The notes under the pieces were generated by a model. It was not told the DNA's origin. It did no database searches and saw nothing but the letters and a program-made list of their open reading frames with translations. The translations under genes and the position numbers were made by a program. From the NCBI GenBank assembly GCA_035571115.1, contig DATMKR010000057.1:4231-68230 (forward strand): a stretch of DNA of 64,000 bases. The letters run 5' to 3'. How positions within the stretch are numbered: the first letter of the stretch is position 1; every line of letters starts with the position of its first letter. The stretch is from Candidatus Acidiferrum sp. (GTDB taxonomy: Bacteria > Vulcanimicrobiota > Vulcanimicrobiia > Vulcanimicrobiales > Vulcanimicrobiaceae). Positions 1 through 64,000 of this stretch are shown here, in pieces.

Positions 1-262
1 GAAACGGAAGGATGCAGATGTCGTATCGCCGCGGCCTCAGGTCCGAGAGCGCCCCGAGTGCGTCGGCCGCGGTCGGGCGCAAGGGCAGCTGCGTGACGTT
101 CTTCACGATGCCCAGCGCCCGCAGATATTCGCTCACCGGTGGGTGCATCGTCAGGGCATCGACCGACCACGAGTCGCGGCGCAGGCCGCGTAGAATCGGG
201 CTGCAAGCCAGCGCATCACCGAGCCCTGGCAGCAAGATCGCCAGTGCGGTACCTCGAGCCAA
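1..262 (-). CDS. Glycosyltransferase family 9 (heptosyltransferase-like), N-terminal part; gene runs off the left edge
   Basis: Not in the ORF track. Minus-strand translation from TTG at 262 reads MARGTALAILLPGLGDALACSPILRGLRRDSWSVDALTMHPPVSEYLRALGIVKNV..., which resembles the GT9 N-terminus (LGDxxxxxPxLRxL). It starts 6 nt after the stop of the upstream GT2 gene. Confidence 0.5.
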   Translation of the reverse strand, partial: MARGTALAILLPGLGDALACSPILRGLRRDSWSVDALTMHPPVSEYLRALGIVKNVTQLPLRPTAADALGALSDLRPRRYDICILPF

Positions 263-268
263 CCGGGT

Positions 269-1120
269 TTACTCTCCGACGGGGATAGGAATGACGATTT
301 CGTGCGAGCCGGCGCGATCGATCTTGTTTGAGAAACGCTTCGGCTGGTCGTAGTAGCGCAAGATGCGCATCCGATAGAAGATCGCCAGCGTGTCCACGAA
401 AACGTTCCAGACGGCCGCCAGCCGAAGCCGGCTGCAGACCCGGTTGAAGTTCACCACCACCGGCGCCTCGACGATGCGATAGCCGAAGTGATGGACGTTT
501 GCGAGCAGCTCGAGGTCGAAGGCAAATCGCTTGACTAAAACTCGCGGCAGCACCTTTTCGAGCACTTCCCGCTTGAAGAGTTTGATGCCGGTCTGCGTAT
601 CGCGCACCGGCAATCCGAAGAGCGACCGCACCAACATGAAATAGAAGAAACTGTAGATCCGTCTCAGACGCGGATACTCCACTTTCGATTGCGGATGGAA
701 CTTCGAACCAATCACTACGTCGGCGCCGCGCGAATTCATAATCGCGAAGAAATTCTCGAGTTGCTCGGGGTGCAAATCCATATCGGCGTCGAGGAACGCG
801 ACGTACTCGCCTTTCGAATAAGCGGTACCGCAAATGAGCGCGTTGCCTTTGCCTTTGTTGCGCCGGCACCGCACGATACGAACGCATTCGGGCCAGGCGC
901 GCAACGCGTCGATCGCGGCGGTGTGCGTTCCGTCCAGGCTTCCGTCGTCGACGACGACGATCTCGAAATTAATCCCGAGCCCGCGCATCGTTTCGACGGT
1001 TTCACACACGTTCTCGGCAATTGATTGAGCCTCGTTATATGCAGGCATCAAGATCGAGAGCATGGTTCGGGAGGCTTGGCGGTCGTAAAAAGTCGCGCCT
1101 CCCGGCGGAAAGTTGATCAT
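269..1120 (-). CDS. Glycosyltransferase family 2
   Basis: 283 aa ORF with GT-A motifs: LSILMPAYNEAQSI, VVVDDGSLDGT, FLDADMDL. An alternative start exists at Met 1063. Confidence 0.8.
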   Translation of the reverse strand: MINFPPGGATFYDRQASRTMLSILMPAYNEAQSIAENVCETVETMRGLGINFEIVVVDDGSLDGTHTAAIDALRAWPECVRIVRCRRNKGKGNALICGTAYSKGEYVAFLDADMDLHPEQLENFFAIMNSRGADVVIGSKFHPQSKVEYPRLRRIYSFFYFMLVRSLFGLPVRDTQTGIKLFKREVLEKVLPRVLVKRFAFDLELLANVHHFGYRIVEAPVVVNFNRVCSRLRLAAVWNVFVDTLAIFYRMRILRYYDQPKRFSNKIDRAGSHEIVIPIPVGE

Positions 1121-1128
1121 AGTTAATA

Positions 1129-2673
1129 TTACGCGATCGGGGCTTCGCGGTTTTCCGGCGGGCTAACGAGATTACGCTCGAACTTCGCGACGATCGTGTG
1201 CCAGGCGAGGTCGAGCTCTTCTACGTCAAGCATGCGGGCGAATGCGATGAAAACGGTTCCGCCTATTGCGATCTGCCCGAAAAGGAACCAGGCACGCGAG
1301 GCCAGCGTCGCTTCGGGCGTCACACCCAACGCGCCGATCCAATGCAGTGCCGCGAGCATCGCCAGCGAGCAGACCGCGATTTTTCCGATCGAGATGACGA
1401 GCGCGCCCCAGTCGATGCCCGAAACGAGCCTCGCGGTCAGCATCAGCAGGAGCACGGCCTGCACCGTCTGGCTCGTCGAGTTTGCGAGCAAGAGTCCCCG
1501 CGCCCCCAGACCGGGAAGCCACACCAACGAAAGCAACACGTTGAGGACGACGGTCATGACCGAGATCGTGACCGGCCAGAGCGTTTCGCGGCAGGCAAAG
1601 CAGCAACGGGTCAATACGACGTTCGCACCCAGCGCGACTAAACCAAACGCGGCGTAGGGCAGCAGTCCGGCAGTTAAATCGGTGGCGCCGGCCTGAAAGG
1701 TTCCGCGTTCGAAGAGCGCCTGCACTAACGGGTGGGAGAGAACGATCAAGGCACAGGCGGACGGAATGGTGATGAAGTTCACGAGACGTAAACCGGTAAC
1801 GACGCTGCGCGCCACACCGCGGCGGTTCTCTCGGGCAAACTGCGCGGCGAGCAAGGGGAAGATCACGGTCGCAATGGCCGCCGCAAAGATCTGCTGAGGA
1901 AAGTTAACGAGCTTCGTTGCGTAGTTCATGCCGGCGATGTATCCGGGCGCGAGCGTCGACGCGAAGAAACGGTCGAAGAAAAGGGCGAGTTGACCCGCCG
2001 CCGACCCGACGATGATCGGCCCGAGCAAGACCCAGATCTTCTTCAGCCCGGGATGGTGGAGATCGATGATCGGCCGGTACTTGCCGATCGAGAGAAAGGA
2101 TGGCAGCTGAACGAGCATCTGCGCGGTTAAGCCCAGCGCGGTCCCGACGACGAGAGCGTAGATTCCCATGCCGTGGCTGAGCAAGACGACGCAAGCGATC
2201 GTCACGATGTTGACGGCCACGCCGACGAGGGCCGCGGATCGGAAGCGATGGTAGGCGTTGAGCATCGCCGACAGCACGCCGCTCAGACTGACGGCGACGA
2301 TGCTGGGCATCAGCCAGCGAGTCATCCTGATCGCGACGCCCATCTGCGGCGCCGGGAACCCGTGGGCGATGATCGGCACGTACCAGCGTGCTGTAAAGAA
2401 GCCGACGATAGCGCAGCCCGTAACGACGATCGCCAGAATGTTGAGCGTCGTACTCGCCAAGCGCCAAGCTTCGTCTTCCTCATGGTTGGCGAGATACTCG
2501 GAGAACGTCGGAACCAGCACGCTCACCAGCGCGCCGTTGAAGACGCCAAAGAGGATAGTCGGGATCGTCGCCGCGGCGAGAAAGGTATCCATCTCCCAGC
2601 GCGTCCCATAATAGCGCGCGCTGACGACCTCGCGCATGAAGCCAAGCAGCGTCGACGCAAAGGTGGCTCCCAT
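1129..2673 (-). CDS. murJ: Lipid II flippase MurJ/MviN family
   Basis: 514 aa polytopic membrane ORF. The N-terminus LLGFMREVVSARYYGTRWEMDTFLAAATIP matches the MurJ signature. The N-terminus looks about 15-20 aa short, and the in-frame upstream sequence (RHRISIAGSTFFI) has no ATG/GTG/TTG, so the start is uncertain. Confidence 0.8.
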   Translation of the reverse strand: MGATFASTLLGFMREVVSARYYGTRWEMDTFLAAATIPTILFGVFNGALVSVLVPTFSEYLANHEEDEAWRLASTTLNILAIVVTGCAIVGFFTARWYVPIIAHGFPAPQMGVAIRMTRWLMPSIVAVSLSGVLSAMLNAYHRFRSAALVGVAVNIVTIACVVLLSHGMGIYALVVGTALGLTAQMLVQLPSFLSIGKYRPIIDLHHPGLKKIWVLLGPIIVGSAAGQLALFFDRFFASTLAPGYIAGMNYATKLVNFPQQIFAAAIATVIFPLLAAQFARENRRGVARSVVTGLRLVNFITIPSACALIVLSHPLVQALFERGTFQAGATDLTAGLLPYAAFGLVALGANVVLTRCCFACRETLWPVTISVMTVVLNVLLSLVWLPGLGARGLLLANSTSQTVQAVLLLMLTARLVSGIDWGALVISIGKIAVCSLAMLAALHWIGALGVTPEATLASRAWFLFGQIAIGGTVFIAFARMLDVEELDLAWHTIVAKFERNLVSPPENREAPIA

Positions 2674-2770
2674 GATAAAGAATGTGGAGCCGGCGATGGA
2701 GATGCGATGGCGCGGTTTACCCCGAGCGTGGTCGAGGGGCTCGCGCTGCGGAACCGCCCGCAGGTACGGC

Positions 2771-3424
2771 TTAATGCGCTCCGTCCCTCCGTAGGACGGC
2801 CGGAACGGTCTTGGCGATGATGAGCAGATCCCCGAGCGGCGTCCACGAATCCACGTAGCGATTATCGAGCTCCATCCAATGCTCGAACGAAACGTCGCTG
2901 CGGCCGTTGATCTGCCAAAGGCAGGTGACGCCCTGCGGAACGCTCAGCCGGCGCAGTGCGATTGCATCGTAGTGCTCGACTTCGCTCGGCAAAGCGGGGC
3001 GGGGACCCACGAGCGACATATCGCCGAGCACGACGTTGACGAGATTCGGCAGCTCGTCGATACTCGTGCGCCGGAGAAAGCGGCCCAGTGGATGAAGCCG
3101 GGGATCGTTGCGGATCTTAAAGACCGGGCCGTCGACTTCGTTGAGATGCATAACGCTGTGGCGCAGCGCGTGCGCGCCGTTGACCATCGTGCGCAGCTTG
3201 AACATCTTGAAGCGGCGTCCGTGCATGCCGACACGTTCCTGCGGAAAAAACGGCGTACCTCCGGTAACGCACGCGATCGCGAGCGCCGACAGAATTACAA
3301 CCGGCGCGCTGATGACGAGCAGAAGGCCGCCCGCTACGACGTCGATCCATCGTTTGAGCGTCGGCCACGATTCCGGAACCTCGCGCTCGCCCGCAACGCT
3401 AAGGGTCAATTGCATCGCGTTCAA
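2771..3424 (-). CDS. Small (PglC/WbaP C-terminal-like) polyprenyl-phosphate phosphoglycosyl transferase
   Basis: 217 aa with one N-terminal membrane helix, then PFFPQERVGMHGRRFKMFKLRTM ... SIDELPNL ... GDMSLVGPRP, the bacterial sugar transferase motifs. Confidence 0.8.
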   Translation of the reverse strand: MNAMQLTLSVAGEREVPESWPTLKRWIDVVAGGLLLVISAPVVILSALAIACVTGGTPFFPQERVGMHGRRFKMFKLRTMVNGAHALRHSVMHLNEVDGPVFKIRNDPRLHPLGRFLRRTSIDELPNLVNVVLGDMSLVGPRPALPSEVEHYDAIALRRLSVPQGVTCLWQINGRSDVSFEHWMELDNRYVDSWTPLGDLLIIAKTVPAVLRRDGAH

Positions 3425-4539
3425 CTCAACAGCGCCCGCTCGACGGTATGCCCCACGAGGTCGAGTCCTTCGATTTCGCCCAGCATCTTTCCGGGAGAGG
3501 GACTCAAATGGATGAAGGGCACGTACTCGCGCGTGTGGTCGGACCCCGGCGCGGTCGGATCGCAGCCATGGTCGGCCGTGAGGATCAACTCGTCTCCCGG
3601 CCGCAAGAGCGCTTCGAGCGCGGGTAAGCGCGCATCGAACTCCTCAAGAGCCGTACCGTAGCCGCGGACGTCCCGGCGATGGCCAAACTTCGAATCAAAG
3701 TCGTTGAGATTCGTGAAAATGAAGCCGTTGTCGACATGGTTTAGCAACGTTAACGTCTTCTCCATCGCGTCGTCGTTGTCGGCGGCGCGTAGCGTTGACG
3801 AAATTGACCGACCGCAGTAGATATCCGATATCTTACCGACTGCGTGAACCTCGATATCCCCCGCTCCGAGTCGATCGATCAGGTTGGGGGGCGGAGCGAC
3901 CGCATAGTCTCGCCGATTCGGCGTCCGGCGGAAAGCCCCCGGTTTCCCCACAAAGGGCCGGGCGATGACCCGGTTGACGTTATGGGGGGGCCCGAGCATC
4001 TCACGGGCCTTCTCGCTCCAGTCGTAAAGCCGATTCAACGGTACCACGTCTTCGTGCGCGGCGATTTGGAAGACCGAGTCGGCCGAAGTATAAAGGATGG
4101 GGCGCCCGGATGCCATGTGGGCGGCACCGAGCTCGTCGATGATCTCGGTCCCCGAGGCCGGGATGTTTCCGAGCGGCAGCTTGCCGGTAATTTGCGCGAA
4201 TGCCTCGACGATTTCGGCCGGAAACCCGTTTGGGTAGGTAGGGAACGGCACGTTCGTAACGATCCCCATCATCTCCCAATGCCCGGTAATCGTGTCTTTG
4301 CCGCGGCTTCGTTCGCGAAGACGCGCCACCCGCGCGCGCGGATCGGATACGGCCCCAACGCCGGGAACGGATGTCAGGAGCCCGAGCCCCAGAGCTTCCA
4401 GGTGGGGAATGTGCAACGAACCCAAGCGGCGCGCGACGTTGCCGATCGTGTTGGCCCCCGGCGCATCGCCATAACGATCGGCATCGTCCATCGCGCCGAC
4501 GCCGCCCGAGTCGATAACAATGGCGACCACTCGCTTCAT
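3421..4539 (-). CDS. deoB: Phosphopentomutase
   Basis: 372 aa with VVAIVIDSGGVGAMDDA ... GKDTITGHWEMMG ... LILTADHGCDPT, the DeoB metalloenzyme motifs. It overlaps the downstream sugar transferase start by 4 nt. Confidence 0.85.
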   Translation of the reverse strand: MKRVVAIVIDSGGVGAMDDADRYGDAPGANTIGNVARRLGSLHIPHLEALGLGLLTSVPGVGAVSDPRARVARLRERSRGKDTITGHWEMMGIVTNVPFPTYPNGFPAEIVEAFAQITGKLPLGNIPASGTEIIDELGAAHMASGRPILYTSADSVFQIAAHEDVVPLNRLYDWSEKAREMLGPPHNVNRVIARPFVGKPGAFRRTPNRRDYAVAPPPNLIDRLGAGDIEVHAVGKISDIYCGRSISSTLRAADNDDAMEKTLTLLNHVDNGFIFTNLNDFDSKFGHRRDVRGYGTALEEFDARLPALEALLRPGDELILTADHGCDPTAPGSDHTREYVPFIHLSPSPGKMLGEIEGLDLVGHTVERALLS

Positions 4540-4621
4540 CAGACTTTAATCCGCCGTTGCGTTCTTCGGAGCCTTTCGACCTTGAAAGACACGCGTTGCG
4601 GCCGTCGAAACGCTTGCGGCT

Positions 4622-6520
4622 GTGCCACGAATAGCATTGTCGGCGGCGATCTCGATACTGATGCTAATTCTCGCAAGCGCTGCAGCGCGCGCGCAAAGCA
4701 CGCCGACGACGGTTCTCTATCTGAAGGCGAAATCGATCAATTTCTACTACGATCGTTTCTTGCTCGAAGCCGACGGCAACGTGCGCCTGCGGACGAGCGA
4801 CGGCTTCACCGTAACCGGCGATGCGTTCACGATGGACCTCAAGCTCAACCGTTTTATGGTCGCGGGACACGTGACGCTGCACGATCCCAGCGGCACGGTG
4901 AGCGGCGCGGCGATCTCGGATTTCCTCGATTTTAAGCGTATTTACTTCGTTCCGGTCACGAGCGAACCCGACCGCTGGACGTTTCTCAACGGCGACCTCG
5001 CGCACCCCGCCAAAGGGCGGGTGATGCCCGGCGACGTCTTCTACTTTCCCCCGATCACGACCCATCCGGACATGTCCGGCACGGGCGCCATCATCGGCAG
5101 CAAATCGTACGTGCGCTTCGTCGGCGCCGTGGCGTACGTCAACGGCGTCGGCGTCCCGCTGGGAAGCAACGTCGTCAGCTTCTCCACGAACCAATATCTC
5201 GCGCAAAACTCGCTCTCGGGTGCCACGGCCGACATCACGTGGCAAGTAGCCGGCAGCCCGAATGCATTAACGGCGCTCCATTTGCGGTACGATCCGACGT
5301 ACAAGCTCTATGGCTCGGTGGAACAGCATTTCGTGGGCGATCACGAGTACGCGATCTTGTCGGTGAATCCCGCGACGCGCGCGGAGAAATGGTGGAATGC
5401 CATGCTGTACGAAAAGCTCGGCAGCCGCTTCCAGATTCAGAGTTTTACGCAATATTACGCGCAACAGAACTATCTCCAGCTGCCGCGGGCGGCGCAACAG
5501 ACGACCTGGATCAACGCCACCTACGCGTTTCCGCATTCCTACGTAACGGCCACCTCGCAGCTGGTCAACTACAACCTCCTGGGACCCGGCTCGCTCGAGG
5601 TTCCCAAGGCGCTCGGCGGCAGCCTCGCACACCCGACGTATCTGCAGTTGACGGCCAACAGCTTTCAAAACAAAATCGCCACGCTGCCGCTTTATGAAAA
5701 CATCTATGAGGGATACGGCTTCGCGCACGACTCGGTGGGCTCGCAGTATCTGAACGGCTTTTCGCCATACTGGCCGATGGGCGGCAAGCCGTTCGCGCCG
5801 ATCACCGTGCCCGGCTTGCAGGCGTACGGAGCTCTCTGCAAAGTTCAACCGTCGAAGTTTTACCAGTACTACTGCCCCACCTACACGACGATCTACAACA
5901 CGGTTCTGGGCTTCAATCTCTACACGCCGTCGCTCAAGCTCAACCACCCCGACAGCCCGTATCAAGAGTACTACTTCAACGCCTCGTTCAACAAACAGCG
6001 CCAGTGGAACTCGCTGCCGCACTATATCGACAACACGAATACGACCCTGACGATCAGCCGCCAGCCCTCGCGGTCGCTCCACATGTACGCCGGCTACGAG
6101 ATTCAAAACATCGGCGACCACTACATCAACGGGGGCTACGAGCAATGCACGGGTCCCGGCACGACGTACTGCCCGGATAGTTTCACGTCGTTTCGCGGCG
6201 TCGCGACCTTGCGCACGACCAGCTTCGGATTCAACGACACGCCGACGCCGACGTTTAATTTCTCGCTGCTCGTTCGGCATCACCAAGACTTTCCAATTCC
6301 GGTGCCGGGGCTCTTCGCGTTTCCTGCGAACAACATTCTCGGCCAGCCGCTCTATTCGTGGTGGCTGGGACAGCCGCCGTATGACGCGACCGGCGATATC
6401 CGCTTCAAGGTTCTTCCTCACACGCTCGCCGATATCTCGCGAACGCTCTACTGGTATGGCAATCCGTACCGGGCGCAATACTGGCAGCAAAACTTCGTGA
6501 TTCAGCTGCTCCCGATATGA
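4622..6520 (+). CDS. Secreted OstA/LptD-like outer-membrane protein (divergent)
   Basis: GTG start and a signal peptide (ILMLILASAAARAQS). The N-terminal region LKAKSINFYYDRFLLEADGNVRLRTSDGFTVTGDAFTMDLKLNRFMVAGHVTLHDPSGTVSG fits the OstA/LptA beta-jellyroll pattern. The long Tyr/Asn/Thr/Gln-rich C-terminal part is consistent with a beta-barrel. Confidence 0.55.
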   Translation: MPRIALSAAISILMLILASAAARAQSTPTTVLYLKAKSINFYYDRFLLEADGNVRLRTSDGFTVTGDAFTMDLKLNRFMVAGHVTLHDPSGTVSGAAISDFLDFKRIYFVPVTSEPDRWTFLNGDLAHPAKGRVMPGDVFYFPPITTHPDMSGTGAIIGSKSYVRFVGAVAYVNGVGVPLGSNVVSFSTNQYLAQNSLSGATADITWQVAGSPNALTALHLRYDPTYKLYGSVEQHFVGDHEYAILSVNPATRAEKWWNAMLYEKLGSRFQIQSFTQYYAQQNYLQLPRAAQQTTWINATYAFPHSYVTATSQLVNYNLLGPGSLEVPKALGGSLAHPTYLQLTANSFQNKIATLPLYENIYEGYGFAHDSVGSQYLNGFSPYWPMGGKPFAPITVPGLQAYGALCKVQPSKFYQYYCPTYTTIYNTVLGFNLYTPSLKLNHPDSPYQEYYFNASFNKQRQWNSLPHYIDNTNTTLTISRQPSRSLHMYAGYEIQNIGDHYINGGYEQCTGPGTTYCPDSFTSFRGVATLRTTSFGFNDTPTPTFNFSLLVRHHQDFPIPVPGLFAFPANNILGQPLYSWWLGQPPYDATGDIRFKVLPHTLADISRTLYWYGNPYRAQYWQQNFVIQLLPI

Positions 6521-6523
6521 TGC

Positions 6524-6575
6524 GTCCTTCGACGGGGCTCAGGATGACAGCGCTAACGAGGCTCAGGACGACAAC
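6524..6575. repeat. Copy of the GC-rich palindromic repeat family (CCTTCGAC..GCTCAGGATGACA)
   Basis: The sequence is gtccttcgacggggctcaggatgacagcgctaacgaggctcaggacgaca, immediately after the lptD-like stop. The same core occurs at 22.9, 39.4, 41.9 and 47.3 kb. Confidence 0.5.
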
Positions 6576-7422
6576 GGTGACGGTGCTGTCGCTGGTGCTC
6601 GCGACTCTGCTCGTGGCCGCCGCCCCTACCGTTATCGTCAGCGGACAGCTGCTTGCCTATCAAGACGGCTTCGTCTTCTTCACGACCGGCGACGGCTTTC
6701 GCGTCGCGCCCGGCATCGTGATCCACGACGCGAAAACCGGCGGCACCACCCAGCTCGTGCCTGCGCCGCGCATCTGGGCCCGCGCCACTTTTGACGCCAC
6801 CGGCACCGTTACCGAACTCGATCTCTCGCGGGCGCCGTTGCCGCCCGAAGGGAACTTCGACGACGTGACGCGCTTCGCGGTTGCGGCGTCGTCGCCGGCG
6901 CCGAATCCGGATCTGCTCGCATATCAGAGTCTCGCCACACCGGCGCCCGGCCAGAGCGCCCCGGCAAACGTGAGCTACTCGGGCAAGCCGGTGCTCGTGA
7001 CGTTCATCGTGCAGGTCCCACCGACAACGCCGCTTACCTCGAGCGTTTACATCTCGACCGATCAAAGTGCATGGAGCGCACAAGCGATCCCCATGGACCG
7101 AATCGACGCGCTGCACTATGAGATCACGCGCCGGTATCCCTCGGGCACGATCTTTCACTATCTTTACGACCGCGGATCGCTTCAGTCGGAGGAGATCGCA
7201 CAGAACGGCCTCAATCGCAAACCACGCGATTTCATCGTCCCCGATGCCGACGTGCGTGTAGTTCGCGACACGGTTTACGGATGGCAAGACCAAGTGCCGG
7301 GAAGCATCAATCAGCAGCAGCCGCAGATCATGCCGACGCCCTACAACCCCGCACCGTTCCCAAATCTTCCGCCGGGAAAGCCTCCCGAACCGCCGCCCCA
7401 AAAGGCCCCACCGGCGCGCTAA
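6544..7422 (+). CDS. Secreted protein of unknown function with a Pro-rich C-terminus
   Basis: The track ORF starts at 6517 (ATGA overlap with the lptD-like stop). The Met at 6544 gives a cleaner signal peptide, MTALTRLRTTTVTVLSLVLATLLVAAAP. The central part (VLVTFIVQVPPTT..VYISTDQSAWSAQAIPMDRID..HY) is vaguely like a carbohydrate-binding Ig-type module. The start is uncertain. Confidence 0.6.
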   Translation: MTALTRLRTTTVTVLSLVLATLLVAAAPTVIVSGQLLAYQDGFVFFTTGDGFRVAPGIVIHDAKTGGTTQLVPAPRIWARATFDATGTVTELDLSRAPLPPEGNFDDVTRFAVAASSPAPNPDLLAYQSLATPAPGQSAPANVSYSGKPVLVTFIVQVPPTTPLTSSVYISTDQSAWSAQAIPMDRIDALHYEITRRYPSGTIFHYLYDRGSLQSEEIAQNGLNRKPRDFIVPDADVRVVRDTVYGWQDQVPGSINQQQPQIMPTPYNPAPFPNLPPGKPPEPPPQKAPPAR

Positions 7423-7473
7423 AGCGGACGACGATCCAGGGATGGCTCACGTCCGGGCCAACTTCGGGATTGC

Positions 7474-8832
7474 ATGAAGCGGCGGCCGGGAACCGATGTT
7501 TATAATGCGCTGGTCTGGGCGCTCTTTCTGGCGCTCGCATCGACGCTCTGCGTCATCGCCCACTGGCGTTACACGATCTTTCGCAACGACGTCGATCTCG
7601 GCATCTTCACCCAGGTGATCGCCGGCCTGGGGCACGGCTTTTCGAGCACCGCAGAGGGCGGAGTAAATCATCTCCTGGTTCATTGGTCTCCGATCGTCGC
7701 CACGGCGTGGCCGTTTGTGCGCGCTTTTGGTCCCGTTGGGCTCGAGTATTTCCAGGCTATCCTTGTCGCGGCAGTCATCTTCCCGATTTGGGGTTTGGCG
7801 CGAGCCAGGTTGCGCCCAGTCCCCGCGCTCGCGTTGGTCGCCGTCGCGGCACTCTATCCAATTCTGTGGGCAAACGGCGTCGGGGATTTTCACGAGATGG
7901 CCTTCGTGCCGCTCCTCTCCGCGACGCTGGTCTACGCTCTAGACCGGCGCCGCTGGTCGATGAGCATCGTGACGGCCCTGCTCCTGGCTTGCACGAAGGA
8001 GGACCAGTTCGTCGTTCTGGCGGTAAACGGCTTGCTCTTTGCGGCGACGGCGCGCTCGGACGTTCGAGCGGCGCGCATTGGATGGAGCATCTCCGGCTTA
8101 GCGATCGTAATGGCATTTGTATACTTCGGAGTCGTACGCCAAGCGCTAAACTCGCACGTGCCGTATCAGTCGCTCGAATTCTTCAACTGGGCCGGCGCTC
8201 ACGGCGGAGGGCAAAGTTTCGCATGGGCCGTGGTGCTTCCACGGATGCGCTACGTTTTGATAATCCTGGCCCCGCTGGCCTTCCTGCCATGCGTTTCTCG
8301 GTATGGACTCTTCTTGATTCCGGGATTCGTCGAAATCTTCGCCGCCCATCAGCCGGTCACGATCGTGCCGGGCGCGCACTACAGCGCGCTGCTGACGGGT
8401 TACGCGCTGGCGGGATTCGTCGATGGCGCTTCTCGATTAAGCCGGAACAAACCACGGCTCGCTACGGGGCTCGTCGTTGCGGCGGCGGCAGTTTCGATAT
8501 GCGTCGCCATTTTCGCGAGTCCGATGGAGTATTGGTACTACCTTTACCGGCCTCCGAACGCGCACGACGTGCTCCTCGAAGCGACTCTGAGGCGACTACC
8601 GCGGCAGGTAGATGTTGGGTCCGAAGATGAAATCTTTGCACACTTAGGCCTCGATCCGAACGCCTCCATCAACTTTAACCACCAGCGATGGTTCGTTTAC
8701 GACCGAACGCACTATTCGGAGCACTGGAAGAAAATCGACGCGCCGGCCGTAGGACGAGCACTCGCCCGCAAGGAGTATTCCGTGATTCGCGACCGCGACG
8801 GCATCGTAGTTCTCGAACGATCGGGCTCTTGA
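7474..8832 (+). CDS. Polytopic membrane protein, DUF2079-like
   Basis: 452 aa with many TM helices. The N-terminal FRNDVDLGIFTQVIAGLGHGF...NHLLVHWSPIV resembles the DUF2079 family as I remember it. Confidence 0.55.
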   Translation: MKRRPGTDVYNALVWALFLALASTLCVIAHWRYTIFRNDVDLGIFTQVIAGLGHGFSSTAEGGVNHLLVHWSPIVATAWPFVRAFGPVGLEYFQAILVAAVIFPIWGLARARLRPVPALALVAVAALYPILWANGVGDFHEMAFVPLLSATLVYALDRRRWSMSIVTALLLACTKEDQFVVLAVNGLLFAATARSDVRAARIGWSISGLAIVMAFVYFGVVRQALNSHVPYQSLEFFNWAGAHGGGQSFAWAVVLPRMRYVLIILAPLAFLPCVSRYGLFLIPGFVEIFAAHQPVTIVPGAHYSALLTGYALAGFVDGASRLSRNKPRLATGLVVAAAAVSICVAIFASPMEYWYYLYRPPNAHDVLLEATLRRLPRQVDVGSEDEIFAHLGLDPNASINFNHQRWFVYDRTHYSEHWKKIDAPAVGRALARKEYSVIRDRDGIVVLERSGS

Positions 8833-9281
8833 ACGTCTACCGGAAACTTGCGGCTCCGGCGCTGGGATTGCTCGCCGCCTGCTCGTTGATCGCCGTCGCC
8901 CGTGCTCAGGTTCCTTCGCCGCTTCCCGGCGTCTCGGCGGCACCTTCGCAAATGCCGTCGCCGGCACCGACGCCGACGATCGCCATTCTGCCACCGGACG
9001 CAGCGCCGCAGATTCTCTGGTGGCGCCTGAGCTCGACCACGCCGCAGGCCGGAGATACCCTTTCCGTCGTCGTGCTCACTTCTTCGAACGTTGCCAGCGT
9101 CGAACTAAGAATCGGCGGCTACGCGTTCAATTTGCCAAAGACCGACGTCGGTCACTTCGAAGGCGGCTACGTCGTTCCCCAGCTTCCGTTCTTCGTAAGC
9201 CACCAGCTGCTCATGTGGATCATCGCGCGAAACACCGCCGGCGTTCCGGTTGAGAACAGCGTCGAGATCCAAGTTCGCTAG
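8829..9281 (+). CDS. Small lipoprotein with a conserved C-terminal beta-rich domain; paralogue of 10712-11281
   Basis: TTG start at 8829 overlaps the upstream stop (TTGA). Signal/lipobox is LGLLAAC. The C-terminus PPDAAPQIL...SSNVASVELRIGGYAFNLPKTDVGHF...IARNTAGVPVENSVEIQVR aligns by eye with the C-terminus of the 10712-11281 product. Confidence 0.6.
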   Translation: MNVYRKLAAPALGLLAACSLIAVARAQVPSPLPGVSAAPSQMPSPAPTPTIAILPPDAAPQILWWRLSSTTPQAGDTLSVVVLTSSNVASVELRIGGYAFNLPKTDVGHFEGGYVVPQLPFFVSHQLLMWIIARNTAGVPVENSVEIQVR

Positions 9282-9290
9282 GAGGGTTCG

Positions 9291-10715
9291 CTAGTCGTTA
9301 TCCGGCGGCCGCGTATCGAGCGGCTGCTTAATGAAATAGTCTGCGTCGTATGCAGCTTTAATCTTGACGAACTTGCGCGGCGGCCGGTTGAAATCGAAGC
9401 AATCGGCTTGCGGTGACTTGGCGCGCTTGTCGCTGGCGGAGAGTCGCGCCAAACCGAACTGATCTTCGACGAATCTTAGAATGCTGCCGTGCTCGTAGTG
9501 CGTGTGCGAAACGAACCCTCGTTTTGCATATGGTGAAATAATCAGCAGCGGAAGGCGATATCCCAGCCCATCGTTGTCGACGTAGGCGGGCGGCTCCGGA
9601 TCGTACCAGCCGCCGGGGTCGTCCCAGAAGATGAAGATCGCGGTGGAGCTCCAAAACTGCGATTCGCCGATCGCATTGACGAGCGATGCGACCCAAGAGG
9701 GGCCCGTATCGGAACCGTTGCCGCCGTGATCGGAGTTTACGTACGTCGGCGTGACCCACGTCACCGCCGCAAGAGTGCCGTCCTTCACGTCGCTTAGGAA
9801 CTGTTGCGGCGGCGATTTAACGTCGGCGTTCCAGTCCGGACCGTAGCAAATGTGCTTGATGGTCTGGTAAGCGCTCCAAATCGCGGTGCGCTCGTCGTTG
9901 CCGTCCAGCTTGGGATCGCTGCCGCTACCGCAGAGGGTCCCGCTGCCCTTGGTTCCGAGGGGAACTGCGTAGAAGGCCCACGGCAAGCCTGCGGCGTCGA
10001 GCTCGTCGCCAAGCGTCGGAGGGTCCCAGCAAGGGAAGACCGAGCCGGTATCGTTTGTATTACGCTTCGCACCAAGGACTCCGACCGCATCGCCTGGGGC
10101 GCCCGGACAGCCCCACCCTTCGTCGGGATAGTCGTACGTATGGTCGGGATTGACGCCCGCGATGATATATTGGTGCGAGATAAAGCTGCTGACGTCGAAG
10201 TTCGAAGCGTACATCTCGTCAGCCAAAACGAACTGCCTCGCCATAGAAAAATATGGCGCCGTCTGCTTTCGGGGCACGTAACTATACGGCGGGTTCGCAT
10301 TCGGGCACCTCGGTTTTCCTGAGGCGCTACAGCCCCACACCTCATTGTCGAAGCCGTTCATCCGGCACTTGGTGCCTGGGATCTTCCCCGTGCCGTTACA
10401 CGATGCAAAGTACCCCTTGGCATTATGCTCGAGATCCCACTTTGTCGCGATCGTAACCGGCTGCAACTCGATTTTCTCGCCATTCGTGTTGTATCCATAC
10501 GTTGCCGTTTTGGCGCCCGGATAGCCGTAAAAAAGATTGTTAAAACTGCGATTCTCTTGAACGATGATGACGATGTGCGCAATCTTGCTCTGCGTTGCGT
10601 GCCGCGAGGCCGTCGGTGAGCTTCGCTGGTTGGGGACTGCCAGACCGGGCGACGCAGCGATGCCGCCGCACCCACCGAGAATCGCCGCGACCGCTATCGT
10701 CACCTGACGAATCAT
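9291..10715 (-). CDS. PLC/AcpA-family phosphoesterase lipoprotein (paralogue A)
   Basis: The start is taken at MIRQVTIAVAAILGGCGG (lipobox). Family motifs are IAHIVIIVQENRSFNNLFYGYPG and GYRLPLLIISPYAKRG. The ATGA overlap with the upstream lipoprotein gene supports this start. The track's longer ORF to 10805 is rejected. Confidence 0.85.
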   Translation of the reverse strand: MIRQVTIAVAAILGGCGGIAASPGLAVPNQRSSPTASRHATQSKIAHIVIIVQENRSFNNLFYGYPGAKTATYGYNTNGEKIELQPVTIATKWDLEHNAKGYFASCNGTGKIPGTKCRMNGFDNEVWGCSASGKPRCPNANPPYSYVPRKQTAPYFSMARQFVLADEMYASNFDVSSFISHQYIIAGVNPDHTYDYPDEGWGCPGAPGDAVGVLGAKRNTNDTGSVFPCWDPPTLGDELDAAGLPWAFYAVPLGTKGSGTLCGSGSDPKLDGNDERTAIWSAYQTIKHICYGPDWNADVKSPPQQFLSDVKDGTLAAVTWVTPTYVNSDHGGNGSDTGPSWVASLVNAIGESQFWSSTAIFIFWDDPGGWYDPEPPAYVDNDGLGYRLPLLIISPYAKRGFVSHTHYEHGSILRFVEDQFGLARLSASDKRAKSPQADCFDFNRPPRKFVKIKAAYDADYFIKQPLDTRPPDND

Positions 10716-11281
10716 CGAACGGTCAAAGGTATCGTGCGTTCGACCGCATCCCCGCGAGTGTTTTTTGCAATGACGCGCATCGTAAACGTTCCGCGAATGA
10801 ACCACGGCAGCGGCGCGACTTTGTACGTGAGCGCAAAGCGTCCCACGCCAGTTTTCGCGAGGGTCATTGCATAGCCCCCAATGCGAGCCTGCACGCTGGC
10901 GACGTTCGAGGTCGTAACGACCCTGCCGGAGACCGTGTCACCCGGTTGGACGGTCGTCTCGCTTACCGCGACCGCAAGAATCTGTGGTGCGGCGTCGGGG
11001 GGAAGGCGAGGAACTTTGACCGCAAGCCTGGGCGGCGTGGCGACGGGCGACGGTGGTGCCGTCGTCGTTCGCGAGGCCGATGACGGGCTGGGAAGCCCCG
11101 CAGCTGGGGCCGTGCTCCGGGCGGGGACGACTCCCGCTTTCCCGGCGGCGCTCCGCGAAACGGCCGCCGGCGGCCGGGTTCGCGACGTCGGCTGCCCCCC
11201 GCTTGGTGCGGCCGCATGGGCGCAGCCGGCAAGCCAGAGCGAAGCCGCGCCGATGGCCAGGGCCGAACGGGCGTTAGGCAT
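10712..11281 (-). CDS. Lipoprotein with a Pro/Ala/Ser-rich linker and conserved C-terminal domain; paralogue of 8829-9281
   Basis: Start at MPNARSALAIGAASLWLAGC (lipobox). The C-terminus is PPDAAPQILAVAV...TTSNVASVQARIGGYAMTLAKTGVGRF...IAKNTRGDAVERTIPLTVR. Its stop overlaps the phosphoesterase start. Confidence 0.65.
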   Translation of the reverse strand: MPNARSALAIGAASLWLAGCAHAAAPSGGQPTSRTRPPAAVSRSAAGKAGVVPARSTAPAAGLPSPSSASRTTTAPPSPVATPPRLAVKVPRLPPDAAPQILAVAVSETTVQPGDTVSGRVVTTSNVASVQARIGGYAMTLAKTGVGRFALTYKVAPLPWFIRGTFTMRVIAKNTRGDAVERTIPLTVR

Positions 11282-11357
11282 GCGCCCTAGTTCTTGGAGC
11301 CCGCGCACTTTCCGCTCGGGGTGACAACGGCGGTGAGGTGTTGAAAACTCCTGCGGC

Positions 11358-12314
11358 ATGGCCGATTCTGCACGCCCCACCTTTAGCATCGTGGTCCCCC
11401 TGTATAACGAAGCCGAAAACGTTGCGCCGCTGCTGGCGCGAATCTCGGCGGCGATCGAGCCGCTAAGAGCACAGTTCGATCACGAGATCGTGCTGGTGAA
11501 CGACGGCAGCACCGACGGCACGCTTGCCGCGATCCGCGCCGAAATGCACCGGCGGACTCAGACCGTGCTGGTCAACCTGTCGCGCAACTTCGGCCATCAG
11601 CTCGCGGCGACCGCCGGAATCGAAATCGCGACGGGCGACGCGGTGATCTTAATGGACGGAGACTTGCAAGATCCGCCCGAGCTGATCGAGGATTTTCTGC
11701 GAAAGTGGCGCGAGGGCTACGACGTCGTGTACGCGGTTCGCCGCACTCGCAAAGGCGAGAGCCGTTTCAAACTCTTGACCGCGCGAGCGTTCTACCGAAT
11801 TATCAAACGCCTGACCAAAATTGCGATTCCACTGGATACCGGAGACTTTCGGTTGATGAGCCGGCGGGCTGTCGAAGCCGTCCGGCGACTGCCCGAACGC
11901 CATCGCTTTCTTCGTGGAATGGTAAGCTGGGTTGGATTCAACCAGGCCGCGATCGAGTACGATCGTGACGTACGCTACGCCGGCGAGACGAAGTATCCAC
12001 TCTCCAAGATGCTTCGCTTCGCGATGGACGGCATCACCTCGTTCTCCGACGTCCCGCTGCGCTTTGCATCCTATTTCGGGTTCACGGTCAGCGTCATCGC
12101 CTTCGTCTACGCGGTGGTCGTCATCGTGATGAAAACGTTCAGCCTGAAGCCGGCATTCTACACGCCGGGATGGGCCTCGACGATCGTCGCCGTTCTCTTT
12201 CTGGGCGGCGTGCAGCTGATGAGCCTCGGCATCCTCGGTGAGTATCTCGGACGCGTCTATGACGAAGTCAAAGGCCGCCCGCTCTATATCATCAGCGACA
12301 TCGAACGATCTTGA
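11358..12314 (+). CDS. Polyprenyl-phosphate glycosyltransferase (GT2, DPM1/GtrB/ArnC-like)
   Basis: 318 aa with FSIVVPLYNEAENV, LVNDGSTDGT, LMDGDLQDPPE, plus two C-terminal TM helices typical of GtrB/ArnC-type enzymes. Confidence 0.85.
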   Translation: MADSARPTFSIVVPLYNEAENVAPLLARISAAIEPLRAQFDHEIVLVNDGSTDGTLAAIRAEMHRRTQTVLVNLSRNFGHQLAATAGIEIATGDAVILMDGDLQDPPELIEDFLRKWREGYDVVYAVRRTRKGESRFKLLTARAFYRIIKRLTKIAIPLDTGDFRLMSRRAVEAVRRLPERHRFLRGMVSWVGFNQAAIEYDRDVRYAGETKYPLSKMLRFAMDGITSFSDVPLRFASYFGFTVSVIAFVYAVVVIVMKTFSLKPAFYTPGWASTIVAVLFLGGVQLMSLGILGEYLGRVYDEVKGRPLYIISDIERS

Positions 12315-13612
12315 CGTATCGTCCGGTCGTCGACCACGTCGCCGTTCCGATTCCCCTCGATCCGTTCTCCGCCGTCCTCTTCGTCGCCGCATTCCTTGCC
12401 GCCGCGCTGCTCACGGCGCGGCGCCCCGCATACGGACTCTGTGCGCTGCTCCTGGCGACGCCGCTTGCCTTCGCGCACGATCTTGCGGCGACGACGATCA
12501 CGCTGCCCAAGTGCGTCCTGCTCGGCGTGCTGCTGGGTCTGACGACCTATGCCGGCGTCGCGGGCATGTTGCGCCGGCGCCCGGCGCCTCTGCTTCTCGG
12601 AGCGCTCGCGTTCTACATACTCGCGACCGCGCTCACGATACTGGACGCAGCGCATCCGGCCGCGGTCATTCGCGAGACGCTCAAATGGGTCGAGTACGCG
12701 GCGGTCTTCGTCGCGGCGTATTGCTCCTATGCCCTCGACGCCGACGATGCGGCACTCGTCGCCGCTGCGGCCGCCGCCGGCATCATCGTTGCGCTCTCGG
12801 CGCTCGCTCAAGAGATCGCCGGCGCGCCGTCGGGACTCTACGTCGGCGCCGCGATCGTTCCGCGCATCGCGGGCTTACTCGAAGGTCCGAATCAACTCTC
12901 GGCTTATTGCACGATCGCCGTCGCGACGCTCGGAGCGTGGTCGCTCGTTCGACGAACAGCCTTACTCGACGTCGCGCTCGGGCTCGTGGTTTTTGCCGAC
13001 ATCTTAACGTTCTCGCGCGCGGGCATCGTCTCACTCCCGATCGTTGCCGGGGTCGTCGTACTTTGGGCCGGCCGTAAAGCATGGCCCGCGCTGCGCCCCG
13101 CGATGGTGGGCGCCATCGCCGGGGTTGCCGGTGCGGTTTGGTGGGCAATTTACGCGGATACGCCGGGCATACTGCGCGTTTCGCTCGCATCGAGCGCCTA
13201 CGCGGGCGGCGTCGGCAATCGCGACGAGTTGTGGGGAGCGGCCTTGCGCATGTGGCGCGATTACCGCCTTTTCGGCGTGGGAGCGGGCAACTTCGAGCTC
13301 GACTTGCCGGAGTACGGCGTGTACGGCGTTCGCACCCATGCCAACAGCTGGTACCTGCAATCCCTGGCGGAGGGCGGGATCGTACTGTTCTCGGCGACCC
13401 TTACGATGGTGGCTGCATCGATCGGAGCGTTCCTCGAAAAGCCTTTCGTCGCGCGCTTGCGCGCGCAATCGCCGTGGGTTATTGCCGCGCTGGCAGCGAG
13501 TGTGGCACTGGCGCTGCATCAGATCGTCGACGACTTCGTCTTCTACCCCAAAGTCGGCGGCGCGTGGTTCTTGCTGCTCGGGATCGCCGCCGCGGCCTTC
13601 GCTGCGGAGTGA
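12311..13612 (+). CDS. O-antigen ligase/polymerase-like (Wzy_C-type) membrane protein
   Basis: TTG start overlaps the upstream stop (TTGA). It is polytopic, with a FSRAGIVSLP loop and a GVGAGNFELDLPEYG segment typical of O-antigen ligase family proteins. Confidence 0.7.
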   Translation: MTYRPVVDHVAVPIPLDPFSAVLFVAAFLAAALLTARRPAYGLCALLLATPLAFAHDLAATTITLPKCVLLGVLLGLTTYAGVAGMLRRRPAPLLLGALAFYILATALTILDAAHPAAVIRETLKWVEYAAVFVAAYCSYALDADDAALVAAAAAAGIIVALSALAQEIAGAPSGLYVGAAIVPRIAGLLEGPNQLSAYCTIAVATLGAWSLVRRTALLDVALGLVVFADILTFSRAGIVSLPIVAGVVVLWAGRKAWPALRPAMVGAIAGVAGAVWWAIYADTPGILRVSLASSAYAGGVGNRDELWGAALRMWRDYRLFGVGAGNFELDLPEYGVYGVRTHANSWYLQSLAEGGIVLFSATLTMVAASIGAFLEKPFVARLRAQSPWVIAALAASVALALHQIVDDFVFYPKVGGAWFLLLGIAAAAFAAE

Positions 13613-14823
13613 CCGCCGCACCCGCGCCGCTCGTCGTCGTAACCAACTGGGGCTTCGGGGGCGTTCCGCTGCTCGGCGGAGTCTTGCTGGTCTGCGCCGT
13701 GGGCGCCGTTGCATACTGGCTGGCGTTGCGGCAAACGCGCCCCGCTCCGTTGAAATCGGTATGCGCCGTGGCCGCGGTTGCGCTCGCGGCCGCGTGGTTC
13801 GTGCCCGTTCTTTTCTCAAGCGACGTCTACGCATACGCGGCCTATGGAGAGATGGCGCGAATCGGACTCAACCCATACGCGCTCGCCCCGGCCGACGCTG
13901 GCGACGCGCTCCTGCGCGCCGCACGAGTCCAGTGGGTGACGGCATTCCCGATCTGTTTGTACGGACCGGCCTTCGTCGCGTTGGCTAAGTCCTTAGTGAC
14001 GACGCTTGCGCCGTGGGGTCCGCTGGCGCAGCTCGACGCGTTCCGCGTGGCGGCGAGCGCGGCGTTTCTGCTCTGCGTGCCGTTGGCTTATTGTGCCTTT
14101 GCGGGCGATCGCACGCAGCGACTGCGCGCCGCGGCGACGATCGGACTGAATCCGGCCGCGATTTGGTGCGCGGCGGAGGGGCACAACGACGCGATCGCGC
14201 TAGCCGTGGTGCTCGCGGGATTCGTCCTCGTCCGCCGGCGACTCTTCAATGCCGGCGCCGCGGTCGTCGCGCTCTCTTCCACGATCAAATCGCCCGGCAT
14301 GGCGGCCGCGATCGGGCTGGCAATCGTCGAGCGACGCGCGCGCGTCGGTGCGCTTGCGGGCATCGCGATTGCGATCGCCCTCTCGTATCCCTTTATCGCG
14401 GGCGTTGCGACGCAACTTGCGCCACATGGAACGTACGCACCGCAAGCCTCGCTGCAGGCGATCTTTCGGCCGCTGGGAGCCTTCGTTTCGTGCGCGGCCG
14501 CGCTTGTCGCCGCTGCTCTGTTGGCCGGGCGCGGCGTCGCGTTGCTTCGCGGGCGATTTATAGAAGGATGGATCTGGCTTGGCTTGGCCGCCTGGGTGCT
14601 GGTGCCAAACCCCTACCCATGGTATGGACTCTGGCTCGTCGCGGTCGCCGGCCTCGCTCCACGATCGCGCGCCGGAGCCGTCGCGATCCTCTTATCGCTG
14701 ACCGCACTGCTGCGCTACGTCCCCGACGCGATCGCAATCCCCAGCCCACCGGTCACCGTTGCGCTCGGCATCGTGGCAGCACTTCCGTTGCTGGGGCTCT
14801 GCTATAATGAGCGACCCGCATGA
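13609..14823 (+). CDS. Polytopic membrane protein, GT-C-like glycosyltransferase candidate (family unresolved)
   Basis: GTG at 13609 overlaps the upstream stop (GTGA). The product starts VTAAPAPLVVVTNWGFGGVPLLGGVLLVCAV and has many TM helices and a SSDVYAYAAYGEMARIGLNPYA loop. The upstream part of track ORF 13081-14823 is an Arg-rich artefact. Confidence 0.55.
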   Translation: MTAAPAPLVVVTNWGFGGVPLLGGVLLVCAVGAVAYWLALRQTRPAPLKSVCAVAAVALAAAWFVPVLFSSDVYAYAAYGEMARIGLNPYALAPADAGDALLRAARVQWVTAFPICLYGPAFVALAKSLVTTLAPWGPLAQLDAFRVAASAAFLLCVPLAYCAFAGDRTQRLRAAATIGLNPAAIWCAAEGHNDAIALAVVLAGFVLVRRRLFNAGAAVVALSSTIKSPGMAAAIGLAIVERRARVGALAGIAIAIALSYPFIAGVATQLAPHGTYAPQASLQAIFRPLGAFVSCAAALVAAALLAGRGVALLRGRFIEGWIWLGLAAWVLVPNPYPWYGLWLVAVAGLAPRSRAGAVAILLSLTALLRYVPDAIAIPSPPVTVALGIVAALPLLGLCYNERPA

Positions 14824-17800
14824 CCGCGCACCTAACCGCCGCGTCCCCCGTCGACTCCGCTGGGGGCGACGCTGCGAAAGATCTCCTGGCGAAGCTGACC
14901 GAGTCGAACCGCGCCTTTGCGAGCACGCTCGAACGATTGAAGTCGCTGCGCCGCATCGCCGGAAAGAAGCCGGGCGGATATGCCCTGCACGAAACGATCG
15001 CCGCAGCCCGGCCGGCGCTGCTGGCGGCGTTGCACGCCGAGCTGGGCGGCTGCCTGCTGGTCGTGCTTCCGACTCCGGATGCGGCGGAACGAAGCTTCGC
15101 GGATCTGCTGTACTACCTCGAGGACTGCAGCGAACGCATCGCGCTGGTTCGGTCGCGCGACGAAGCGCTTGGCGCGATCGAAACCCCGTCGGAGCGCAGC
15201 GCGCGAATGACTTTGCTGGCCGATCTCGCCGATGGCGCCCCGCGAATCGTCTTGGCCCCGATCGCCGCGGTTCGTCAGCGTTTGATGTCGCGCTCGCGCT
15301 TCGACGAGCTCCGCTTCACACTGCGATCGGGCGATGAGGCCGGTTGGGAACGTTTGCAGCGACGGCTCTTCGACCTCGGCTACGTGCGGTGCGACGTAGT
15401 CAGCGCGGTCGGCGAGTACGCCGTACGCGGCGGAATTATCGACCTTTTTGCCGCTACCGCCGATTCGCCCGCGCGGATCGAGTTTTTGGGCGACGCGATC
15501 GAATCGCTGCGAACCTTTTCGATCGAATCGCAGCGCAGCACTACGTCGATCGATCGGCTCGAAATAACGCCTTGGGAAGATCCGGCTACCCAAAACGCGC
15601 AGAACTTTGGGAGCGAAACCATTTTCGATTATCTACCCTCCGACGCCACGGTCGTGCTGGAAGAACCGTCCACGATCACCGCAGTCGCCAACGCGCTCGA
15701 CGAAGAACGCAATCGGGAGCGGCACACGCTGCTCGCCGACGAGGATGCCGGCGAAGCGCTGCGTGCCGAGCTTTCTGCGACGCCGATTTCGCTGCACGAT
15801 GTGGGCGCGCTCGTCGCAGCGCATGCGACGCTCGTCTTCCCCGGCACGATCGAGACGGGCGAGCACGGAACGGATTGGGCGCCGCCGGCCGTCGAGTCGT
15901 TTGTTTTCGAATGCCGGCCGGTCGAACATTTCAACCGCCAGCTCGGGCTTTTCACCGAAGCCATGCGCGAATGGGTCGCCAACGGGGAGCACGTCTTCAT
16001 TGTGAGCGCCGCGGTTTCGCGCACGATCGACCTCTTACAGGCGGCGCAAATTGACGTCGGCGTGCGGGCGCGAGGAAGCGTGCTGGTCGATCATGGATCG
16101 ATCGAGTCGGGCTATTGGATGCCGAGCCTGCGGCTGCGCGTGCTGGGAGATCGCGAGATCTTCGGAGCGCCGCCCAAGCGCGTCAAGATGCGCGCCATCA
16201 AGGAAGGCGTGCCCGTCACGCTGGCAGATCTGCGCGTCGGCGATTATGTCGTGCATGCGGTGCACGGCATCGGCCAATATCTCGGCCTGCGCGCCGAGAC
16301 GATTCTCGGCGCGATGCAAGATTATCTCGATCTGCGCTACGCCGGGAGCGATCGGATGCTGGTGCCGGTCACGCAGATGCATCAGATCGCGAAGTACTCG
16401 GCCGCCGAAGGGCAAAGCCCTCGACTCTCCAAGATGGGCGGCGCCGACTGGGCGCGGACGAAAACGCGCGTCAGCGAGTCGCTGGCGAAAGTTGCCGACG
16501 AGCTCGTCAAGCTCTACGCCGAACGCGAGATGTCGCGCGGCTTCGCCTTCAGCCCCGACACCACGTGGCAGGCCGAGATGGAGGAGGCCTTTCCGTACGA
16601 ACCAACGCCCGACCAGCAGAAAGCCTTCGACGCGACCAAATCCGATATGGAGTCCGCGCGGCCGATGGACCGGCTCATCTGCGGCGACGTCGGCTATGGG
16701 AAGACCGAGGTAGCGATGCGCGCCGCGTTCAAAGCGATCGCGGACAAGAAGCAGGTCGCGGTGCTGGTGCCGACGACGCTGCTGGCCGATCAGCACTTCC
16801 GCACCTTCAGCGCGCGTTTCGGCGCCTTTCCGGTGCGCGTCGAAGAGCTCTCGCGTTTCACTTCAAAACCCGATCAGAAACGGATTTTGCAAGATCTCGC
16901 GCAAGGGAAGGTCGACGTCGTCATCGGTACGCACCGGCTGTTGCAAAAAGACGTCGCGTTTGCCGATCTCGGCTTGATCGTCATCGACGAAGAGCAGCGC
17001 TTCGGAGTCATGCACAAGGAACGACTCAAGGGATACCGCGCGAGCGTGGACGTCTTGACGCTCTCGGCGACGCCGATTCCGCGCACCCTGCACATGTCGC
17101 TGATGGGCGTCCGCGATCTGTCGCTGATCCAGACGGCGCCGAAGAACCGGATGTCGATCAAGACGCTCGTCGTGCCGGCCAGCGATGCCGTAGTGCAGCG
17201 CGCGATCGCCGCCGAGCTCGACCGCGGCGGCCAAGTTTACTACCTGCACAACCGGGTGGAATCCATCTACGCCGTGCGTAACGCGCTCGAGCGGCTCTCG
17301 CCTCGCGCGCGCATCGGCGTCGGGCACGGCCAGATGCGAGAATCGGAACTCGAACCCGTGATGCAGCGATTCATCGACCGCGATCTCGACGTGCTCGTCG
17401 CGACGACGATCATTGAGAACGGAATCGACATTCCCAACGTCAACACGATGATCGTCAGCGATTCCGACCGATTCGGGCTGGCGCAGCTCTACCAGCTTCG
17501 CGGTCGAGTCGGACGCTCGAATCATCAGGCCTATTGTTATCTGCTCTACCAGGGGCACAAAGCACTTACCGAAGAGGCGAAGGCACGGCTCGAGGCAATC
17601 CGGGAATTCGCGCACTTGGGATCGGGCTTGCAGATCGCGATGCGCGATCTCGAAATTCGCGGGGCCGGCAACCTGCTGGGATCGGCGCAGTCCGGTTTCA
17701 TTGCGTCGGTCGGGTTCGACACCTACTGCGAACTCTTAGCCCAGGCGATCGCGCAGCGGCGCGGGGGGCCCGCTGCCCTCGAAGAACGCCGCGAAGCCGT

Positions 17801-18212
17801 GATCGACGTGAAGATCGACGCGTTCATTCCCAACGACTACATTGGCCAGGTTTCGCAGAAGATCGCCATCTACCAGCAGCTGGCGAAGGCTCGTACGCAA
17901 GAGGAGGTCGAAGAGGTCGCGGCCGGCGTGCGGGACCGCTTCGGCGCCTTCCCGCTACCCCTCGCGAACCTGGTGGAGCTGACCAAACTGCGCGCGGTGG
18001 CACTGCGGAAGCGCGTCACCAGGGTCGTCGTGGACGAGCGCCGGCTCACTCTCGGCGTCGGGTCGGGTTTCGAGCTCGATCCCGCAGCCGTACCGAAGCT
18101 CCAGGCCCTTACCAAGAACCGCTTCCGCTTCACCGACGGCCGCATTCTCGTCGACCTGCCAGGCAACCATAACTGGATGCCGCTCCTCCGAAAACTGCTG
18201 GAAGCCCTATAG
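14820..18212 (+). CDS. mfd: Transcription-repair coupling factor
   Basis: 1130 aa with TPDQQKAFDATKSDMES..MDRLICGDVGYGKTEVAMRAAF, DEEQRFGV, and helicase motifs through QLRGRVGRS. ATGA overlap with the upstream gene. Confidence 0.95.
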   Translation: MTAHLTAASPVDSAGGDAAKDLLAKLTESNRAFASTLERLKSLRRIAGKKPGGYALHETIAAARPALLAALHAELGGCLLVVLPTPDAAERSFADLLYYLEDCSERIALVRSRDEALGAIETPSERSARMTLLADLADGAPRIVLAPIAAVRQRLMSRSRFDELRFTLRSGDEAGWERLQRRLFDLGYVRCDVVSAVGEYAVRGGIIDLFAATADSPARIEFLGDAIESLRTFSIESQRSTTSIDRLEITPWEDPATQNAQNFGSETIFDYLPSDATVVLEEPSTITAVANALDEERNRERHTLLADEDAGEALRAELSATPISLHDVGALVAAHATLVFPGTIETGEHGTDWAPPAVESFVFECRPVEHFNRQLGLFTEAMREWVANGEHVFIVSAAVSRTIDLLQAAQIDVGVRARGSVLVDHGSIESGYWMPSLRLRVLGDREIFGAPPKRVKMRAIKEGVPVTLADLRVGDYVVHAVHGIGQYLGLRAETILGAMQDYLDLRYAGSDRMLVPVTQMHQIAKYSAAEGQSPRLSKMGGADWARTKTRVSESLAKVADELVKLYAEREMSRGFAFSPDTTWQAEMEEAFPYEPTPDQQKAFDATKSDMESARPMDRLICGDVGYGKTEVAMRAAFKAIADKKQVAVLVPTTLLADQHFRTFSARFGAFPVRVEELSRFTSKPDQKRILQDLAQGKVDVVIGTHRLLQKDVAFADLGLIVIDEEQRFGVMHKERLKGYRASVDVLTLSATPIPRTLHMSLMGVRDLSLIQTAPKNRMSIKTLVVPASDAVVQRAIAAELDRGGQVYYLHNRVESIYAVRNALERLSPRARIGVGHGQMRESELEPVMQRFIDRDLDVLVATTIIENGIDIPNVNTMIVSDSDRFGLAQLYQLRGRVGRSNHQAYCYLLYQGHKALTEEAKARLEAIREFAHLGSGLQIAMRDLEIRGAGNLLGSAQSGFIASVGFDTYCELLAQAIAQRRGGPAALEERREAVIDVKIDAFIPNDYIGQVSQKIAIYQQLAKARTQEEVEEVAAGVRDRFGAFPLPLANLVELTKLRAVALRKRVTRVVVDERRLTLGVGSGFELDPAAVPKLQALTKNRFRFTDGRILVDLPGNHNWMPLLRKLLEAL

Positions 18213-18354
18213 CCCTCGTCGTTCTAAAGTGGGTCGAAGGCCCCCGAGGTTCCCCTTGAGCGAAGGAACGGGGGCACGGCGCGCGAACGAGCCCGCCGTG
18301 ATGCGGGGCTCCGAGCCTCGCGTACTACGCACTATTATCCAATCGGAGCAATGA

Positions 18355-19350
18355 ATGTCGAAAGTCCAACGCCTCACCGTAGGCCTGGCCGCCCTTCTCT
18401 TCGGCACGTCGCTAGCGGCGTGCGCGGGCGGCGGTACCGTCGCGACGGTGAACGGCCAACCGATCAGCGAGTCCGCATTTAACACAAAGCTGGAAGGGAC
18501 GCCGATGGCGCGCACGGTCTTGCAGCAAATGGTGCAAGACGCGTTGATCGAACAATACGCCAAGAACAATAACATCAACGTCACCGATGCCGAGATCAGC
18601 GCGCGCGAAGACCAGATCAAGCAGAACTTTCCAGCCGGCTCGTGGGACGAGATGCTGAAGTCGCGCGGCCTTTCCGAAGACGACGTTCACGCCGCGCTGC
18701 GCGAGCAGCTCATCCTCGACAAGGCGCTGGGTTCGCAAGTGAAGATCGCGCCGGCCCAGATCAAGGATTACTTCGACAAGAATCACGCCACGTTCGATAA
18801 GCCCGAGCAAGTAACGGCCCGTCACATCTTGGTGCCGAACTTGGCCGAAGCGCAGAAAGTCGAGCAGCTTCTCAAGTCCGGACAGAGCTTTGCCGACGTT
18901 GCCAAGCAATATTCGACCGATCCCGGCAGCAAGGACAAAGGCGGCGACCTAGGCACCTTCAAGAAAGGGCAGATGGTACCGGCATTCGATAAGGTAGCGT
19001 TCTCGGCGCCGATCAACGCAATTAGCGCGCCGGTGAAATCGCCATTCGGATATCACATCATTCAAGTCGAAGCGCGCATTCCGGGGCAGACGGCAACGCT
19101 GGCCAGCGCGACGCCGCAGATCACCGATACCTTGCGCCAGCAGCAAGAGGCGCCGCTGATTCAGCCGTTCCTCCAGGGCCTGCAGCAGAAAGCCGATATC
19201 AAGGTCAACAATCCGACCTTTGCCGGTCTCTTCGCGACGCCGATGCCTCCAGGAGGAATGGGCGCTGCGGCGGGTTCGGCTGCGCCGAGTGCAGCGGCTT
19301 CGCCCGCGGCTAGCGCCCCGGCCGCTTCGCCCGCGCCCTCTTCGACGTAA
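18355..19350 (+). CDS. PrsA/SurA-like parvulin peptidyl-prolyl isomerase lipoprotein
   Basis: Lipobox LFGTSLAAC. Parvulin domain: ARHILV...DKGGDLGTFKKGQMVPAFDKVAF...SPFGYHIIQVE. Ala/Ser/Pro-rich tail. Confidence 0.8.
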   Translation: MSKVQRLTVGLAALLFGTSLAACAGGGTVATVNGQPISESAFNTKLEGTPMARTVLQQMVQDALIEQYAKNNNINVTDAEISAREDQIKQNFPAGSWDEMLKSRGLSEDDVHAALREQLILDKALGSQVKIAPAQIKDYFDKNHATFDKPEQVTARHILVPNLAEAQKVEQLLKSGQSFADVAKQYSTDPGSKDKGGDLGTFKKGQMVPAFDKVAFSAPINAISAPVKSPFGYHIIQVEARIPGQTATLASATPQITDTLRQQQEAPLIQPFLQGLQQKADIKVNNPTFAGLFATPMPPGGMGAAAGSAAPSAAASPAASAPAASPAPSST

Positions 19351-19409
19351 ATCTCGCACGCGGCGGTGTCCTCACCGGGACACCGCCGCGCGGTTGCGAA
19401 GGACGCGGC

Positions 19410-20597
19410 GTGTTGGTTCGCATCGCGGGTCTCGGACCGGGTGATCCCGGGCTGCTGACCATTGGCAGCCTCGACGCGCTGCGTGCGATCGGTAAGGCCG
19501 TCGCCCTGCTCGCACCGCCGGATTTGACGGCCTATCTCGAACGCAGCGGCGTCACGATCGTTCGTGACGCGGTGGACGACCCGGCCCTCTTCGTGCGCGG
19601 AAGTTCCGAGGAGATCGGACATTTCGCGGATCGACTCTGCAGCGGGAAATACGGCGAAACGCTCGCTCTGGGCGTACTTGGAAACCCCCTCTCCGATTTT
19701 CCGGGCCTCCCTTCGCTGCTGCGGCTTTTGGAATCGCGAGGCGTCGCCACGCAGATCGTACCCGGCGTTCCGCGCGCGACGCTCTCCGCGTCGATCGCGA
19801 TGCCGCTGGTGCCGCTGCCGCCACAGTCGGCGCACTACTCGTGGGACGACTTAGTCGAGATCATGGCTCGTTTGCGCATGGGGTGCCCGTGGGATCGCGA
19901 GCAGACGCACCGCACGCTCGCTCCGTACCTGATCGAAGAGACGTACGAGGTGGTCGAGGCGATCGAAGGGCCGCACCTCGACGCCCTTTGCGAGGAGCTG
20001 GGCGACTTGCTCTTGCAGGTGCTCTTTCACGCGCAGGTCGCCATGGAGGTTGGAAAGTTCAGCATCGCCGACGTGGTGGACGCGCTCTCCAACAAGATGG
20101 TCCGCCGTCATCCGCACGTCTTCGGCGATGCGGTCATCGAAGACGTGGACGCGCAATGGCGGAGTTGGGAGAAGCTCAAAGCGCTGGAAAAAACCGGGCG
20201 CCAGCGTAAGAGCCGCCTCGACGGAATTCCCGCCCAGCTCGGCGCGCTGCAGCGCGGTCAGCGCATGCAGGAGAAGGCCGCACGCGTCGGCTTCGACTGG
20301 CCGAACGCGGCTGGAATTTTGGAAAAGCTCTCTGAGGAGCTGGGCGAGCTTGCCGAGGCGCGTCGCCTACCCCAAGACGATCCCAGCGTACGCGAAGAAC
20401 TCGGCGACGTTTTCTTCACCCTGGTCAATCTGTCGCGCGCATTGGGCATCGACGCCGAGACGGCGATGCGCGAAGCCAACGAAAAGTTCCACAAACGTTT
20501 TTCCTTCATGGAAGAGCGTGCGACGAAAAACGGAAAGAGCATTTCGGATCTCTCGTTCGACGAACTCGAGGCACTATGGCAACTGGCGAAGATTTGA
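19410..20597 (+). CDS. mazG: MazG nucleoside triphosphate pyrophosphohydrolase with an N-terminal tetrapyrrole-methylase-like domain (YabN-type)
   Basis: 395 aa. The N-terminus is [15 protein letters not shown]. Tandem MazG repeats are present: [28 protein letters not shown] and [22 protein letters not shown]. Confidence 0.85.
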
Positions 20598-20974
20598 ACG
20601 CAAAGCTTCGGGTGCGCATGAGCGCGCTCGACGCGCACTATGGCGGGAATCTCGTCGACGGAGCACGCGTGCTCGCACTCTTCGGCGACGTTGCAACGGA
20701 GCTGTTGATTCGAATGGACGGCGATGAGGGACTGTTTGCCGCCTACGATAGCGTCGAGTTCCTCGCGCCGGTCTTCGCCGGCGACTTCATCGAAGCGCAG
20801 GGCCGCATCGTCGAGGCCGGCAAGACGTCGCGCCGCATGGAGTTCGAAGCCCGCAAAGTGATCGCTGCGAGGCCGGAAATCGGTGAAAGCGCCGCCGACA
20901 TACTCGATCCGCCGGTGCTCGTCTGCCGCGCCTCGGGCACGTGTGTCACTCCAAAAGCGAAGAAAAGAAAGTAG
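20576..20974 (+). CDS. Hotdog-fold protein, 3-aminobutyryl-CoA ammonia-lyase (Kal)-like
   Basis: 132 aa with [66 protein letters not shown], which matches my memory of Kal-type hotdog proteins. It overlaps the mazG end by 22 nt. Confidence 0.55.
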
Positions 20975-20976
20975 GG

Positions 20977-22365
20977 CTAGACGAGGCGTTCGTGCGTTTT
21001 GCGCTTCCAAACGAACTCGTAGTATGAGAACTGCAGCGCCAGCACGACGCAGTAGGCAGCGGGATAACCGAGCCACACGCCGTCGAGTCCGATGCGGTGC
21101 ATCAGGATCCACGCGACCGGCACTTCCACGCCCCAGATGGCAACGATGCCGTTGATCGTCGGCCAAAGCACGGTGCCGCTCCCGCGCATGAGGCCGCTGA
21201 GCACGGCAGAGTTTCCGAACAAGAGATAGCTCCACAGCGTGATCATCAGCAGTTGGTGCGCGATCGTCAGAGTGTAGTGGTCGGTAATGAACCAACCCAG
21301 AATGAACCAGGCGCACAGGTAGCAGACGGCGATGATGATGCCGCCGACGACGTAGTTCAAGCCGACTGCCGAGCGAATAACGCTCCCGAGCTTATCTTCG
21401 CGGCGCGCCCCGATGCATTGCGCGCCGAAGATCGAAGCCGCGATGCCGATCGAGATCGCGGGGAACTGTACGTAGCTGACAACCTGATTGACCGCTCCGT
21501 AGGCCGCCGTCGCGCTCGATCCAAAACGATTGACGAACGAGATGACGGCAATTTCAGCAAGGGAGACCATCATCACTTGAATGCCGGTCGGGACGCCGAT
21601 CCGCAAGACGGTGCCGAGAATTTGCCAATCGATCCCCATATCGACCAGGGTCTCGCGGTCAAACTGGAGCGGGTGGTGTTTGCGCCGGAGGTAGAGGAGG
21701 AGCCATGCGAAGGCCGCCGAGTTGGCGATAAGTCCGGAAACTGCTGCGCTCACGACGCCGAGCTTCGGCAATCCGAAGACTCCAACGATAAAAAGCGGCG
21801 TGATGACGATGGCCAGTAAGCTCGAAACGATAAGGGCATAGAACGGCGTGGCCGAATCGCCGGTGCCCCGCAAGATCGTCGCATAGACGAAATACACGAA
21901 AAAGACCGGCATCGACAGGAAAGCGACGCGCGCGTAGGCGTCCGACTGCGCGATGATATCAGGCGGCGTTGCCAGCCATTTGAGAATCGTCGGTGAGCCG
22001 AAATATCCCAGCACCGCGACGATGATGCCGAGATAGAGGGCCGCCCCCGTGACGGTCCCGGCGATCTTCTTGACCTTGTGGAAGTCCTTAGCGCCGAAGG
22101 CCTGCCCGATGAGAACGCTGCTTCCGCTCGAGACGCCGAAGACGAACGAAAAGAGCAAGAAGATGATGGGAAAGACCGCCGAGATCGCGCCGAGCGCTTG
22201 AGTCGAAATCAACCGGCCGATCCAGATGCTGGCCATCGTTTGCGATGCCGATTGTAAGACGTTGCTCAGCATCAGAGGCACCAGAAAAACGAGGAGGATC
22301 TGCCACATCGGCTTGCCCTCCTCGAAAATGTTCACCCCGCGTTGCTGCGGTCGCGCTTGCGCCAA
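20977..22365 (-). CDS. MATE family efflux transporter
   Basis: 462 aa, 12-TM pattern. N-terminus LLVFLVPLMLSNVLQSASQTMASIWIGRL is typical of NorM/DinF-type MATE proteins. Confidence 0.85.
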   Translation of the reverse strand: MAQARPQQRGVNIFEEGKPMWQILLVFLVPLMLSNVLQSASQTMASIWIGRLISTQALGAISAVFPIIFLLFSFVFGVSSGSSVLIGQAFGAKDFHKVKKIAGTVTGAALYLGIIVAVLGYFGSPTILKWLATPPDIIAQSDAYARVAFLSMPVFFVYFVYATILRGTGDSATPFYALIVSSLLAIVITPLFIVGVFGLPKLGVVSAAVSGLIANSAAFAWLLLYLRRKHHPLQFDRETLVDMGIDWQILGTVLRIGVPTGIQVMMVSLAEIAVISFVNRFGSSATAAYGAVNQVVSYVQFPAISIGIAASIFGAQCIGARREDKLGSVIRSAVGLNYVVGGIIIAVCYLCAWFILGWFITDHYTLTIAHQLLMITLWSYLLFGNSAVLSGLMRGSGTVLWPTINGIVAIWGVEVPVAWILMHRIGLDGVWLGYPAAYCVVLALQFSYYEFVWKRKTHERLV

Positions 22366-22377
22366 ACTGCGAACCCC

Positions 22378-22854
22378 TTACTCTGTTGCCAGCACTTCGT
22401 AAATCTCCTTGCGCGTCTTGTCGAGCAACTCGCGCACGCGCTCGATGCTTTCGGGCTTGGAAGTATAGCCGAGCTGTGAAACCGCCTGTATCAGTCGAGA
22501 CGCCGAATCGCGCATTTGCGCCCGCCGGTCCCGCGTGCCCTCTTCTTCGCCGTCATCTTCAAAAAAGCGACCGATGTCGGCCCAGCGCTCTTCCATCATT
22601 TTTCGTCCTTTCTCCGTGAGTTCGTAGATGCGGCGCCCCTCCTCGTCGCGGCCGGCGATGAAACCGGCCGCCTCGAGCGCCGCGAGCAGCGGATAGACCG
22701 AACCGGCGCCCCCCGCCCAACCCTTCTCCCGTATCTCGCGAATCAAGTCGTAACCGTGCCGCGGCATCTCGCCGAGCAGTTTGAGCAGGGCAAACTTAAG
22801 GATTCCACGCTTTAGCCGCCGCATTCCGTGCCGGCGCATTCCCCATCTTTGCAT
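22378..22854 (-). CDS. PadR family transcriptional regulator
   Basis: LKFALLKLLGEMPRHGYDLIREIREKGW...GSVYPLLAALEAAGFIAGRDEEGRRIYELTEKG is a PadR winged helix. The start is placed at Met 22854 because codons upstream of it (track start 22890) coincide with a near-consensus promoter. Confidence 0.8.
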   Translation of the reverse strand: MQRWGMRRHGMRRLKRGILKFALLKLLGEMPRHGYDLIREIREKGWAGGAGSVYPLLAALEAAGFIAGRDEEGRRIYELTEKGRKMMEERWADIGRFFEDDGEEEGTRDRRAQMRDSASRLIQAVSQLGYTSKPESIERVRELLDKTRKEIYEVLATE

Positions 22855-22862
22855 TTGCGAAT

Positions 22863-22890
22863 AGTATACGATATATCGCGATACTGTCAA
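22863..22890 (-). promoter_or_regulatory. Sigma-70-type promoter of padR with an embedded 10-bp palindrome
   Basis: On the minus strand: TTGACA (22890-22885), a 16-nt spacer gTATCGCGATAtatcg, then TATACT (22868-22863). The ATG at 22854 begins 9 nt after the -10, implying a leaderless or near-leaderless mRNA. TATCGCGATA (22874-22883) is a perfect palindrome. Confidence 0.5.
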
Positions 22891-22896
22891 TGCCCC

Positions 22897-22975
22897 ATCC
22901 TTCGTCCTTCGACCCTTCGACCCTTCGGCAAGCTCAGGGCAGGCTGAGCTCAGGGCAGGCTGAGCTCAGGGTGAC
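22897..22975. repeat. Copy of the GC-rich repeat family with internal short tandem duplications
   Basis: The sequence is ccttcgtccttcgacccttcgacccttcggcaagctcagggcaggctgagctcagggcaggctgagctcagggtgac. CCTTCGAC is iterated and GCTCAGGGCAGGCTGA is duplicated. It is related to the in-frame ileS copy at 41.8 kb. Confidence 0.5.
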
Positions 22976-23023
22976 CCTCCAGGGGTGACAACGTTAGGTC
23001 GGCCGACGGCGAACTCTGGCGGT

Positions 23024-23296
23024 GTGCGGTTGGACAAGTTCATGAAGGTCTCGCGGTTGGCGAAGCGGCGAAGCGAGGCGCACGAGGCCTTGGAGCACGG
23101 ACGCATCACCAGGGACGGAAAGCCGCTCAAGCCGGGCTATCGAGTTAAGCCTGGAGACGTTCTCGAGATCCACTACGCGACGAGGCTCGTGACGGTCCGC
23201 GTGCGCGAAGTTCCGTTGCGCGTCACGCCGGCCACGAAGCCGGCCGAGCTTTACGAGATTCTCGACTCGCGGCGGGACGAGGCAGAGTGGATATGA
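23024..23296 (+). CDS. rqcP: S4-domain RNA-binding protein, YabO/RqcP-like
   Basis: From GTG 23024 the product reads VRLDKFMKVSRLAKRRSEAHEALEHGRITRDGKPLKPGYRVKPGDVLEI... It aligns along its length with my memory of B. subtilis YabO (MRLDKFLKVSRLIKRR...). The track start at 22985 is probably too far upstream. Confidence 0.7.
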   Translation: MRLDKFMKVSRLAKRRSEAHEALEHGRITRDGKPLKPGYRVKPGDVLEIHYATRLVTVRVREVPLRVTPATKPAELYEILDSRRDEAEWI

Positions 23297-24159
23297 TCTC
23301 GGCCGACACGAAGGACGCGCTCGCGCGCGAGCTTCCCGACGAGCGTCATTGCCGCGATTCATTGCTCGCCGGACTCTGCGTGTACGGCAGCATCGACGGC
23401 CACTTTGTGACGCATCGCAACGCCGTCGCGCGCCTATTTTGGTCGCTGCTGGAAGAGCGCAAGCTTCACGTCATCGAGACACGCGCTCCCACCCGGCTGC
23501 AACGCTTACCGACCTTCGCAGTGAGATTGCCGCAACGGCTGCGCGCGATGCCGCCCAAACCCGTACGCAAGTGCGATCGTTTGGTCGAAGTGCGCGCCGC
23601 TTTTTTGGCGTGCGGCTCGCTGGCGGCGGGAGCACGCGGTTACCATCTCGAGTTCGTCGTCCGTGACGAAGGTGTCGCGGCGCGCTTGAGGTGGATGTTG
23701 CGCAGCAACGGGGTCGCGGCAAAAGAGACGCACCGGAAGGGACGAGCCGTTCTCTATCTCAAGGATTTCGACGCGATCGCGGAGCTCCTGACGCGCATCG
23801 GCGCTTTCGCAGCGGTGCTGCGGCTGGAGGACGTGCGCGCCTTGCGCGAGACCAAGAACCGCATTCATCGCCTGGTGAATACCGAGGCGGCGAACCTGCA
23901 GCGCAGCGCCCAAGCCGGTGCCCAACAGCGGCGCGTCATCGAGTTTTTGCAGAGCGCCTACGGTTTGTCGCGGCTCTCGCCGCCGCTGCGCGAAGTCGCC
24001 GAGCTTCGCCTGCGTCATCCCGAGGAGTCGCTTACGGAGCTGGGTCGCCGCTGCAATCCGCCCATCGGCAAACCGACCGTGAGCAGCCGGCTGGGCGCGT
24101 TAACCAAGTTGGCCGGCAACCTGCGAGGCATGCAGGGGAGCGCGAAAGCGGCCCGGTAA
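23287..24159 (+). CDS. whiA: DNA-binding protein WhiA
   Basis: 290 aa with LAGLCVYGS, HLEFVV (degenerate LAGLIDADG-like domains), and a C-terminal HTH ESLTELGRRCNPPIGKPTVSSRLGALTKLA. It sits in the classical position upstream of gap. Confidence 0.9.
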   Translation: MDMISADTKDALARELPDERHCRDSLLAGLCVYGSIDGHFVTHRNAVARLFWSLLEERKLHVIETRAPTRLQRLPTFAVRLPQRLRAMPPKPVRKCDRLVEVRAAFLACGSLAAGARGYHLEFVVRDEGVAARLRWMLRSNGVAAKETHRKGRAVLYLKDFDAIAELLTRIGAFAAVLRLEDVRALRETKNRIHRLVNTEAANLQRSAQAGAQQRRVIEFLQSAYGLSRLSPPLREVAELRLRHPEESLTELGRRCNPPIGKPTVSSRLGALTKLAGNLRGMQGSAKAAR

Positions 24160-24168
24160 ACGCGGCTC

Positions 24169-25182
24169 ATGCGCATCGGAATCAACGGCTTCGGCCGCAT
24201 CGGGCGAAACTTCACCAAAGCGATCGCGGAACGCCATCCGGAAATCGAGATCGCCGCCGTAAACGACCTCATGCCTGCAACGGAGTGCGCGCACCTCTTT
24301 AAATACGACAGCAACTACGGCATCTACGGCGGCAGCGTGAGCGCCGGCGACGCAACGCTCTCCATCGACCGGCAGAGCATCCGCGTCTTTGCCGAGCGCG
24401 ACCCCGGAAAAATTCCCTGGCGCGATCTGGGTGTCGACATTGTCGTCGAGTCGACCGGCCTCTTCACCGATGCGGCCAAGGCTCGCGCGCATATCGATAG
24501 CGGCGGCGCGAAAAAAGTCATCATCTCCTCCCCGGCAAAGGGCGAAGACATCACGATCGTGCTGGGCGTAAACGACCGCCGCTACGACCCGCAGAAACAT
24601 AACGTCATCTCCAACGCATCGTGTACGACGAACTGTTTGGCCACCGCCGTGAAGCCGGTCGTCGAAGAGCTCGGCTGGGTCAAGGGTTTCATGACGACGA
24701 TCCACTCCTACACCAACGATCAGAACGTGCTCGATGGACCGCAACGGGATCCTCGCCGTGCGCGAAATGCCGCGACCAACATCATTCCAACCTCGACTGG
24801 CGCTGCGAAAGCACTTTACCTGACGATTCCGGAAGTCGAAGGCACCTTCGACGGCTTTTCGCTCCGCGTCCCGACGCCGACGGTATCGATGATCTACCTC
24901 GTCGCGCAAACGAAACGTCCGACGACGAAGGAGCAACTCAATGCGCTGTTGCGCCGCGCGGCGGAGGGCGAGATGAGCAAGTACGTCGCCTATACCGAAG
25001 AAGAGCTCGTCTCGAGCGACTATAAAAAGAATCCGAACAGCTCGATCATTGACTCAAGGCTCAGCAATGCCAACGGCGACCTCATCCAAATTGCCGCCTG
25101 GTACGACAACGAATGGGGCTATTCGTGTCGCCTCGCAGAGCTGACCGCTTTGGTCGGGTCGACGATTCCAGCCGCGCAGTAG
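24169..25182 (+). CDS. gap: Glyceraldehyde-3-phosphate dehydrogenase, type I
   Basis: MRIGINGFGRIGRNF ... SNASCTTNCLA ... WYDNEWGYS. Confidence 0.95.
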   Translation: MRIGINGFGRIGRNFTKAIAERHPEIEIAAVNDLMPATECAHLFKYDSNYGIYGGSVSAGDATLSIDRQSIRVFAERDPGKIPWRDLGVDIVVESTGLFTDAAKARAHIDSGGAKKVIISSPAKGEDITIVLGVNDRRYDPQKHNVISNASCTTNCLATAVKPVVEELGWVKGFMTTIHSYTNDQNVLDGPQRDPRRARNAATNIIPTSTGAAKALYLTIPEVEGTFDGFSLRVPTPTVSMIYLVAQTKRPTTKEQLNALLRRAAEGEMSKYVAYTEEELVSSDYKKNPNSSIIDSRLSNANGDLIQIAAWYDNEWGYSCRLAELTALVGSTIPAAQ

Positions 25183-26369
25183 TGGCCTTTCGACGCCTGC
25201 AAGAGTGCGACGTTCGCGGCAGGCGCGTTCTCGTGCGCGAAGATTTGAACGTCCCGCTCAACCGCGAGACCGGTGAGATTGCCGACTATGGCCGCGTCGA
25301 CGCTGCGCTGCCGACGCTGCGCTGGCTGCACGAACGCGGCGCGAAAACGATCGTGCTTTCGCATCTCGGGCGGCCCGACGGCAAACCGGATCCAAAGCTC
25401 TCTTTGCGGCCGGTCGCGCGAGCGCTTTCGGAACGCTTGGACGTTCCCGTCGGCTTTGCCCCCGACTGCGTCGGCGAGGCCGCCGAAAGCGCGGTCGCCA
25501 AGCTGCGCGACGGCGACGTGCTTTTGCTCGAAAACGTCCGCTTCCATGCCGGCGAAGAACGCAACGATCCCGGGTTCGCCCAGCAGCTTGCAAAACTGGG
25601 CGATCTCTACGTAAACGACGCCTTTGCGACGGCGCATCGCGCACATGCGTCGACGGAAGGAATCGCGCATCTGCTTCCAAGCGCCGCCGGCCTTTTGATG
25701 CAAGCCGAGTTGTCGGCCCTCTCACGTCTGACCGACCGTCCTGCCAGGCCCTTCGTCTGCGCCGTCGGCGGTGCGAAGATCAAGGACAAGATCGCCATGC
25801 TGGAGCGTTTGAGCGAACTGGTCGACGCTTTTTGCATCGGCGGCGGTATGGCGAATACGCTGCTCGCGGCTCGCGGGGTCGGTGTCGGCACGTCGCTGCG
25901 CGACGACGATCTCGAGCCGGCGCGCCGAATCCTGGCGGCGATCGAAGAACGCCGAGTCGATCTCCATCTGCCGACCGATGCGGTCGTGGCGCCCTCGGTG
26001 GAGGCGGAGGACCGGGCTCACGTCGTTCCGATCGAAGCCGTCGGTGAGGAGATGATTCTCGACATCGGTCCTGCAAGCGCGCAGACGTATGCGAACGCAA
26101 TCGAAGTCGCCAAGACGATCGTTTTTAACGGCCCGATGGGCGTCTATGAGAGACCGGCCTATCGCCGCGGAACGCAGGTAGTCGGCGATGCAATCGCGCG
26201 CGCGACGGAGGCCGGGGCGACCAGCGTCGTCGGCGGCGGCGACGCCGCCGCGGCAGCGCACTTGCTGGGCTTCGCCTCCAAAATGACCTACGTTTCGACC
26301 GGCGGGGGCGCCACGCTGGAGTTCTTGGAAGGCAAACGACTGCCCGGAGTCGTCGCGCTTGAACGTTAG
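25182..26369 (+). CDS. pgk: Phosphoglycerate kinase
   Basis: GTG at 25182 shares 1 nt with the gap stop. The product starts VAFRRLQECDVRGRRVLVREDLNVPL and contains HLGRPDG and GGGDAAAA. The track start at 25113 lies inside gap and is rejected. Confidence 0.9.
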   Translation: MAFRRLQECDVRGRRVLVREDLNVPLNRETGEIADYGRVDAALPTLRWLHERGAKTIVLSHLGRPDGKPDPKLSLRPVARALSERLDVPVGFAPDCVGEAAESAVAKLRDGDVLLLENVRFHAGEERNDPGFAQQLAKLGDLYVNDAFATAHRAHASTEGIAHLLPSAAGLLMQAELSALSRLTDRPARPFVCAVGGAKIKDKIAMLERLSELVDAFCIGGGMANTLLAARGVGVGTSLRDDDLEPARRILAAIEERRVDLHLPTDAVVAPSVEAEDRAHVVPIEAVGEEMILDIGPASAQTYANAIEVAKTIVFNGPMGVYERPAYRRGTQVVGDAIARATEAGATSVVGGGDAAAAAHLLGFASKMTYVSTGGGATLEFLEGKRLPGVVALER

Positions 26370-27105
26370 AACGATCCTCGCGGGCAACTGGAAGATGCAC
26401 AAGACTGCGCCCGAGACGGCCGCGTTCTTCGATGCGTTCCTGCCCCGCATCGCGCCGATTGCAGCAGAAATCGAGATCGTCGTCGCGCCCGCGTTTACGT
26501 CGCTGCAGTTGGCGAGCGAGTTCCTGCGGGGCACGCGCGTGCGCCTGGGCGCGCAGACGATGCATTGGGAGCTGCAAGGAGCCTTCACCGGCGAAGTGAG
26601 CGCGCCGATGCTGCGGGCGCTCGGGGTCTCGCACGTGATCCTCGGGCACTCGGAACGGCGCGCCTATTGTGACGAAACCGATCGTACGGTCAACTTGAAG
26701 GTACGTACGGCGCTCGCGCAGGGCTTGACGCCGATCGTCGCCGTCGGCGAGACCCTCGACGAGCGCCGCGCCGGCGCGACGGACGACCGTATCCTATCGC
26801 AGACACGCGCTGCATTTGACGGCGTACCCGCAGCCGATCTCTCGAAGGTAGCGATCGCATACGAACCTATCTGGGCGATTGGCACCGGCCAGAGCTGCGA
26901 CCCCGACGAAGCCAATAGGGTAATGGCGACGATTCGCCATGCGATCGACGGCTTGGGTGGAACGCCAATTCTCTACGGCGGAAGCATGACGGCGGCGAAC
27001 GTTGCGTCGTACATGCAATGCTCCGATATCAACGGCGGTTTGGTCGGAGGTGCGTCGCTCGATCCCGAGGGTTTCGCGGCACTGATCGCGCGAGCCGTGT
27101 CATAG
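26359..27105 (+). CDS. tpiA: Triosephosphate isomerase
   Basis: TTG start. Motifs: ILAGNWKMHKT, GHSERR, AYEPIWAIGTG. Confidence 0.9.
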   Translation: MNVRTILAGNWKMHKTAPETAAFFDAFLPRIAPIAAEIEIVVAPAFTSLQLASEFLRGTRVRLGAQTMHWELQGAFTGEVSAPMLRALGVSHVILGHSERRAYCDETDRTVNLKVRTALAQGLTPIVAVGETLDERRAGATDDRILSQTRAAFDGVPAADLSKVAIAYEPIWAIGTGQSCDPDEANRVMATIRHAIDGLGGTPILYGGSMTAANVASYMQCSDINGGLVGGASLDPEGFAALIARAVS

Positions 27106-27119
27106 CGTACCGGCCCGTT

Positions 27120-28658
27120 GTGTTGTGCGTGCTCGACGGCTGGGGATGCCGGGATGCCACGCACGGCAATGCGATCGCGGCGGCAAACCTGCCACATTGG
27201 CGGGCGCTCTTCGAGCGCTATCCGCACACGATGCTGCGCGCGTCGGGCGAAGCGGTAGGTCTTCCCGAGGGCGTCATGGGCAACAGCGAGGTCGGCCATA
27301 TGAACCTTGGGAGCGGGCGCGTCGTGCCGCAAGGCGTCACGCGGATCGACGCCGAGATCGCATCGGGCGAGTTCGCGAAGAACGATACGCTGCTCCAGGC
27401 GATTTCGCACGTCGGGCGCCAAGGCAAAACGCTTCATTTAATGGGCCTGCTCTCCGACGGGCAAGTTCATAGTTCGATCGTCCATCTCTTCGCTTTAATC
27501 GATGCCGCCGTCGGAGCCGGCGTCCGGTTTGCCGTGCACTGCTTTCTCGACGGACGCGACACGCCGCCGCGCTCGGCGATGATTTACGTTGGACGCCTCG
27601 AGGAAAAACTCGCCGCGGTCGGCCGCGCCGGCGCAATAGCCAGCGTTACCGGACGATTCTACGCCATGGATCGCGACCTGCGCTGGGAACGTACGCAGCT
27701 TGCTTACGATCTGCTTTCGCAGGGTCGCGCGCAATTCCGCACCGCCGACGCGCTTTGCGCCGTCCGCGACGGCTACGCGCGGGGGGAAGATGACGAGTTC
27801 GTACTACCGACGATCGTCGGAGAGCCGCGCCCCACTCAAGACGGTGACGCAATCATCTTCTTCAATTTCCGCCCGGACCGCGCGCGTCAGTTGACGACGG
27901 CGTTCAACGCCGGGACGACGCTGTACTACAACGGCGGCTTCGATGCATTCGCGACCAGGACATATCGCGATCCTTACTTCGCGACGATGACGAAGTACGA
28001 CGAGAGCTACACCAATCCGGTACTCTTCGGCCCGCGCCCGCAGCACGAGACGTTCGGCAAGGTCCTCGCGCGGACGGGCTTACGGCAGTTGCGACTCGCC
28101 GAAACCGAGAAGTACGCCCACGTTACCTATTTCTTCAACGGCGGCCGCGAGGACCGTTTCGCGGGTGAAGACCGCGAGCTAATCCCCTCGGACCGCTCGG
28201 TGGCGACGTACGATCTCGCACCGGCGATGCGCGCGCGAGAGATCACGAATGCCGCCGTCAACGCGATCGCGAGCGGACGTTACGACGCAATCGTCATGAA
28301 CTATGCCAACGCCGACATGGTCGGCCATACCGGCAAGTGGGAGCCAACGATCGAGGCCGTCGAAGTCATCGACGAATGCTTGCCGCGGCTGGTTGACGCG
28401 ACGCTTCGCGCGAACGGCCTCCTCGCGATTACGGCCGATCACGGCAACGCCGAAACGAAGCTCGACGAGCAGAACCATCCTCTCACGGCGCACACGACCA
28501 ACCCGGTGCCTTTGGTTCTTGTCGCTAACGGCTTGCATGGAAGCCTCGCAAGCGGCGGCAAACTGGGCGACGTCGCGCCAACATTGCTGAGCCTCATGGG
28601 CCTTCCAATTCCCAACCAAATGACCGGGGTGAATCTTTTCGGCGCCTCACACTCCTAG
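27120..28658 (+). CDS. gpmI: 2,3-bisphosphoglycerate-independent phosphoglycerate mutase
   Basis: Motifs: VLCVLDGWG, GNSEVGHMNLGSGR, ADHGNAE. The start is uncertain: the only canonical candidates after the tpiA stop are GTG 27120 and TTG 27123, directly at the conserved N-terminus. The track start at 27018 lies inside tpiA. Confidence 0.85.
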   Translation: MLCVLDGWGCRDATHGNAIAAANLPHWRALFERYPHTMLRASGEAVGLPEGVMGNSEVGHMNLGSGRVVPQGVTRIDAEIASGEFAKNDTLLQAISHVGRQGKTLHLMGLLSDGQVHSSIVHLFALIDAAVGAGVRFAVHCFLDGRDTPPRSAMIYVGRLEEKLAAVGRAGAIASVTGRFYAMDRDLRWERTQLAYDLLSQGRAQFRTADALCAVRDGYARGEDDEFVLPTIVGEPRPTQDGDAIIFFNFRPDRARQLTTAFNAGTTLYYNGGFDAFATRTYRDPYFATMTKYDESYTNPVLFGPRPQHETFGKVLARTGLRQLRLAETEKYAHVTYFFNGGREDRFAGEDRELIPSDRSVATYDLAPAMRAREITNAAVNAIASGRYDAIVMNYANADMVGHTGKWEPTIEAVEVIDECLPRLVDATLRANGLLAITADHGNAETKLDEQNHPLTAHTTNPVPLVLVANGLHGSLASGGKLGDVAPTLLSLMGLPIPNQMTGVNLFGASHS

Positions 28659-28747
28659 AAAAATTCATGCAAATCACAGGCGCCCTTACGGTGCCGTTCA
28701 GGAACGTGTGAGAGCATACCGTGGAAGGCTAAGAGGAGGATTCCACG

Positions 28748-28864
28748 ATGCAGTGCCACCGTAAAGAAATCCACGATGTCCTAATCTTCGCACGCGGCTT
28801 GACCTTTTTCATCTTTGTCGGCGCTGCCACGGTCGCAATCGCGCTCGCGGCGCACCTTCACTAG
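28748..28864 (+). CDS. Candidate small membrane protein (38 aa)
   Basis: Not in the track because it is under 60 aa. A strong SD AAGAGGAGGA ends 7 nt before the ATG. The product is MQCHRKEIHDVLIFARGLTFFIFVGAATVAIALAAHLH, with one hydrophobic helix. Confidence 0.35.
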   Translation: MQCHRKEIHDVLIFARGLTFFIFVGAATVAIALAAHLH

Positions 28865-28966
28865 CGCGGCGTGCAAAACTTACGAGACCCTATGCGAGGC
28901 GCGGATGGCCGCGCCGCAAGAGCGCACTCTCGAGCTCCGCCTCCGCGCGGCCGGAAGGGAGGGAGG

Positions 28967-29272
28967 TTACGAGACTCGATAGCAACCGCTCGGATCGACT
29001 TGAACGCAGCGGTTGCCAACCATAATCGAACGGATTCGATGATCCCAAAACGAGAGCACTCGGACGATAGCGGGCCGCAGTTTGGCGATAAGCTCCCGCG
29101 CCCGCTGCGACACGGCAACGGCGTCCTTAACCCAGCGCGGATGGTCGTGTGGCAGGAGTGCGGTCTCGAGCTCGGCTTGCGCAACAGCCGGAACGACGGC
29201 CTCGGAGCGCCCCGCCTCGAGCCGAGCGGAGAGCGCGGCCGGTGTTTCTTCGAGCTCAATACGGCGCAGCAT
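28967..29272 (-). CDS. Hypothetical protein downstream of fliA
   Basis: This is the best-looking of three overlapping ORFs here, and the other two are Arg/Ser/Pro-rich. It starts at Met 29272 (MLRRIELEETPAAL...) and overlaps the fliA end by 17 nt. No recognisable family. Confidence 0.3.
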   Translation of the reverse strand: MLRRIELEETPAALSARLEAGRSEAVVPAVAQAELETALLPHDHPRWVKDAVAVSQRARELIAKLRPAIVRVLSFWDHRIRSIMVGNRCVQVDPSGCYRVS

Positions 29273-29930
29273 GAGAGTCTCGTTTAAGCTTGGCAATTGC
29301 GCTCAAATGCAGTTGCGACGCGCGCTGCGGTGAGATTGCCAAACGTTTCCCAACGCAGCGCAGTGAGTTCCCTTTAAAATAGTGCAGCAGCACGACCTCG
29401 CGCTGGCGCGGCGACAGGCCCGAGATTAGCTCCACGAGCCGCGCGCTTTCGGACCGGCGCTCCACGATCCGCGCCGGGTCGTCGCTCCAGTCGTGGACAA
29501 GCGATTCTCCCAACGGCAGCGGCGCATCGAGAGAGAGCGGCTGACCGCGATAGGCTGCGGCAATGGCGCGGCGATATCCGGGGTAACGCTGCTCCATCTC
29601 GTTTGAGGTCGGAACCGCGCCGAGGGCAGCCGCGAGCGAGTACCGCCGGTTCTCGCCGTCGCGCACGATCCGGCGAGCTCGCTCAGAGACCGGATCCATG
29701 CGACGGATTCCGTTGAGCATGGCGCCGACGACGAGGCGTCTCGCGTAGTCGCAGAGCTCAGGCCCACGGTGCGGATCGAACGAATCGACGGCGCGGATCA
29801 AGCCGACGGATCCATCGCCGACGAGATCGTCGAGATCGAAGTTCGGCACGAGCCGCTTGAGCCGTCGAGCAAGTTTTTTCACAATCGGCAGCAAGTCTCG
29901 GATCTGCTCGTCGCGGTCGCCGGGGCTCAT
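29256..29930 (-). CDS. fliA: Flagellar sigma factor FliA/WhiG (sigma-28 type)
   Basis: 224 aa. Region 2: DDLVGDGSVGLIRAVDSFDPHRG. Region 4: LSPRQREVVLLHYFKGNSLRCVGKRLAISPQRASQLHLSAIAKLK. Confidence 0.8.
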   Translation of the reverse strand: MSPGDRDEQIRDLLPIVKKLARRLKRLVPNFDLDDLVGDGSVGLIRAVDSFDPHRGPELCDYARRLVVGAMLNGIRRMDPVSERARRIVRDGENRRYSLAAALGAVPTSNEMEQRYPGYRRAIAAAYRGQPLSLDAPLPLGESLVHDWSDDPARIVERRSESARLVELISGLSPRQREVVLLHYFKGNSLRCVGKRLAISPQRASQLHLSAIAKLKRDSHAAPY

Positions 29931-30121
29931 CGTGCGCCCTCTAAGCGAGAGGCGACCAAGGCTGCGAATCCCTCACCATCGCTGCGTGCGATTTCTTGTG
30001 CCAAGAGCTGCAGCTCGTAATCCCCGAGCATCCCGCCGCCCACGATCAGCGGACGAAGCATCGGAGCGAGCAGGATCGACTCGAGCATCTCGCCCGCGCG
30101 GCGTGCCGCGACGCTATCCAC
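29927..30121 (-). CDS. Rod-binding (FlgJ N-terminal-like) protein
   Basis: 64 aa, GTG start. RRAGEMLESILLAPMLRPL...LGDYELQLLAQEIARSDGEGFAALVASRL fits the rod-binding domain pattern. ATGA overlap with the fliA start. Confidence 0.5.
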   Translation of the reverse strand: MDSVAARRAGEMLESILLAPMLRPLIVGGGMLGDYELQLLAQEIARSDGEGFAALVASRLEGAR

Positions 30122-30398
30122 GCTGCAGGTCGTCGACGACGCGCAGCATCTCGTCGGCCGTCCGAACGTCGTTAGGCGTGCATATAAAAAGCGGACGATG
30201 GACCATGCAGAAATCTTACGGAGCGGTCGTTACGGTGCCGTTATCGCGGCGTTGCGCGCAAACGAACGCCACGGCGCTTAGCTCTTCCCAATTCTCTGTG
30301 ACCGCCATTGCGCTATCGCCGCTCCAGAAAGGCTCTTATGTTTGGGTGCGGGTGCTAAGATAAACTTGGACGATTCCACAAAAAAAGGAGGAATTTTT

Positions 30399-30872
30399 AT
30401 GAAGAACGCAGCTGCGCTCGCCCTTATAGCGGCATCGCTCACGCTGACGGTTACCCTTCCCGCACGATCGGCAACGGGAATGGAAGCCATGCAGTACTAC
30501 GTCGGAACGTGGTCGTGCACCGGCAGCACAGTCGGTAAACAACCTTTCCATTTTTCGCTGAGGTACGCCATGAACGGCGGCATTTTGCGCAGCTGGCTCT
30601 CTGCGAATGGATACGTCCAAAGCGGCTCGCTAACGTATGATTCGAAGAACCATCGTTACATAAATGCCGCCGTCGCCAGCGATGGTACTTGGTTTGTCGC
30701 TTACGCGACCATCAGCGGAACGGCGGAAAGTTCTATTGACCACGTTACCAGCGAGGGAAAGTTGGGACGCCTGATAATCGTGCGCACCAGCAATACGCGA
30801 TTCGCTTCTACCGGTTATCCGGCCGTATCGGATGGGAAAGCTTTTTTTAAAGCGACCTGCCGGAAATCGTAA
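30399..30872 (+). CDS. Secreted hypothetical protein
   Basis: ATG at 30399 is preceded by AAAGGAGG with 8-nt spacing in a locally AT-rich stretch. The signal peptide is MKNAAALALIAASLTLTVTLPARSA. The beta-rich mature part may be lipocalin/DUF1579-like, which is unverified. Confidence 0.6.
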   Translation: MKNAAALALIAASLTLTVTLPARSATGMEAMQYYVGTWSCTGSTVGKQPFHFSLRYAMNGGILRSWLSANGYVQSGSLTYDSKNHRYINAAVASDGTWFVAYATISGTAESSIDHVTSEGKLGRLIIVRTSNTRFASTGYPAVSDGKAFFKATCRKS

Positions 30873-30874
30873 TG

Positions 30875-31603
30875 CTACGTCCGCTGCAGATTGTTGGCAA
30901 TGCGCAGCATCTCATCGGCCGCTTGAACGCCTTTTGCGTTGGCTTCGTAGGCGCGCTGCGCGGTAAGAATTTGCATCATCGCGTCGATGATCGTGACGTT
31001 CGACTCTTCGAGCATCCCGAAGTGCAGCTTCGGGCCATCCACCGAACCGGGGATGACTTCCCTTGGCTTTCCCGACTCGGGCGTCGCTTCAAAAATCGCG
31101 CCGTCGAGCGCTCGCAAATGCTCCGGCGCCGCGAACTCCGCAAGACGGATGTGACCGAGCGTGCGGCTTCCCCCCGTAAACGTCGCCCGAACGCTTCCGT
31201 CGCCGGCAACGCTTACGCTAAGCGCGTCGGTGGGAATCGCGATGCCCGCAAGACGATAATCCGCAGCGTTGCGCAGCGTTCCATCCGCGCCGCGCGAGAA
31301 CTCGCCATCGCGCGTATAGAATCGGTGCCCGTGGCCGTCGAGCACCGTGAAAAAACCAGGGCCGTCGATCGCAAGATCGAACGGACCGGCGCTTCGAGCC
31401 AGTTTGCCCTGAGCGAAGAGCACCCGCGAACCGAGCGCTACCGTTCCAACCCCCCTTCCGCCAGGCGCGATCAGCTCCGCAAAGCCTTGCGCCGATCCCT
31501 TGAAGCCGACGACCCCGGCGTTGGCTAAGTTATCGGCAATCGTATCGAGGTTCCGCTGCTGAGCCGCCATGCCGCTGGCAGCGGCGAAGAGCGCAAGATC
31601 CAT
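30875..31603 (-). CDS. flgG: Flagellar basal-body rod protein FlgG
   Basis: N-terminus: ASGMAAQQRNLDTIADNLANAGVVGFKGS. C-terminus: VTIIDAMMQILTAQRAYEANAKGVQAADEMLRIANNLQR. Confidence 0.85.
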   Translation of the reverse strand: MDLALFAAASGMAAQQRNLDTIADNLANAGVVGFKGSAQGFAELIAPGGRGVGTVALGSRVLFAQGKLARSAGPFDLAIDGPGFFTVLDGHGHRFYTRDGEFSRGADGTLRNAADYRLAGIAIPTDALSVSVAGDGSVRATFTGGSRTLGHIRLAEFAAPEHLRALDGAIFEATPESGKPREVIPGSVDGPKLHFGMLEESNVTIIDAMMQILTAQRAYEANAKGVQAADEMLRIANNLQRT

Positions 31604-31616
31604 ACCGGCACGCTCC

Positions 31617-32183
31617 CTATTTTACGCGGGCCGCATCGGCCGACTTCTGACGCGTAGCATCGATCGCGGCGACCGCTTTCTCCGCGCTCTCGAAAGAACG
31701 CTCCGCGGAGAGCACGGCGATCATCTCGGCGATCGCATCGACCGCGGGACCTTCCAAGAATCCGCTCCGTACGCGGCTGGTCGAAGGAAGACCGAGCGCG
31801 TGCGCGTCGACGACGCCGCCCGATGGAACGTGCAGCACGTTGCGGAGCCCCAGTACCACGCGTCCCCGGCCGTCATGCAGCGTTCCATCGGCTTCGTGGA
31901 CGAACGCCCCGGCTCTCGTCTCGCTCACGCGGCCCGCCGAATCGCGAACGCGGAACGCGCCGCCGCCGAGAATCGCGAGATCGAAATCGCGACCCGTGTG
32001 CCGCAACGCGCCGCCTTCGCCCGAGCTCCGTCGCGCAATCGTGACCCCGAGCGCGGTCAGGAAGCCCCGCGCATCGATGCGGCGAAACCCGTCGGTTGAA
32101 ACGTTCGCGAGATTTTCGGTCGCGATTTCAAGGCGCGTTCGGGCCGCGACCATTGCGCTGGCCGCCCATGCAATTCCGTCCAT
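31617..32183 (-). CDS. flgF: Flagellar basal-body rod protein, FlgF-like (short)
   Basis: N-terminus: AASAMVAARTRLEIATENLANVSTDGFRR. C-terminus: AIAEMIAVLSAERSFESAEKAVAAID. At 188 aa it is shorter than typical FlgF. Confidence 0.7.
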   Translation of the reverse strand: MDGIAWAASAMVAARTRLEIATENLANVSTDGFRRIDARGFLTALGVTIARRSSGEGGALRHTGRDFDLAILGGGAFRVRDSAGRVSETRAGAFVHEADGTLHDGRGRVVLGLRNVLHVPSGGVVDAHALGLPSTSRVRSGFLEGPAVDAIAEMIAVLSAERSFESAEKAVAAIDATRQKSADAARVK

Positions 32184-32227
32184 GCGCGCATGGTAGCGAA
32201 GCGTGTTGGCCGAATCGTTTCCGCACG

Positions 32228-32590
32228 ATGACCGGGTTGCGGTTCCTCACGCATGCGATTGTGGCGACACTCGCCGTGGCGTGCAGCTCGCCGTCGGCGC
32301 GGGAACGCACCGACGACGCCGAGCTCGCCGCGGTCGCCCCACTCAAAGCGCAGTATTCCGGCGTGGTGATGGGCTTCGATATCCGGCCGCCGAACACGTT
32401 GATCGTCAGCCTGGACTTACAGAGCTACCTTGACATGGATGACGACGCCGTCGCCGCGATGCAGCGAACCGCGCTGCTCCGCTGGCGCTCTGCTTGGAAA
32501 TCGGGCCATCCGCATGCGCATGGACTGGTGCACGTCCGCTTTATCGATTTTATCGGCCGCAAGGTCGCCACATTGACAGCGGACACTTAG
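32228..32590 (+). CDS. Hypothetical lipoprotein
   Basis: Start at Met 32228 (MTGLRFLTHAIVATLAVACSS, lipobox). The upstream part of track ORF 32096 overlaps flgF antisense and is rejected. Confidence 0.5.
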   Translation: MTGLRFLTHAIVATLAVACSSPSARERTDDAELAAVAPLKAQYSGVVMGFDIRPPNTLIVSLDLQSYLDMDDDAVAAMQRTALLRWRSAWKSGHPHAHGLVHVRFIDFIGRKVATLTADT

Positions 32591-32600
32591 TGGCCCGCAA

Positions 32601-33653
32601 CTAGAGTCTGTCGAGAACCCCTTGCGTGAAGGCGCGCGTCGATACCGGGGCGCCGGAACGCGCCACGTCGGCGGTTCGCAAGCCGTCGGCGTAGGCGCGG
32701 TCGACGGCGCGCTCGATTCGAGCGGCAGACGAATCGTCGGCAAGGCTGTGGCGTAGCAACATTGCGGCGGACAGAATCGCTGCCGTTGGATTTGCAACGT
32801 CCCTGCCGGCCAAATCGGGCGCGGTGCCGCCGATCGGCTCGTACAGGCCAAACTGTCGGCCAGGCGTGCCCTGCGAGCCGAGACTGGCGCTAGGGAGCGT
32901 CCCGAGCGAACCGGTGAGAATCGCGGCCTCGTCCGAAAGGATGTCGCCAAACATATTCTCGGTGACGATCACGTCGAAGTCGCCCGGCCGCGCCACGAGC
33001 TGCATCGCCGCGTTGTCCACGAGCAGATGCTCGAGACGCACGTCGGGATACTGCGCCGACATCTGGGTGACGACTCGCCGCCATAGCCGCGACGTCTCCA
33101 AGATATTCTGCTTATCCACCGACGTGACGTGCTTTCGCCGCGCGCGCGCCAGATCGAAGGCGATGCGTGCGATGCGCTCGATCTCCGGTGCGCGATAGAT
33201 CATCGTGTCGACCGCCTCCTCGACGCCGTCCACGGTTCGTTGTTCCTTGGGCCGGCCGTAATAGATGCCGCCGGTCAGCTCGCGCACGACGAGCAGGTCA
33301 AGACCGCGCACGATCTCGGGCCGCAGCGACGAGGCGTCTTCGAGCCCAGGAAAGACGCGCACGGGCCGCAAGTTCGCGTAGAGCTCGTAGTCGCGCCGCA
33401 ACAAGAACAACGCGTACTCGGGGCGTTGTGCCAGAGGAAGTCCGTCGTACTGCGGCAAGCCGACGCTGCCGAAGAGGATCGCATCGCTGCGATCGCAGAG
33501 CGCTCGAGTCTCCGGCGGCAGCGCGGGGAGTCCGGCGGCAAGCGCCGCCGCACCGACCGGCGCCCCCGTACACTCGACGTCGGGGCGGACGCGCCGTAAA
33601 ACCTCAGCGGAACAGTCGATGACCTCCGGGCCGATTCCGTCGCCCGGCAGCAA
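32601..33653 (-). CDS. leuB: 3-isopropylmalate dehydrogenase family
   Basis: Motifs: LLPGDGIGPEV, LFGSVG, LYANLRP, RELTGGIYYG, ENMFGDILSDE. A TTG at 33653 is proposed as the start directly before LPGDGIGPE. The longer track ORF to 33797 overlaps divIVA and is rejected. Confidence 0.8.
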   Translation of the reverse strand: MLPGDGIGPEVIDCSAEVLRRVRPDVECTGAPVGAAALAAGLPALPPETRALCDRSDAILFGSVGLPQYDGLPLAQRPEYALFLLRRDYELYANLRPVRVFPGLEDASSLRPEIVRGLDLLVVRELTGGIYYGRPKEQRTVDGVEEAVDTMIYRAPEIERIARIAFDLARARRKHVTSVDKQNILETSRLWRRVVTQMSAQYPDVRLEHLLVDNAAMQLVARPGDFDVIVTENMFGDILSDEAAILTGSLGTLPSASLGSQGTPGRQFGLYEPIGGTAPDLAGRDVANPTAAILSAAMLLRHSLADDSSAARIERAVDRAYADGLRTADVARSGAPVSTRAFTQGVLDRL

Positions 33654-33663
33654 CGCGACGCTA

Positions 33664-34218
33664 TTAATAGACGGTGATGCGCTTGGTATCGTCGTGTTTG
33701 AGCGGAGGCTCGACCGGCGTGCTGTTTTCGGCCGGCGCGGCGGGGGCCTGGATCCCGCCGTTGCTTCCCGCGCCCTCAGTGCGTTCGAGCAGTGCAAGAT
33801 GCGTCATCAGCAGGCTGCGCAGCTCGCTCTTGGCCTTCTCCGTAGCTTCAACCGCCCGCTGCTGCTCGCGCCGAACGTCGGAGATCGTATCGCTGTAGCC
33901 GGCGATCTCGCGCTCGTTGGCCAGCCGCGCCTGTTCTCGGATGAGATCGGCCTCTTTATGCGCCGACGCTTTGACCTCGTCCGCCGTGCGCTGAGCGAGC
34001 ACCAAGGTGTTTTGCAGCGACTCTTCGATCGCTTTGAAATGACTCACGCGCTCCTTGAGGTCCGCGATCTCCGCCTCGAGAGCCGCCCGCTGCTGTGCCT
34101 CGTCTTCGAGCGTCTCGATGATTTCGTCGAGAAACTTATCGACGTCGGCGCGTTCGTAACCTTGAAGCGCCTTCTTGAAACTCTTGTGTTGTATGTCGAC
34201 CGGTGTGATCTTTTCCAT
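33664..34218 (-). CDS. divIVA: Cell-division protein DivIVA
   Basis: MEKITPVDIQHKSFKKALQGYERADVDKFLDEIIETLE followed by coiled-coil sequence. Confidence 0.9.
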   Translation of the reverse strand: MEKITPVDIQHKSFKKALQGYERADVDKFLDEIIETLEDEAQQRAALEAEIADLKERVSHFKAIEESLQNTLVLAQRTADEVKASAHKEADLIREQARLANEREIAGYSDTISDVRREQQRAVEATEKAKSELRSLLMTHLALLERTEGAGSNGGIQAPAAPAENSTPVEPPLKHDDTKRITVY

Positions 34219-34229
34219 CGCTCCGTGTC

Positions 34230-34643
34230 CTACGGTCTATTGCCCATGAAATCGAAGGTGCCGTCGGCCATCATCGAGTCGCGCAAACCTGCGGCATTGA
34301 CGACGATGCCGGCCGGTACGACTAGGTAAATGGACTCGGCGAGCTTCTGGATTTTGCCGTCGATCGTGTAAGCGACCCCCGAGGTAAAATCCACGACGCG
34401 CTGCAAGAGCGTTCGATCGGCGTTTTGCAAATTCATGATGACGACCTGCCGGTTCCGCAGCGAGTCGGCGATTTCCACGACATCTTGGTAGCTGCGCGGT
34501 GAGTAGACGCTCACCTGCGTGCCACCGCGACGTCCGGCGGTCGACAGCGGTACGACGCGCCCCGACGGCACCTCGTCCTCATAAAACTCGTCTTCGTCGT
34601 CGCGAATCGAAAAAAACGAGCCGATCTTGCTAAACACGCTCAC
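34230..34643 (-). CDS. sepF: Cell-division protein SepF
   Basis: GTG at 34643 is preceded by GGGAGG. The product starts VSVFSKIGSFFSIRDDEDEF and contains VSVYSPRSYQDVVEIADSLRNRQVVIMNL. It overlaps the yggS stop. Confidence 0.85.
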   Translation of the reverse strand: MSVFSKIGSFFSIRDDEDEFYEDEVPSGRVVPLSTAGRRGGTQVSVYSPRSYQDVVEIADSLRNRQVVIMNLQNADRTLLQRVVDFTSGVAYTIDGKIQKLAESIYLVVPAGIVVNAAGLRDSMMADGTFDFMGNRP

Positions 34644-35317
34644 CTGTACCTCCCATCTGTGCGCGGGCCAAAGAGCGCCTCTCCGATGCGCACCATCGTC
34701 GAGCCGGCTCGCAGCGCTTCGCGCCAATCTCCCGACATACCGATGGAAAGCGTACTTCCACCTATGCGTGCCAAGGTCTTGGCAGCGAGCTCGAATGCGC
34801 GCGATATTGCGTCGCTGTCGGCGCCCAGCGGTCCCATTGCCATCACGCCCTCGAGGCGCAAGCTCGCCTGGCCTCGGAGCGTTTCGGCGAGCCGGTCGGC
34901 TTCATCGGGACGACAGCCAAAGCGATCGGAGGGCGTGATGTTGAGTTGCAGTAGCACCGGCAGCGTCGCGCCTAGGTCTTGCGCCGCCCTTCCCAGCGCT
35001 ATGCCCGCTTCGGCCCGATCGACGCTCTGAACGACGTCGAACGTCGCTGCTATCGCTTTCGCCTTGTTACTCTGTATGTGGCCGACGAAATGCTTGCGAA
35101 CGGCAGGCAGCAGCGGAAACTTGCGGCGCGCCTCTTGGAGGTAGCTCTCGCCGAGATCGGTCAGGCCCGCCTCGATCGCCTGGGCAATTAATTCCGGGGG
35201 CTGGCGCTTGCCGACCCCGACCAGCGTGACGCCGCCTGGATCGCGCCCCTCCCTCCGCGCTTCTTCATCGATGGCGCTTCGCAGCGCCCGGTAACGTTCC
35301 CCGACCCCTTGCCTCAT
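34640..35317 (-). CDS. yggS: YggS-family pyridoxal-phosphate homeostasis protein
   Basis: Motifs: VTLVGVGKRQP, HFVGHIQSNKAK, LSIGMSGDW, GSTMVRIGEALFG. Confidence 0.85.
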   Translation of the reverse strand: MRQGVGERYRALRSAIDEEARREGRDPGGVTLVGVGKRQPPELIAQAIEAGLTDLGESYLQEARRKFPLLPAVRKHFVGHIQSNKAKAIAATFDVVQSVDRAEAGIALGRAAQDLGATLPVLLQLNITPSDRFGCRPDEADRLAETLRGQASLRLEGVMAMGPLGADSDAISRAFELAAKTLARIGGSTLSIGMSGDWREALRAGSTMVRIGEALFGPRTDGRYR

Positions 35318-36162
35318 CCACGCGCCGGGCGGACCGGTCTGGCGTCGGTGCGGGGGCCCGGCCGGGTCGCGCAGTAGGCGATTCCGATCACCCCCACGAC
35401 GATCATCGGTAGGGCGTAGAGCTGGCCGCCGGTGAGGCCCATCCAGCTAAAATCGGTCTGCCGCCACATCTCTGCGATCGTTCGCGTGATCCCGTAGCAC
35501 GTGAACCAGGTCCACGCGACGACGCCGTCTTTGGGTTTGAGCCGGTAGACGATCAAGAGGATCGGCAGCGTCAGGATGTCGAGAATCGCCTCGTAGATCT
35601 GCGAAGGATGACGATATGCCACTGCGCCCGGCGCGGAGGGAAAGACCATGCACCAGGGGCGGTCGGGACGGCAGACGTCCCCCCACAGCTCGTCGTTGAT
35701 GAAGTTCACGATTCGCACCAGAGTGATGCCGACCGGCAGCATCATCACGACTTCGTCGCCGACGACCACGTATTTCAGACCCGGATGCTGCCGAATGAAC
35801 AGCCAGATCGCCACCAGCACGCCGATCAATCCCCCGTGGAAGGCCATCCCGCCGTTCCAGACCGCGATGAAATTGACCGGGTTGGAAAAATAGAACGAGG
35901 CGTCGTGCTTGCTGATGATGTCGTTGATGACGAAGAAGGTTCGCCCGCCGACGAGTACGCCGATCAGCGCGTAGAAGAGAAAATCCTGAATCTGCTGCTT
36001 CGTGAGCCCCAGGCGGCGCAGCCCGGCCGGACGGCTCATCCACAGATAGACGCAGAGGAACGCCACCAAATAGGCGATGCCGTACCAATGGATGCCGAAA
36101 CGCGGACCGAGATGAATCGCGACCGGGTCGATGTTTGTCGGATAGGTGAACCAGTGCTGCAT
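35314..36162 (-). CDS. lgt: Prolipoprotein diacylglyceryl transferase
   Basis: Motifs: IHWYGIAYLVAF, GMAFHGGLIGV, HPSQIYEAI. Polytopic. Confidence 0.9.
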   Translation of the reverse strand: MQHWFTYPTNIDPVAIHLGPRFGIHWYGIAYLVAFLCVYLWMSRPAGLRRLGLTKQQIQDFLFYALIGVLVGGRTFFVINDIISKHDASFYFSNPVNFIAVWNGGMAFHGGLIGVLVAIWLFIRQHPGLKYVVVGDEVVMMLPVGITLVRIVNFINDELWGDVCRPDRPWCMVFPSAPGAVAYRHPSQIYEAILDILTLPILLIVYRLKPKDGVVAWTWFTCYGITRTIAEMWRQTDFSWMGLTGGQLYALPMIVVGVIGIAYCATRPGPRTDARPVRPARG

Positions 36163-36182
36163 TTATAACAATCTTTTGACTG

Positions 36183-36914
36183 ATGACCGCGACGACACAT
36201 ATCACCGCCGGCATCGCCTTCCTTGCGGGCCTCGTTTCCTTCGTTTCGCCGTGCGTCCTTCCGATGGTGCCGGCCTACCTCTCGCTGCTCACGGGAGAGA
36301 GTCTGGAAGACCTCAAGAACGAGCCGACCGCTCGGGCGCGCCTGCAAACGATGGCACACGCCGTCGCGTTCGTCGCCGGATTCAGCCTAATTTTCGTCGG
36401 ATTGGGCCTCAGCGCGAGCGCGATCGGCGGAGCGCTAGCTGCAAACCGCGTGCTGATCGCGCAGCTCGGAGGCGTGCTCGTCGTCGTTTTGGGCTTGCAC
36501 ATGATGGGCATGCTGCGCATTCCCGTGCTGATGATGGACGCGCGTCTGCACCTTCAACACGACCGGCGCACGCTGTGGACCTCCGGCCTGGTCGGCATCG
36601 CGTTCGCAGCCGGCTGGTCGCCTTGCATTGGCCCGATTCTCGCCGGGATTCTGGCCATTGCGTCGCAACAGCACAGCGCTGCTGCCGCAGTGCTGCTTTC
36701 TTGTTACTGTCTCGGGTTGGCGCTGCCGTTCCTCGCAACCGCAATGGCAATCGGCGTCGTTCTCCCGTTGCTCGCCCGCATCAAATCTTCGCTGCCCGTG
36801 ATCGAGTTTGCATCCGGTGCATTTCTCGTCGTCGTCGGTCTAATTCTCGTCAACAATGCGTTCCTCAACGTCGCAGGATGGTTCTATCAATTTGTACCGC
36901 AACCGAATCTTTAG
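36183..36914 (+). CDS. ccdA: Cytochrome c biogenesis thiol-disulfide transporter CcdA/DsbD family
   Basis: FLAGLVSFVSPCVLPMVPAYLS and a second SPCIGPIL motif. Six TM helices. Confidence 0.8.
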   Translation: MTATTHITAGIAFLAGLVSFVSPCVLPMVPAYLSLLTGESLEDLKNEPTARARLQTMAHAVAFVAGFSLIFVGLGLSASAIGGALAANRVLIAQLGGVLVVVLGLHMMGMLRIPVLMMDARLHLQHDRRTLWTSGLVGIAFAAGWSPCIGPILAGILAIASQQHSAAAAVLLSCYCLGLALPFLATAMAIGVVLPLLARIKSSLPVIEFASGAFLVVVGLILVNNAFLNVAGWFYQFVPQPNL

Positions 36915-37380
36915 CCTAAAGCAGACGCTCGTCATCGCGGCCGCGGCGATCGCCGTGCTCTGGGCGGACCAATACACAAAGCACCTAATCGTTAACCTCT
37001 GCTTCCCCGACGTCCCCGCGTGCCGTACGATCATCCCGAATTTCTTGAGATGGACGTACGAGCGCAACGTCCACGGCGCGTTCGGCCTCTTCGGCAGCAG
37101 CGCCGTGATGCTGATCGGGATGGCGATCGTCGTGCTCGTGCTCTTTTGGTTCAGCTTCCGGGAGGCCGCAGCGCGTTCGCAGACCGTTCGGATTGCGTTC
37201 GGGATGATCGTCGGCGGAGCGATCGGCAATGTCGTCGATCGTCTCCACTACGGGTACGTGATCGACTTCATCGACTTTTACCGCATCTGGCCGAATATCT
37301 TCAACGTTGCCGATTCTTGCATCACCATCGGCGTCGGCCTTCTGCTGCTCTCGAGCCTTGTTGCACGTCGTCACGGCTGA
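36856..37380 (+). CDS. lspA: Lipoprotein signal peptidase II
   Basis: Motifs: ADQYTKHLI, NVHGAFGLFG, GGAIGNVVDRLHYGYVIDFIDF, FNVADSCITIG. The start is uncertain: ATG 36856 overlaps ccdA by 59 nt, and TTG 36892 is an alternative. Confidence 0.8.
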   Translation: MRSSTSQDGSINLYRNRIFSLKQTLVIAAAAIAVLWADQYTKHLIVNLCFPDVPACRTIIPNFLRWTYERNVHGAFGLFGSSAVMLIGMAIVVLVLFWFSFREAAARSQTVRIAFGMIVGGAIGNVVDRLHYGYVIDFIDFYRIWPNIFNVADSCITIGVGLLLLSSLVARRHG

Positions 37381-38263
37381 GCAAGCCGGGAAACGCACCG
37401 ACGTCCTCGTCGCTTGGCTCTCGGGGGTTTCGCGAACCCTCGTAACGCAAACCGCTCGGCGGGGAGAGGTTCTCGTCAACGGCAGCCCTGCCAAACCCAG
37501 CCGCCTGTTAGAAACCGGCGACGTGCTCGAGTTCGAAATTGCACAGCCGCCCGCGCTCGTAGCGCGGCCCGAACCGATTCCGCTCGACGTCGTTTACGAA
37601 GACGACGATCTGCTCGTCATCAATAAAGATGCCGGAATGGTGTCGCATCCGGCGCACGGTACGACGAGCGGGACGCTGGTCAACGCGCTGCTCGCACACG
37701 TCCAGGCAAGCCTTCCCGGCGATCTGCTGCGCCCCGGACTCGTCCACCGGCTCGATCGCGACACCTCCGGCCTGCTCGTCGTCGCGAAGCGCGAAGAGAG
37801 CCTGCGCGCTCTCGGCCTCGCAATGAAAGCGCGCCGCATCGAGCGCGAGTATCTCGGACTCGTGCGCGGCATCCCGCAGCACCCGCTCGGCACGATCGAA
37901 GGACCGATCGGACGCGATCCGCGCAATCGTCTGAGGTTCGCGATCGTCGCCGACGGCAAACCCGCCCTGACGCACTACGAGGTGCGTGAAGCCTTTGCGG
38001 CGCACTCCGAGTTGCTCTTTCGCCTCGAAACCGGCAGAACGCACCAGATTCGCGTGCACATGGCCGGGATCGGCCATCCGATCCTCAACGATCCGCTCTA
38101 TGGCAAGATTGAATCGCGGTTCGAGCTTCGGGGACAGGCGCTGCATGCGTGGCGGCTTGCGTTTCGCCACCCACGCACCGACGAAGCGCTGTCATTTGAA
38201 GCTGCGCCTCCTCGCGAGTACATGCAGGCTCGCGCGCTCGTAAGCAGCAACAAGAATGTTTGA
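37361..38263 (+). CDS. rluD: RluA-family 23S rRNA pseudouridine synthase (RluD-like)
   Basis: S4 domain, then HRLDRDTSGLLVVAK and GRTHQIRVH. A TTG at 37361 is proposed as the start, since the track ATG at 37307 lies inside lspA. Confidence 0.85.
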   Translation: MHVVTAEQAGKRTDVLVAWLSGVSRTLVTQTARRGEVLVNGSPAKPSRLLETGDVLEFEIAQPPALVARPEPIPLDVVYEDDDLLVINKDAGMVSHPAHGTTSGTLVNALLAHVQASLPGDLLRPGLVHRLDRDTSGLLVVAKREESLRALGLAMKARRIEREYLGLVRGIPQHPLGTIEGPIGRDPRNRLRFAIVADGKPALTHYEVREAFAAHSELLFRLETGRTHQIRVHMAGIGHPILNDPLYGKIESRFELRGQALHAWRLAFRHPRTDEALSFEAAPPREYMQARALVSSNKNV

Positions 38264-39368
38264 GCTTCTCGCTAAAGACGGTAACGCGCGGCGCGGGCGG
38301 CTGCAGCTCGCGCACGGAATCGTGGAGACGCCGTGTTTTATGCCGGTGGGGACGGCGGGGACGGTCAAGGGATTGACGCCGGCCGAGCTGGTGGAAGCGC
38401 AGTCGCAGATCGTGCTTGCGAACACGTATCATCTCTGGTTGCGGCCCGGACTGGAGACGATCGAGCGCGCAGGCGGCCTCCATGCATTTATGGCTTGGGA
38501 ACGGCCAATTCTTACGGATTCGGGCGGCTTTCAGGTTTTCAGTTTGGAGAGCAGGCGTGAGGTCGATGACGACGGCGTCACGTTTCGGTCGCATCTTGAT
38601 GGGAGCGAGCATCGGTTCACGCCCGAGAACGTTGTCGCGTTTCAAGAGGCCGTCGGGAGCGATGTTGCGATGGCGCTCGATGTGTGCGTGAAGCTTCCCG
38701 CGGCGCGTGACGCGCTCGAAGAGTCGGTGCGTCTGACGACCCTCTGGGCTCAGCGCTCCGCCGCCGCGCGCACGGTGCCGGCGACGGCGCTCTTTGGGAT
38801 CGTACAAGGCGGGTTAGAGCCGGCGTTGCGAGAGCGCAGCGCGCGCGAGTTGGTGGCGCTCGATTTTCCTGGGTACGCGATCGGTGGACTCTCCGTCGGC
38901 GAGACGCGCGAGCAGATGTACGCGACCGCACGCGTAACGGCGGCGATACTTCCGAAAGAGAAGCCCCGCTATCTCATGGGCGTCGGGACCGTTCGCGACC
39001 TTCTGGAAGCGATCGATGCCGGGCTGGATCTCTTCGACTGCGTCTACCCGACGCGCTGTGGACGCAACGGACGCGCGATGACTCACGACGGCGAGCTCAA
39101 CCTCTTCAATGCCGCCTTCACGCGCGATTTCGCGCCGGTCGATCCGCGCTGCGACTGCGACACCTGCACGACCTTCTCGCGCGCGTATCTCTCCCATCTC
39201 TTCCGCAGCAAGGAGATGCTCGGGCCGCGCCTGCTCTCGCATCACAACGTGTATCTCGTCAACGCGCTGATGCGCGAAGCACGCGCGGCGATCGAGGCGC
39301 GGGAGTGGACGAACTTTCGGGAATGCCGGCGTGGGTGGCTGGGTCATCCTTCGACAGGCTCAGGATGA
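38256..39368 (+). CDS. tgt: Queuine tRNA-ribosyltransferase
   Basis: Motifs: TDSGGFQVFSL, LFGIVQGG, DCVYPTRCGRNG, and the zinc site CDCDTCTTFSRAYLSHL. The last roughly 8 codons and the stop lie in repeat-derived sequence. Confidence 0.9.
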   Translation: MFELLAKDGNARRGRLQLAHGIVETPCFMPVGTAGTVKGLTPAELVEAQSQIVLANTYHLWLRPGLETIERAGGLHAFMAWERPILTDSGGFQVFSLESRREVDDDGVTFRSHLDGSEHRFTPENVVAFQEAVGSDVAMALDVCVKLPAARDALEESVRLTTLWAQRSAAARTVPATALFGIVQGGLEPALRERSARELVALDFPGYAIGGLSVGETREQMYATARVTAAILPKEKPRYLMGVGTVRDLLEAIDAGLDLFDCVYPTRCGRNGRAMTHDGELNLFNAAFTRDFAPVDPRCDCDTCTTFSRAYLSHLFRSKEMLGPRLLSHHNVYLVNALMREARAAIEAREWTNFRECRRGWLGHPSTGSG

Positions 39369-39380
39369 CATCGACAAGCT

Positions 39381-39795
39381 CAGGATGACACTGGGAGTCC
39401 AAATTCCTCAGCGTCTGCGCGAAGCGCAGTCCTGAGCAAGGCTCCTGAGCTTGGCGAAGGGGCCGAGTCGAAGGGTCAGGATGACACTGGGAGTCCAAAT
39501 TCCTCAGCGTCTGCGCGAAGCGCAGTCCTGAGCAAGGCTCCTGAGCTTGGCGAAGGGGCCGAGTCGAAGGGTCAGGATGACACTAGGAGTCCAAATTCCT
39601 CAGCGCCTGCGCGAAGCGCAGTCCTGAGCGAGGCTCCTGAGCTTGGCGAAGGGGCCGAGTCGAAGGGTCAGGATGACATCGACAGCATGACACTAGGAGT
39701 CCAAATTCCTCAGCGTCTGCGCGAAGCGCAGTCCTGAGCAAGGCTCCTGAGCTTGGCGAAGGGGCCGAGTCGAAGGGTCAGGATGACACTGGGAG
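39381..39795. repeat. Tandem array of a 96-bp unit (4 full copies plus a partial copy)
   Basis: Units start at 39381, 39477, 39573 and 39669, with a partial unit at 39779. Units 1 and 2 are identical. Unit 3 differs at 3 positions. Unit 4 carries a 14-nt insertion. Each unit contains the hairpin CTGCGCgaaGCGCAG and the motifs TCCTGAGCAAGGCTCCTGAGC and GTCAGGATGACAC. Confidence 0.9.
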
Positions 39796-42600
39796 GGCGC
39801 GCACGACGCGCGTGCAATCCGCGCAAATATCGGGATGATCGGGATCCTCGCCGAGCTCCCGGTACTTCCAACACCGCACGCACTTGGCTCCGTCCGCGGG
39901 CAATAACTCGAAGGCTTCCGCTTCGCCCGAGCTCAGCGTCAACTGGGAGACGACCAACGCCTCACGCAGGTTGTCGCCAAGCGCGAGCAGCCGCTTGTAG
40001 ACCGCGGGGGGCACCGTAAGGCGCACCTGCGCCTCGAAGTCGCGCGGCTCCGCCGACGCCGCCACTCGGGCGCGCAGGGCGCGCAGTTGGCGCCAGAGCA
40101 CGAGGTCGCTTTCCGCGGCAGCGTTTCGGGACCGGTTTACATCGAAGGAACTGTCGAAAACGCTTTCGGTCCGCTCTCGGCGCCATTGGGGAAGATGCTG
40201 CCACGCCTCCTCCGCGGTAAACGAAAGCACGGGCGCGACCGTCGTGAAAAATCGCGTCGCGATGTAGAGCAGCGCCGACTGTGCGCTGCGGCGGCGTGGA
40301 TCGCCGGCAGCGCGCGAGTAGAGCGGATCCTTGAGCGCGTCGAAAAAGAGGCTCGACATCGAGCTTTCGAACTCGACGATGCGCAGATAGGCATCGTGTA
40401 TCTCGCAGGAATCGTACGCCTCTTTAACGCCGGCGACGAACGCGTCGGTCACGCTGCAGGCAAGCCGGTCGATCGGCTCCATCGCTTCGCGCGCGACGAC
40501 GTCCGCGGCGGAAAGGTCCTCCAGATTCGAGAGCATGAAGCGCATGCGATTTCGCAGGTTTCGGTAGACGCGTCCGACTTGGTCGACGACGTTGGGCCCG
40601 AAGCGCACGTCGTCGATGGGCTCGACCGAGGCAGCCCACAACCGTAAGACGTCGGCGCCCCAGCGGGCCATCGCATCGCTCGCGTCGATGCCGGTTCCCC
40701 GCGATTTCGACATGGGGCGGCCTTCTTCGTCGTTCACCCAGCCGTTCTTCATCACGCGCCGGTACGGCGCGCGGCCTTTGATCGCGACGGCCGTGATGAG
40801 CGAGCTGCGAAACCAGCCTCGGAACTGATCGCCGCCCTCGAGAACGAGGTCGCTCGGCCACGGCATCCCATCGCGTCCCAGCACGGCGAGGTGGGTCACT
40901 CCCGACTCAAACCAAATGTCGACGACGTTCTTCTCTTTTTCGAGATCGCAACCACCGCAGCGCGGACAGACGAAGCCGTCGGGAAGATAGGTCTGCACCG
41001 GATCGCTCCACCACGAACCTGCGCCGGCCTCGGCAAAACGTTTCGCGGCAATGCGCGCCACGCGCGGATCGAGGATCGCCTCGGCGCACTCTTTGCAGAC
41101 TAAGGACGGAATCGGCGTTCCCCACGTTCGCTGCCGCGAAAGACACCACTCGGGATGCGTTTCGATCATCTGCCGCTGGCGCGCACGCCCCCATTGCGGC
41201 GCGTACTCGACTGCGTCGGTCGCGTCGAGCGCACGCTGGCGAAGCAGGTTTTGATCCATCGCGAGAAACCACTGCGCCGTCGCGCGGAAAATCACGGGAT
41301 TGTGACAGCGCCAGCAATGTGGATAGGAATGCTGGTACTCCGCCGCGCTCCACAGCGCACCGCTCGCGCGCAAGTCGTCGACGATGCGCGCATTGGCCGC
41401 GAAAATGTTCATGCCGGCGTAGGGCCCGGCCTCGGCCGTAAAACGGCCGGCCGCATCGACCGGATTGAGAATCGGCAGACCGTATTTCATTCCCGTATCG
41501 AAATCGTCGGCCCCGTGCCCGGGCGCAGTGTGAACTGCTCCCGTCCCGGTCTCGAGGTCCACGTACGGCGCGAGCACGATCGTCGAATCGCGCTCCATGA
41601 ACGGATGGCGCACGGCGAGTCCGTCGAGCCGTTCGCCAAGTGCGCGGCCAATCAGCGTCGCCTCTGCGAATCGCTCGCCCAGCGCGCGTTGCGCGAGCGC
41701 CTCGGCGACGATCAGCATCTCGCCGTCCACGCGATAGAGCCCGTAGGTCGCGTCGGCGCGCAAAGCGATGGCCACGTTTGCCGGAAGCGTCCACGGCGTC
41801 GTCGTCCAGATGAGGAATGAGACTGGGATCGCAGTGTCACCCTGAGCCAGCCTGCCCTGAGCGCTGTCGAAGGGAAGGGCGACACTGCCAGCGCCATCAT
41901 GCTTCGGCGGGCTCAGCATGACACCGAGGATCCGTTCCCGCTGCTCGTCGTTCGCGGCGAAGCGAACGTAGATCGAAGGTGACGTGCGCTGCTCGTACTC
42001 GATCTCGGCCTCCGCCAGCGCCGTCTCGTCGTGGACGCACCAGAGCGTCGAGCGCAAACCCTTATAGATTTGTTGGCGCTCGGCCAGATCGGCAAGCGCG
42101 TTTACGATCGTTGCTTCAAAAGAGGGATCGATCGTGCGGTACGGATGGTCGAGGAAGCCGAAGGTACCCATCCGCCTCCGCTGCTCTCGTTGACGCTCGA
42201 GCCAGTAGAGAGCGCGTTCTTTGCACTGCGCGCGCAGTTCGAGCGGATCGACGGCGTGAAAATCCTTGATTCCCAAATACTTGAGCGTTTCGTACTCGAT
42301 GGGGAGTCCGTGCATGTCCCAGCCGGGAACGAACTTCGCGTACTTCCCGTCGAGCAGTGCGATCTTCACGAACATGTCCTTGAGCACCATGTTTAGGAAA
42401 TGGCCCATGTGCAGCTCGCCGTTCGCATACGGCGGCCCGTCGTGCAAAATCCACGCACCGCTCGGCGCGTTGCGCTCCAAGCGCCGTTCGTACGTACCTT
42501 GCTCGTTCCACCACGCGACGCGCTGCGGCTCTCGCTTGGAAAGATCCGCCTTCATCGGAAAGGCGGTCTTCGGCAGATTCAACGTGTTCCGGTAATCCAT
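39778..42600 (-). CDS. ileS: Isoleucine--tRNA ligase (type 1)
   Basis: Start at MDYRNTLNLPKTAFPMKADL (ATG 42600, TGATG overlap with the csaB stop). Motifs: PYANGELHMGH, WTTTPWTLPAN, KMSKS-like RPMSKSRG, and a C-terminal Zn motif CVRCWKY...CADC. The 124-aa upstream extension in the track (to 42972) is an artefact. Confidence 0.95.
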   Translation of the reverse strand: MDYRNTLNLPKTAFPMKADLSKREPQRVAWWNEQGTYERRLERNAPSGAWILHDGPPYANGELHMGHFLNMVLKDMFVKIALLDGKYAKFVPGWDMHGLPIEYETLKYLGIKDFHAVDPLELRAQCKERALYWLERQREQRRRMGTFGFLDHPYRTIDPSFEATIVNALADLAERQQIYKGLRSTLWCVHDETALAEAEIEYEQRTSPSIYVRFAANDEQRERILGVMLSPPKHDGAGSVALPFDSAQGRLAQGDTAIPVSFLIWTTTPWTLPANVAIALRADATYGLYRVDGEMLIVAEALAQRALGERFAEATLIGRALGERLDGLAVRHPFMERDSTIVLAPYVDLETGTGAVHTAPGHGADDFDTGMKYGLPILNPVDAAGRFTAEAGPYAGMNIFAANARIVDDLRASGALWSAAEYQHSYPHCWRCHNPVIFRATAQWFLAMDQNLLRQRALDATDAVEYAPQWGRARQRQMIETHPEWCLSRQRTWGTPIPSLVCKECAEAILDPRVARIAAKRFAEAGAGSWWSDPVQTYLPDGFVCPRCGGCDLEKEKNVVDIWFESGVTHLAVLGRDGMPWPSDLVLEGGDQFRGWFRSSLITAVAIKGRAPYRRVMKNGWVNDEEGRPMSKSRGTGIDASDAMARWGADVLRLWAASVEPIDDVRFGPNVVDQVGRVYRNLRNRMRFMLSNLEDLSAADVVAREAMEPIDRLACSVTDAFVAGVKEAYDSCEIHDAYLRIVEFESSMSSLFFDALKDPLYSRAAGDPRRRSAQSALLYIATRFFTTVAPVLSFTAEEAWQHLPQWRRERTESVFDSSFDVNRSRNAAAESDLVLWRQLRALRARVAASAEPRDFEAQVRLTVPPAVYKRLLALGDNLREALVVSQLTLSSGEAEAFELLPADGAKCVRCWKYRELGEDPDHPDICADCTRVVRALPVSS
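41819..41925. repeat. Repeat-family copy embedded in frame in ileS
   Basis: The minus strand reads ggtgtcatgctgagcccgcc...cccttcgacagcgctcagggcaggctggctcagggtgacact and encodes GVMLSPPKHDGAGSVALPFDSAQGRLAQGDTAIPVS just before IWTTTPWT. It closely resembles the intergenic copy at 22.9 kb and has inverted termini GTCATGCTGAGC / GCTCAGGGTGAC. Confidence 0.5.
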
Positions 42601-43697
42601 CACTCGTCGTCCAAGAGCTCGCCGAGGACCTCGAAGTTTCGCTCTGCGGCCGCCTGGACAACCGGGAGGCGCTGCGCCAACGCAGCCGAGAGACGATCGC
42701 GCTCGGAGACGAGCCGGTCGACGAGCGCGTCGATCGCGCCGTCGCTCGGGCGCGGTCTGCCTGGAATCCAGAGCGGCTGCAAAGGATAGTCGAGATCCTC
42801 GCAGAGCGCCGTCACTTTCGGATCGTACGGTATGGCGAGAAATGGGACGGCGAAGCGCGCGGCGAGAACCAGCGCGTGCAGACGCATACCGATCGCGAGG
42901 CGAGCGCCCTGTAAAATCGCGGCTGCCTTTTCGAGCGTGCACTCGGGAAGCAGCACGGGCGCCGACGAGCAAGCGCGAATGACGTCGGTCGACAGGGCAG
43001 CATCGGGCGCGCCTCCCAACGGCAAAAAGGCCGCACGCACGTTGTGGCGGTCTGCGAGGCGATCGACGGCCCGCGCGAGGACGGGTATCCCATCCCGGAA
43101 CGATGCGGCCTTTCGCACGCTGATCACGGCATAGGCGCCGCTCTCCGGCCCGAGGCCGTCGGCCGCAAGATCGTCACGCGCTGCAGGCCGGTCGTACAAA
43201 AAGACGGGATCCGCGGTGCGCTCGACCGGCGCGCCGGGCAAGAGATCCTTGAGCAAACGCAGCGACCGCTCGTCGCGCACGGTTGCCCGATCGAGGCCCC
43301 TGCAGAAGCCTCGCACCACCCAGCGCCCCCAAAAATCGAGCGGTCCGATGGATTGAGCGAAGATCATCGCTTTGCGTCCGCTGCGAATCGCTTCGCGCAA
43401 AACCGCAGCGTAATAGAGCAGGCTGCGCAGGCTCGTTTCGTTTTGCAAGAGACCTCCGCCGCCGGAGAGCACGACGTCGGCCCGTCCGATGGCGGTGCGA
43501 ACGGCGCGCCAATCCCATCGAGCCGTCGCGTCGACGCGATAGGCGGCTGCGGTACGCTGAGGTGTTGCCGATAGCACTTCGATCGATGCCGCGGGAAAGT
43601 CACGGCGCAGACGCTCGACGATCACCTCGAGCAGCGCCTCGTCGCCCAAATTGCCAAAGCCGTAATAGCCGGAGATCAGTACGCGCGCCCTTTCGAC
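42600..43697 (-). CDS. csaB: Polysaccharide pyruvyl transferase CsaB
   Basis: Motifs: VLISGYYGFGNLGDEALLEVIVERL, VVLSGGGGLLQN. The start is unresolved: no ATG/GTG/TTG lies in frame between the upstream gene's stop (43727) and the conserved N-terminus. The track ORF to 44351 is an Arg-rich overlap artefact. Confidence 0.75.
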   Translation of the reverse strand, partial: VERARVLISGYYGFGNLGDEALLEVIVERLRRDFPAASIEVLSATPQRTAAAYRVDATARWDWRAVRTAIGRADVVLSGGGGLLQNETSLRSLLYYAAVLREAIRSGRKAMIFAQSIGPLDFWGRWVVRGFCRGLDRATVRDERSLRLLKDLLPGAPVERTADPVFLYDRPAARDDLAADGLGPESGAYAVISVRKAASFRDGIPVLARAVDRLADRHNVRAAFLPLGGAPDAALSTDVIRACSSAPVLLPECTLEKAAAILQGARLAIGMRLHALVLAARFAVPFLAIPYDPKVTALCEDLDYPLQPLWIPGRPRPSDGAIDALVDRLVSERDRLSAALAQRLPVVQAAAERNFEVLGELLDDE

Positions 43698-43726
43698 GGA
43701 GCCTGTCCCCGGCGTGGAAGAAGGCC

Positions 43727-45730
43727 TCAGGACAAACTCCGGCGGTAGAGGCTGCGTCGATAGATCCAGATCAGCGCCGCCCCGACGATCGCGCCCGCGA
43801 CGAGCCCATTGAGGATTCGCAAGACCGAAATCTCGAGCGGGGTGTGCAGGTGCGAAAACGTGTCGATAACGTCGCCAATCCCGACCCCGATGCAGAGCGC
43901 CAAGAGCCAGCCTACCGCGCGCCGGTGCGGCGGCAGCAAGGCCGGCAGTACCATCATGGCGGGAACGCCGATCAAGAACTCCTTGAAGCGAGGACGGACG
44001 CTCAGCGTGGCGGTCAGGAGATGGCGAAACGCGAGCTCGAAGGGCGAAGGCGAGACTTCGCTGTCGTTGCCGCTGCGCACGAGCATCAGCGCGCCGGCGG
44101 CAACGATCGCGATCCCCGCCAAGAGCTGATAGGTCAGGACCGGCGAGAGAAAGACGTCCCGCGGCCGCTCGACGCCCGAGCCGAAACGCCGGTCGAACAG
44201 GTAGAGCGCCAGCGCGATGAGCGGCGGCAGCGCCAGGACGAGCCGGACGCCTCGGAAGCGCTCGATCTCCTCCATTGCCAGCGGCGCGCTCATGACGCCG
44301 ACGACGACGAGCGCGCCGAGCAGCGCGACGCCCGTCGCCGCGAGGGTCCAACCAAGGCTGCGGACGAGCTGAGTGCCGGCGCCGCTCGCGGGCGTTTCAT
44401 TCCAGGCCGGGATCAAAATCAAGATTGCCGCGGTCGCGAAGAGCAGCGCGCCGGCGAGCGCGATGGCGGAGCGCGCGAATGCGTCGTGATGCGTCAGTAC
44501 TCCCGCGAGGTACAGCGCGATCGTCGCGCCGTAAGCGATGACGGCAATTCGACGCCCGTACAAGCCGAAGAATTCGAGCAGCAGCACGAAAATCGACGGG
44601 ACGGCTAGCGCCGCCAGCCCTACCAGAACCCGATTGTTGCCGCGATACGCAGGAATCGGCGTGGCCCGCCCCAGACGAAAACCGCCGGCGCGCAGCTGAT
44701 CCGCGATCTGCTTGACCATTTCGACATTGGTCGCCTCGACCGAAAGATCTCCATCTTGGTGCGCCCACGGACGCAAGTACGCGACTCGGACGTTGCGTTC
44801 GCGAACGCCCAAGACGTATCGCGCGACAACCTCGTCGAGCTTGAGCTTATCCAGTTCGGTTTTCGCGATAGCCTGAACGCGAACCGTCCGGCCGGGAATG
44901 AGCCGCGCAAGGGTGTCGTTGCCCTTCTGCACTTGACTGGGATCGTACGTCTCGATCGACCCGAAGTTGAAGAGGTGACGTTTGAAGGCTTCCGCCGTAT
45001 CCTCCAGATGATCGGGATAACCGGCAACCGCATTGCTCAACCCGGAGAAGATAACCGTCGAGACCTTCGGGTCGTAGGCAAGCACATCGTCGAAAAGCGC
45101 TTCGATCTGCGGCGCGCGAAAACGCTCGTCATTTTGAAAACGCGGAACAACCAGTAGCCCGAGCCGGTGTGCCAGCGCGATTTCGTCCGTTGGGATGCCT
45201 AAGCCGATCGCGTCGAAGTAGTCGATTTGCGTCCGGACCTCGATAAGCCAGGGGCGAGTCGCCCGCAAGACCCGCACGCTCTTGGGGCTAAAATGCAACG
45301 AAAGCTGGGCCAAATAACGTCGATACGTCGAGGAATCCGATACCAGGAGATAGATGGCCCCGGCGTCGACGCGCCGGCCGGCGACCAAGGAGGCCAGCAA
45401 GGGATCGCGGAGCGGGGAGAGTCGCGACTGATTGAGGAGCGCCGCCCCGGTCGTCGCATAAGACTTTCCGTTGTAGCCGACGTTCGCGCCGAGCTCTTCG
45501 GTGAGGGCCAGCGAGGTTAGGCCCGCACGCCGCAGCGCGATCAGGAATGCGGCGGGATTATAGTTGTACGAGCGCGCGAGAGCATCGAGATCGCTGAAAT
45601 CCATGGCGAGTTCGACGCGGTTTGCGTGCGATTCCGTGCGAAGGCGAAATCCCGCGACGGCCAGCGAGGCGATTAGTGCGACGAGCAAGACGACGGCCGC
45701 GTAGCGCGTCCTGGGAGTAAAAAGAGTCAC
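43727..45730 (-). CDS. Large membrane protein, DUF5693-like (csaB-associated)
   Basis: 667 aa with an N-terminal TM helix, a roughly 330-aa extracytoplasmic domain, then about 8 TM helices. The family assignment comes from memory of csaB neighbourhoods and is not verified. Confidence 0.6.
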   Translation of the reverse strand: MTLFTPRTRYAAVVLLVALIASLAVAGFRLRTESHANRVELAMDFSDLDALARSYNYNPAAFLIALRRAGLTSLALTEELGANVGYNGKSYATTGAALLNQSRLSPLRDPLLASLVAGRRVDAGAIYLLVSDSSTYRRYLAQLSLHFSPKSVRVLRATRPWLIEVRTQIDYFDAIGLGIPTDEIALAHRLGLLVVPRFQNDERFRAPQIEALFDDVLAYDPKVSTVIFSGLSNAVAGYPDHLEDTAEAFKRHLFNFGSIETYDPSQVQKGNDTLARLIPGRTVRVQAIAKTELDKLKLDEVVARYVLGVRERNVRVAYLRPWAHQDGDLSVEATNVEMVKQIADQLRAGGFRLGRATPIPAYRGNNRVLVGLAALAVPSIFVLLLEFFGLYGRRIAVIAYGATIALYLAGVLTHHDAFARSAIALAGALLFATAAILILIPAWNETPASGAGTQLVRSLGWTLAATGVALLGALVVVGVMSAPLAMEEIERFRGVRLVLALPPLIALALYLFDRRFGSGVERPRDVFLSPVLTYQLLAGIAIVAAGALMLVRSGNDSEVSPSPFELAFRHLLTATLSVRPRFKEFLIGVPAMMVLPALLPPHRRAVGWLLALCIGVGIGDVIDTFSHLHTPLEISVLRILNGLVAGAIVGAALIWIYRRSLYRRSLS

Positions 45731-45782
45731 GAAGCGAGTGCTTTCGACCAGCAGCGGAGTTTTTCTGCCACCGAATCACAGA

Positions 45783-45805
45783 AGGGCTCGCCATAGGCGA
45801 GCCCT
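45783..45805 (-). terminator. Possible stem-loop terminator downstream of the enoyl-CoA hydratase gene
   Basis: AGGGCTCGCC-ata-GGCGAGCCCT is a perfect 10-bp stem. The downstream U-tract on the minus strand is weak (ttctgtgattc). Confidence 0.3.
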
Positions 45806-45962
45806 CCTGCCGTCGCGTATGCGCGGTTCCCTTTTTGTCGGGCCACGCATACCGGGTGTGGGCGACGCTCGTTGTGTCATCGCGTACGCTCGCTGCCCAT
45901 GAATCGAGTGACGCGGAAGCACGGCCTTCAAGGGTAGCAGATTATTACCTTCAGGGGAAGCG

Positions 45963-46745
45963 TTACCATTTCGGCGCGCGCTTTTCCAGAAATGCGCTGA
46001 TGCCTTCGCGTGCATCGGCCTCGAGCGCGTTTGTGGTCATCACTCCTTTGGTGTAATCGTACGCGGATGCTTGATCTAGATCGACCTGCGCATAAAACGC
46101 CGCTTTGCCGATGCCGACGACCGTCGCGCTAGCCGACGCGATTTCGCGCGCAAGCGCAAGCGTCTCGGCATGGAGGCTCTCCGGCGCAACGACGCGATTG
46201 ATCAACCCCCAGTCGAGTGCCGTCTGCGCGTCGATCGGCTTGCCGGTAAGCAGCATCTCCATTGCGCGCTTGCGCCCGATCGCACGCGACAGCGGCACCA
46301 TCGGCGTACTGCAAAAGAGGCCGATGCGCACGCCCGGAGTGGCGAACGTGGCCTCCCTCGACGCAACGGCGAGGTCGCACGCGGCCACCAGCTGGCAGCC
46401 CGCGGCGGTCGCGACCTTTTCGACCTCCGCGATAACCGGTTGCGGAACGGTCGCGATGCGCGCCATCAAAGCGACGCAGGCGTCGAAGATGACGCGATAC
46501 GTCTCGACGTCGCGGTCGAGCAGTTCGCGCAGGTCGTGACCCGCGCTAAAGGCGGGGCCCTCTCCTCGCAGGACGATGGCGCGAACGGCGGCGTCTTGCC
46601 CGGCTGCGGCCAGCGCGCCCTCGAGCTCACGCATCATACTTAATGAGAGCGCGTTGCGTTTTTCGGGGTGGTTCATGGTGATGACGGCGACCTCGCCGTC
46701 ACGCGCTGCCGTGATTTCGATGTACGCGGGGTTTACCGTGGGCAT
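45963..46745 (-). CDS. Enoyl-CoA hydratase/isomerase (crotonase) family
   Basis: Start at MPTVNPAYIEITAARDGEVAVITMNHPEKRNALS. Also GEGPAFSAGHDLRE. The track extension to 47090 overlaps the upstream gene in another frame. Confidence 0.8.
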   Translation of the reverse strand: MPTVNPAYIEITAARDGEVAVITMNHPEKRNALSLSMMRELEGALAAAGQDAAVRAIVLRGEGPAFSAGHDLRELLDRDVETYRVIFDACVALMARIATVPQPVIAEVEKVATAAGCQLVAACDLAVASREATFATPGVRIGLFCSTPMVPLSRAIGRKRAMEMLLTGKPIDAQTALDWGLINRVVAPESLHAETLALAREIASASATVVGIGKAAFYAQVDLDQASAYDYTKGVMTTNALEADAREGISAFLEKRAPKW

Positions 46746-46750
46746 TCTCA

Positions 46751-47287
46751 CTACCTCGGGGGCGACGGGGATGGCGACGGCGAGGCCGGCGGTGATGGCG
46801 GGGCCGACGGCGAGGGCGCCGGCGGTGATGGCAGGGCCGACGGCGCCGCGGAGGGCATCGCCGCGCGCGCTGCTTTCGCCCACGGCGGGTCGGCCTTCGT
46901 CGACACGCCGTGGTGCAGGGAGGCGCGGCTCTGGGCTGCGTATCGGGAATGCGGAAAGTGCACCTTCACGTAGACGTAGAGCCTCACGGCGTGTTCGCGT
47001 GCAACGTCGCCGGGAAGTTCGGCATAGAGCGCTGCGAGAAGAAGCCCCGTCGACGCGAGCCACGGATCGTTTGGGTAACGCGCGGCCCAATGATCGAACG
47101 AATCTTCCGTTAGAAGCAGCAGATGCTCCGCCTGTTCGGGGAGGAGGTGATGCGTCTCGTATCGCTGCTTGAGCTGCATCGTTTCATAGCGGACGCGCAG
47201 CGCGCTCATATTTAGTTTGCCGAAGTATTCGTCGGCCGGCGCGTTCGTGACGGCAAGTTGGGAGAGCAGGACGACGCACGTAAGCAT
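46751..47287 (-). CDS. Hypothetical protein with a Pro/Ser-rich C-terminal tail
   Basis: 178 aa with a short hydrophobic N-terminus (MLTCVVLLSQLAVTNA) and a PSPPAPSPSAPPSPPASPSPSPSPP tail encoded by a 33-bp tandem duplication. No family recognised. Confidence 0.5.
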   Translation of the reverse strand: MLTCVVLLSQLAVTNAPADEYFGKLNMSALRVRYETMQLKQRYETHHLLPEQAEHLLLLTEDSFDHWAARYPNDPWLASTGLLLAALYAELPGDVAREHAVRLYVYVKVHFPHSRYAAQSRASLHHGVSTKADPPWAKAARAAMPSAAPSALPSPPAPSPSAPPSPPASPSPSPSPPR

Positions 47288-47310
47288 GTCCGGCTTTACC
47301 CACGCCGCGG

Positions 47311-47422
47311 CCCTTCGACAAGCTCAGGAGCCTTGCTCAGGATGACAATGGGCGATGACGGCCCTTCGACGCGGCCCCTTCGACAAGCTCAGGAGCCTTG
47401 CTCAGGATGACAATGGGCGATG
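47311..47422. repeat. Perfect 47-bp direct repeat (two copies, 65-bp period) of the repeat family, abutting tRNA-Val
   Basis: cccttcgacaagctcaggagccttgctcaggatgacaatgggcgatg occurs at 47311-47357 and 47376-47422. The last 9 nt of copy 2 are the 3' acceptor end of tRNA-Val. Confidence 0.85.
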
Positions 47423-47486
47423 CAGGACTTGAACCTGCGACATCCTCCTTGTAAGGGAGGCGCTCTCCCAGCTGAGCTAATCGCCC
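47414..47486 (-). tRNA. tRNA-Val (anticodon TAC)
   Basis: The reverse complement GGGCGATTAGCTCAGCTGGGAGAGCGCCTCCCTTACAAGGAGGATGTCGCAGGTTCAAGTCCTGCATCGCCCA folds as a canonical 73-nt cloverleaf: 7-bp acceptor stem, GCTC/GAGC D stem, CCTCC/GGAGG anticodon stem with loop CTTACAA, and GCAGG/CCTGC T stem. CCA is not encoded. Confidence 0.9.
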
Positions 47487-47565
47487 ACGCTTGCTAGCGC
47501 GTAACCCTTCGGCCGAACCGGTTTCTTTTACTTCACGGAGCGCCGGGTTGCTGTGGGAGGTTTAG

Positions 47566-48009
47566 TTGCGCATCACGCCAGGGCAATTCGTATTAACGAG
47601 AACAGCATTGAAGACTCATTTTCGCGCAGACTACACAAGCGAGATCGGGAACGTCGCTCTGGCGCGAAGCAGCGTGGCCAAATTCGCGAGCGCCTGCGGT
47701 TTCTCCGACTGCGAGGTTGCGGATATCCGGCTCGCCGCCGGTGAGGCGTTGAGCAACGCCGTCGAGCATGGAAGCGGGATGCCGTCTGCCGGCTTCACCG
47801 TCGATTGCGGCTTCGATGGCATCGAGCTTCTGATCGAGATCCAAGACAACGGCGCTGGGTTCTGCGCACCAGAGATTCGAAGCACCATCGAGCCCGACCA
47901 GCGAGGCCGCGGCTTCGGAATCTTCCTCATGCGCCGCCTGATGGACGACGTCGTCTTTGGAGGCAATGGGTCGATTGTCCGCTTAATCCGCCGCCAAAGA
48001 AAGCACTGA
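47566..48009 (+). CDS. Anti-sigma regulatory factor (RsbW/SpoIIAB-type Ser/Thr kinase, HATPase_c)
   Basis: TTG start, 6 nt after GGGAGG. Motifs: AAGEALSNAVEHG (N-box), IQDNGAGF (G1), GRGFGIFLMRRLMD (G2). Confidence 0.7.
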   Translation: MRITPGQFVLTRTALKTHFRADYTSEIGNVALARSSVAKFASACGFSDCEVADIRLAAGEALSNAVEHGSGMPSAGFTVDCGFDGIELLIEIQDNGAGFCAPEIRSTIEPDQRGRGFGIFLMRRLMDDVVFGGNGSIVRLIRRQRKH

Positions 48010-48117
48010 GAAAGGAAGCCTGGATTTGGCCTAGCTCATCGTCGCCTCGGGGCTCATTTACCGTAGTAAACTTCACCCCTCGGCTCCTCGATCTAGACCA
48101 AATCCAGGCTTCCTTTC
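48010..48117. repeat. 108-bp element with 25-bp terminal inverted repeats (24/25 match)
   Basis: GAAAGGAAGCCTGGATTTGGcCTAG (48010-48034) pairs with CTAGaCCAAATCCAGGCTTCCTTTC (48093-48117), with a 58-nt spacer. It nearly fills the convergent intergenic gap between the anti-sigma kinase and ctp genes. Confidence 0.7.
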
Positions 48118-48128
48118 ACGGATGTGAT

Positions 48129-49478
48129 CTACGTTTTGGTTGCGATCTTTTTCTGCAAGAGCGAGATGGCGGCGCTTAGTTGCGCGTCGCGGGCAATGTC
48201 CCCAAAGCGAGCGTCGCGAGGTTCGTCGACGGCAATGTCCGGATCGATGCCGCGTAGATTTATGTCGTGCCGATTCGGCGTCAGGTAGTGGGCGGTCGTG
48301 ATCTTGATCGCGGCTCCATCTGGGAGCGGCGTCAGCGTCTGCATCACGCCTTTACCGAACGTGCGGGCGCCGATCAACATCGCAATGCCGTCGTCTTGCA
48401 GAGCTCCGGCTGTAATCTCCGACGCCGACGCGGTGTATTGGTTCACGAGGACGGTGAGCGGAAGCGCAATCGACGGATCGTCGTCGGCGTGGATTGTGGT
48501 GTCGCGCCGGCCACGCTCCTCGACGGTTAACAGCGCCTTATTGGCGATGAAACGCGAGCTGATGTCGAGCGCGGAATCGACGTAGCCGCCGCCGTCGTTG
48601 CGCAAATCGAGCACGAGCGCCTTTGCACCCTGCTGGTTCAGGCGCGTGATTGCGGCATCGAACTCCGTGGGCGTCGATCGTCCGAAGGCCATGACCCAAA
48701 CGTAGCCGATGCCGCCACTCAACATCTTGTAGATGACGGTCGGAGGCTGGACGTCTTCGCGCGTGATCGAGACGACCGACGTTGCGCTCGAGTGCGTCAC
48801 AGTTACCGCTACGACAGTGCCGGCTTTGCCTCGCAGCAGCGAACTGACCCCGTCGACCGTGAGCCCCTTCGTCGGCGAGCCATTTACGGCCGTAACGAGA
48901 TCGCCAACGGCAAGGCCGGCGCGCTCGGCGGGCGTGCCGGGGAGCACGTACGTGATGCGAACGAAACCCGTCGCGGTGTCGGGCTGGATCATCACGCCGA
49001 TGCCGCCGATGCGCGCCGGATCGAGCGCCTCGTTAAACGCCTTGAACTCGGCCGGAGTGAAAAACTGCGTGTAGCGATCGTTAACGGCCTTAGCCATCGC
49101 ATTGATGGCAGCGTAAGCGAAATCGTCCGGTGAGGCGTTTGCCGCGCGAGCCGCGGCTGCAATCGCATCGTCGAGTTCGGCGACCGTCGCGTCGCGATCG
49201 GATTCGACGTGAAGCGCGGGTGCGGCGATTGGAGTGCCGGCCTTGCGCGCCGCATCCGCCAAAGCTCCGCTTGCGGCGGCGAGGAGCGTGCGCGGTTCGA
49301 CCTTTTCGTAGTAAGTCGTCGTCAAAAGGCGATAACTCTCGGAGACGTCTCCAGCCAGCTGATAAGGGAGCACTTCGCCGGCCGGTGCGGCACCGAACCA
49401 GATGAGAGCCGCCGCACACAGGGCGGCATACCGAACGAGCTCGCGCTTAAACATCATCGTCCTTTCTTCGTTACCCAA
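48129..49478 (-). CDS. ctpA: S41 family C-terminal processing peptidase
   Basis: PDZ region: GIGVMIQPD...VLPGTPAERAGLAVGDLVTAVNG. Also LVLDLRNDGGGY, and the catalytic region VLVNQYTASASEITAGAL...GARTFGKG. Confidence 0.85.
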   Translation of the reverse strand: MGNEERTMMFKRELVRYAALCAAALIWFGAAPAGEVLPYQLAGDVSESYRLLTTTYYEKVEPRTLLAAASGALADAARKAGTPIAAPALHVESDRDATVAELDDAIAAAARAANASPDDFAYAAINAMAKAVNDRYTQFFTPAEFKAFNEALDPARIGGIGVMIQPDTATGFVRITYVLPGTPAERAGLAVGDLVTAVNGSPTKGLTVDGVSSLLRGKAGTVVAVTVTHSSATSVVSITREDVQPPTVIYKMLSGGIGYVWVMAFGRSTPTEFDAAITRLNQQGAKALVLDLRNDGGGYVDSALDISSRFIANKALLTVEERGRRDTTIHADDDPSIALPLTVLVNQYTASASEITAGALQDDGIAMLIGARTFGKGVMQTLTPLPDGAAIKITTAHYLTPNRHDINLRGIDPDIAVDEPRDARFGDIARDAQLSAAISLLQKKIATKT

Positions 49479-49519
49479 TCTCAGAACGCTTTGGAACGTT
49501 AATTTGTCTCATCTATGCT

Positions 49520-50467
49520 TCATCGCGAGGCCGCGCGGCGCAATCGGTCCATGATGGCCAGGCCGAGTCCGCTCTCCGTCACCGGCGCCGCATCGATCCG
49601 CTCGAGGCCTAAGGCGTCGAGAGCGTGCAGCATCTCGAAAAGCGTCGCCGCGGCTTCGCGCAAATCGCCTCGCCGCGAAAGGGTTCGCGAGGCCGAGTAG
49701 CCCTCGTACGCATCCCGCAGCGTAATGACGCCGGCACGGCGGCGTTCGCGTTCGGGAACGAGCTTGGGATCGATCAGCCGCAGCGGCGTTGCCGGGGCGT
49801 AGTGTTGCGCGAGCTGGCCGGGCGCTCGCACCGCCGAGGCACGAGTCGCGCGCTCCAGCGGACCGATTGCGGCTTCGATCTTCTCCACGGCGATCGCGCC
49901 GGGACGAAGCAGGACCGGCCGCGGCTCCAGGGCGACGATCGTGGACTCGATCCCGTGCATCGTCGCGCCGCCGTCGAGAATCAGATCGACGCGATCGCCA
50001 AGCATTCGCGCAACGTGCTCGGCCCGCGTTGGGCTCAGGCGTCCGAAGGGGTTCGCGCTTGGCGCTGCCAGGGGAGACCCGACCGCCTCGAGCAGCGCCC
50101 GAGCGACCGGATGGTCGGACATCCGCACGGCAACCGTCGAAAGGCCGGCTGTTACCAGCCCCGGCACGGCCGGCCGTTTTGCGAGCACGAGCGTCAACGG
50201 ACCGGGCCAGAAGCGTTCGATCAGCGTTTCGCCGGACGCCGGAACGGCCGAGACGACCTCCTCAAGCATCGAGCGATCGGCCACGTGCACGATCAGCGGG
50301 TCGAACGACGGGCGCCCTTTGATCTCGAAGATTCGAGCGACGGCTCGAGCATCGAAGGCCAGCGCGCCGAGGCCGTAAACGGTCTCGGTGGGAAAAGCCA
50401 CGACCCCGCCTTGCCGCAGCAGCACCGCGGCGCGGGCGATTGAGTCGCGCGTAGCCGGCAGCAACAC
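49520..50467 (-). CDS. tsaC: L-threonylcarbamoyladenylate synthase (Sua5/YwlC type, with C-terminal Sua5 domain)
   Basis: Motifs: GGVVAFPTETVYGLGA, SAPSANPFGRLSPT. The 315-aa length fits the two-domain Sua5 form. Confidence 0.85.
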   Translation of the reverse strand: MLLPATRDSIARAAVLLRQGGVVAFPTETVYGLGALAFDARAVARIFEIKGRPSFDPLIVHVADRSMLEEVVSAVPASGETLIERFWPGPLTLVLAKRPAVPGLVTAGLSTVAVRMSDHPVARALLEAVGSPLAAPSANPFGRLSPTRAEHVARMLGDRVDLILDGGATMHGIESTIVALEPRPVLLRPGAIAVEKIEAAIGPLERATRASAVRAPGQLAQHYAPATPLRLIDPKLVPERERRRAGVITLRDAYEGYSASRTLSRRGDLREAAATLFEMLHALDALGLERIDAAPVTESGLGLAIMDRLRRAASR

Positions 50468-50536
50468 CGGCTAGCCCCAGCGACCGCTCGCCCGGGAAGG
50501 GATGGCTCCCGAACCCGGACCATTAGATAGAGAGGT

Positions 50537-51880
50537 ATGGGCGATCAAAATCGGATGGTGTGGTGCTGCCTTCTCAGCGCCATGCTGACGGCGTGCGGCG
50601 GCGGTTCCACTCCAGCAGGCGGAGGGCCATTCGAGCCTCCGCCCCCCGCCAAACAGGGTAACTACTTCAAGCATATCGTGATCTTGATTCAAGAAAATAG
50701 GACGTTCGACAATCTCTTCGCGACCTTTCCGGGCGCGGACGGCACCAGGTCCGGCAAGACACACAACGGCAAGATTCTACTGCGGGCCGGCGACCTCGAG
50801 AGCGAGGTCTCGCCCAACAACGGCTACAACTGCTGCTGGCAGCGCGATTGGAACCGCGGCAAGATGAACCACTTCGACCTCGTGCGTATCGGCAGAGTGC
50901 CGGGCACCTTCGTCTATCAATACGTCCATCCGGATCAGATCGCGCCGTACTGGGATTTGGCCAAGCAATACGTGCTTTCGGATCACATGTTCCAAACTCA
51001 AGGCAGCGGAAGTTTCACCGCGCACCAGGATCTGATTCGCGGCGATACCGCCATCAACGAGACGTCCAACCTGATCGATTTTCCAACCGGCGGCGCAGAC
51101 CAGCCGTGGGGCTGCGACGCGAACCCGGGCACGAGGACGTCGCTCATTACCGCGGACAATAAATACTCCGGCAACGTCGGACCGTTTCCGTGCCTAACGT
51201 ATGCTACGCTGCGCGATCTGCTCGACCCAAAGGATATCTCGTGGCGCTACTACGCGCCCGCGGTCGGAGGCAACTTCGGCGGTAATCTTTGGAATGCATT
51301 CGATGCCATCAAAGCGGTGCGGTACGGGCCGGAATGGACGACGAACGAGGCCAATCCGGAGACGAGAGTCTTCACCGACATTTCGCGCGATACGCTTCCG
51401 TCGGTTGCGTGGGTGATTCCCGACTATCAGAACTCCGATCATCCCGGAGACAACTCCGACACCGGTCCCTCGTGGGTCGCACAAGTCGTCAACGCGATCG
51501 GCCAAAGCCCGGCCTGGAAGACGACGGCCATCGTGATCGTGTGGGACGACTGGGGCGGATGGTACGATCACGTCCCGCCGCCGGGTCCGCATCGCTACGG
51601 CGGCCTCGGCTTCCGCGTGCCGGCCATCGTCGTTTCGCCGTATTCGAGACCCGGCTACGTCTCTCACAATATTTACCAGTTTGGAAGCATCATAAAGTTC
51701 GTCGAGGAAAACTGGCAACTCCCGAGCCTCGGAACGACGGATAAGACCTCCGCGAGCTTCATTAAAGATTTCTTTGACTTCACGCAGCACCCGCGCAAGT
51801 TCGTTCCAATCGGCTCGAAGTATTCCAGGTCATTTTTCTTGCATCAACTACCGTCGAACCAACCGGTCGACTCCGAGTAA
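50537..51880 (+). CDS. PLC/AcpA-family phosphoesterase lipoprotein (paralogue B)
   Basis: Lipobox LSAMLTAC. Motifs: [74 protein letters not shown]. Confidence 0.85.
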
Positions 51881-51898
51881 AGATAACTGGGATTACCC

Positions 51899-53242
51899 AT
51901 GTCGCACGAATCGAAGCGTCACGCGCGCTCCACACAATGGAAGAATAGCGCCGGTAGCGAAGGTCAGTCTTGGCTTTATATGCGTACGATCGAAAGCGTC
52001 TCCGATCCCCAAGCCTCGGCCGCCGCCGGCGCCGCACCCGATATGCGCCTGCGCGCGGTACCGGTGGTCTTGTCGGATTTCCAAACCGTCCAAATGACGC
52101 CACCGCGCGAACAGGACGAACTCAAAAGGATTCAGGCCCATTTCATGACGCTCGCGCAATGCGCGCAAAAGGGCCTGACCTCGCCCGAAGATCGGCAGCG
52201 TTTGGCGCGCACGATCGAAGAGCGCATGGCGCGCTACGGCGCTTCGAGCGAGCACATCGCGCGCCGCCAAGTCAGCGTTCTCACCTCGCGCTTCGTCGTG
52301 CCTCGGCCGGACAGCCCAACCGAGAACGTCGCGCGCTACGGCGATTTACGGGCTTCGACGGGCGAAGCCCTCGACGAACGCATGACCCTCTTCGAAGAGG
52401 TCGCGTGTGACGTTTTCGAACGCGTCTACCCCGATGCAACGGCACAAGCGCCCGACGACATCGTCCACGTGAGCTGCTCGGGTTACATTTCCCCCAGCCC
52501 GGTGCAAACTTTTCTTTCGCGCCGGAAATGGCTGCGCACCGGTGTCACGCACTCGTACCACATGGGATGCTACGGCGCCTTTCCGGCGATTCGCACCGCC
52601 GTCGGGCTCGTCGGCTCGTCTTACGATTCGCTGCCGAAGCCAAAACGCCGCGTGGATCTCGTGCACACGGAGTTTCTTTCGCTGCATTTCGATTTGCTTG
52701 GCGAAGAAGCAGACAACTTCGTTACGTCGACGCTCTTCGCCGACGGCTTCATTAAGTATTCGGCCTATCCGGAGTTTGCCCGCGGCGGACGAAGCGGCTT
52801 GAAAATCCTGGCCATCGAAGAATACATACTGCCGGACTCGTTACCGGAGATGACCTTGCGGCCGGGACCGCTGCAGTTCGACATGTCGTTATCAAAAAAG
52901 GTGCCGTTCATGATTCGCGACTCGATCGGCGACTTCATCGCGTCGATCTGCGGTCAGGTCGGCCTCGATTTCGAGCGTGAAAAGGCAACGATGGCATTTG
53001 CAATCCATCCGGGTGGCCCGGCAATCCTCAATCAAATTCGCAGCAAGCTGGGCATCGAAGAGTCGCAGATCGCCCTGAGCAGAAAAGTGCTTAACGAGCA
53101 CGGCAACATGGCCTCGGCGACGGCGCCGCACATTTGGCAGGCGATCGTAGAATCGCCGGAGATTCCCGTGGGCTCGAAGGTGTTGAGTATGGCGTTTGGG
53201 CCAGGCTTGACGGTCATCGGGGCCCTTTTCGAGAAAGTCTAG
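51899..53242 (+). CDS. Type III polyketide synthase (chalcone/stilbene synthase superfamily)
   Basis: The catalytic triad context is present: Cys in SYHMGCYGAF, His in AIHPGGPAIL, Asn in EHGNMASAT, plus the MAFGPGLT loop. The start is uncertain: Met 51899, 51980 or 52043. The longest choice gives an unusually long N-terminus. Confidence 0.8.
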   Translation: MSHESKRHARSTQWKNSAGSEGQSWLYMRTIESVSDPQASAAAGAAPDMRLRAVPVVLSDFQTVQMTPPREQDELKRIQAHFMTLAQCAQKGLTSPEDRQRLARTIEERMARYGASSEHIARRQVSVLTSRFVVPRPDSPTENVARYGDLRASTGEALDERMTLFEEVACDVFERVYPDATAQAPDDIVHVSCSGYISPSPVQTFLSRRKWLRTGVTHSYHMGCYGAFPAIRTAVGLVGSSYDSLPKPKRRVDLVHTEFLSLHFDLLGEEADNFVTSTLFADGFIKYSAYPEFARGGRSGLKILAIEEYILPDSLPEMTLRPGPLQFDMSLSKKVPFMIRDSIGDFIASICGQVGLDFEREKATMAFAIHPGGPAILNQIRSKLGIEESQIALSRKVLNEHGNMASATAPHIWQAIVESPEIPVGSKVLSMAFGPGLTVIGALFEKV

Positions 53243-53250
53243 GCCCCACA

Positions 53251-54414
53251 ATGGCAACAACACAAACGGCAAAGCCCCAGAAGTTTTCGGTGCCGGCCCC
53301 TTTCTATTGGGGAGTGAAAGGCGTCCATGCAGCCGCGCCGCTCTTCGTTGCGCTGGGAAATCTCGAGACGAAGATGTTACAACGCCGGCTCGCCGGGCGA
53401 TCCGTTGACCGACCCGTGTATATTTGCGGGCTTCCACGAGCGGGGACGACGATCACGCTGCAGATGCTCAGCGAGCATCCCGACGTCGTCACCCACAAGT
53501 ACGCCGATTTCTTGATGCCGTACATGCCGTACGTCTGGAACCAGGTCTTTCCACGCATTCCCGTCGACGCTATGCGCAAACCCGTGCCCCGCATTCATCG
53601 CGACCGCATCGAAGTGACGCGCGACAGCGCCGAAATGGGCGAGGAGATCCTGTGGGAGCACTTCTTTCCGCACATTCACGATGAGTCGAACTACAGCGTG
53701 CTCGACGGCACGACGTCGAATCCGGCCTTCGAAAGCTTCTACGTCGATCATCTCAAGAAGCTGGCACTGGTACGCGGACGGAACCGCTACATCAGCAAGG
53801 CGATTATGTGCGTCGTTCGCATGCAATACCTGCGCCGAATCTTTCCCGACGCGCGCTTCCTCCTCTACGTGCGCAATCCAATCGATCACATCGCGTCGAT
53901 GATCAAGCAAGACCGCATCTGGGCGGAGATCGAGAAGAGCGACCCCCGCCAAATCGAGATCATCGAGCTGACCGGGCACCACGAGTTCGGGCCGCATCAA
54001 GTGATGGCCAACGTCGGCAACCCCGACGAGCTGCGTGAGATCCGCCGGCTCTTCGACGCCGGCCAGTGGGGGCTGTCGCGCGCCCGCTATTGGGCCTACG
54101 TTTATGGTTTCGTCGCCAGCCAGCTGCAGGCGGACCCGGAGCTGGCGCGGCGCGTCTGCATCGTGCGCTACGAGGATCTCTGCTCGGATTCGCTCCCGAC
54201 GATCGACCGCATTCTCGAACACGCCGGCCTAGCCGCCGAGCCGTTCGCGCAAACGCGCGAAGCCTACGGTAAGAAACTCTCATTCCCCGACTACTATAAG
54301 CCCGTCTTTAGTGCGCAAGAGCTTGCGGAGATCACGAGCGTAACCGGCGGTGTCGCCGAGTATTTCGGCTACGACGTCGGGACGATCGCACGGCGAGTCG
54401 AGGCGCTTACGTAG
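53251..54414 (+). CDS. Sulfotransferase family protein
   Basis: Start at MATTQTAKPQ. The PAPS 5'-phosphosulfate-binding loop is YICGLPRAGTTITLQML and the 3'-phosphate motif is LLYVRNPIDHIASMI. The track start at 53134 lies inside the PKS gene and is rejected. Confidence 0.7.
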   Translation: MATTQTAKPQKFSVPAPFYWGVKGVHAAAPLFVALGNLETKMLQRRLAGRSVDRPVYICGLPRAGTTITLQMLSEHPDVVTHKYADFLMPYMPYVWNQVFPRIPVDAMRKPVPRIHRDRIEVTRDSAEMGEEILWEHFFPHIHDESNYSVLDGTTSNPAFESFYVDHLKKLALVRGRNRYISKAIMCVVRMQYLRRIFPDARFLLYVRNPIDHIASMIKQDRIWAEIEKSDPRQIEIIELTGHHEFGPHQVMANVGNPDELREIRRLFDAGQWGLSRARYWAYVYGFVASQLQADPELARRVCIVRYEDLCSDSLPTIDRILEHAGLAAEPFAQTREAYGKKLSFPDYYKPVFSAQELAEITSVTGGVAEYFGYDVGTIARRVEALT

Positions 54415-55934
54415 TGCGGCTCGCGCCGATCGGCGTGGCCGTGCTCGCGAGCGTCGCGCTGTCCGCCTGCGGCGGCGCGAGCATTCCCGGCACGGCGGCG
54501 CTGCCGGCGGTCCATCACCGCACTTCGAGCAGCTCGCCGATCCAGCACGTCATCATCGTGATTCAAGAGAATCGCAGCTTCGACGACCTATTCGCCACGT
54601 TTCCAAACGCCGACGGAACGACCACCGGCACGGGCGAGCCGATGCCAAAAGCGGAAGCATCGACTTGCGCGAAAGACAACCAGCAGGTGGTCACGCAGTC
54701 GAAGCCGGCCGTTTCGCTGACGAAGGTCTCGCTCATCGGCGTGGGATTCCCGAAATTCAAAAACGGCGGCGGCAAGCTCGTGTCGTTTGGCGAGGGCACC
54801 GATCTTCCGCACGTGTACGGATGGTACGCCATAACGCCGTTTTTGGATGAATACGACAACGGCAAGATGGACGGCTTCGACCGGGAAGGTTCGGGAGCGA
54901 ACGGCAACGGCTCGACGCTTTGCACCTACCCGTACCAGTACGTGAATCCCGGCGCGATTAAGGAGTACTGGGATCTAGCGCAGCAATACGTGCTCGCGGA
55001 CAAGACGTTCCAGACACAAGGCAGCGGATCGTTCACCGCACATCAGGATCTGATCGCGGGCGGCACCGTCGTCAACTATACCTACGGCGGCTACACCGAC
55101 GACAGCGTGATCGATAATCCTTCGTTCTGGCCGTGGGGATGCGACGCACCGCACGGGGTGGTGACGTCGTTGATCACGACGAACCTGCAATACCTGCAGT
55201 TCAAAGGGCCCTTTCCGTGTTTGGGCTACGAAACGATGCGCGATCTCCTCGACGCGAAGTCGGTCTCCTGGAAATACTATGCAGAGCAGGTGAAGGGCGG
55301 GAACGCCGGCCTTTGGAGCGCCTTCGACGCGATCAAAGCCGTCCGCGATAGTAAGGAATGGACGACCAACGTCACCACGAGCCCGAACGTGATCTTTCAA
55401 GATATTAAGGCCGGCAGTCTCCCTGCCGTCTCCTGGGTCACGCCCATTGGAGAGAACTCCGACCATCCCGATGAGAAGGGAGCGGGGGGCAAATACGTCG
55501 ACAACGGCCCGTCGTGGGTCGCCAACGTCGTCAATCAGATCGGCGAGAGTCAGTACTGGAACTCGAGCGCGATCGTGGTTCTCTGGGACGACTGGGGCGG
55601 CTTCTACGATCACGTTCCTCCCCCGTGCCTGTACAAGTCGCAATGCCGCGACAACCAAGGCGGCTTGGGATTCCGCGTTCCGATGATCATCGTGTCGCCT
55701 TACGTGAAGGCGCACGTCGAGCACACGCAGTACGAGTTCGGCAGCATTCTGAAGTACATTGAAGACAACTGGGACCTGGGGTCGCTCGGCACGACCGACC
55801 AGCGCGCGACGAGCATCGGAAACGTCTTCAACTATAGTCAGAAGCCGCGCAAGTTCAAAGTGATCCCGGCAGCCCTTCCGTTATCGTTCTTCTTACATCA
55901 GAAGCCGTCGGGCGCACCACCCGATACCGAATAG
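54414..55934 (+). CDS. PLC/AcpA-family phosphoesterase lipoprotein (paralogue C)
   Basis: GTG start shares 1 nt with the sulfotransferase stop. Lipobox VALSAC. Motifs: [59 protein letters not shown]. Confidence 0.85.
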   Translation: MRLAPIGVAVLASVALSACGGASIPGTAALPAVHHRTSSSSPIQHVIIVIQENRSFDDLFATFPNADGTTTGTGEPMPKAEASTCAKDNQQVVTQSKPAVSLTKVSLIGVGFPKFKNGGGKLVSFGEGTDLPHVYGWYAITPFLDEYDNGKMDGFDREGSGANGNGSTLCTYPYQYVNPGAIKEYWDLAQQYVLADKTFQTQGSGSFTAHQDLIAGGTVVNYTYGGYTDDSVIDNPSFWPWGCDAPHGVVTSLITTNLQYLQFKGPFPCLGYETMRDLLDAKSVSWKYYAEQVKGGNAGLWSAFDAIKAVRDSKEWTTNVTTSPNVIFQDIKAGSLPAVSWVTPIGENSDHPDEKGAGGKYVDNGPSWVANVVNQIGESQYWNSSAIVVLWDDWGGFYDHVPPPCLYKSQCRDNQGGLGFRVPMIIVSPYVKAHVEHTQYEFGSILKYIEDNWDLGSLGTTDQRATSIGNVFNYSQKPRKFKVIPAALPLSFFLHQKPSGAPPDTE

Positions 55935-55937
55935 CTC

Positions 55938-57296
55938 GTGAAGCCGCTGGCCTTTGCCGCCGCTGCTTTCATCCTCGGTGCGTGCAATGCCGGAACATCG
56001 CAGGGCGTGCCGAGTGTGCTTGCGGTCCGGCCGATATCGAGATCGCACAGCTCGCCGATCTCGCACATCGTCCTCATCGTTCAGGAGAACCGGACGTTTA
56101 ACAATCTTTTCGCCACGTTCCCCGGAACCGTCGGTACGACGACCGGCAAAGAGCTCGTCGGCGGTAAGGTCAAGTCAATAAATCTCACCGAAGTACCTCT
56201 CGAATCCCCGAAGACGCTTCGCCACACGTACACCGGCTATAGGATCGGCTATAACGGCGGGCAGATGGACGGCTTCAATCTGATCCGCTTTCTAACCAGC
56301 GGAAAGTATGAAGGCGCTCTTCCTTATGAGTACGTCGACCCTGCGGACGTCGCGCCCTATTGGGCTATCGCAACCGATTACGCGATTGCGGACCATATGT
56401 TCACGACCCAAGGCAGCTCCAGCTTTCCAGCCCACCAGGATCTGATCCGCGGCGGTACGGCCATCGATCCGACGGAGAGTCTCATCGACGACCCCGACAA
56501 GACGCCGTGGGGCTGCCCCGCGCCGCCCGGCACGACGACCGAGCTCATCACGACCACGCTGAAATACGAAAGACACGGCCCGCCTCCGTGCACGTCGGAT
56601 TTTCCCTCGTCAGGAAACTACGATACGCTGCAAGAGTTGCTGGATGCGAAACACGTATCGTGGAAATACTATACGCCCGCATATGAGGGCAATACCGGCG
56701 CGATGTGGAACGCCTTCACGGTCATCGCTTCAGTCTTCGACAATAAGACGGAGTGGAACGCCCACATCTCGCAGCCCGAAACGAATATCTTTACCGATAT
56801 CTCCAACGGCGCGCTGCCGTCGATGTCGTGGGTGATCCCGGACGCCTTCAACTCCGATCATTCCGGCTATAAATCCGACACCGGGCCGTCCTGGGTGGCA
56901 AGCGTCGTGAACGCGATCGGTCAGAGCTCGTACTGGAACTCCACCGCAATCGTGATCGTATGGGACGACTGGGGCGGTTTCTACGACGAAGTCGAGCCGC
57001 CGAAACCCGACAATCAGGGCGGTCCGGGCCTCCGCGTGCCGATGCTGATCGTCTCGCCCTATGTCGGGCAAAACGAAATATCGCACAAAACGTTCGAGTT
57101 CGGAAGCATCGTCCGATTCATCGAAGATACATGGAACCTGGGACGCCTCGGAACCACCGACGAGACGACGAAAAGCATCGCCTCGATGTTCGATTTCAAC
57201 CAGTCCCCGCGGTCCTTTATCACGATTCCGTCGAAACACTCGAAGGCGTTCTTCCTTCACCAAAAGCCGTCCGGCTTGCCCGTCGACGACGAATAG
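55938..57296 (+). CDS. PLC/AcpA-family phosphoesterase lipoprotein (paralogue D)
   Basis: GTG start 3 nt after the upstream stop. Lipobox FILGAC. Motifs: [59 protein letters not shown]. Confidence 0.85.
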   Translation: MKPLAFAAAAFILGACNAGTSQGVPSVLAVRPISRSHSSPISHIVLIVQENRTFNNLFATFPGTVGTTTGKELVGGKVKSINLTEVPLESPKTLRHTYTGYRIGYNGGQMDGFNLIRFLTSGKYEGALPYEYVDPADVAPYWAIATDYAIADHMFTTQGSSSFPAHQDLIRGGTAIDPTESLIDDPDKTPWGCPAPPGTTTELITTTLKYERHGPPPCTSDFPSSGNYDTLQELLDAKHVSWKYYTPAYEGNTGAMWNAFTVIASVFDNKTEWNAHISQPETNIFTDISNGALPSMSWVIPDAFNSDHSGYKSDTGPSWVASVVNAIGQSSYWNSTAIVIVWDDWGGFYDEVEPPKPDNQGGPGLRVPMLIVSPYVGQNEISHKTFEFGSIVRFIEDTWNLGRLGTTDETTKSIASMFDFNQSPRSFITIPSKHSKAFFLHQKPSGLPVDDE

Positions 57297-58637
57297 TCAT
57301 TGCTCGTCGGGGATTTGACCGTCGTTGGCTTGGCGCAGGAAGAAATCCGGCCCCTTCGGCGCTTTGATCGGAACGAACGTGCGCGGCTTCTGCGAGAAAT
57401 CGAAACAATCGGCCGCCGGAGAGGTCGCGCGGGTGTCGGCCCGGGTCAGCTGAGCTAGGCCGAACAAGTCTTCAGCAAAGCGTAAAACGCTCGCCGTCTC
57501 GTAAGGCACGTGCGAGACGTAGTTCTGCTTCGCATACGCAGAGATCACGATGAGCGGAACGCGGAAACCCAGACTGTCGTAATCCTTAAACGGCGGCGGC
57601 ACGGGGTCGTAGGTGCCGCCCCAATCGTCCCACTGAACGAAGACCGCGGTCGAATCCCAGAACTTGCTCTCGCCCACTGCGTTCACCAATGAAGTCACCC
57701 ACGACGGCCCGAGGCCGCCGCCGCAGGCCAGATGGTCGGAGTCTGGGCAGAGTGGCGTGATCCACGTGAAGCTCGCGAGTTTTCCCGCTTTGATGTCGCG
57801 CAAGAAGCGCTTCTGCGGTATGACGATGTCTTTCTTCCAGTCGGGTCCGTTGAAGATGTGCTTGACGGCCTGATATCCCGACCAAAAGCCGCCCAAGGGC
57901 CGCTTGTAACTGCTCGTGTAGAAGCGCCACGGGAGACCGGCGCCGTCCAGTTCGTCGCCCAGTGTCTGATAACGGAAACACGGGACTTGACCGGGGCCGT
58001 AGGCGCGCTTGTGCGTGAGCGTCTGGACCATGTCGTTGGAGCCGCCTTCGCAGCCCCACGGGCCGTCGGGCACGTCGACGCTGGAGTCCGCCTGCGCGGC
58101 AATGATATACTGATGCGCCACAAAACTCTCGTCGAGCTGCGACGCGTGCATGTGATCGGCCAAGACAAACTCGCGCGCCATATCCCAATACGGTTTGGTT
58201 TCGCTTCGCGGAACGTAAACGTACTGGCCGTTCTTGGGCCCCTCGTACACTTGTTCTAAATTGAAGCCGTCCATTCGGCAATGGGTTCCGGGCAGTTTGC
58301 CCGTTCCATGGCATGCAGAGAACATTGCGTGCGCCGAGTGATCGATCTCGTACCTCGTGCTCAGGCTAACTGGTTGAAGCGCGATCGTTTTTCCCAAAGA
58401 GTTCTTGCCGCTCGTGACCGTCGTGGCGCCCGGATACCCCATAAAAAGATCGTTGAAGCTGCGGTTTTCCTGTACGATGTAAACGACGTGTTGAATTTTT
58501 CCCGTGCCGGTGAAGCCGAGCGTCTGCGTCAGATCGCCGCCGGCAGGTGCCGGCAGCGCGGCGTGTGACTGGAAAGCGCAGGCCGAGAGTGCCGCGCAGG
58601 CCGTCGCCCAAAGCGCAGCCCAATAAAGCTTCCGCAT
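57297..58637 (-). CDS. PLC/AcpA-family phosphoesterase lipoprotein (paralogue E, same subfamily as A)
   Basis: Start at MRKLYWAALWATACAALSAC (lipobox). Motifs: HVVYIVQENRSFNDLFMGYPG, GTHCRMDGFN (compare GTKCRMNGFD in A), GFRVPLIVISAYAKQN. The stop codon abuts the stop of paralogue D with no intergenic nucleotide. Confidence 0.85.
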   Translation of the reverse strand: MRKLYWAALWATACAALSACAFQSHAALPAPAGGDLTQTLGFTGTGKIQHVVYIVQENRSFNDLFMGYPGATTVTSGKNSLGKTIALQPVSLSTRYEIDHSAHAMFSACHGTGKLPGTHCRMDGFNLEQVYEGPKNGQYVYVPRSETKPYWDMAREFVLADHMHASQLDESFVAHQYIIAAQADSSVDVPDGPWGCEGGSNDMVQTLTHKRAYGPGQVPCFRYQTLGDELDGAGLPWRFYTSSYKRPLGGFWSGYQAVKHIFNGPDWKKDIVIPQKRFLRDIKAGKLASFTWITPLCPDSDHLACGGGLGPSWVTSLVNAVGESKFWDSTAVFVQWDDWGGTYDPVPPPFKDYDSLGFRVPLIVISAYAKQNYVSHVPYETASVLRFAEDLFGLAQLTRADTRATSPAADCFDFSQKPRTFVPIKAPKGPDFFLRQANDGQIPDEQ

Positions 58638-58893
58638 AATTTTGCTAACGTTCAAATTCGTTATGCATTCTTCCCTGCGGCGACCTTGCCGAGCGCGTGC
58701 TTGGAAACCAAAACATCGCGTCTGCAAGCAGGCAAGCCGACATGGTACTGGCACGCTCTTCCACGCGACACGGGCCGACCCAAGACGTTCCTAGGCGATG
58801 ACCAAAAGAGAGGGAGGCTACCCTGAGGTGCCCCCCTTTGCGATTATCCAGACCAGCTGGATCGTTTATGTCTCCTCAAATAAGGCGCGCGGT

Positions 58894-59997
58894 TTATAGG
58901 TTCTTGTTCGTGGGCGAGAAGCCGGCAGCTTCGGTGTAGCCCGTACCTTCGAGGCCGTTATTGAAACTATAGAGATACTTGATACCCGTGGGCGCATACT
59001 TGTAGACATCGACGTCGCTGTTGGTGACGTCACCGATGGCGACCTCATTGCCCTTCGCGTTGAGGTTGCCAAAAATTGAGGCACCCTCGAGGGTCGAGGA
59101 GCTGACGACCTTGCACTTCGGGTTGCAGCCACTGTATACGTACAGCGCGCCCGTCACATCGATCGAGACCAAGTTGCCCTTCGCGTCGAAGAAAAGACCG
59201 CCAAAACCCGCGTTCTTCGTGCCGGTTGCAACCGCGCCGCTACCCTTGCAGCCCTTCCAATAGACCAAGACAAAACCAGTCGTCGTCGAGGTGGCTCCCG
59301 ACATCCAACAGTCGCCTTTGGCGTCCGCGGCGATGCCTCCGCCATATCCCGTAATGGCCGAGTTCGTCACCGGTGCGCCGCAGCTGCTCGTCTTGAGCGA
59401 GCAAATCAGGACATCACCAGTTTGGGAGTCGGTGGCTAAGATTTCTCCGACGTAGATCGAGTCTTTCGTGGCGTCGAAGCTCTTGGCGTCGGACGCTTGA
59501 CCGTTTGTGTCGTCGATTGATCCGAGAAGCTTTCCGCATAGCTTGGGACCTCCGTAAACATTGATTGACGGTTCCGAGCTTGCGTTGCTTGCCGACGGAA
59601 GGATCAGGTTCTGCTTGAGATCGACGCCCCAACCATTTATTGCATAACCATCGATCGTACAGGTCGGCGCACTGTTCTTGCTGTCCGGATTAGGATAAGC
59701 GTTGATGAGGCCTTCCGCGTCCGAGGTAGGGCTGCTGTAGAATTCGCTACCATAAAGGCCGCCCGCCGACTTCTTCTTTTTATCCGGGAACGCCGTTCCA
59801 AGATGCAAGCGCTGTATGCCGGTAGGGCGCATCCATGCCGCTACCAAGCTGATCGGCACACGGTTGTTGGCTTGCGCAACGCGTGATGGCGAAGTAAGGC
59901 TCGGAACTGAACCGCTCTGCCCGGACAGATTGCCGGCGCAAGCGGCGAGAAGCCCAACACCGACCGCTGTACAGAGCGCCGAAGTAAAGTAACGCAT
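58894..59997 (-). CDS. Lipoprotein with a beta-propeller-like repeat architecture, unknown function
   Basis: Start at MRYFTSALCTAVGVGLLAAC (lipobox). Blade-like segments recur (FFDAKGNLVSIDVTGALYVYSG, AKGNEVAIGDVTNSDVDVYKY). It is Ser/Thr/Gly/Asn-rich and has visibly lower GC than its surroundings. Confidence 0.6.
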   Translation of the reverse strand: MRYFTSALCTAVGVGLLAACAGNLSGQSGSVPSLTSPSRVAQANNRVPISLVAAWMRPTGIQRLHLGTAFPDKKKKSAGGLYGSEFYSSPTSDAEGLINAYPNPDSKNSAPTCTIDGYAINGWGVDLKQNLILPSASNASSEPSINVYGGPKLCGKLLGSIDDTNGQASDAKSFDATKDSIYVGEILATDSQTGDVLICSLKTSSCGAPVTNSAITGYGGGIAADAKGDCWMSGATSTTTGFVLVYWKGCKGSGAVATGTKNAGFGGLFFDAKGNLVSIDVTGALYVYSGCNPKCKVVSSSTLEGASIFGNLNAKGNEVAIGDVTNSDVDVYKYAPTGIKYLYSFNNGLEGTGYTEAAGFSPTNKNL

Positions 59998-60261
59998 CAG
60001 GGAGTCTCCTTGGACGTGACGAGAAGTGTGGCTGCTAGAACCCCGACGGAACGACGCTGCCGCTCGAACGAGATCCGAGGTGAGGCGTTCGGAGGGTACC
60101 GGTGCCACCGTTTGACTGCTCGATGAGGCCCAGAACATCCTGCACAAGTGTCACCTGCGCCAGACGAGGTACGTGCTTACTTAGGTTGCTAGACTCAAGA
60201 GCACTGCTCGGCGTGATCGCTTCGCCGTTGCTGCGATGCCCGGGCGCCTTTTCTGAAAATA

Positions 60262-60293
60262 AAAAACGAGCCCGCCGTAGCGGGCTCGTTTTG
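60262..60293 (-). terminator. Rho-independent terminator (structurally bidirectional)
   Basis: aaaACGAGCCCGC-cgta-GCGGGCTCGTttt. The minus strand reads the hairpin followed by TTTTTTATTTTC, 30 nt after the stop of the 60324-61367 gene. Confidence 0.75.
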
Positions 60294-60323
60294 TTCCTTC
60301 GTTAGGAACTGATGGAGAGGAGC

Positions 60324-61367
60324 TTACTTGTCGACCGAGACGCCAATCGGCTCGGAGAGACCGCTGGCTGTGCTGACGGGAGAACCGCCGGCAGGGTACG
60401 CGAAGGAGGTAGCATCTGCGTCACCGGCGTTTGCGGTGAGAACGAACTTCCCGTCTTGCCAGTCTTGGACTGGATCCGAGACGTCGCTAAGAGCAATCGT
60501 ACCGACTTCGGTGCCGGTCGATCCGCTGACGGTGTACTGATCGATGGAGTCCGTGTCCTGGTCGAGGATGTCGATATCCTTACCAGCGATCGTCACGCCG
60601 CCCGGGAACTCCGGAAGGACGTTCAACGAGATGGCGGTGCCAGTCGTGGCGCCTGGGGCAATTTCGCAGAGTCCAATGCCGCTATCGGAGAGCGTCGCGA
60701 AGCCGTCGACCCAGATGTTGCCCTTCTTGTCGTAGGCGATGAAGTAGTACTTAGCCAGGTTGGGGCAGGTCGCCACGGTCGGCGTGCCTTTTCCGCCCTT
60801 GAAGATTTCGACGTTGCCGTTGCCATCGCTGGTCGAGATGATGTCGGAAACGGCGACGTCGCCCTTCTTGTCGACCGAGCAGCCTACCGGATATTCGCCT
60901 GAGATGGTCAGGCTGTTCGAAGATGTGGCAGAGCCGTTCGCGAATTCGAGGACGTTGGATTCGCCAGTGTTGGTGACCCAAGCGTCTTTCTTGTGCGCGC
61001 AAGCACCCTGCGGTTCAGAAGTGCCGGAGGTGTCGGTGCCAACTAGGCTGCCGAACATGCCTTTGCTGAAATCGTAGACATAGATCGTGTTGTCACCAGA
61101 GTCGGCGATGTAGGCAAATCCGCCCTTGGCTTTCCGATCGGGCGAAACTCTGGAGGGTCCGTGGATGGCGTGCAGGATACCGTTGTGGGCGACGCTGGTC
61201 GCCGACAAGCCGTGACCCGCTGCCGGGGTGACGCCCGATGCGCCCATGCCGCCGGTTTGGCCGCCGTTGCTGCATCCGGCAAGAATGCCGGCCGCTGCGA
61301 TCGCGCCCAAGGCGTACTTGGACAGACTCGAGATGTTCATTATAGAAATTTGCTCCATTTCTTTCAT
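60324..61367 (-). CDS. Lipoprotein with a beta-propeller-like repeat architecture, unknown function
   Basis: Lipobox AAGILAGC. Repeats resemble NHL/YncE-type blades: FAYIADSGDNTIYVYDF, DKKGDVAVSDII, YDKKGNIWVDGF. The start is Met 61367 or Met 61340. Confidence 0.6.
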   Translation of the reverse strand: MKEMEQISIMNISSLSKYALGAIAAAGILAGCSNGGQTGGMGASGVTPAAGHGLSATSVAHNGILHAIHGPSRVSPDRKAKGGFAYIADSGDNTIYVYDFSKGMFGSLVGTDTSGTSEPQGACAHKKDAWVTNTGESNVLEFANGSATSSNSLTISGEYPVGCSVDKKGDVAVSDIISTSDGNGNVEIFKGGKGTPTVATCPNLAKYYFIAYDKKGNIWVDGFATLSDSGIGLCEIAPGATTGTAISLNVLPEFPGGVTIAGKDIDILDQDTDSIDQYTVSGSTGTEVGTIALSDVSDPVQDWQDGKFVLTANAGDADATSFAYPAGGSPVSTASGLSEPIGVSVDK

Positions 61368-61651
61368 GAAAGTGTGAATGGGGGGTCGTCAAGCTCTCTC
61401 GGGAAGCGTGACTGGGGACTCCGTGGCAGGCAGACCGCTGGGCATGAAGGGCGAGTAACGAACGCCGGCTCCCGCAAGCCGCAACGGACTACATTGATAT
61501 GGGGCTCCCGTGCACGGCCCTTGGCGCTTTCTGAGGCTCTCCCCTGCCGTAAAGTCTCGCGATTAATTATTTTTGACCGACTTTTTTTTCGCTTTGCTTC
61601 TTACGCCCGCCGAGCAAGCTGGGCCCACCTAGCAGGCGACTTCCTGGGCTC

Positions 61652-63064
61652 CTAGCCCTCGGCAATGCTTGTCACCGCCTTGACCAGTGAGTCCTTGCCC
61701 TGGGTCGCCGTTCGAAATGCCATCAGCCCATAGTCCAACACCTCGGGAAGGCGCCGCAGGTACCCCGTCAGGAAGCGCCTCGATAGCAACTTTCTCGGAG
61801 AAAGATACTCCGCCTCGAAGAGCAGCAGGAGGTTCGCGACGATAAAATGACGCATCGCGCTGCCGCGTTTGATGTGCACGCGCCAGCGCTTGGAGATGTC
61901 GACGTTGGTAAACACGGTGTTTCGCAATGACGCCGAAAGAACCGCCGGCGAGACCGTGATGGCGCTGTCGTAGACGGCAGGCATCCGCGCCGATCGCGTA
62001 ATCGTCGAGTCGCCGAAGTCGACGCACCAGTACTCGAGCTGCGGCTTTTCGACCGTGAAGAGCCAGCGCGTCCTACGCGTGAACGGCCGTAGGAGCCGCG
62101 TTGCCTTGAAGAACTTCGTAAAGTAGTTCGAAAAATCATCGAAGGCGATCTGCTTCTCGGCTTCCGATCGGTAGACTTTTTCGAGACGTTCGTTCTCTTC
62201 GACGGCGCGCTGCTCGGCGTAGCCAACCATGTCGACGACCATGCCATCTTCGGCGATACTGAAACCAGACTCTGGCGACCAGCGACTCCCGGGCGGCATC
62301 AGCACGAGCGAGGCCGACGGAACGCGCGAAGCATTGGCTTCGAAATACTCTTTCATCTCCGGCCCCGAGACCAAGAATCGATTCTCGTCGCGCACCTCGC
62401 GATGCAAATGGCAAATTCCACTCGCAAACGGGATTGCATAGCGCGGACACATCTGTTGTGCGGCGGCGACGAACGCTTCCATGTACGTCCGGGCGTCGAC
62501 GGGCAAACGATCGGCGGGGTCCTCGAACGTATAGCGTGTGGGGTACGACCATGCCGGGGAGTGGCTGCGCAAAATGAAGTCAACCTTCGGATACTTCCTG
62601 CGGAACATGCGCCAGGTCGAAGGCAGCGGCTTGGCATCGTTGAGATCGACCAAGACCGTACCGTCGGCCTCGACGACCGCTACGCTATCGTCCTGAAAGC
62701 TGATTTGATAACTCGTCAGCGTGAAGCCCGGGGCGAGCTCGACGCTCTTGCCGTGCGGAAGCTCGACGATCCGCTCGAATCCGATGTCGGCGAGCTGTTC
62801 GCGCAAACCCGAAATCGGGAAACGGGGCACGATGACCGTCGTCGTCTTCGCGAACTTCTTGAGCGTTCGCGGATCGAAATGGTCAAAATGCCAGTGCGTT
62901 ATATAGACGTAGTCCGCGCCAAAGAGGTCCGGCTCGAAGACGGGAGGCGGTGCGTGCCACCAGGACGACCAGTAGGTCGGTTCGTTCAACCAGGGATCGA
63001 TGATCAGTCGCTTGCCGCGAGCCTTGACGTCGAGACAGGCGTGGCTGACGATACTAAAATCCAT
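61652..63064 (-). CDS. Metallo-beta-lactamase-fold protein (UlaG/NAPE-PLD-like N-terminal domain) with an uncharacterised C-terminal half
   Basis: MDFSIVSHACLDV...LIIDPWL...YVYITHWHFDHFD is the HxHxDH metal motif. The remaining roughly 250 aa have no recognisable family. Confidence 0.6.
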   Translation of the reverse strand: MDFSIVSHACLDVKARGKRLIIDPWLNEPTYWSSWWHAPPPVFEPDLFGADYVYITHWHFDHFDPRTLKKFAKTTTVIVPRFPISGLREQLADIGFERIVELPHGKSVELAPGFTLTSYQISFQDDSVAVVEADGTVLVDLNDAKPLPSTWRMFRRKYPKVDFILRSHSPAWSYPTRYTFEDPADRLPVDARTYMEAFVAAAQQMCPRYAIPFASGICHLHREVRDENRFLVSGPEMKEYFEANASRVPSASLVLMPPGSRWSPESGFSIAEDGMVVDMVGYAEQRAVEENERLEKVYRSEAEKQIAFDDFSNYFTKFFKATRLLRPFTRRTRWLFTVEKPQLEYWCVDFGDSTITRSARMPAVYDSAITVSPAVLSASLRNTVFTNVDISKRWRVHIKRGSAMRHFIVANLLLLFEAEYLSPRKLLSRRFLTGYLRRLPEVLDYGLMAFRTATQGKDSLVKAVTSIAEG

Positions 63065-63109
63065 AGCTGCGGCTCTTTCGGCAGGCTTTTGCGGTCTCCC
63101 CGAGGCGCG

Positions 63110-63799
63110 CTACTCCATCGTTCGAAGTGCGATGGCTCCGGTCGTCGTGGTCAATTGAATGCGCGCAGTCCCCAATCCTAACTTACCGCTTGCCCGCACG
63201 CCAACCACGTTCTCCCGGCTCTGCACGATTCCGGGCGCGTCGCTGGAAAAGCTGCCGACCGTACTCACCGCGTTGACGGTCGCGCTGCTTTCGCGCGCGA
63301 TTCGCAACGTGACCGTGCCCGTCGTCGCGCGCAAGTCGATCGAGCGATCTCCGTCGACCCGGCCGAGAGTTGCGTCGATCGTTCCCGTCTGCGTCTCGAC
63401 GCTGACGTTGCCGGTAACGCCGCCGACGGAGACCGAACCGGCAACGTTGCCGACCTGAACTGAGGCGCCGGCGGGAACCGAGATATGGTAACGCACGCCG
63501 CCGGAATGGTTGCCGCCCGCGTAGGTCGTGACGACGAAAATGCCGTCACCCTCCCGGTTGACGTTGATGGTGACGCTGCGCAACTCTGAAGCGTCGTAGC
63601 CGTACTTGGTTGCGGCGATATTCACCTCCGGTTTGGCCCAGGCCACGATCGCAACGGTTCCAGCAATATTATCGACGTGAACGATCGGCGTCGCACCGCT
63701 GTCGATGGCTCGATGGAACTGTTCGTGAACGCGCTCGCCGAACGACCCGGCGCACGCGCAGAGCGCCAGCAGCGCACAGGAGCCAATCGCCCGAATCAT
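63110..63799 (-). CDS. DUF4097-like beta-strand repeat protein (putative adhesin fold), lipoprotein
   Basis: Lipobox LLALCAC. Iterated segments: GNVAGSVSVGGVTGNVSVETQTGTIDATL ... DLRATTGTVTLRI ... TTTGAIAL. Confidence 0.65.
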   Translation of the reverse strand: MIRAIGSCALLALCACAGSFGERVHEQFHRAIDSGATPIVHVDNIAGTVAIVAWAKPEVNIAATKYGYDASELRSVTINVNREGDGIFVVTTYAGGNHSGGVRYHISVPAGASVQVGNVAGSVSVGGVTGNVSVETQTGTIDATLGRVDGDRSIDLRATTGTVTLRIARESSATVNAVSTVGSFSSDAPGIVQSRENVVGVRASGKLGLGTARIQLTTTTGAIALRTME

Positions 63800-63868
63800 A
63801 CGGCCGCTTCTGCGGGTTCGTTGGGGTGGATTCCTCCGCGAAGGTATCCGCGTACGACGCGAGCGAGA

Positions 63869-64000
63869 CTAGGGCGCGAGGAAAATATGCTCGTGGGCGG
63901 AGCAGTTCGACGCGCCGGCCAGACACTCGAACCGAAGTACCGGTTTCGCCTCGCCGCCTAAGGGCAGGCCGTAGACGTCGAGTTCTCCGTCGGTCGTTTG
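63869..64000 (-). CDS. C-terminal end of an unidentified protein; gene continues beyond the right edge
   Basis: Not in the track because there is no Met in the window. The minus strand reads ...QTTDGELDVYGLPLGGEAKPVLRFECLAGASNCSAHEHIFLAP-stop. Its composition is protein-like, unlike the two Arg-rich track ORFs here. Confidence 0.35.
   Translation of the reverse strand, partial: QTTDGELDVYGLPLGGEAKPVLRFECLAGASNCSAHEHIFLAP

Follow-up and report, generated by a model that had tools for sequence, protein, structure and literature searches.

[quoted passage not shown] The pairing of a type III PKS with a PAPS-dependent sulfotransferase (ST) also has precedents, in the adp, cpz and tot clusters (PMC12135136). 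The adp cluster of Streptomyces davaonensis unites the adipostatin PKS with the sulfotransferase AdpST and a PAPS cassette, and its proven product is a sulfated alkylresorcinol (PMC12135136); Cpz6, Cpz8 and Cpz4 sulfate caprazamycin in two steps (Tang et al. 2013, cited in PMC5916927 and PMC12135136). A further example is the rv1371-rv1372(pks18)-rv1373 operon of Mycobacterium tuberculosis, where a co-transcribed sulfotransferase gene lies 5 nt behind the gene for a type III PKS that forms long-chain pyrones. The PKS-ST pairing is thus already known, while its putative link to phosphoesterases, described below, appears from gene neighborhoods to be a trait of one lineage.

The locus analyzed here belongs to an uncultured peat-soil bacterium of the Eremiobacterota, near Ca. 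Cybelea, and lies in a core chromosomal region. Within the window, the whole 64 kb stretch of DNA that was analyzed, six tightly packed genes were confirmed at positions 50537-58637. A PF04185 phosphoesterase lipoprotein (PE_B, 50537-51880, plus strand) is followed on the same strand by an ArsB/ArsC-like type III PKS (51899-53242), a PAPS-type ST of the Sulfotransfer_3 family (53251-54414) and two more PF04185 lipoproteins, PE_C (54414-55934) and PE_D (55938-57296), on which a fourth, PE_E (57297-58637, minus strand), converges. Direct reading of the sequence confirmed the spacings given in the original prediction for the five co-directional genes, namely 18 nt between PE_B and the PKS, 8 nt between the PKS and the ST, a 1-nt overlap of the ST stop with the PE_C start (TAGTG) and 3 nt between PE_C and PE_D, as well as the zero intergenic distance between PE_D and PE_E, whose stop codons abut. 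The 18-nt gap stands as annotated, but many PKS orthologues use the methionine equivalent to M28 (51980), which judging from these orthologues is likely the real start, and the gap would then become 99 nt. No promoter-like or terminator-like signals above chance were found inside the cluster, and the lack of an internal terminator signal was counted, together with the tight spacing and the ST/PE_C overlap, in favor of co-transcription, which on this basis is probable for the phosphoesterase arrays and the PKS-ST cassette. The original count of four phosphoesterase paralogues holds for the cluster, but a fifth, PE_A (9291-10805, minus strand; lipobox LGGC), was found elsewhere in the window by tblastn and Pfam (E 2.3e-48); the window also contains an Lgt gene (35314-36162).

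The PKS aligns over its full length with ArsC, its closest solved relative and best match in the PDB (3vs8/3vs9, E 4e-92, 41.8% identity; the runner-up reaches only 2e-17), 3VS8 being the ArsC structure (PMC6274091). The residues C193, H370 and N403 align with the Cys-His-Asn triad of ArsC and are invariant in 16 orthologues, and Met293 of ArsC is conserved as M329. Pfam detected Chal_sti_synt_C (1.3e-18) and ACP_syn_III_C but not the N-terminal chalcone synthase domain Chal_sti_synt_N (PF00195) at E<=0.01, so that the predicted domain content was recovered in part; ArsB and ArsC give the same signature, with only the C-terminal chalcone synthase domain detected. The earlier assignment of a type III PKS with intact Cys/His/Asn is therefore borne out by both the ArsC alignment and Pfam, and by homology the enzyme is an ArsB/ArsC-like alkylresorcinol/alkylpyrone synthase. 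Cyclization in the Ars enzymes follows a single residue, Trp in ArsB leading to resorcinol and Gly in ArsC to pyrone (PMC6274091). At this position (ArsC G284, ArsB W281) the present PKS carries a leucine, L320, which is invariant in the 16-sequence family alignment and is also found in the PKS of a sister lineage, and which, read against this rule, does not discriminate between a pyrone and a resorcinol product. In contrast to the ars operon, the locus has a single PKS in place of the ArsB/ArsC tandem, an ST attached to it, and no ArsA/ArsD-type fatty-acid synthase partner in the ~50 longest window ORFs (Pfam). To our knowledge, the ars operon lacks a sulfotransferase.

The ST matches Sulfotransfer_3 (1.9e-23) and Sulfotransfer_1 in Pfam and contains the motifs GLPRAGTT (residues 60-67, 5'-PSB) and RNPIDHIAS (residues 208-216, 3'-PB), of which G60, R63, G65, T67, R208, P210 and S216 do not vary among 32 distant relatives. 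Its AF2 model (pLDDT 90.3) predicts a sulfotransferase fold with confidence, and the best structural matches in Foldseek were the PAPS-dependent sulfotransferases TPST2 and the mycobacterial Stf1 and Stf9, the latter two being the nearest solved folds, with 3-OST also retrieved (E down to 1.8e-7, TM about 0.5). The domain matches, invariant motif residues and modeled fold all uphold the PAPS-binding sulfotransferase of the original prediction.

Adjacency of the PKS and ST genes was observed in 112 of 112 informative loci of the Cybelea-like clade and in 6 of 6 loci of a deeply divergent sister lineage (PKS 49-52% and ST 56-60% identical), with the ST downstream of the PKS in all 118 informative Eremiobacterota loci, counts that include redundant genomes and do not represent independent events. 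None of 22 more distant ArsB/C-like PKSs had the ST beside it. From the 118/118 adjacency, the acceptor of the ST is predicted to be the product of the neighboring PKS. The adjacency and the precedents adp, cpz, tot and Rv1372/Rv1373 support the original proposal that the two genes form a unit dedicated to a sulfated phenolic lipid, with a predicted product of the sulfated alkylresorcinol/alkylpyrone type.

Likened by gene content, the adp cluster has the same order as the present locus, an alkylresorcinol-type type III PKS and directly behind it a PAPS-dependent ST. It differs in harboring dedicated PAPS-synthesis genes (APS kinase, sulfate adenylyltransferase), none of which turned up in a Pfam scan of the ~50 longest ORFs in the window, and the five-gene adp operon as described has no phosphoesterase. 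The M. tuberculosis operon likewise shares the PKS-ST order, but PKS18 is only a distant relative of the present PKS (E about 2e-11), and the partner gene there is desaturase-like and not a phosphoesterase. The likeness to Cpz6/Cpz8/Cpz4 is again one of gene content, a type III PKS paired with a PAPS-dependent ST; the pair here, however, lies outside any antibiotic gene cluster, in a conserved chromosomal region of an uncultured phylum, and is flanked by PF04185 lipoproteins.

PF04185 was matched by all four phosphoesterases of the cluster with E-values of 1e-44 to 6e-58 (PE_B, 6.5e-58; PE_C, 1.9e-52; PE_D, 5.7e-53; PE_E, 1.3e-44), and no Pfam match beyond PF04185 was obtained. PE_C and PE_D, which form a B/C/D clade with PE_B, are 45-47% and 50-53% identical to it, respectively, and PE_E, of the A/E clade, is 51% identical to PE_A and 35-37% identical to PE_B/C/D. 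The residues E53, N54, S159, D301/H302 and D337/D338 of PE_B do not vary among the five paralogues and have aligned counterparts in AcpA, S159 matching the Ser of the AcpA GPSTPG motif. The proteins thus agree with AcpA of Francisella and with the PC-PLCs (PlcH/PlcN, M. tuberculosis PlcA-D) in domain, metal ligands and position of the Ser nucleophile. They score, however, only 121-150 bits against the NCBIfam AcpA model TIGR03397 (cut-off 363) and 88-131 bits against the PC-PLC model TIGR03396 (cut-off 580), so that the PLC/AcpA-family label first given to them holds at the level of PF04185 in all four but not of either subfamily. They also differ from these enzymes in being lipoproteins, in forming large tandem paralogue arrays and, compared with the solved PLC chains of 666-744 aa, in their length of ~450 aa. 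Lipoboxes are readable in all phosphoesterases of the cluster (LTAC, LSAC, LGAC, LSAC), and the topology signals agree with the earlier placement of these proteins outside the cytoplasm and of the PKS and ST within it. From these features the phosphoesterases are most likely extracytoplasmic phosphate-releasing hydrolases.

Phosphoesterases flank the PKS-ST pair in about 90% of the Cybelea-like clade loci, in 1-8 copies, with one directly ahead of the PKS, in the same orientation, in 104 of 111 loci and one directly after the ST in 90 of 99. The copy that precedes the PKS throughout the clade, PE_B, is the stable orthologue. PE_C belongs to a section in which presence and copy number differ between loci, and PE_E heads a minus-strand E-type array that counts 1-4 copies in relatives. 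In contrast, phosphoesterases are missing around the cassette in the Tumulicola-like loci L076-L079 and in nearly all sister-lineage loci, which marks them as dispensable, and in the Cybelea-like clade the housekeeping neighbors Sua5/TsaC, S41 protease and DUF5693 are as syntenic as they are. Adjacency of the two is common only within one clade, and the functional coupling originally proposed between phosphoesterases and the PKS-ST pair is at most putative. With the pair kept phylum-wide and the phosphoesterases not, the functional core is the PKS-ST pair, and by their distribution the phosphoesterases are a lineage-specific neighbor and no obligatory part of its mechanism.

The sister lineage harbors other partners. 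A lipoprotein arylsulfate sulfotransferase (ASST) lies beside the PKS-ST pair in L134, L136/137, L167, L168 and L170-172, a triad kept in seven loci with otherwise differing flanks, and most of these ASST-bearing loci also encode an ABC-2 exporter. In gene content, the pair with its ASST matches the Cpz4/Cpz6/Cpz8 "two-step sulfation" triad, and these partners suggest that the cassette product acts outside the cytoplasm. Our preferred reading, to which we assign a probability of roughly 55%, is that the PKS-ST core makes an exported sulfated polyketide and that the phosphoesterases are lineage-specific, probably co-transcribed neighbors. The PKS would condense malonyl-CoA onto a fatty-acyl starter to form an alkylpyrone or alkylresorcinol, which the PAPS-dependent ST would O-sulfate in the cytoplasm, so that the probable product of the pair is a sulfated lipid of the phenolic or pyrone type. 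The resulting anionic, phosphorus-free polyketide would act outside the cytoplasm, as an envelope or secreted amphiphile or as an aryl-sulfate sulfuryl donor. In the Cybelea-like clade, of which the window is a member, the cassette sits within two tandem arrays of AcpA/PLC-superfamily lipoproteins with copy number varying by genome, the B/C/D-type copies co-directional with it and the E-type copies convergent on it. Probable co-transcription implies that arrays and cassette may share a trigger, e.g., phosphate limitation. Against this reading, the window yielded neither an ArsA/ArsD-type fatty-acid synthase nor a PAPS cassette or exporter. Gene identities, conservation patterns, topology signals and catalytic residues are observations; the chemistry of the product, its export, the co-transcription and the trigger are predictions.

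A closer bond between the two sets of genes would exist if, as in the first hypothesis of the original prediction, they formed a phosphorus-sparing island with one phosphate-limitation transcript for membrane remodeling, in which the PLC/AcpA-like lipoproteins cleave phosphate head groups off phospholipids or organophosphates outside the cytoplasmic membrane and the sulfated phenolic lipid of the PKS-ST pair takes the place of phospholipid in the envelope. The co-directional, tightly packed or overlapping genes and the frequent position of a phosphoesterase directly before the PKS and after the ST are consistent with this proposal, as is the presence of the plant PF04185 enzyme NPC4 among the structural relatives of the phosphoesterases, NPC4/5 having a role in phosphate-starvation lipid remodeling. 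A phosphoesterase is also retained beside the cassette in the rearranged loci L080 (divergent), L089, L102 and L167 (after ASST), and its reappearance in L080 and L167 hints that the association may exceed inherited synteny. Moreover, alkylresorcinols substitute for membrane phospholipids in Azotobacter cysts (PMC4824345). However, the cassette occurs without phosphoesterases in the Tumulicola-like and sister-lineage loci, the housekeeping neighbors are equally syntenic, and, with PF04185 genes present in multiple copies per genome, chance adjacency is not negligible. In addition, the bacterial PLCs known to serve in remodeling (PlcP) work on the cytoplasmic side of the membrane, while the phosphoesterases here lie outside it. 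We know of no Pho box for the phylum Eremiobacterota. We consider this explanation unlikely; if true, a widespread, uncultured phylum of soil bacteria would be shown to use phosphorus-free substitute lipids of a new class.

A sulfate relay like that of caprazamycin biosynthesis, where Cpz6 pyrones shuttle sulfate, would instead make the sulfated polyketide an exported aryl-sulfate carrier and sulfuryl donor for an ASST encoded elsewhere in the genome, with the phosphoesterases unrelated. The ASST-PKS-ST triad of the sister lineage argues for such a role, as do distant members of the ST family that adjoin ASST genes in Alloalcanivorax, Dongia and a Thorarchaeote, yet neither the 64 kb window nor the +-10 kb around the cassette in some 130 loci of the clade showed an ASST, an ABC-2 exporter or the small membrane protein associated with them, and for the present lineage we regard the relay as doubtful. 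This reading does not appear in the original prediction, whose second hypothesis was processing or recycling of the sulfated product by the phosphoesterases. In that case they would replace ASST, hydrolyzing or transferring the sulfuryl group of the polyketide sulfate outside the cytoplasm. PF04185 falls in the alkaline-phosphatase superfamily, whose phosphate/sulfate promiscuity is known, and a lipoprotein phosphoesterase fills the PKS-adjacent slot held by the lipoprotein ASST in the sister lineage, a purely positional analogy. The phosphoesterases, however, share their Ser nucleophile and metal-binding residues with AcpA and show no sulfatase-type C/S-x-P-x-R formylglycine motif, and we know of no PF04185 enzyme that is a sulfatase, making this possibility highly improbable. 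Lastly, ASST and a phosphoesterase co-exist side by side in L167, where the one has evidently not replaced the other.

Six genes with a third-position GC content of 0.73-0.80 occupy positions 50537-58637 of the window. On the plus strand these are, in order, the phosphoesterase PE_B, a type III polyketide synthase (PKS, 51899-53242), a PAPS-type sulfotransferase (ST, 53251-54414) and the phosphoesterases PE_C and PE_D, while PE_E lies on the minus strand with its stop codon abutting that of PE_D. The spacings of 18, 8, -1 and 3 nt proposed for the five co-directional genes were read in the sequence with the same values, and the family calls of the original prediction were all upheld by Pfam search, with PF04185 matching all four cluster phosphoesterases (E 1e-44 to 6e-58), Chal_sti_synt_C and ACP_syn_III_C matching the PKS, and Sulfotransfer_3 and Sulfotransfer_1 matching ST. 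A lipobox, claimed for the cluster phosphoesterases, is present in all five paralogues including the distant PE_A, and Lgt is encoded within the window; neither PKS nor ST has a signal peptide, in agreement with the cytoplasmic location assigned to them. When the cluster was scanned for promoters and terminators, counts were equal to or under shuffled expectation. Given the overlapping stop/start and the absence of a terminator signal in the cluster, the PKS-ST pair (the cassette) and the surrounding PF04185 lipoproteins are likely co-transcribed, judging from their sequence arrangement.

The window proteins were mapped onto loci from genomes (80) and metagenomes (80), which were binned by PKS identity to the window as the Cybelea-like clade (at least 65%), a sister lineage of divergent Eremiobacterota (48-53%) and distant ArsB/C-like enzymes (<48%). 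With counts that include redundant genomes and are not independent events, ST lies directly downstream of PKS in 112/112 clade loci and 6/6 sister loci, and the PKS-ST adjacency held in both groups. Adjacency to phosphoesterases stood within the clade, where one is directly upstream and co-directional in 104 of 111 loci (divergent in 1, none in 6) and one directly follows ST in 90 of 99, but failed in most sister loci (0/4 upstream, 0/4 after ST) and in Tumulicola-like and related loci (L076-L079), which retain PKS-ST without phosphoesterases and carry STAND/cyclase-type regulators downstream. In the <48% bin, neither ST downstream (0/22) nor a phosphoesterase upstream (0/18) was found. Clade loci >20 kb contain 1 to 8 phosphoesterase copies (median 4), B/C/D-type copies consistently on the cassette strand and E-type copies consistently convergent; L080 has a single copy, divergent from PKS. 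Unrelated upstream genes (S41 protease, Sua5/TsaC, enoyl-CoA hydratase, DUF5693) are equally syntenic, so that a conserved neighbor is by itself of little evidential weight at this depth.

The closest solved relative of the PKS is chain 3vs8/3vs9 (E 4e-92, 41.8% identity; next best E 2e-17). 3VS8 is Azotobacter ArsC, an alkylpyrone synthase whose acyl tunnel is long, and resorcinol versus pyrone cyclization is set by Trp281 in ArsB versus Gly284 in ArsC (PMC6274091). The catalytic triad is retained (C193, H370, N403), and the cyclization-deciding position is Leu320, invariant in a 16-sequence orthologue alignment and shared by the two PKSs examined from the sister lineage, so that the ring type of the product is not predictable from this residue. 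The start of many orthologues is the Met corresponding to M28, and others have a short, partly conserved N-terminal extension; in the window a 27-codon extension (51899-51979) precedes the conserved Met28, and an R-S-x-(E/Q)-W-K motif is partly conserved in the extension of distant orthologues. Two distant ArsB/C-like PKS genes (40-49% identity) stand in tandem at each of L150 (10001-12420) and L157 (1-2006), resembling the arsB-arsC arrangement of Azotobacter and with no sulfotransferase.

ST retains both PAPS-binding motifs, the key residues of which are invariant in 32 relatives (~40% identity). Its predicted structure is confident (pLDDT 90.3) and best matches mycobacterial Stf1, Stf9 and tyrosylprotein sulfotransferases (TPSTs), while sequence search against the PDB gave weak, motif-level TPST matches only. 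The family comprises 237 representatives at E<=1e-30, some with a fused membrane domain. A Rosetta-stone fusion of ST to PKS or phosphoesterase was sought and rejected, the long relatives having an N-terminal membrane domain or a methyltransferase instead. Distant family members adjoin arylsulfate sulfotransferase (ASST) genes in two proteobacteria and one Thorarchaeote (L085). The proteobacterial cases are four-gene operons of Alloalcanivorax and Dongia deserti (L082 3603-7149, L083 3668-7146), in the order ASST, small membrane protein (~100 aa), membrane protein (~240 aa) and ST; the ~240-aa protein is similar to the domain fused N-terminally in many 570-720 aa family members (P0133, P0143, P0152).

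The phosphoesterases form two clades, with PE_B, PE_C and PE_D 44-53% identical mutually, PE_A and PE_E 51% identical, and 33-38% identity between the clades. They retain the AcpA metal ligands and a Ser at the AcpA nucleophile position and score far under the curated cut-offs of the AcpA and PC-PLC subfamily models; on these sequence features they are probably active hydrolases of an uncharacterized PF04185 subfamily. The location of PE_A (9291-10805, minus strand) 40 kb from the cluster, together with further PF04185 copies seen toward the ends of a number of related loci, indicates that the family has expanded genome-wide. PE_A is neighbored by a DUF2079 membrane protein and GT2 glycosyltransferases.

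In six sister-lineage metagenome loci, PKS (49-52% identical to that of the window) and ST (56-60%) remain side by side, with phosphoesterase genes absent up to 10 kb from the cassette. A lipoprotein ASST (PF05935, E 1e-36) is encoded divergently upstream in L134, L136/137, L167, L168, L170, L171 and L172, loci whose outer flanks differ, and in most of them an ABC-2 exporter of two permeases and two ATPases sits beside ST, usually convergent. The L136/L137 module comprises ASST (7746-9374, minus), PKS (9926-11194, plus), ST (11241-12407, plus) and ABC-2 genes (15154-19326, minus); a neighboring L136 protein has an identical counterpart in a Ca. Eremiobacteraceae MAG. Among the ASST loci only L167, from Ca. 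Aquilonibacter, has a PF04185 gene, located after ASST and encoding a protein 35-38% identical to the phosphoesterases of the window. The combination of type III PKS, PAPS-sulfotransferase and ASST follows the logic of caprazamycin "two-step sulfation", making the sister-lineage module a chromosomal counterpart of the Cpz4/Cpz6/Cpz8 sulfate relay, in which Cpz6 makes pyrones that shuttle sulfate (Tang et al. 2013, as cited in passages of PMC5916927 and PMC12135136). Other characterized type III PKS-sulfotransferase units are rv1372/rv1373 and those of the adp, cpz and tot clusters (PMC12135136).

PKS-ST is the functional unit identified by the evidence. We favor, with a probability of roughly 0.55, a reading in which this core makes a sulfated polyketide and the phosphoesterases are co-expressed, dispensable neighbors. 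The product would most likely be a sulfated alkylpyrone or alkylresorcinol active outside the cytoplasm, and the phosphoesterases would be phosphate-releasing lipoproteins of an expanding tandem family, expressed with the cassette and not required by it. The original prediction had proposed a phosphorus-sparing membrane-remodeling island; consistent with it, alkylresorcinols replace phospholipids in Azotobacter cysts, according to a passage in PMC4824345, and the rearranged forms L080, L089, L102 and L167 again have a phosphoesterase next to the cassette, yet we consider a true island of this kind unlikely. A Cpz-like relay in which the cassette serves an ASST encoded elsewhere in the genome is likewise doubtful; by tblastn, neither the window nor any clade locus encodes an ASST, an ABC-2 exporter or the small and ~240-aa membrane proteins associated with the ST family. 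That the phosphoesterases might act on the sulfate ester itself, as also proposed originally, is suggested solely by positional analogy. An active site of the AcpA type, with Ser, counts against this reading, which we consider very improbable.

To our knowledge, type III PKS-sulfotransferase units have otherwise been described only in mycobacteria and a small number of actinomycete clusters. In Eremiobacterota, an abundant and almost entirely uncultured phylum of peat and permafrost soils, the same logic is conserved on the chromosome, and our literature search found no paper connecting the phylum with these genes. Relative to the known units, what is new is that the pair is embedded in an array of PF04185 genes and that the sister lineage has a chromosomal version with ASST and exporter. 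The strongest lead is this sulfate-relay context rather than the phosphoesterases emphasized at the outset: the physiological substrates of extracytoplasmic ASSTs have been described as unknown (PMC13426309), and the sister module, with its lipoprotein ASST, PKS, ST and ABC-2 exporter, suggests that their natural aryl-sulfate donor is made by the cell itself, the PKS-ST product being a candidate. Should phosphate limitation underlie the association with phosphoesterases in the Cybelea clade, the clade would exemplify a novel lipid strategy that dispenses with phosphorus, in acidic soils poor in this element.

All PKS relatives are labeled Eremiobacterota/Vulcanimicrobiota, with Ca. Cybelea and Baltobacteraceae of peat, palsa and forest soils in the majority. 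Complete chromosomes of the phylum with the cassette include OY970207.1, OY969421.1 and OY970335.1. The remainder of the window is of core chromosomal character (IleRS, TGT, RluD-like, Mfd, SurA-like, PGK, iPGM, WhiA, MurJ, flagellar rod genes and the aforementioned Lgt) with even GC content, and a horizontally acquired biosynthetic island was rejected in view of this uniformity and of housekeeping flanks with conserved synteny. Among the Pfam-scanned window ORFs (~50 largest), no PAPS-synthesis gene, ArsA/ArsD-type fatty-acid synthase or ABC-2 exporter was found. Rfam and tRNA scans of the whole window gave a single RNA gene, a tRNA-Val (anticodon TAC; 47413-47487, minus). The DUF5693 protein (43727-45730, minus; 667 aa, E 4e-132) is 75-97% conserved in sequence and also keeps its position across the clade. 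Beyond PE_E lie two further lipoproteins, g417 (58894-60147, minus) and g347 (60324-61367, minus), with lipoboxes LLAAC and ILAGC, respectively; considered as hidden ASST-like propellers, they gave only a marginal NHL repeat in Pfam/NCBIfam and were left out of the system. Their paralogues (25-60% identity) recur past PE_E arrays in many related loci, and a strong terminator-like hairpin follows g347 at 60263-60292.
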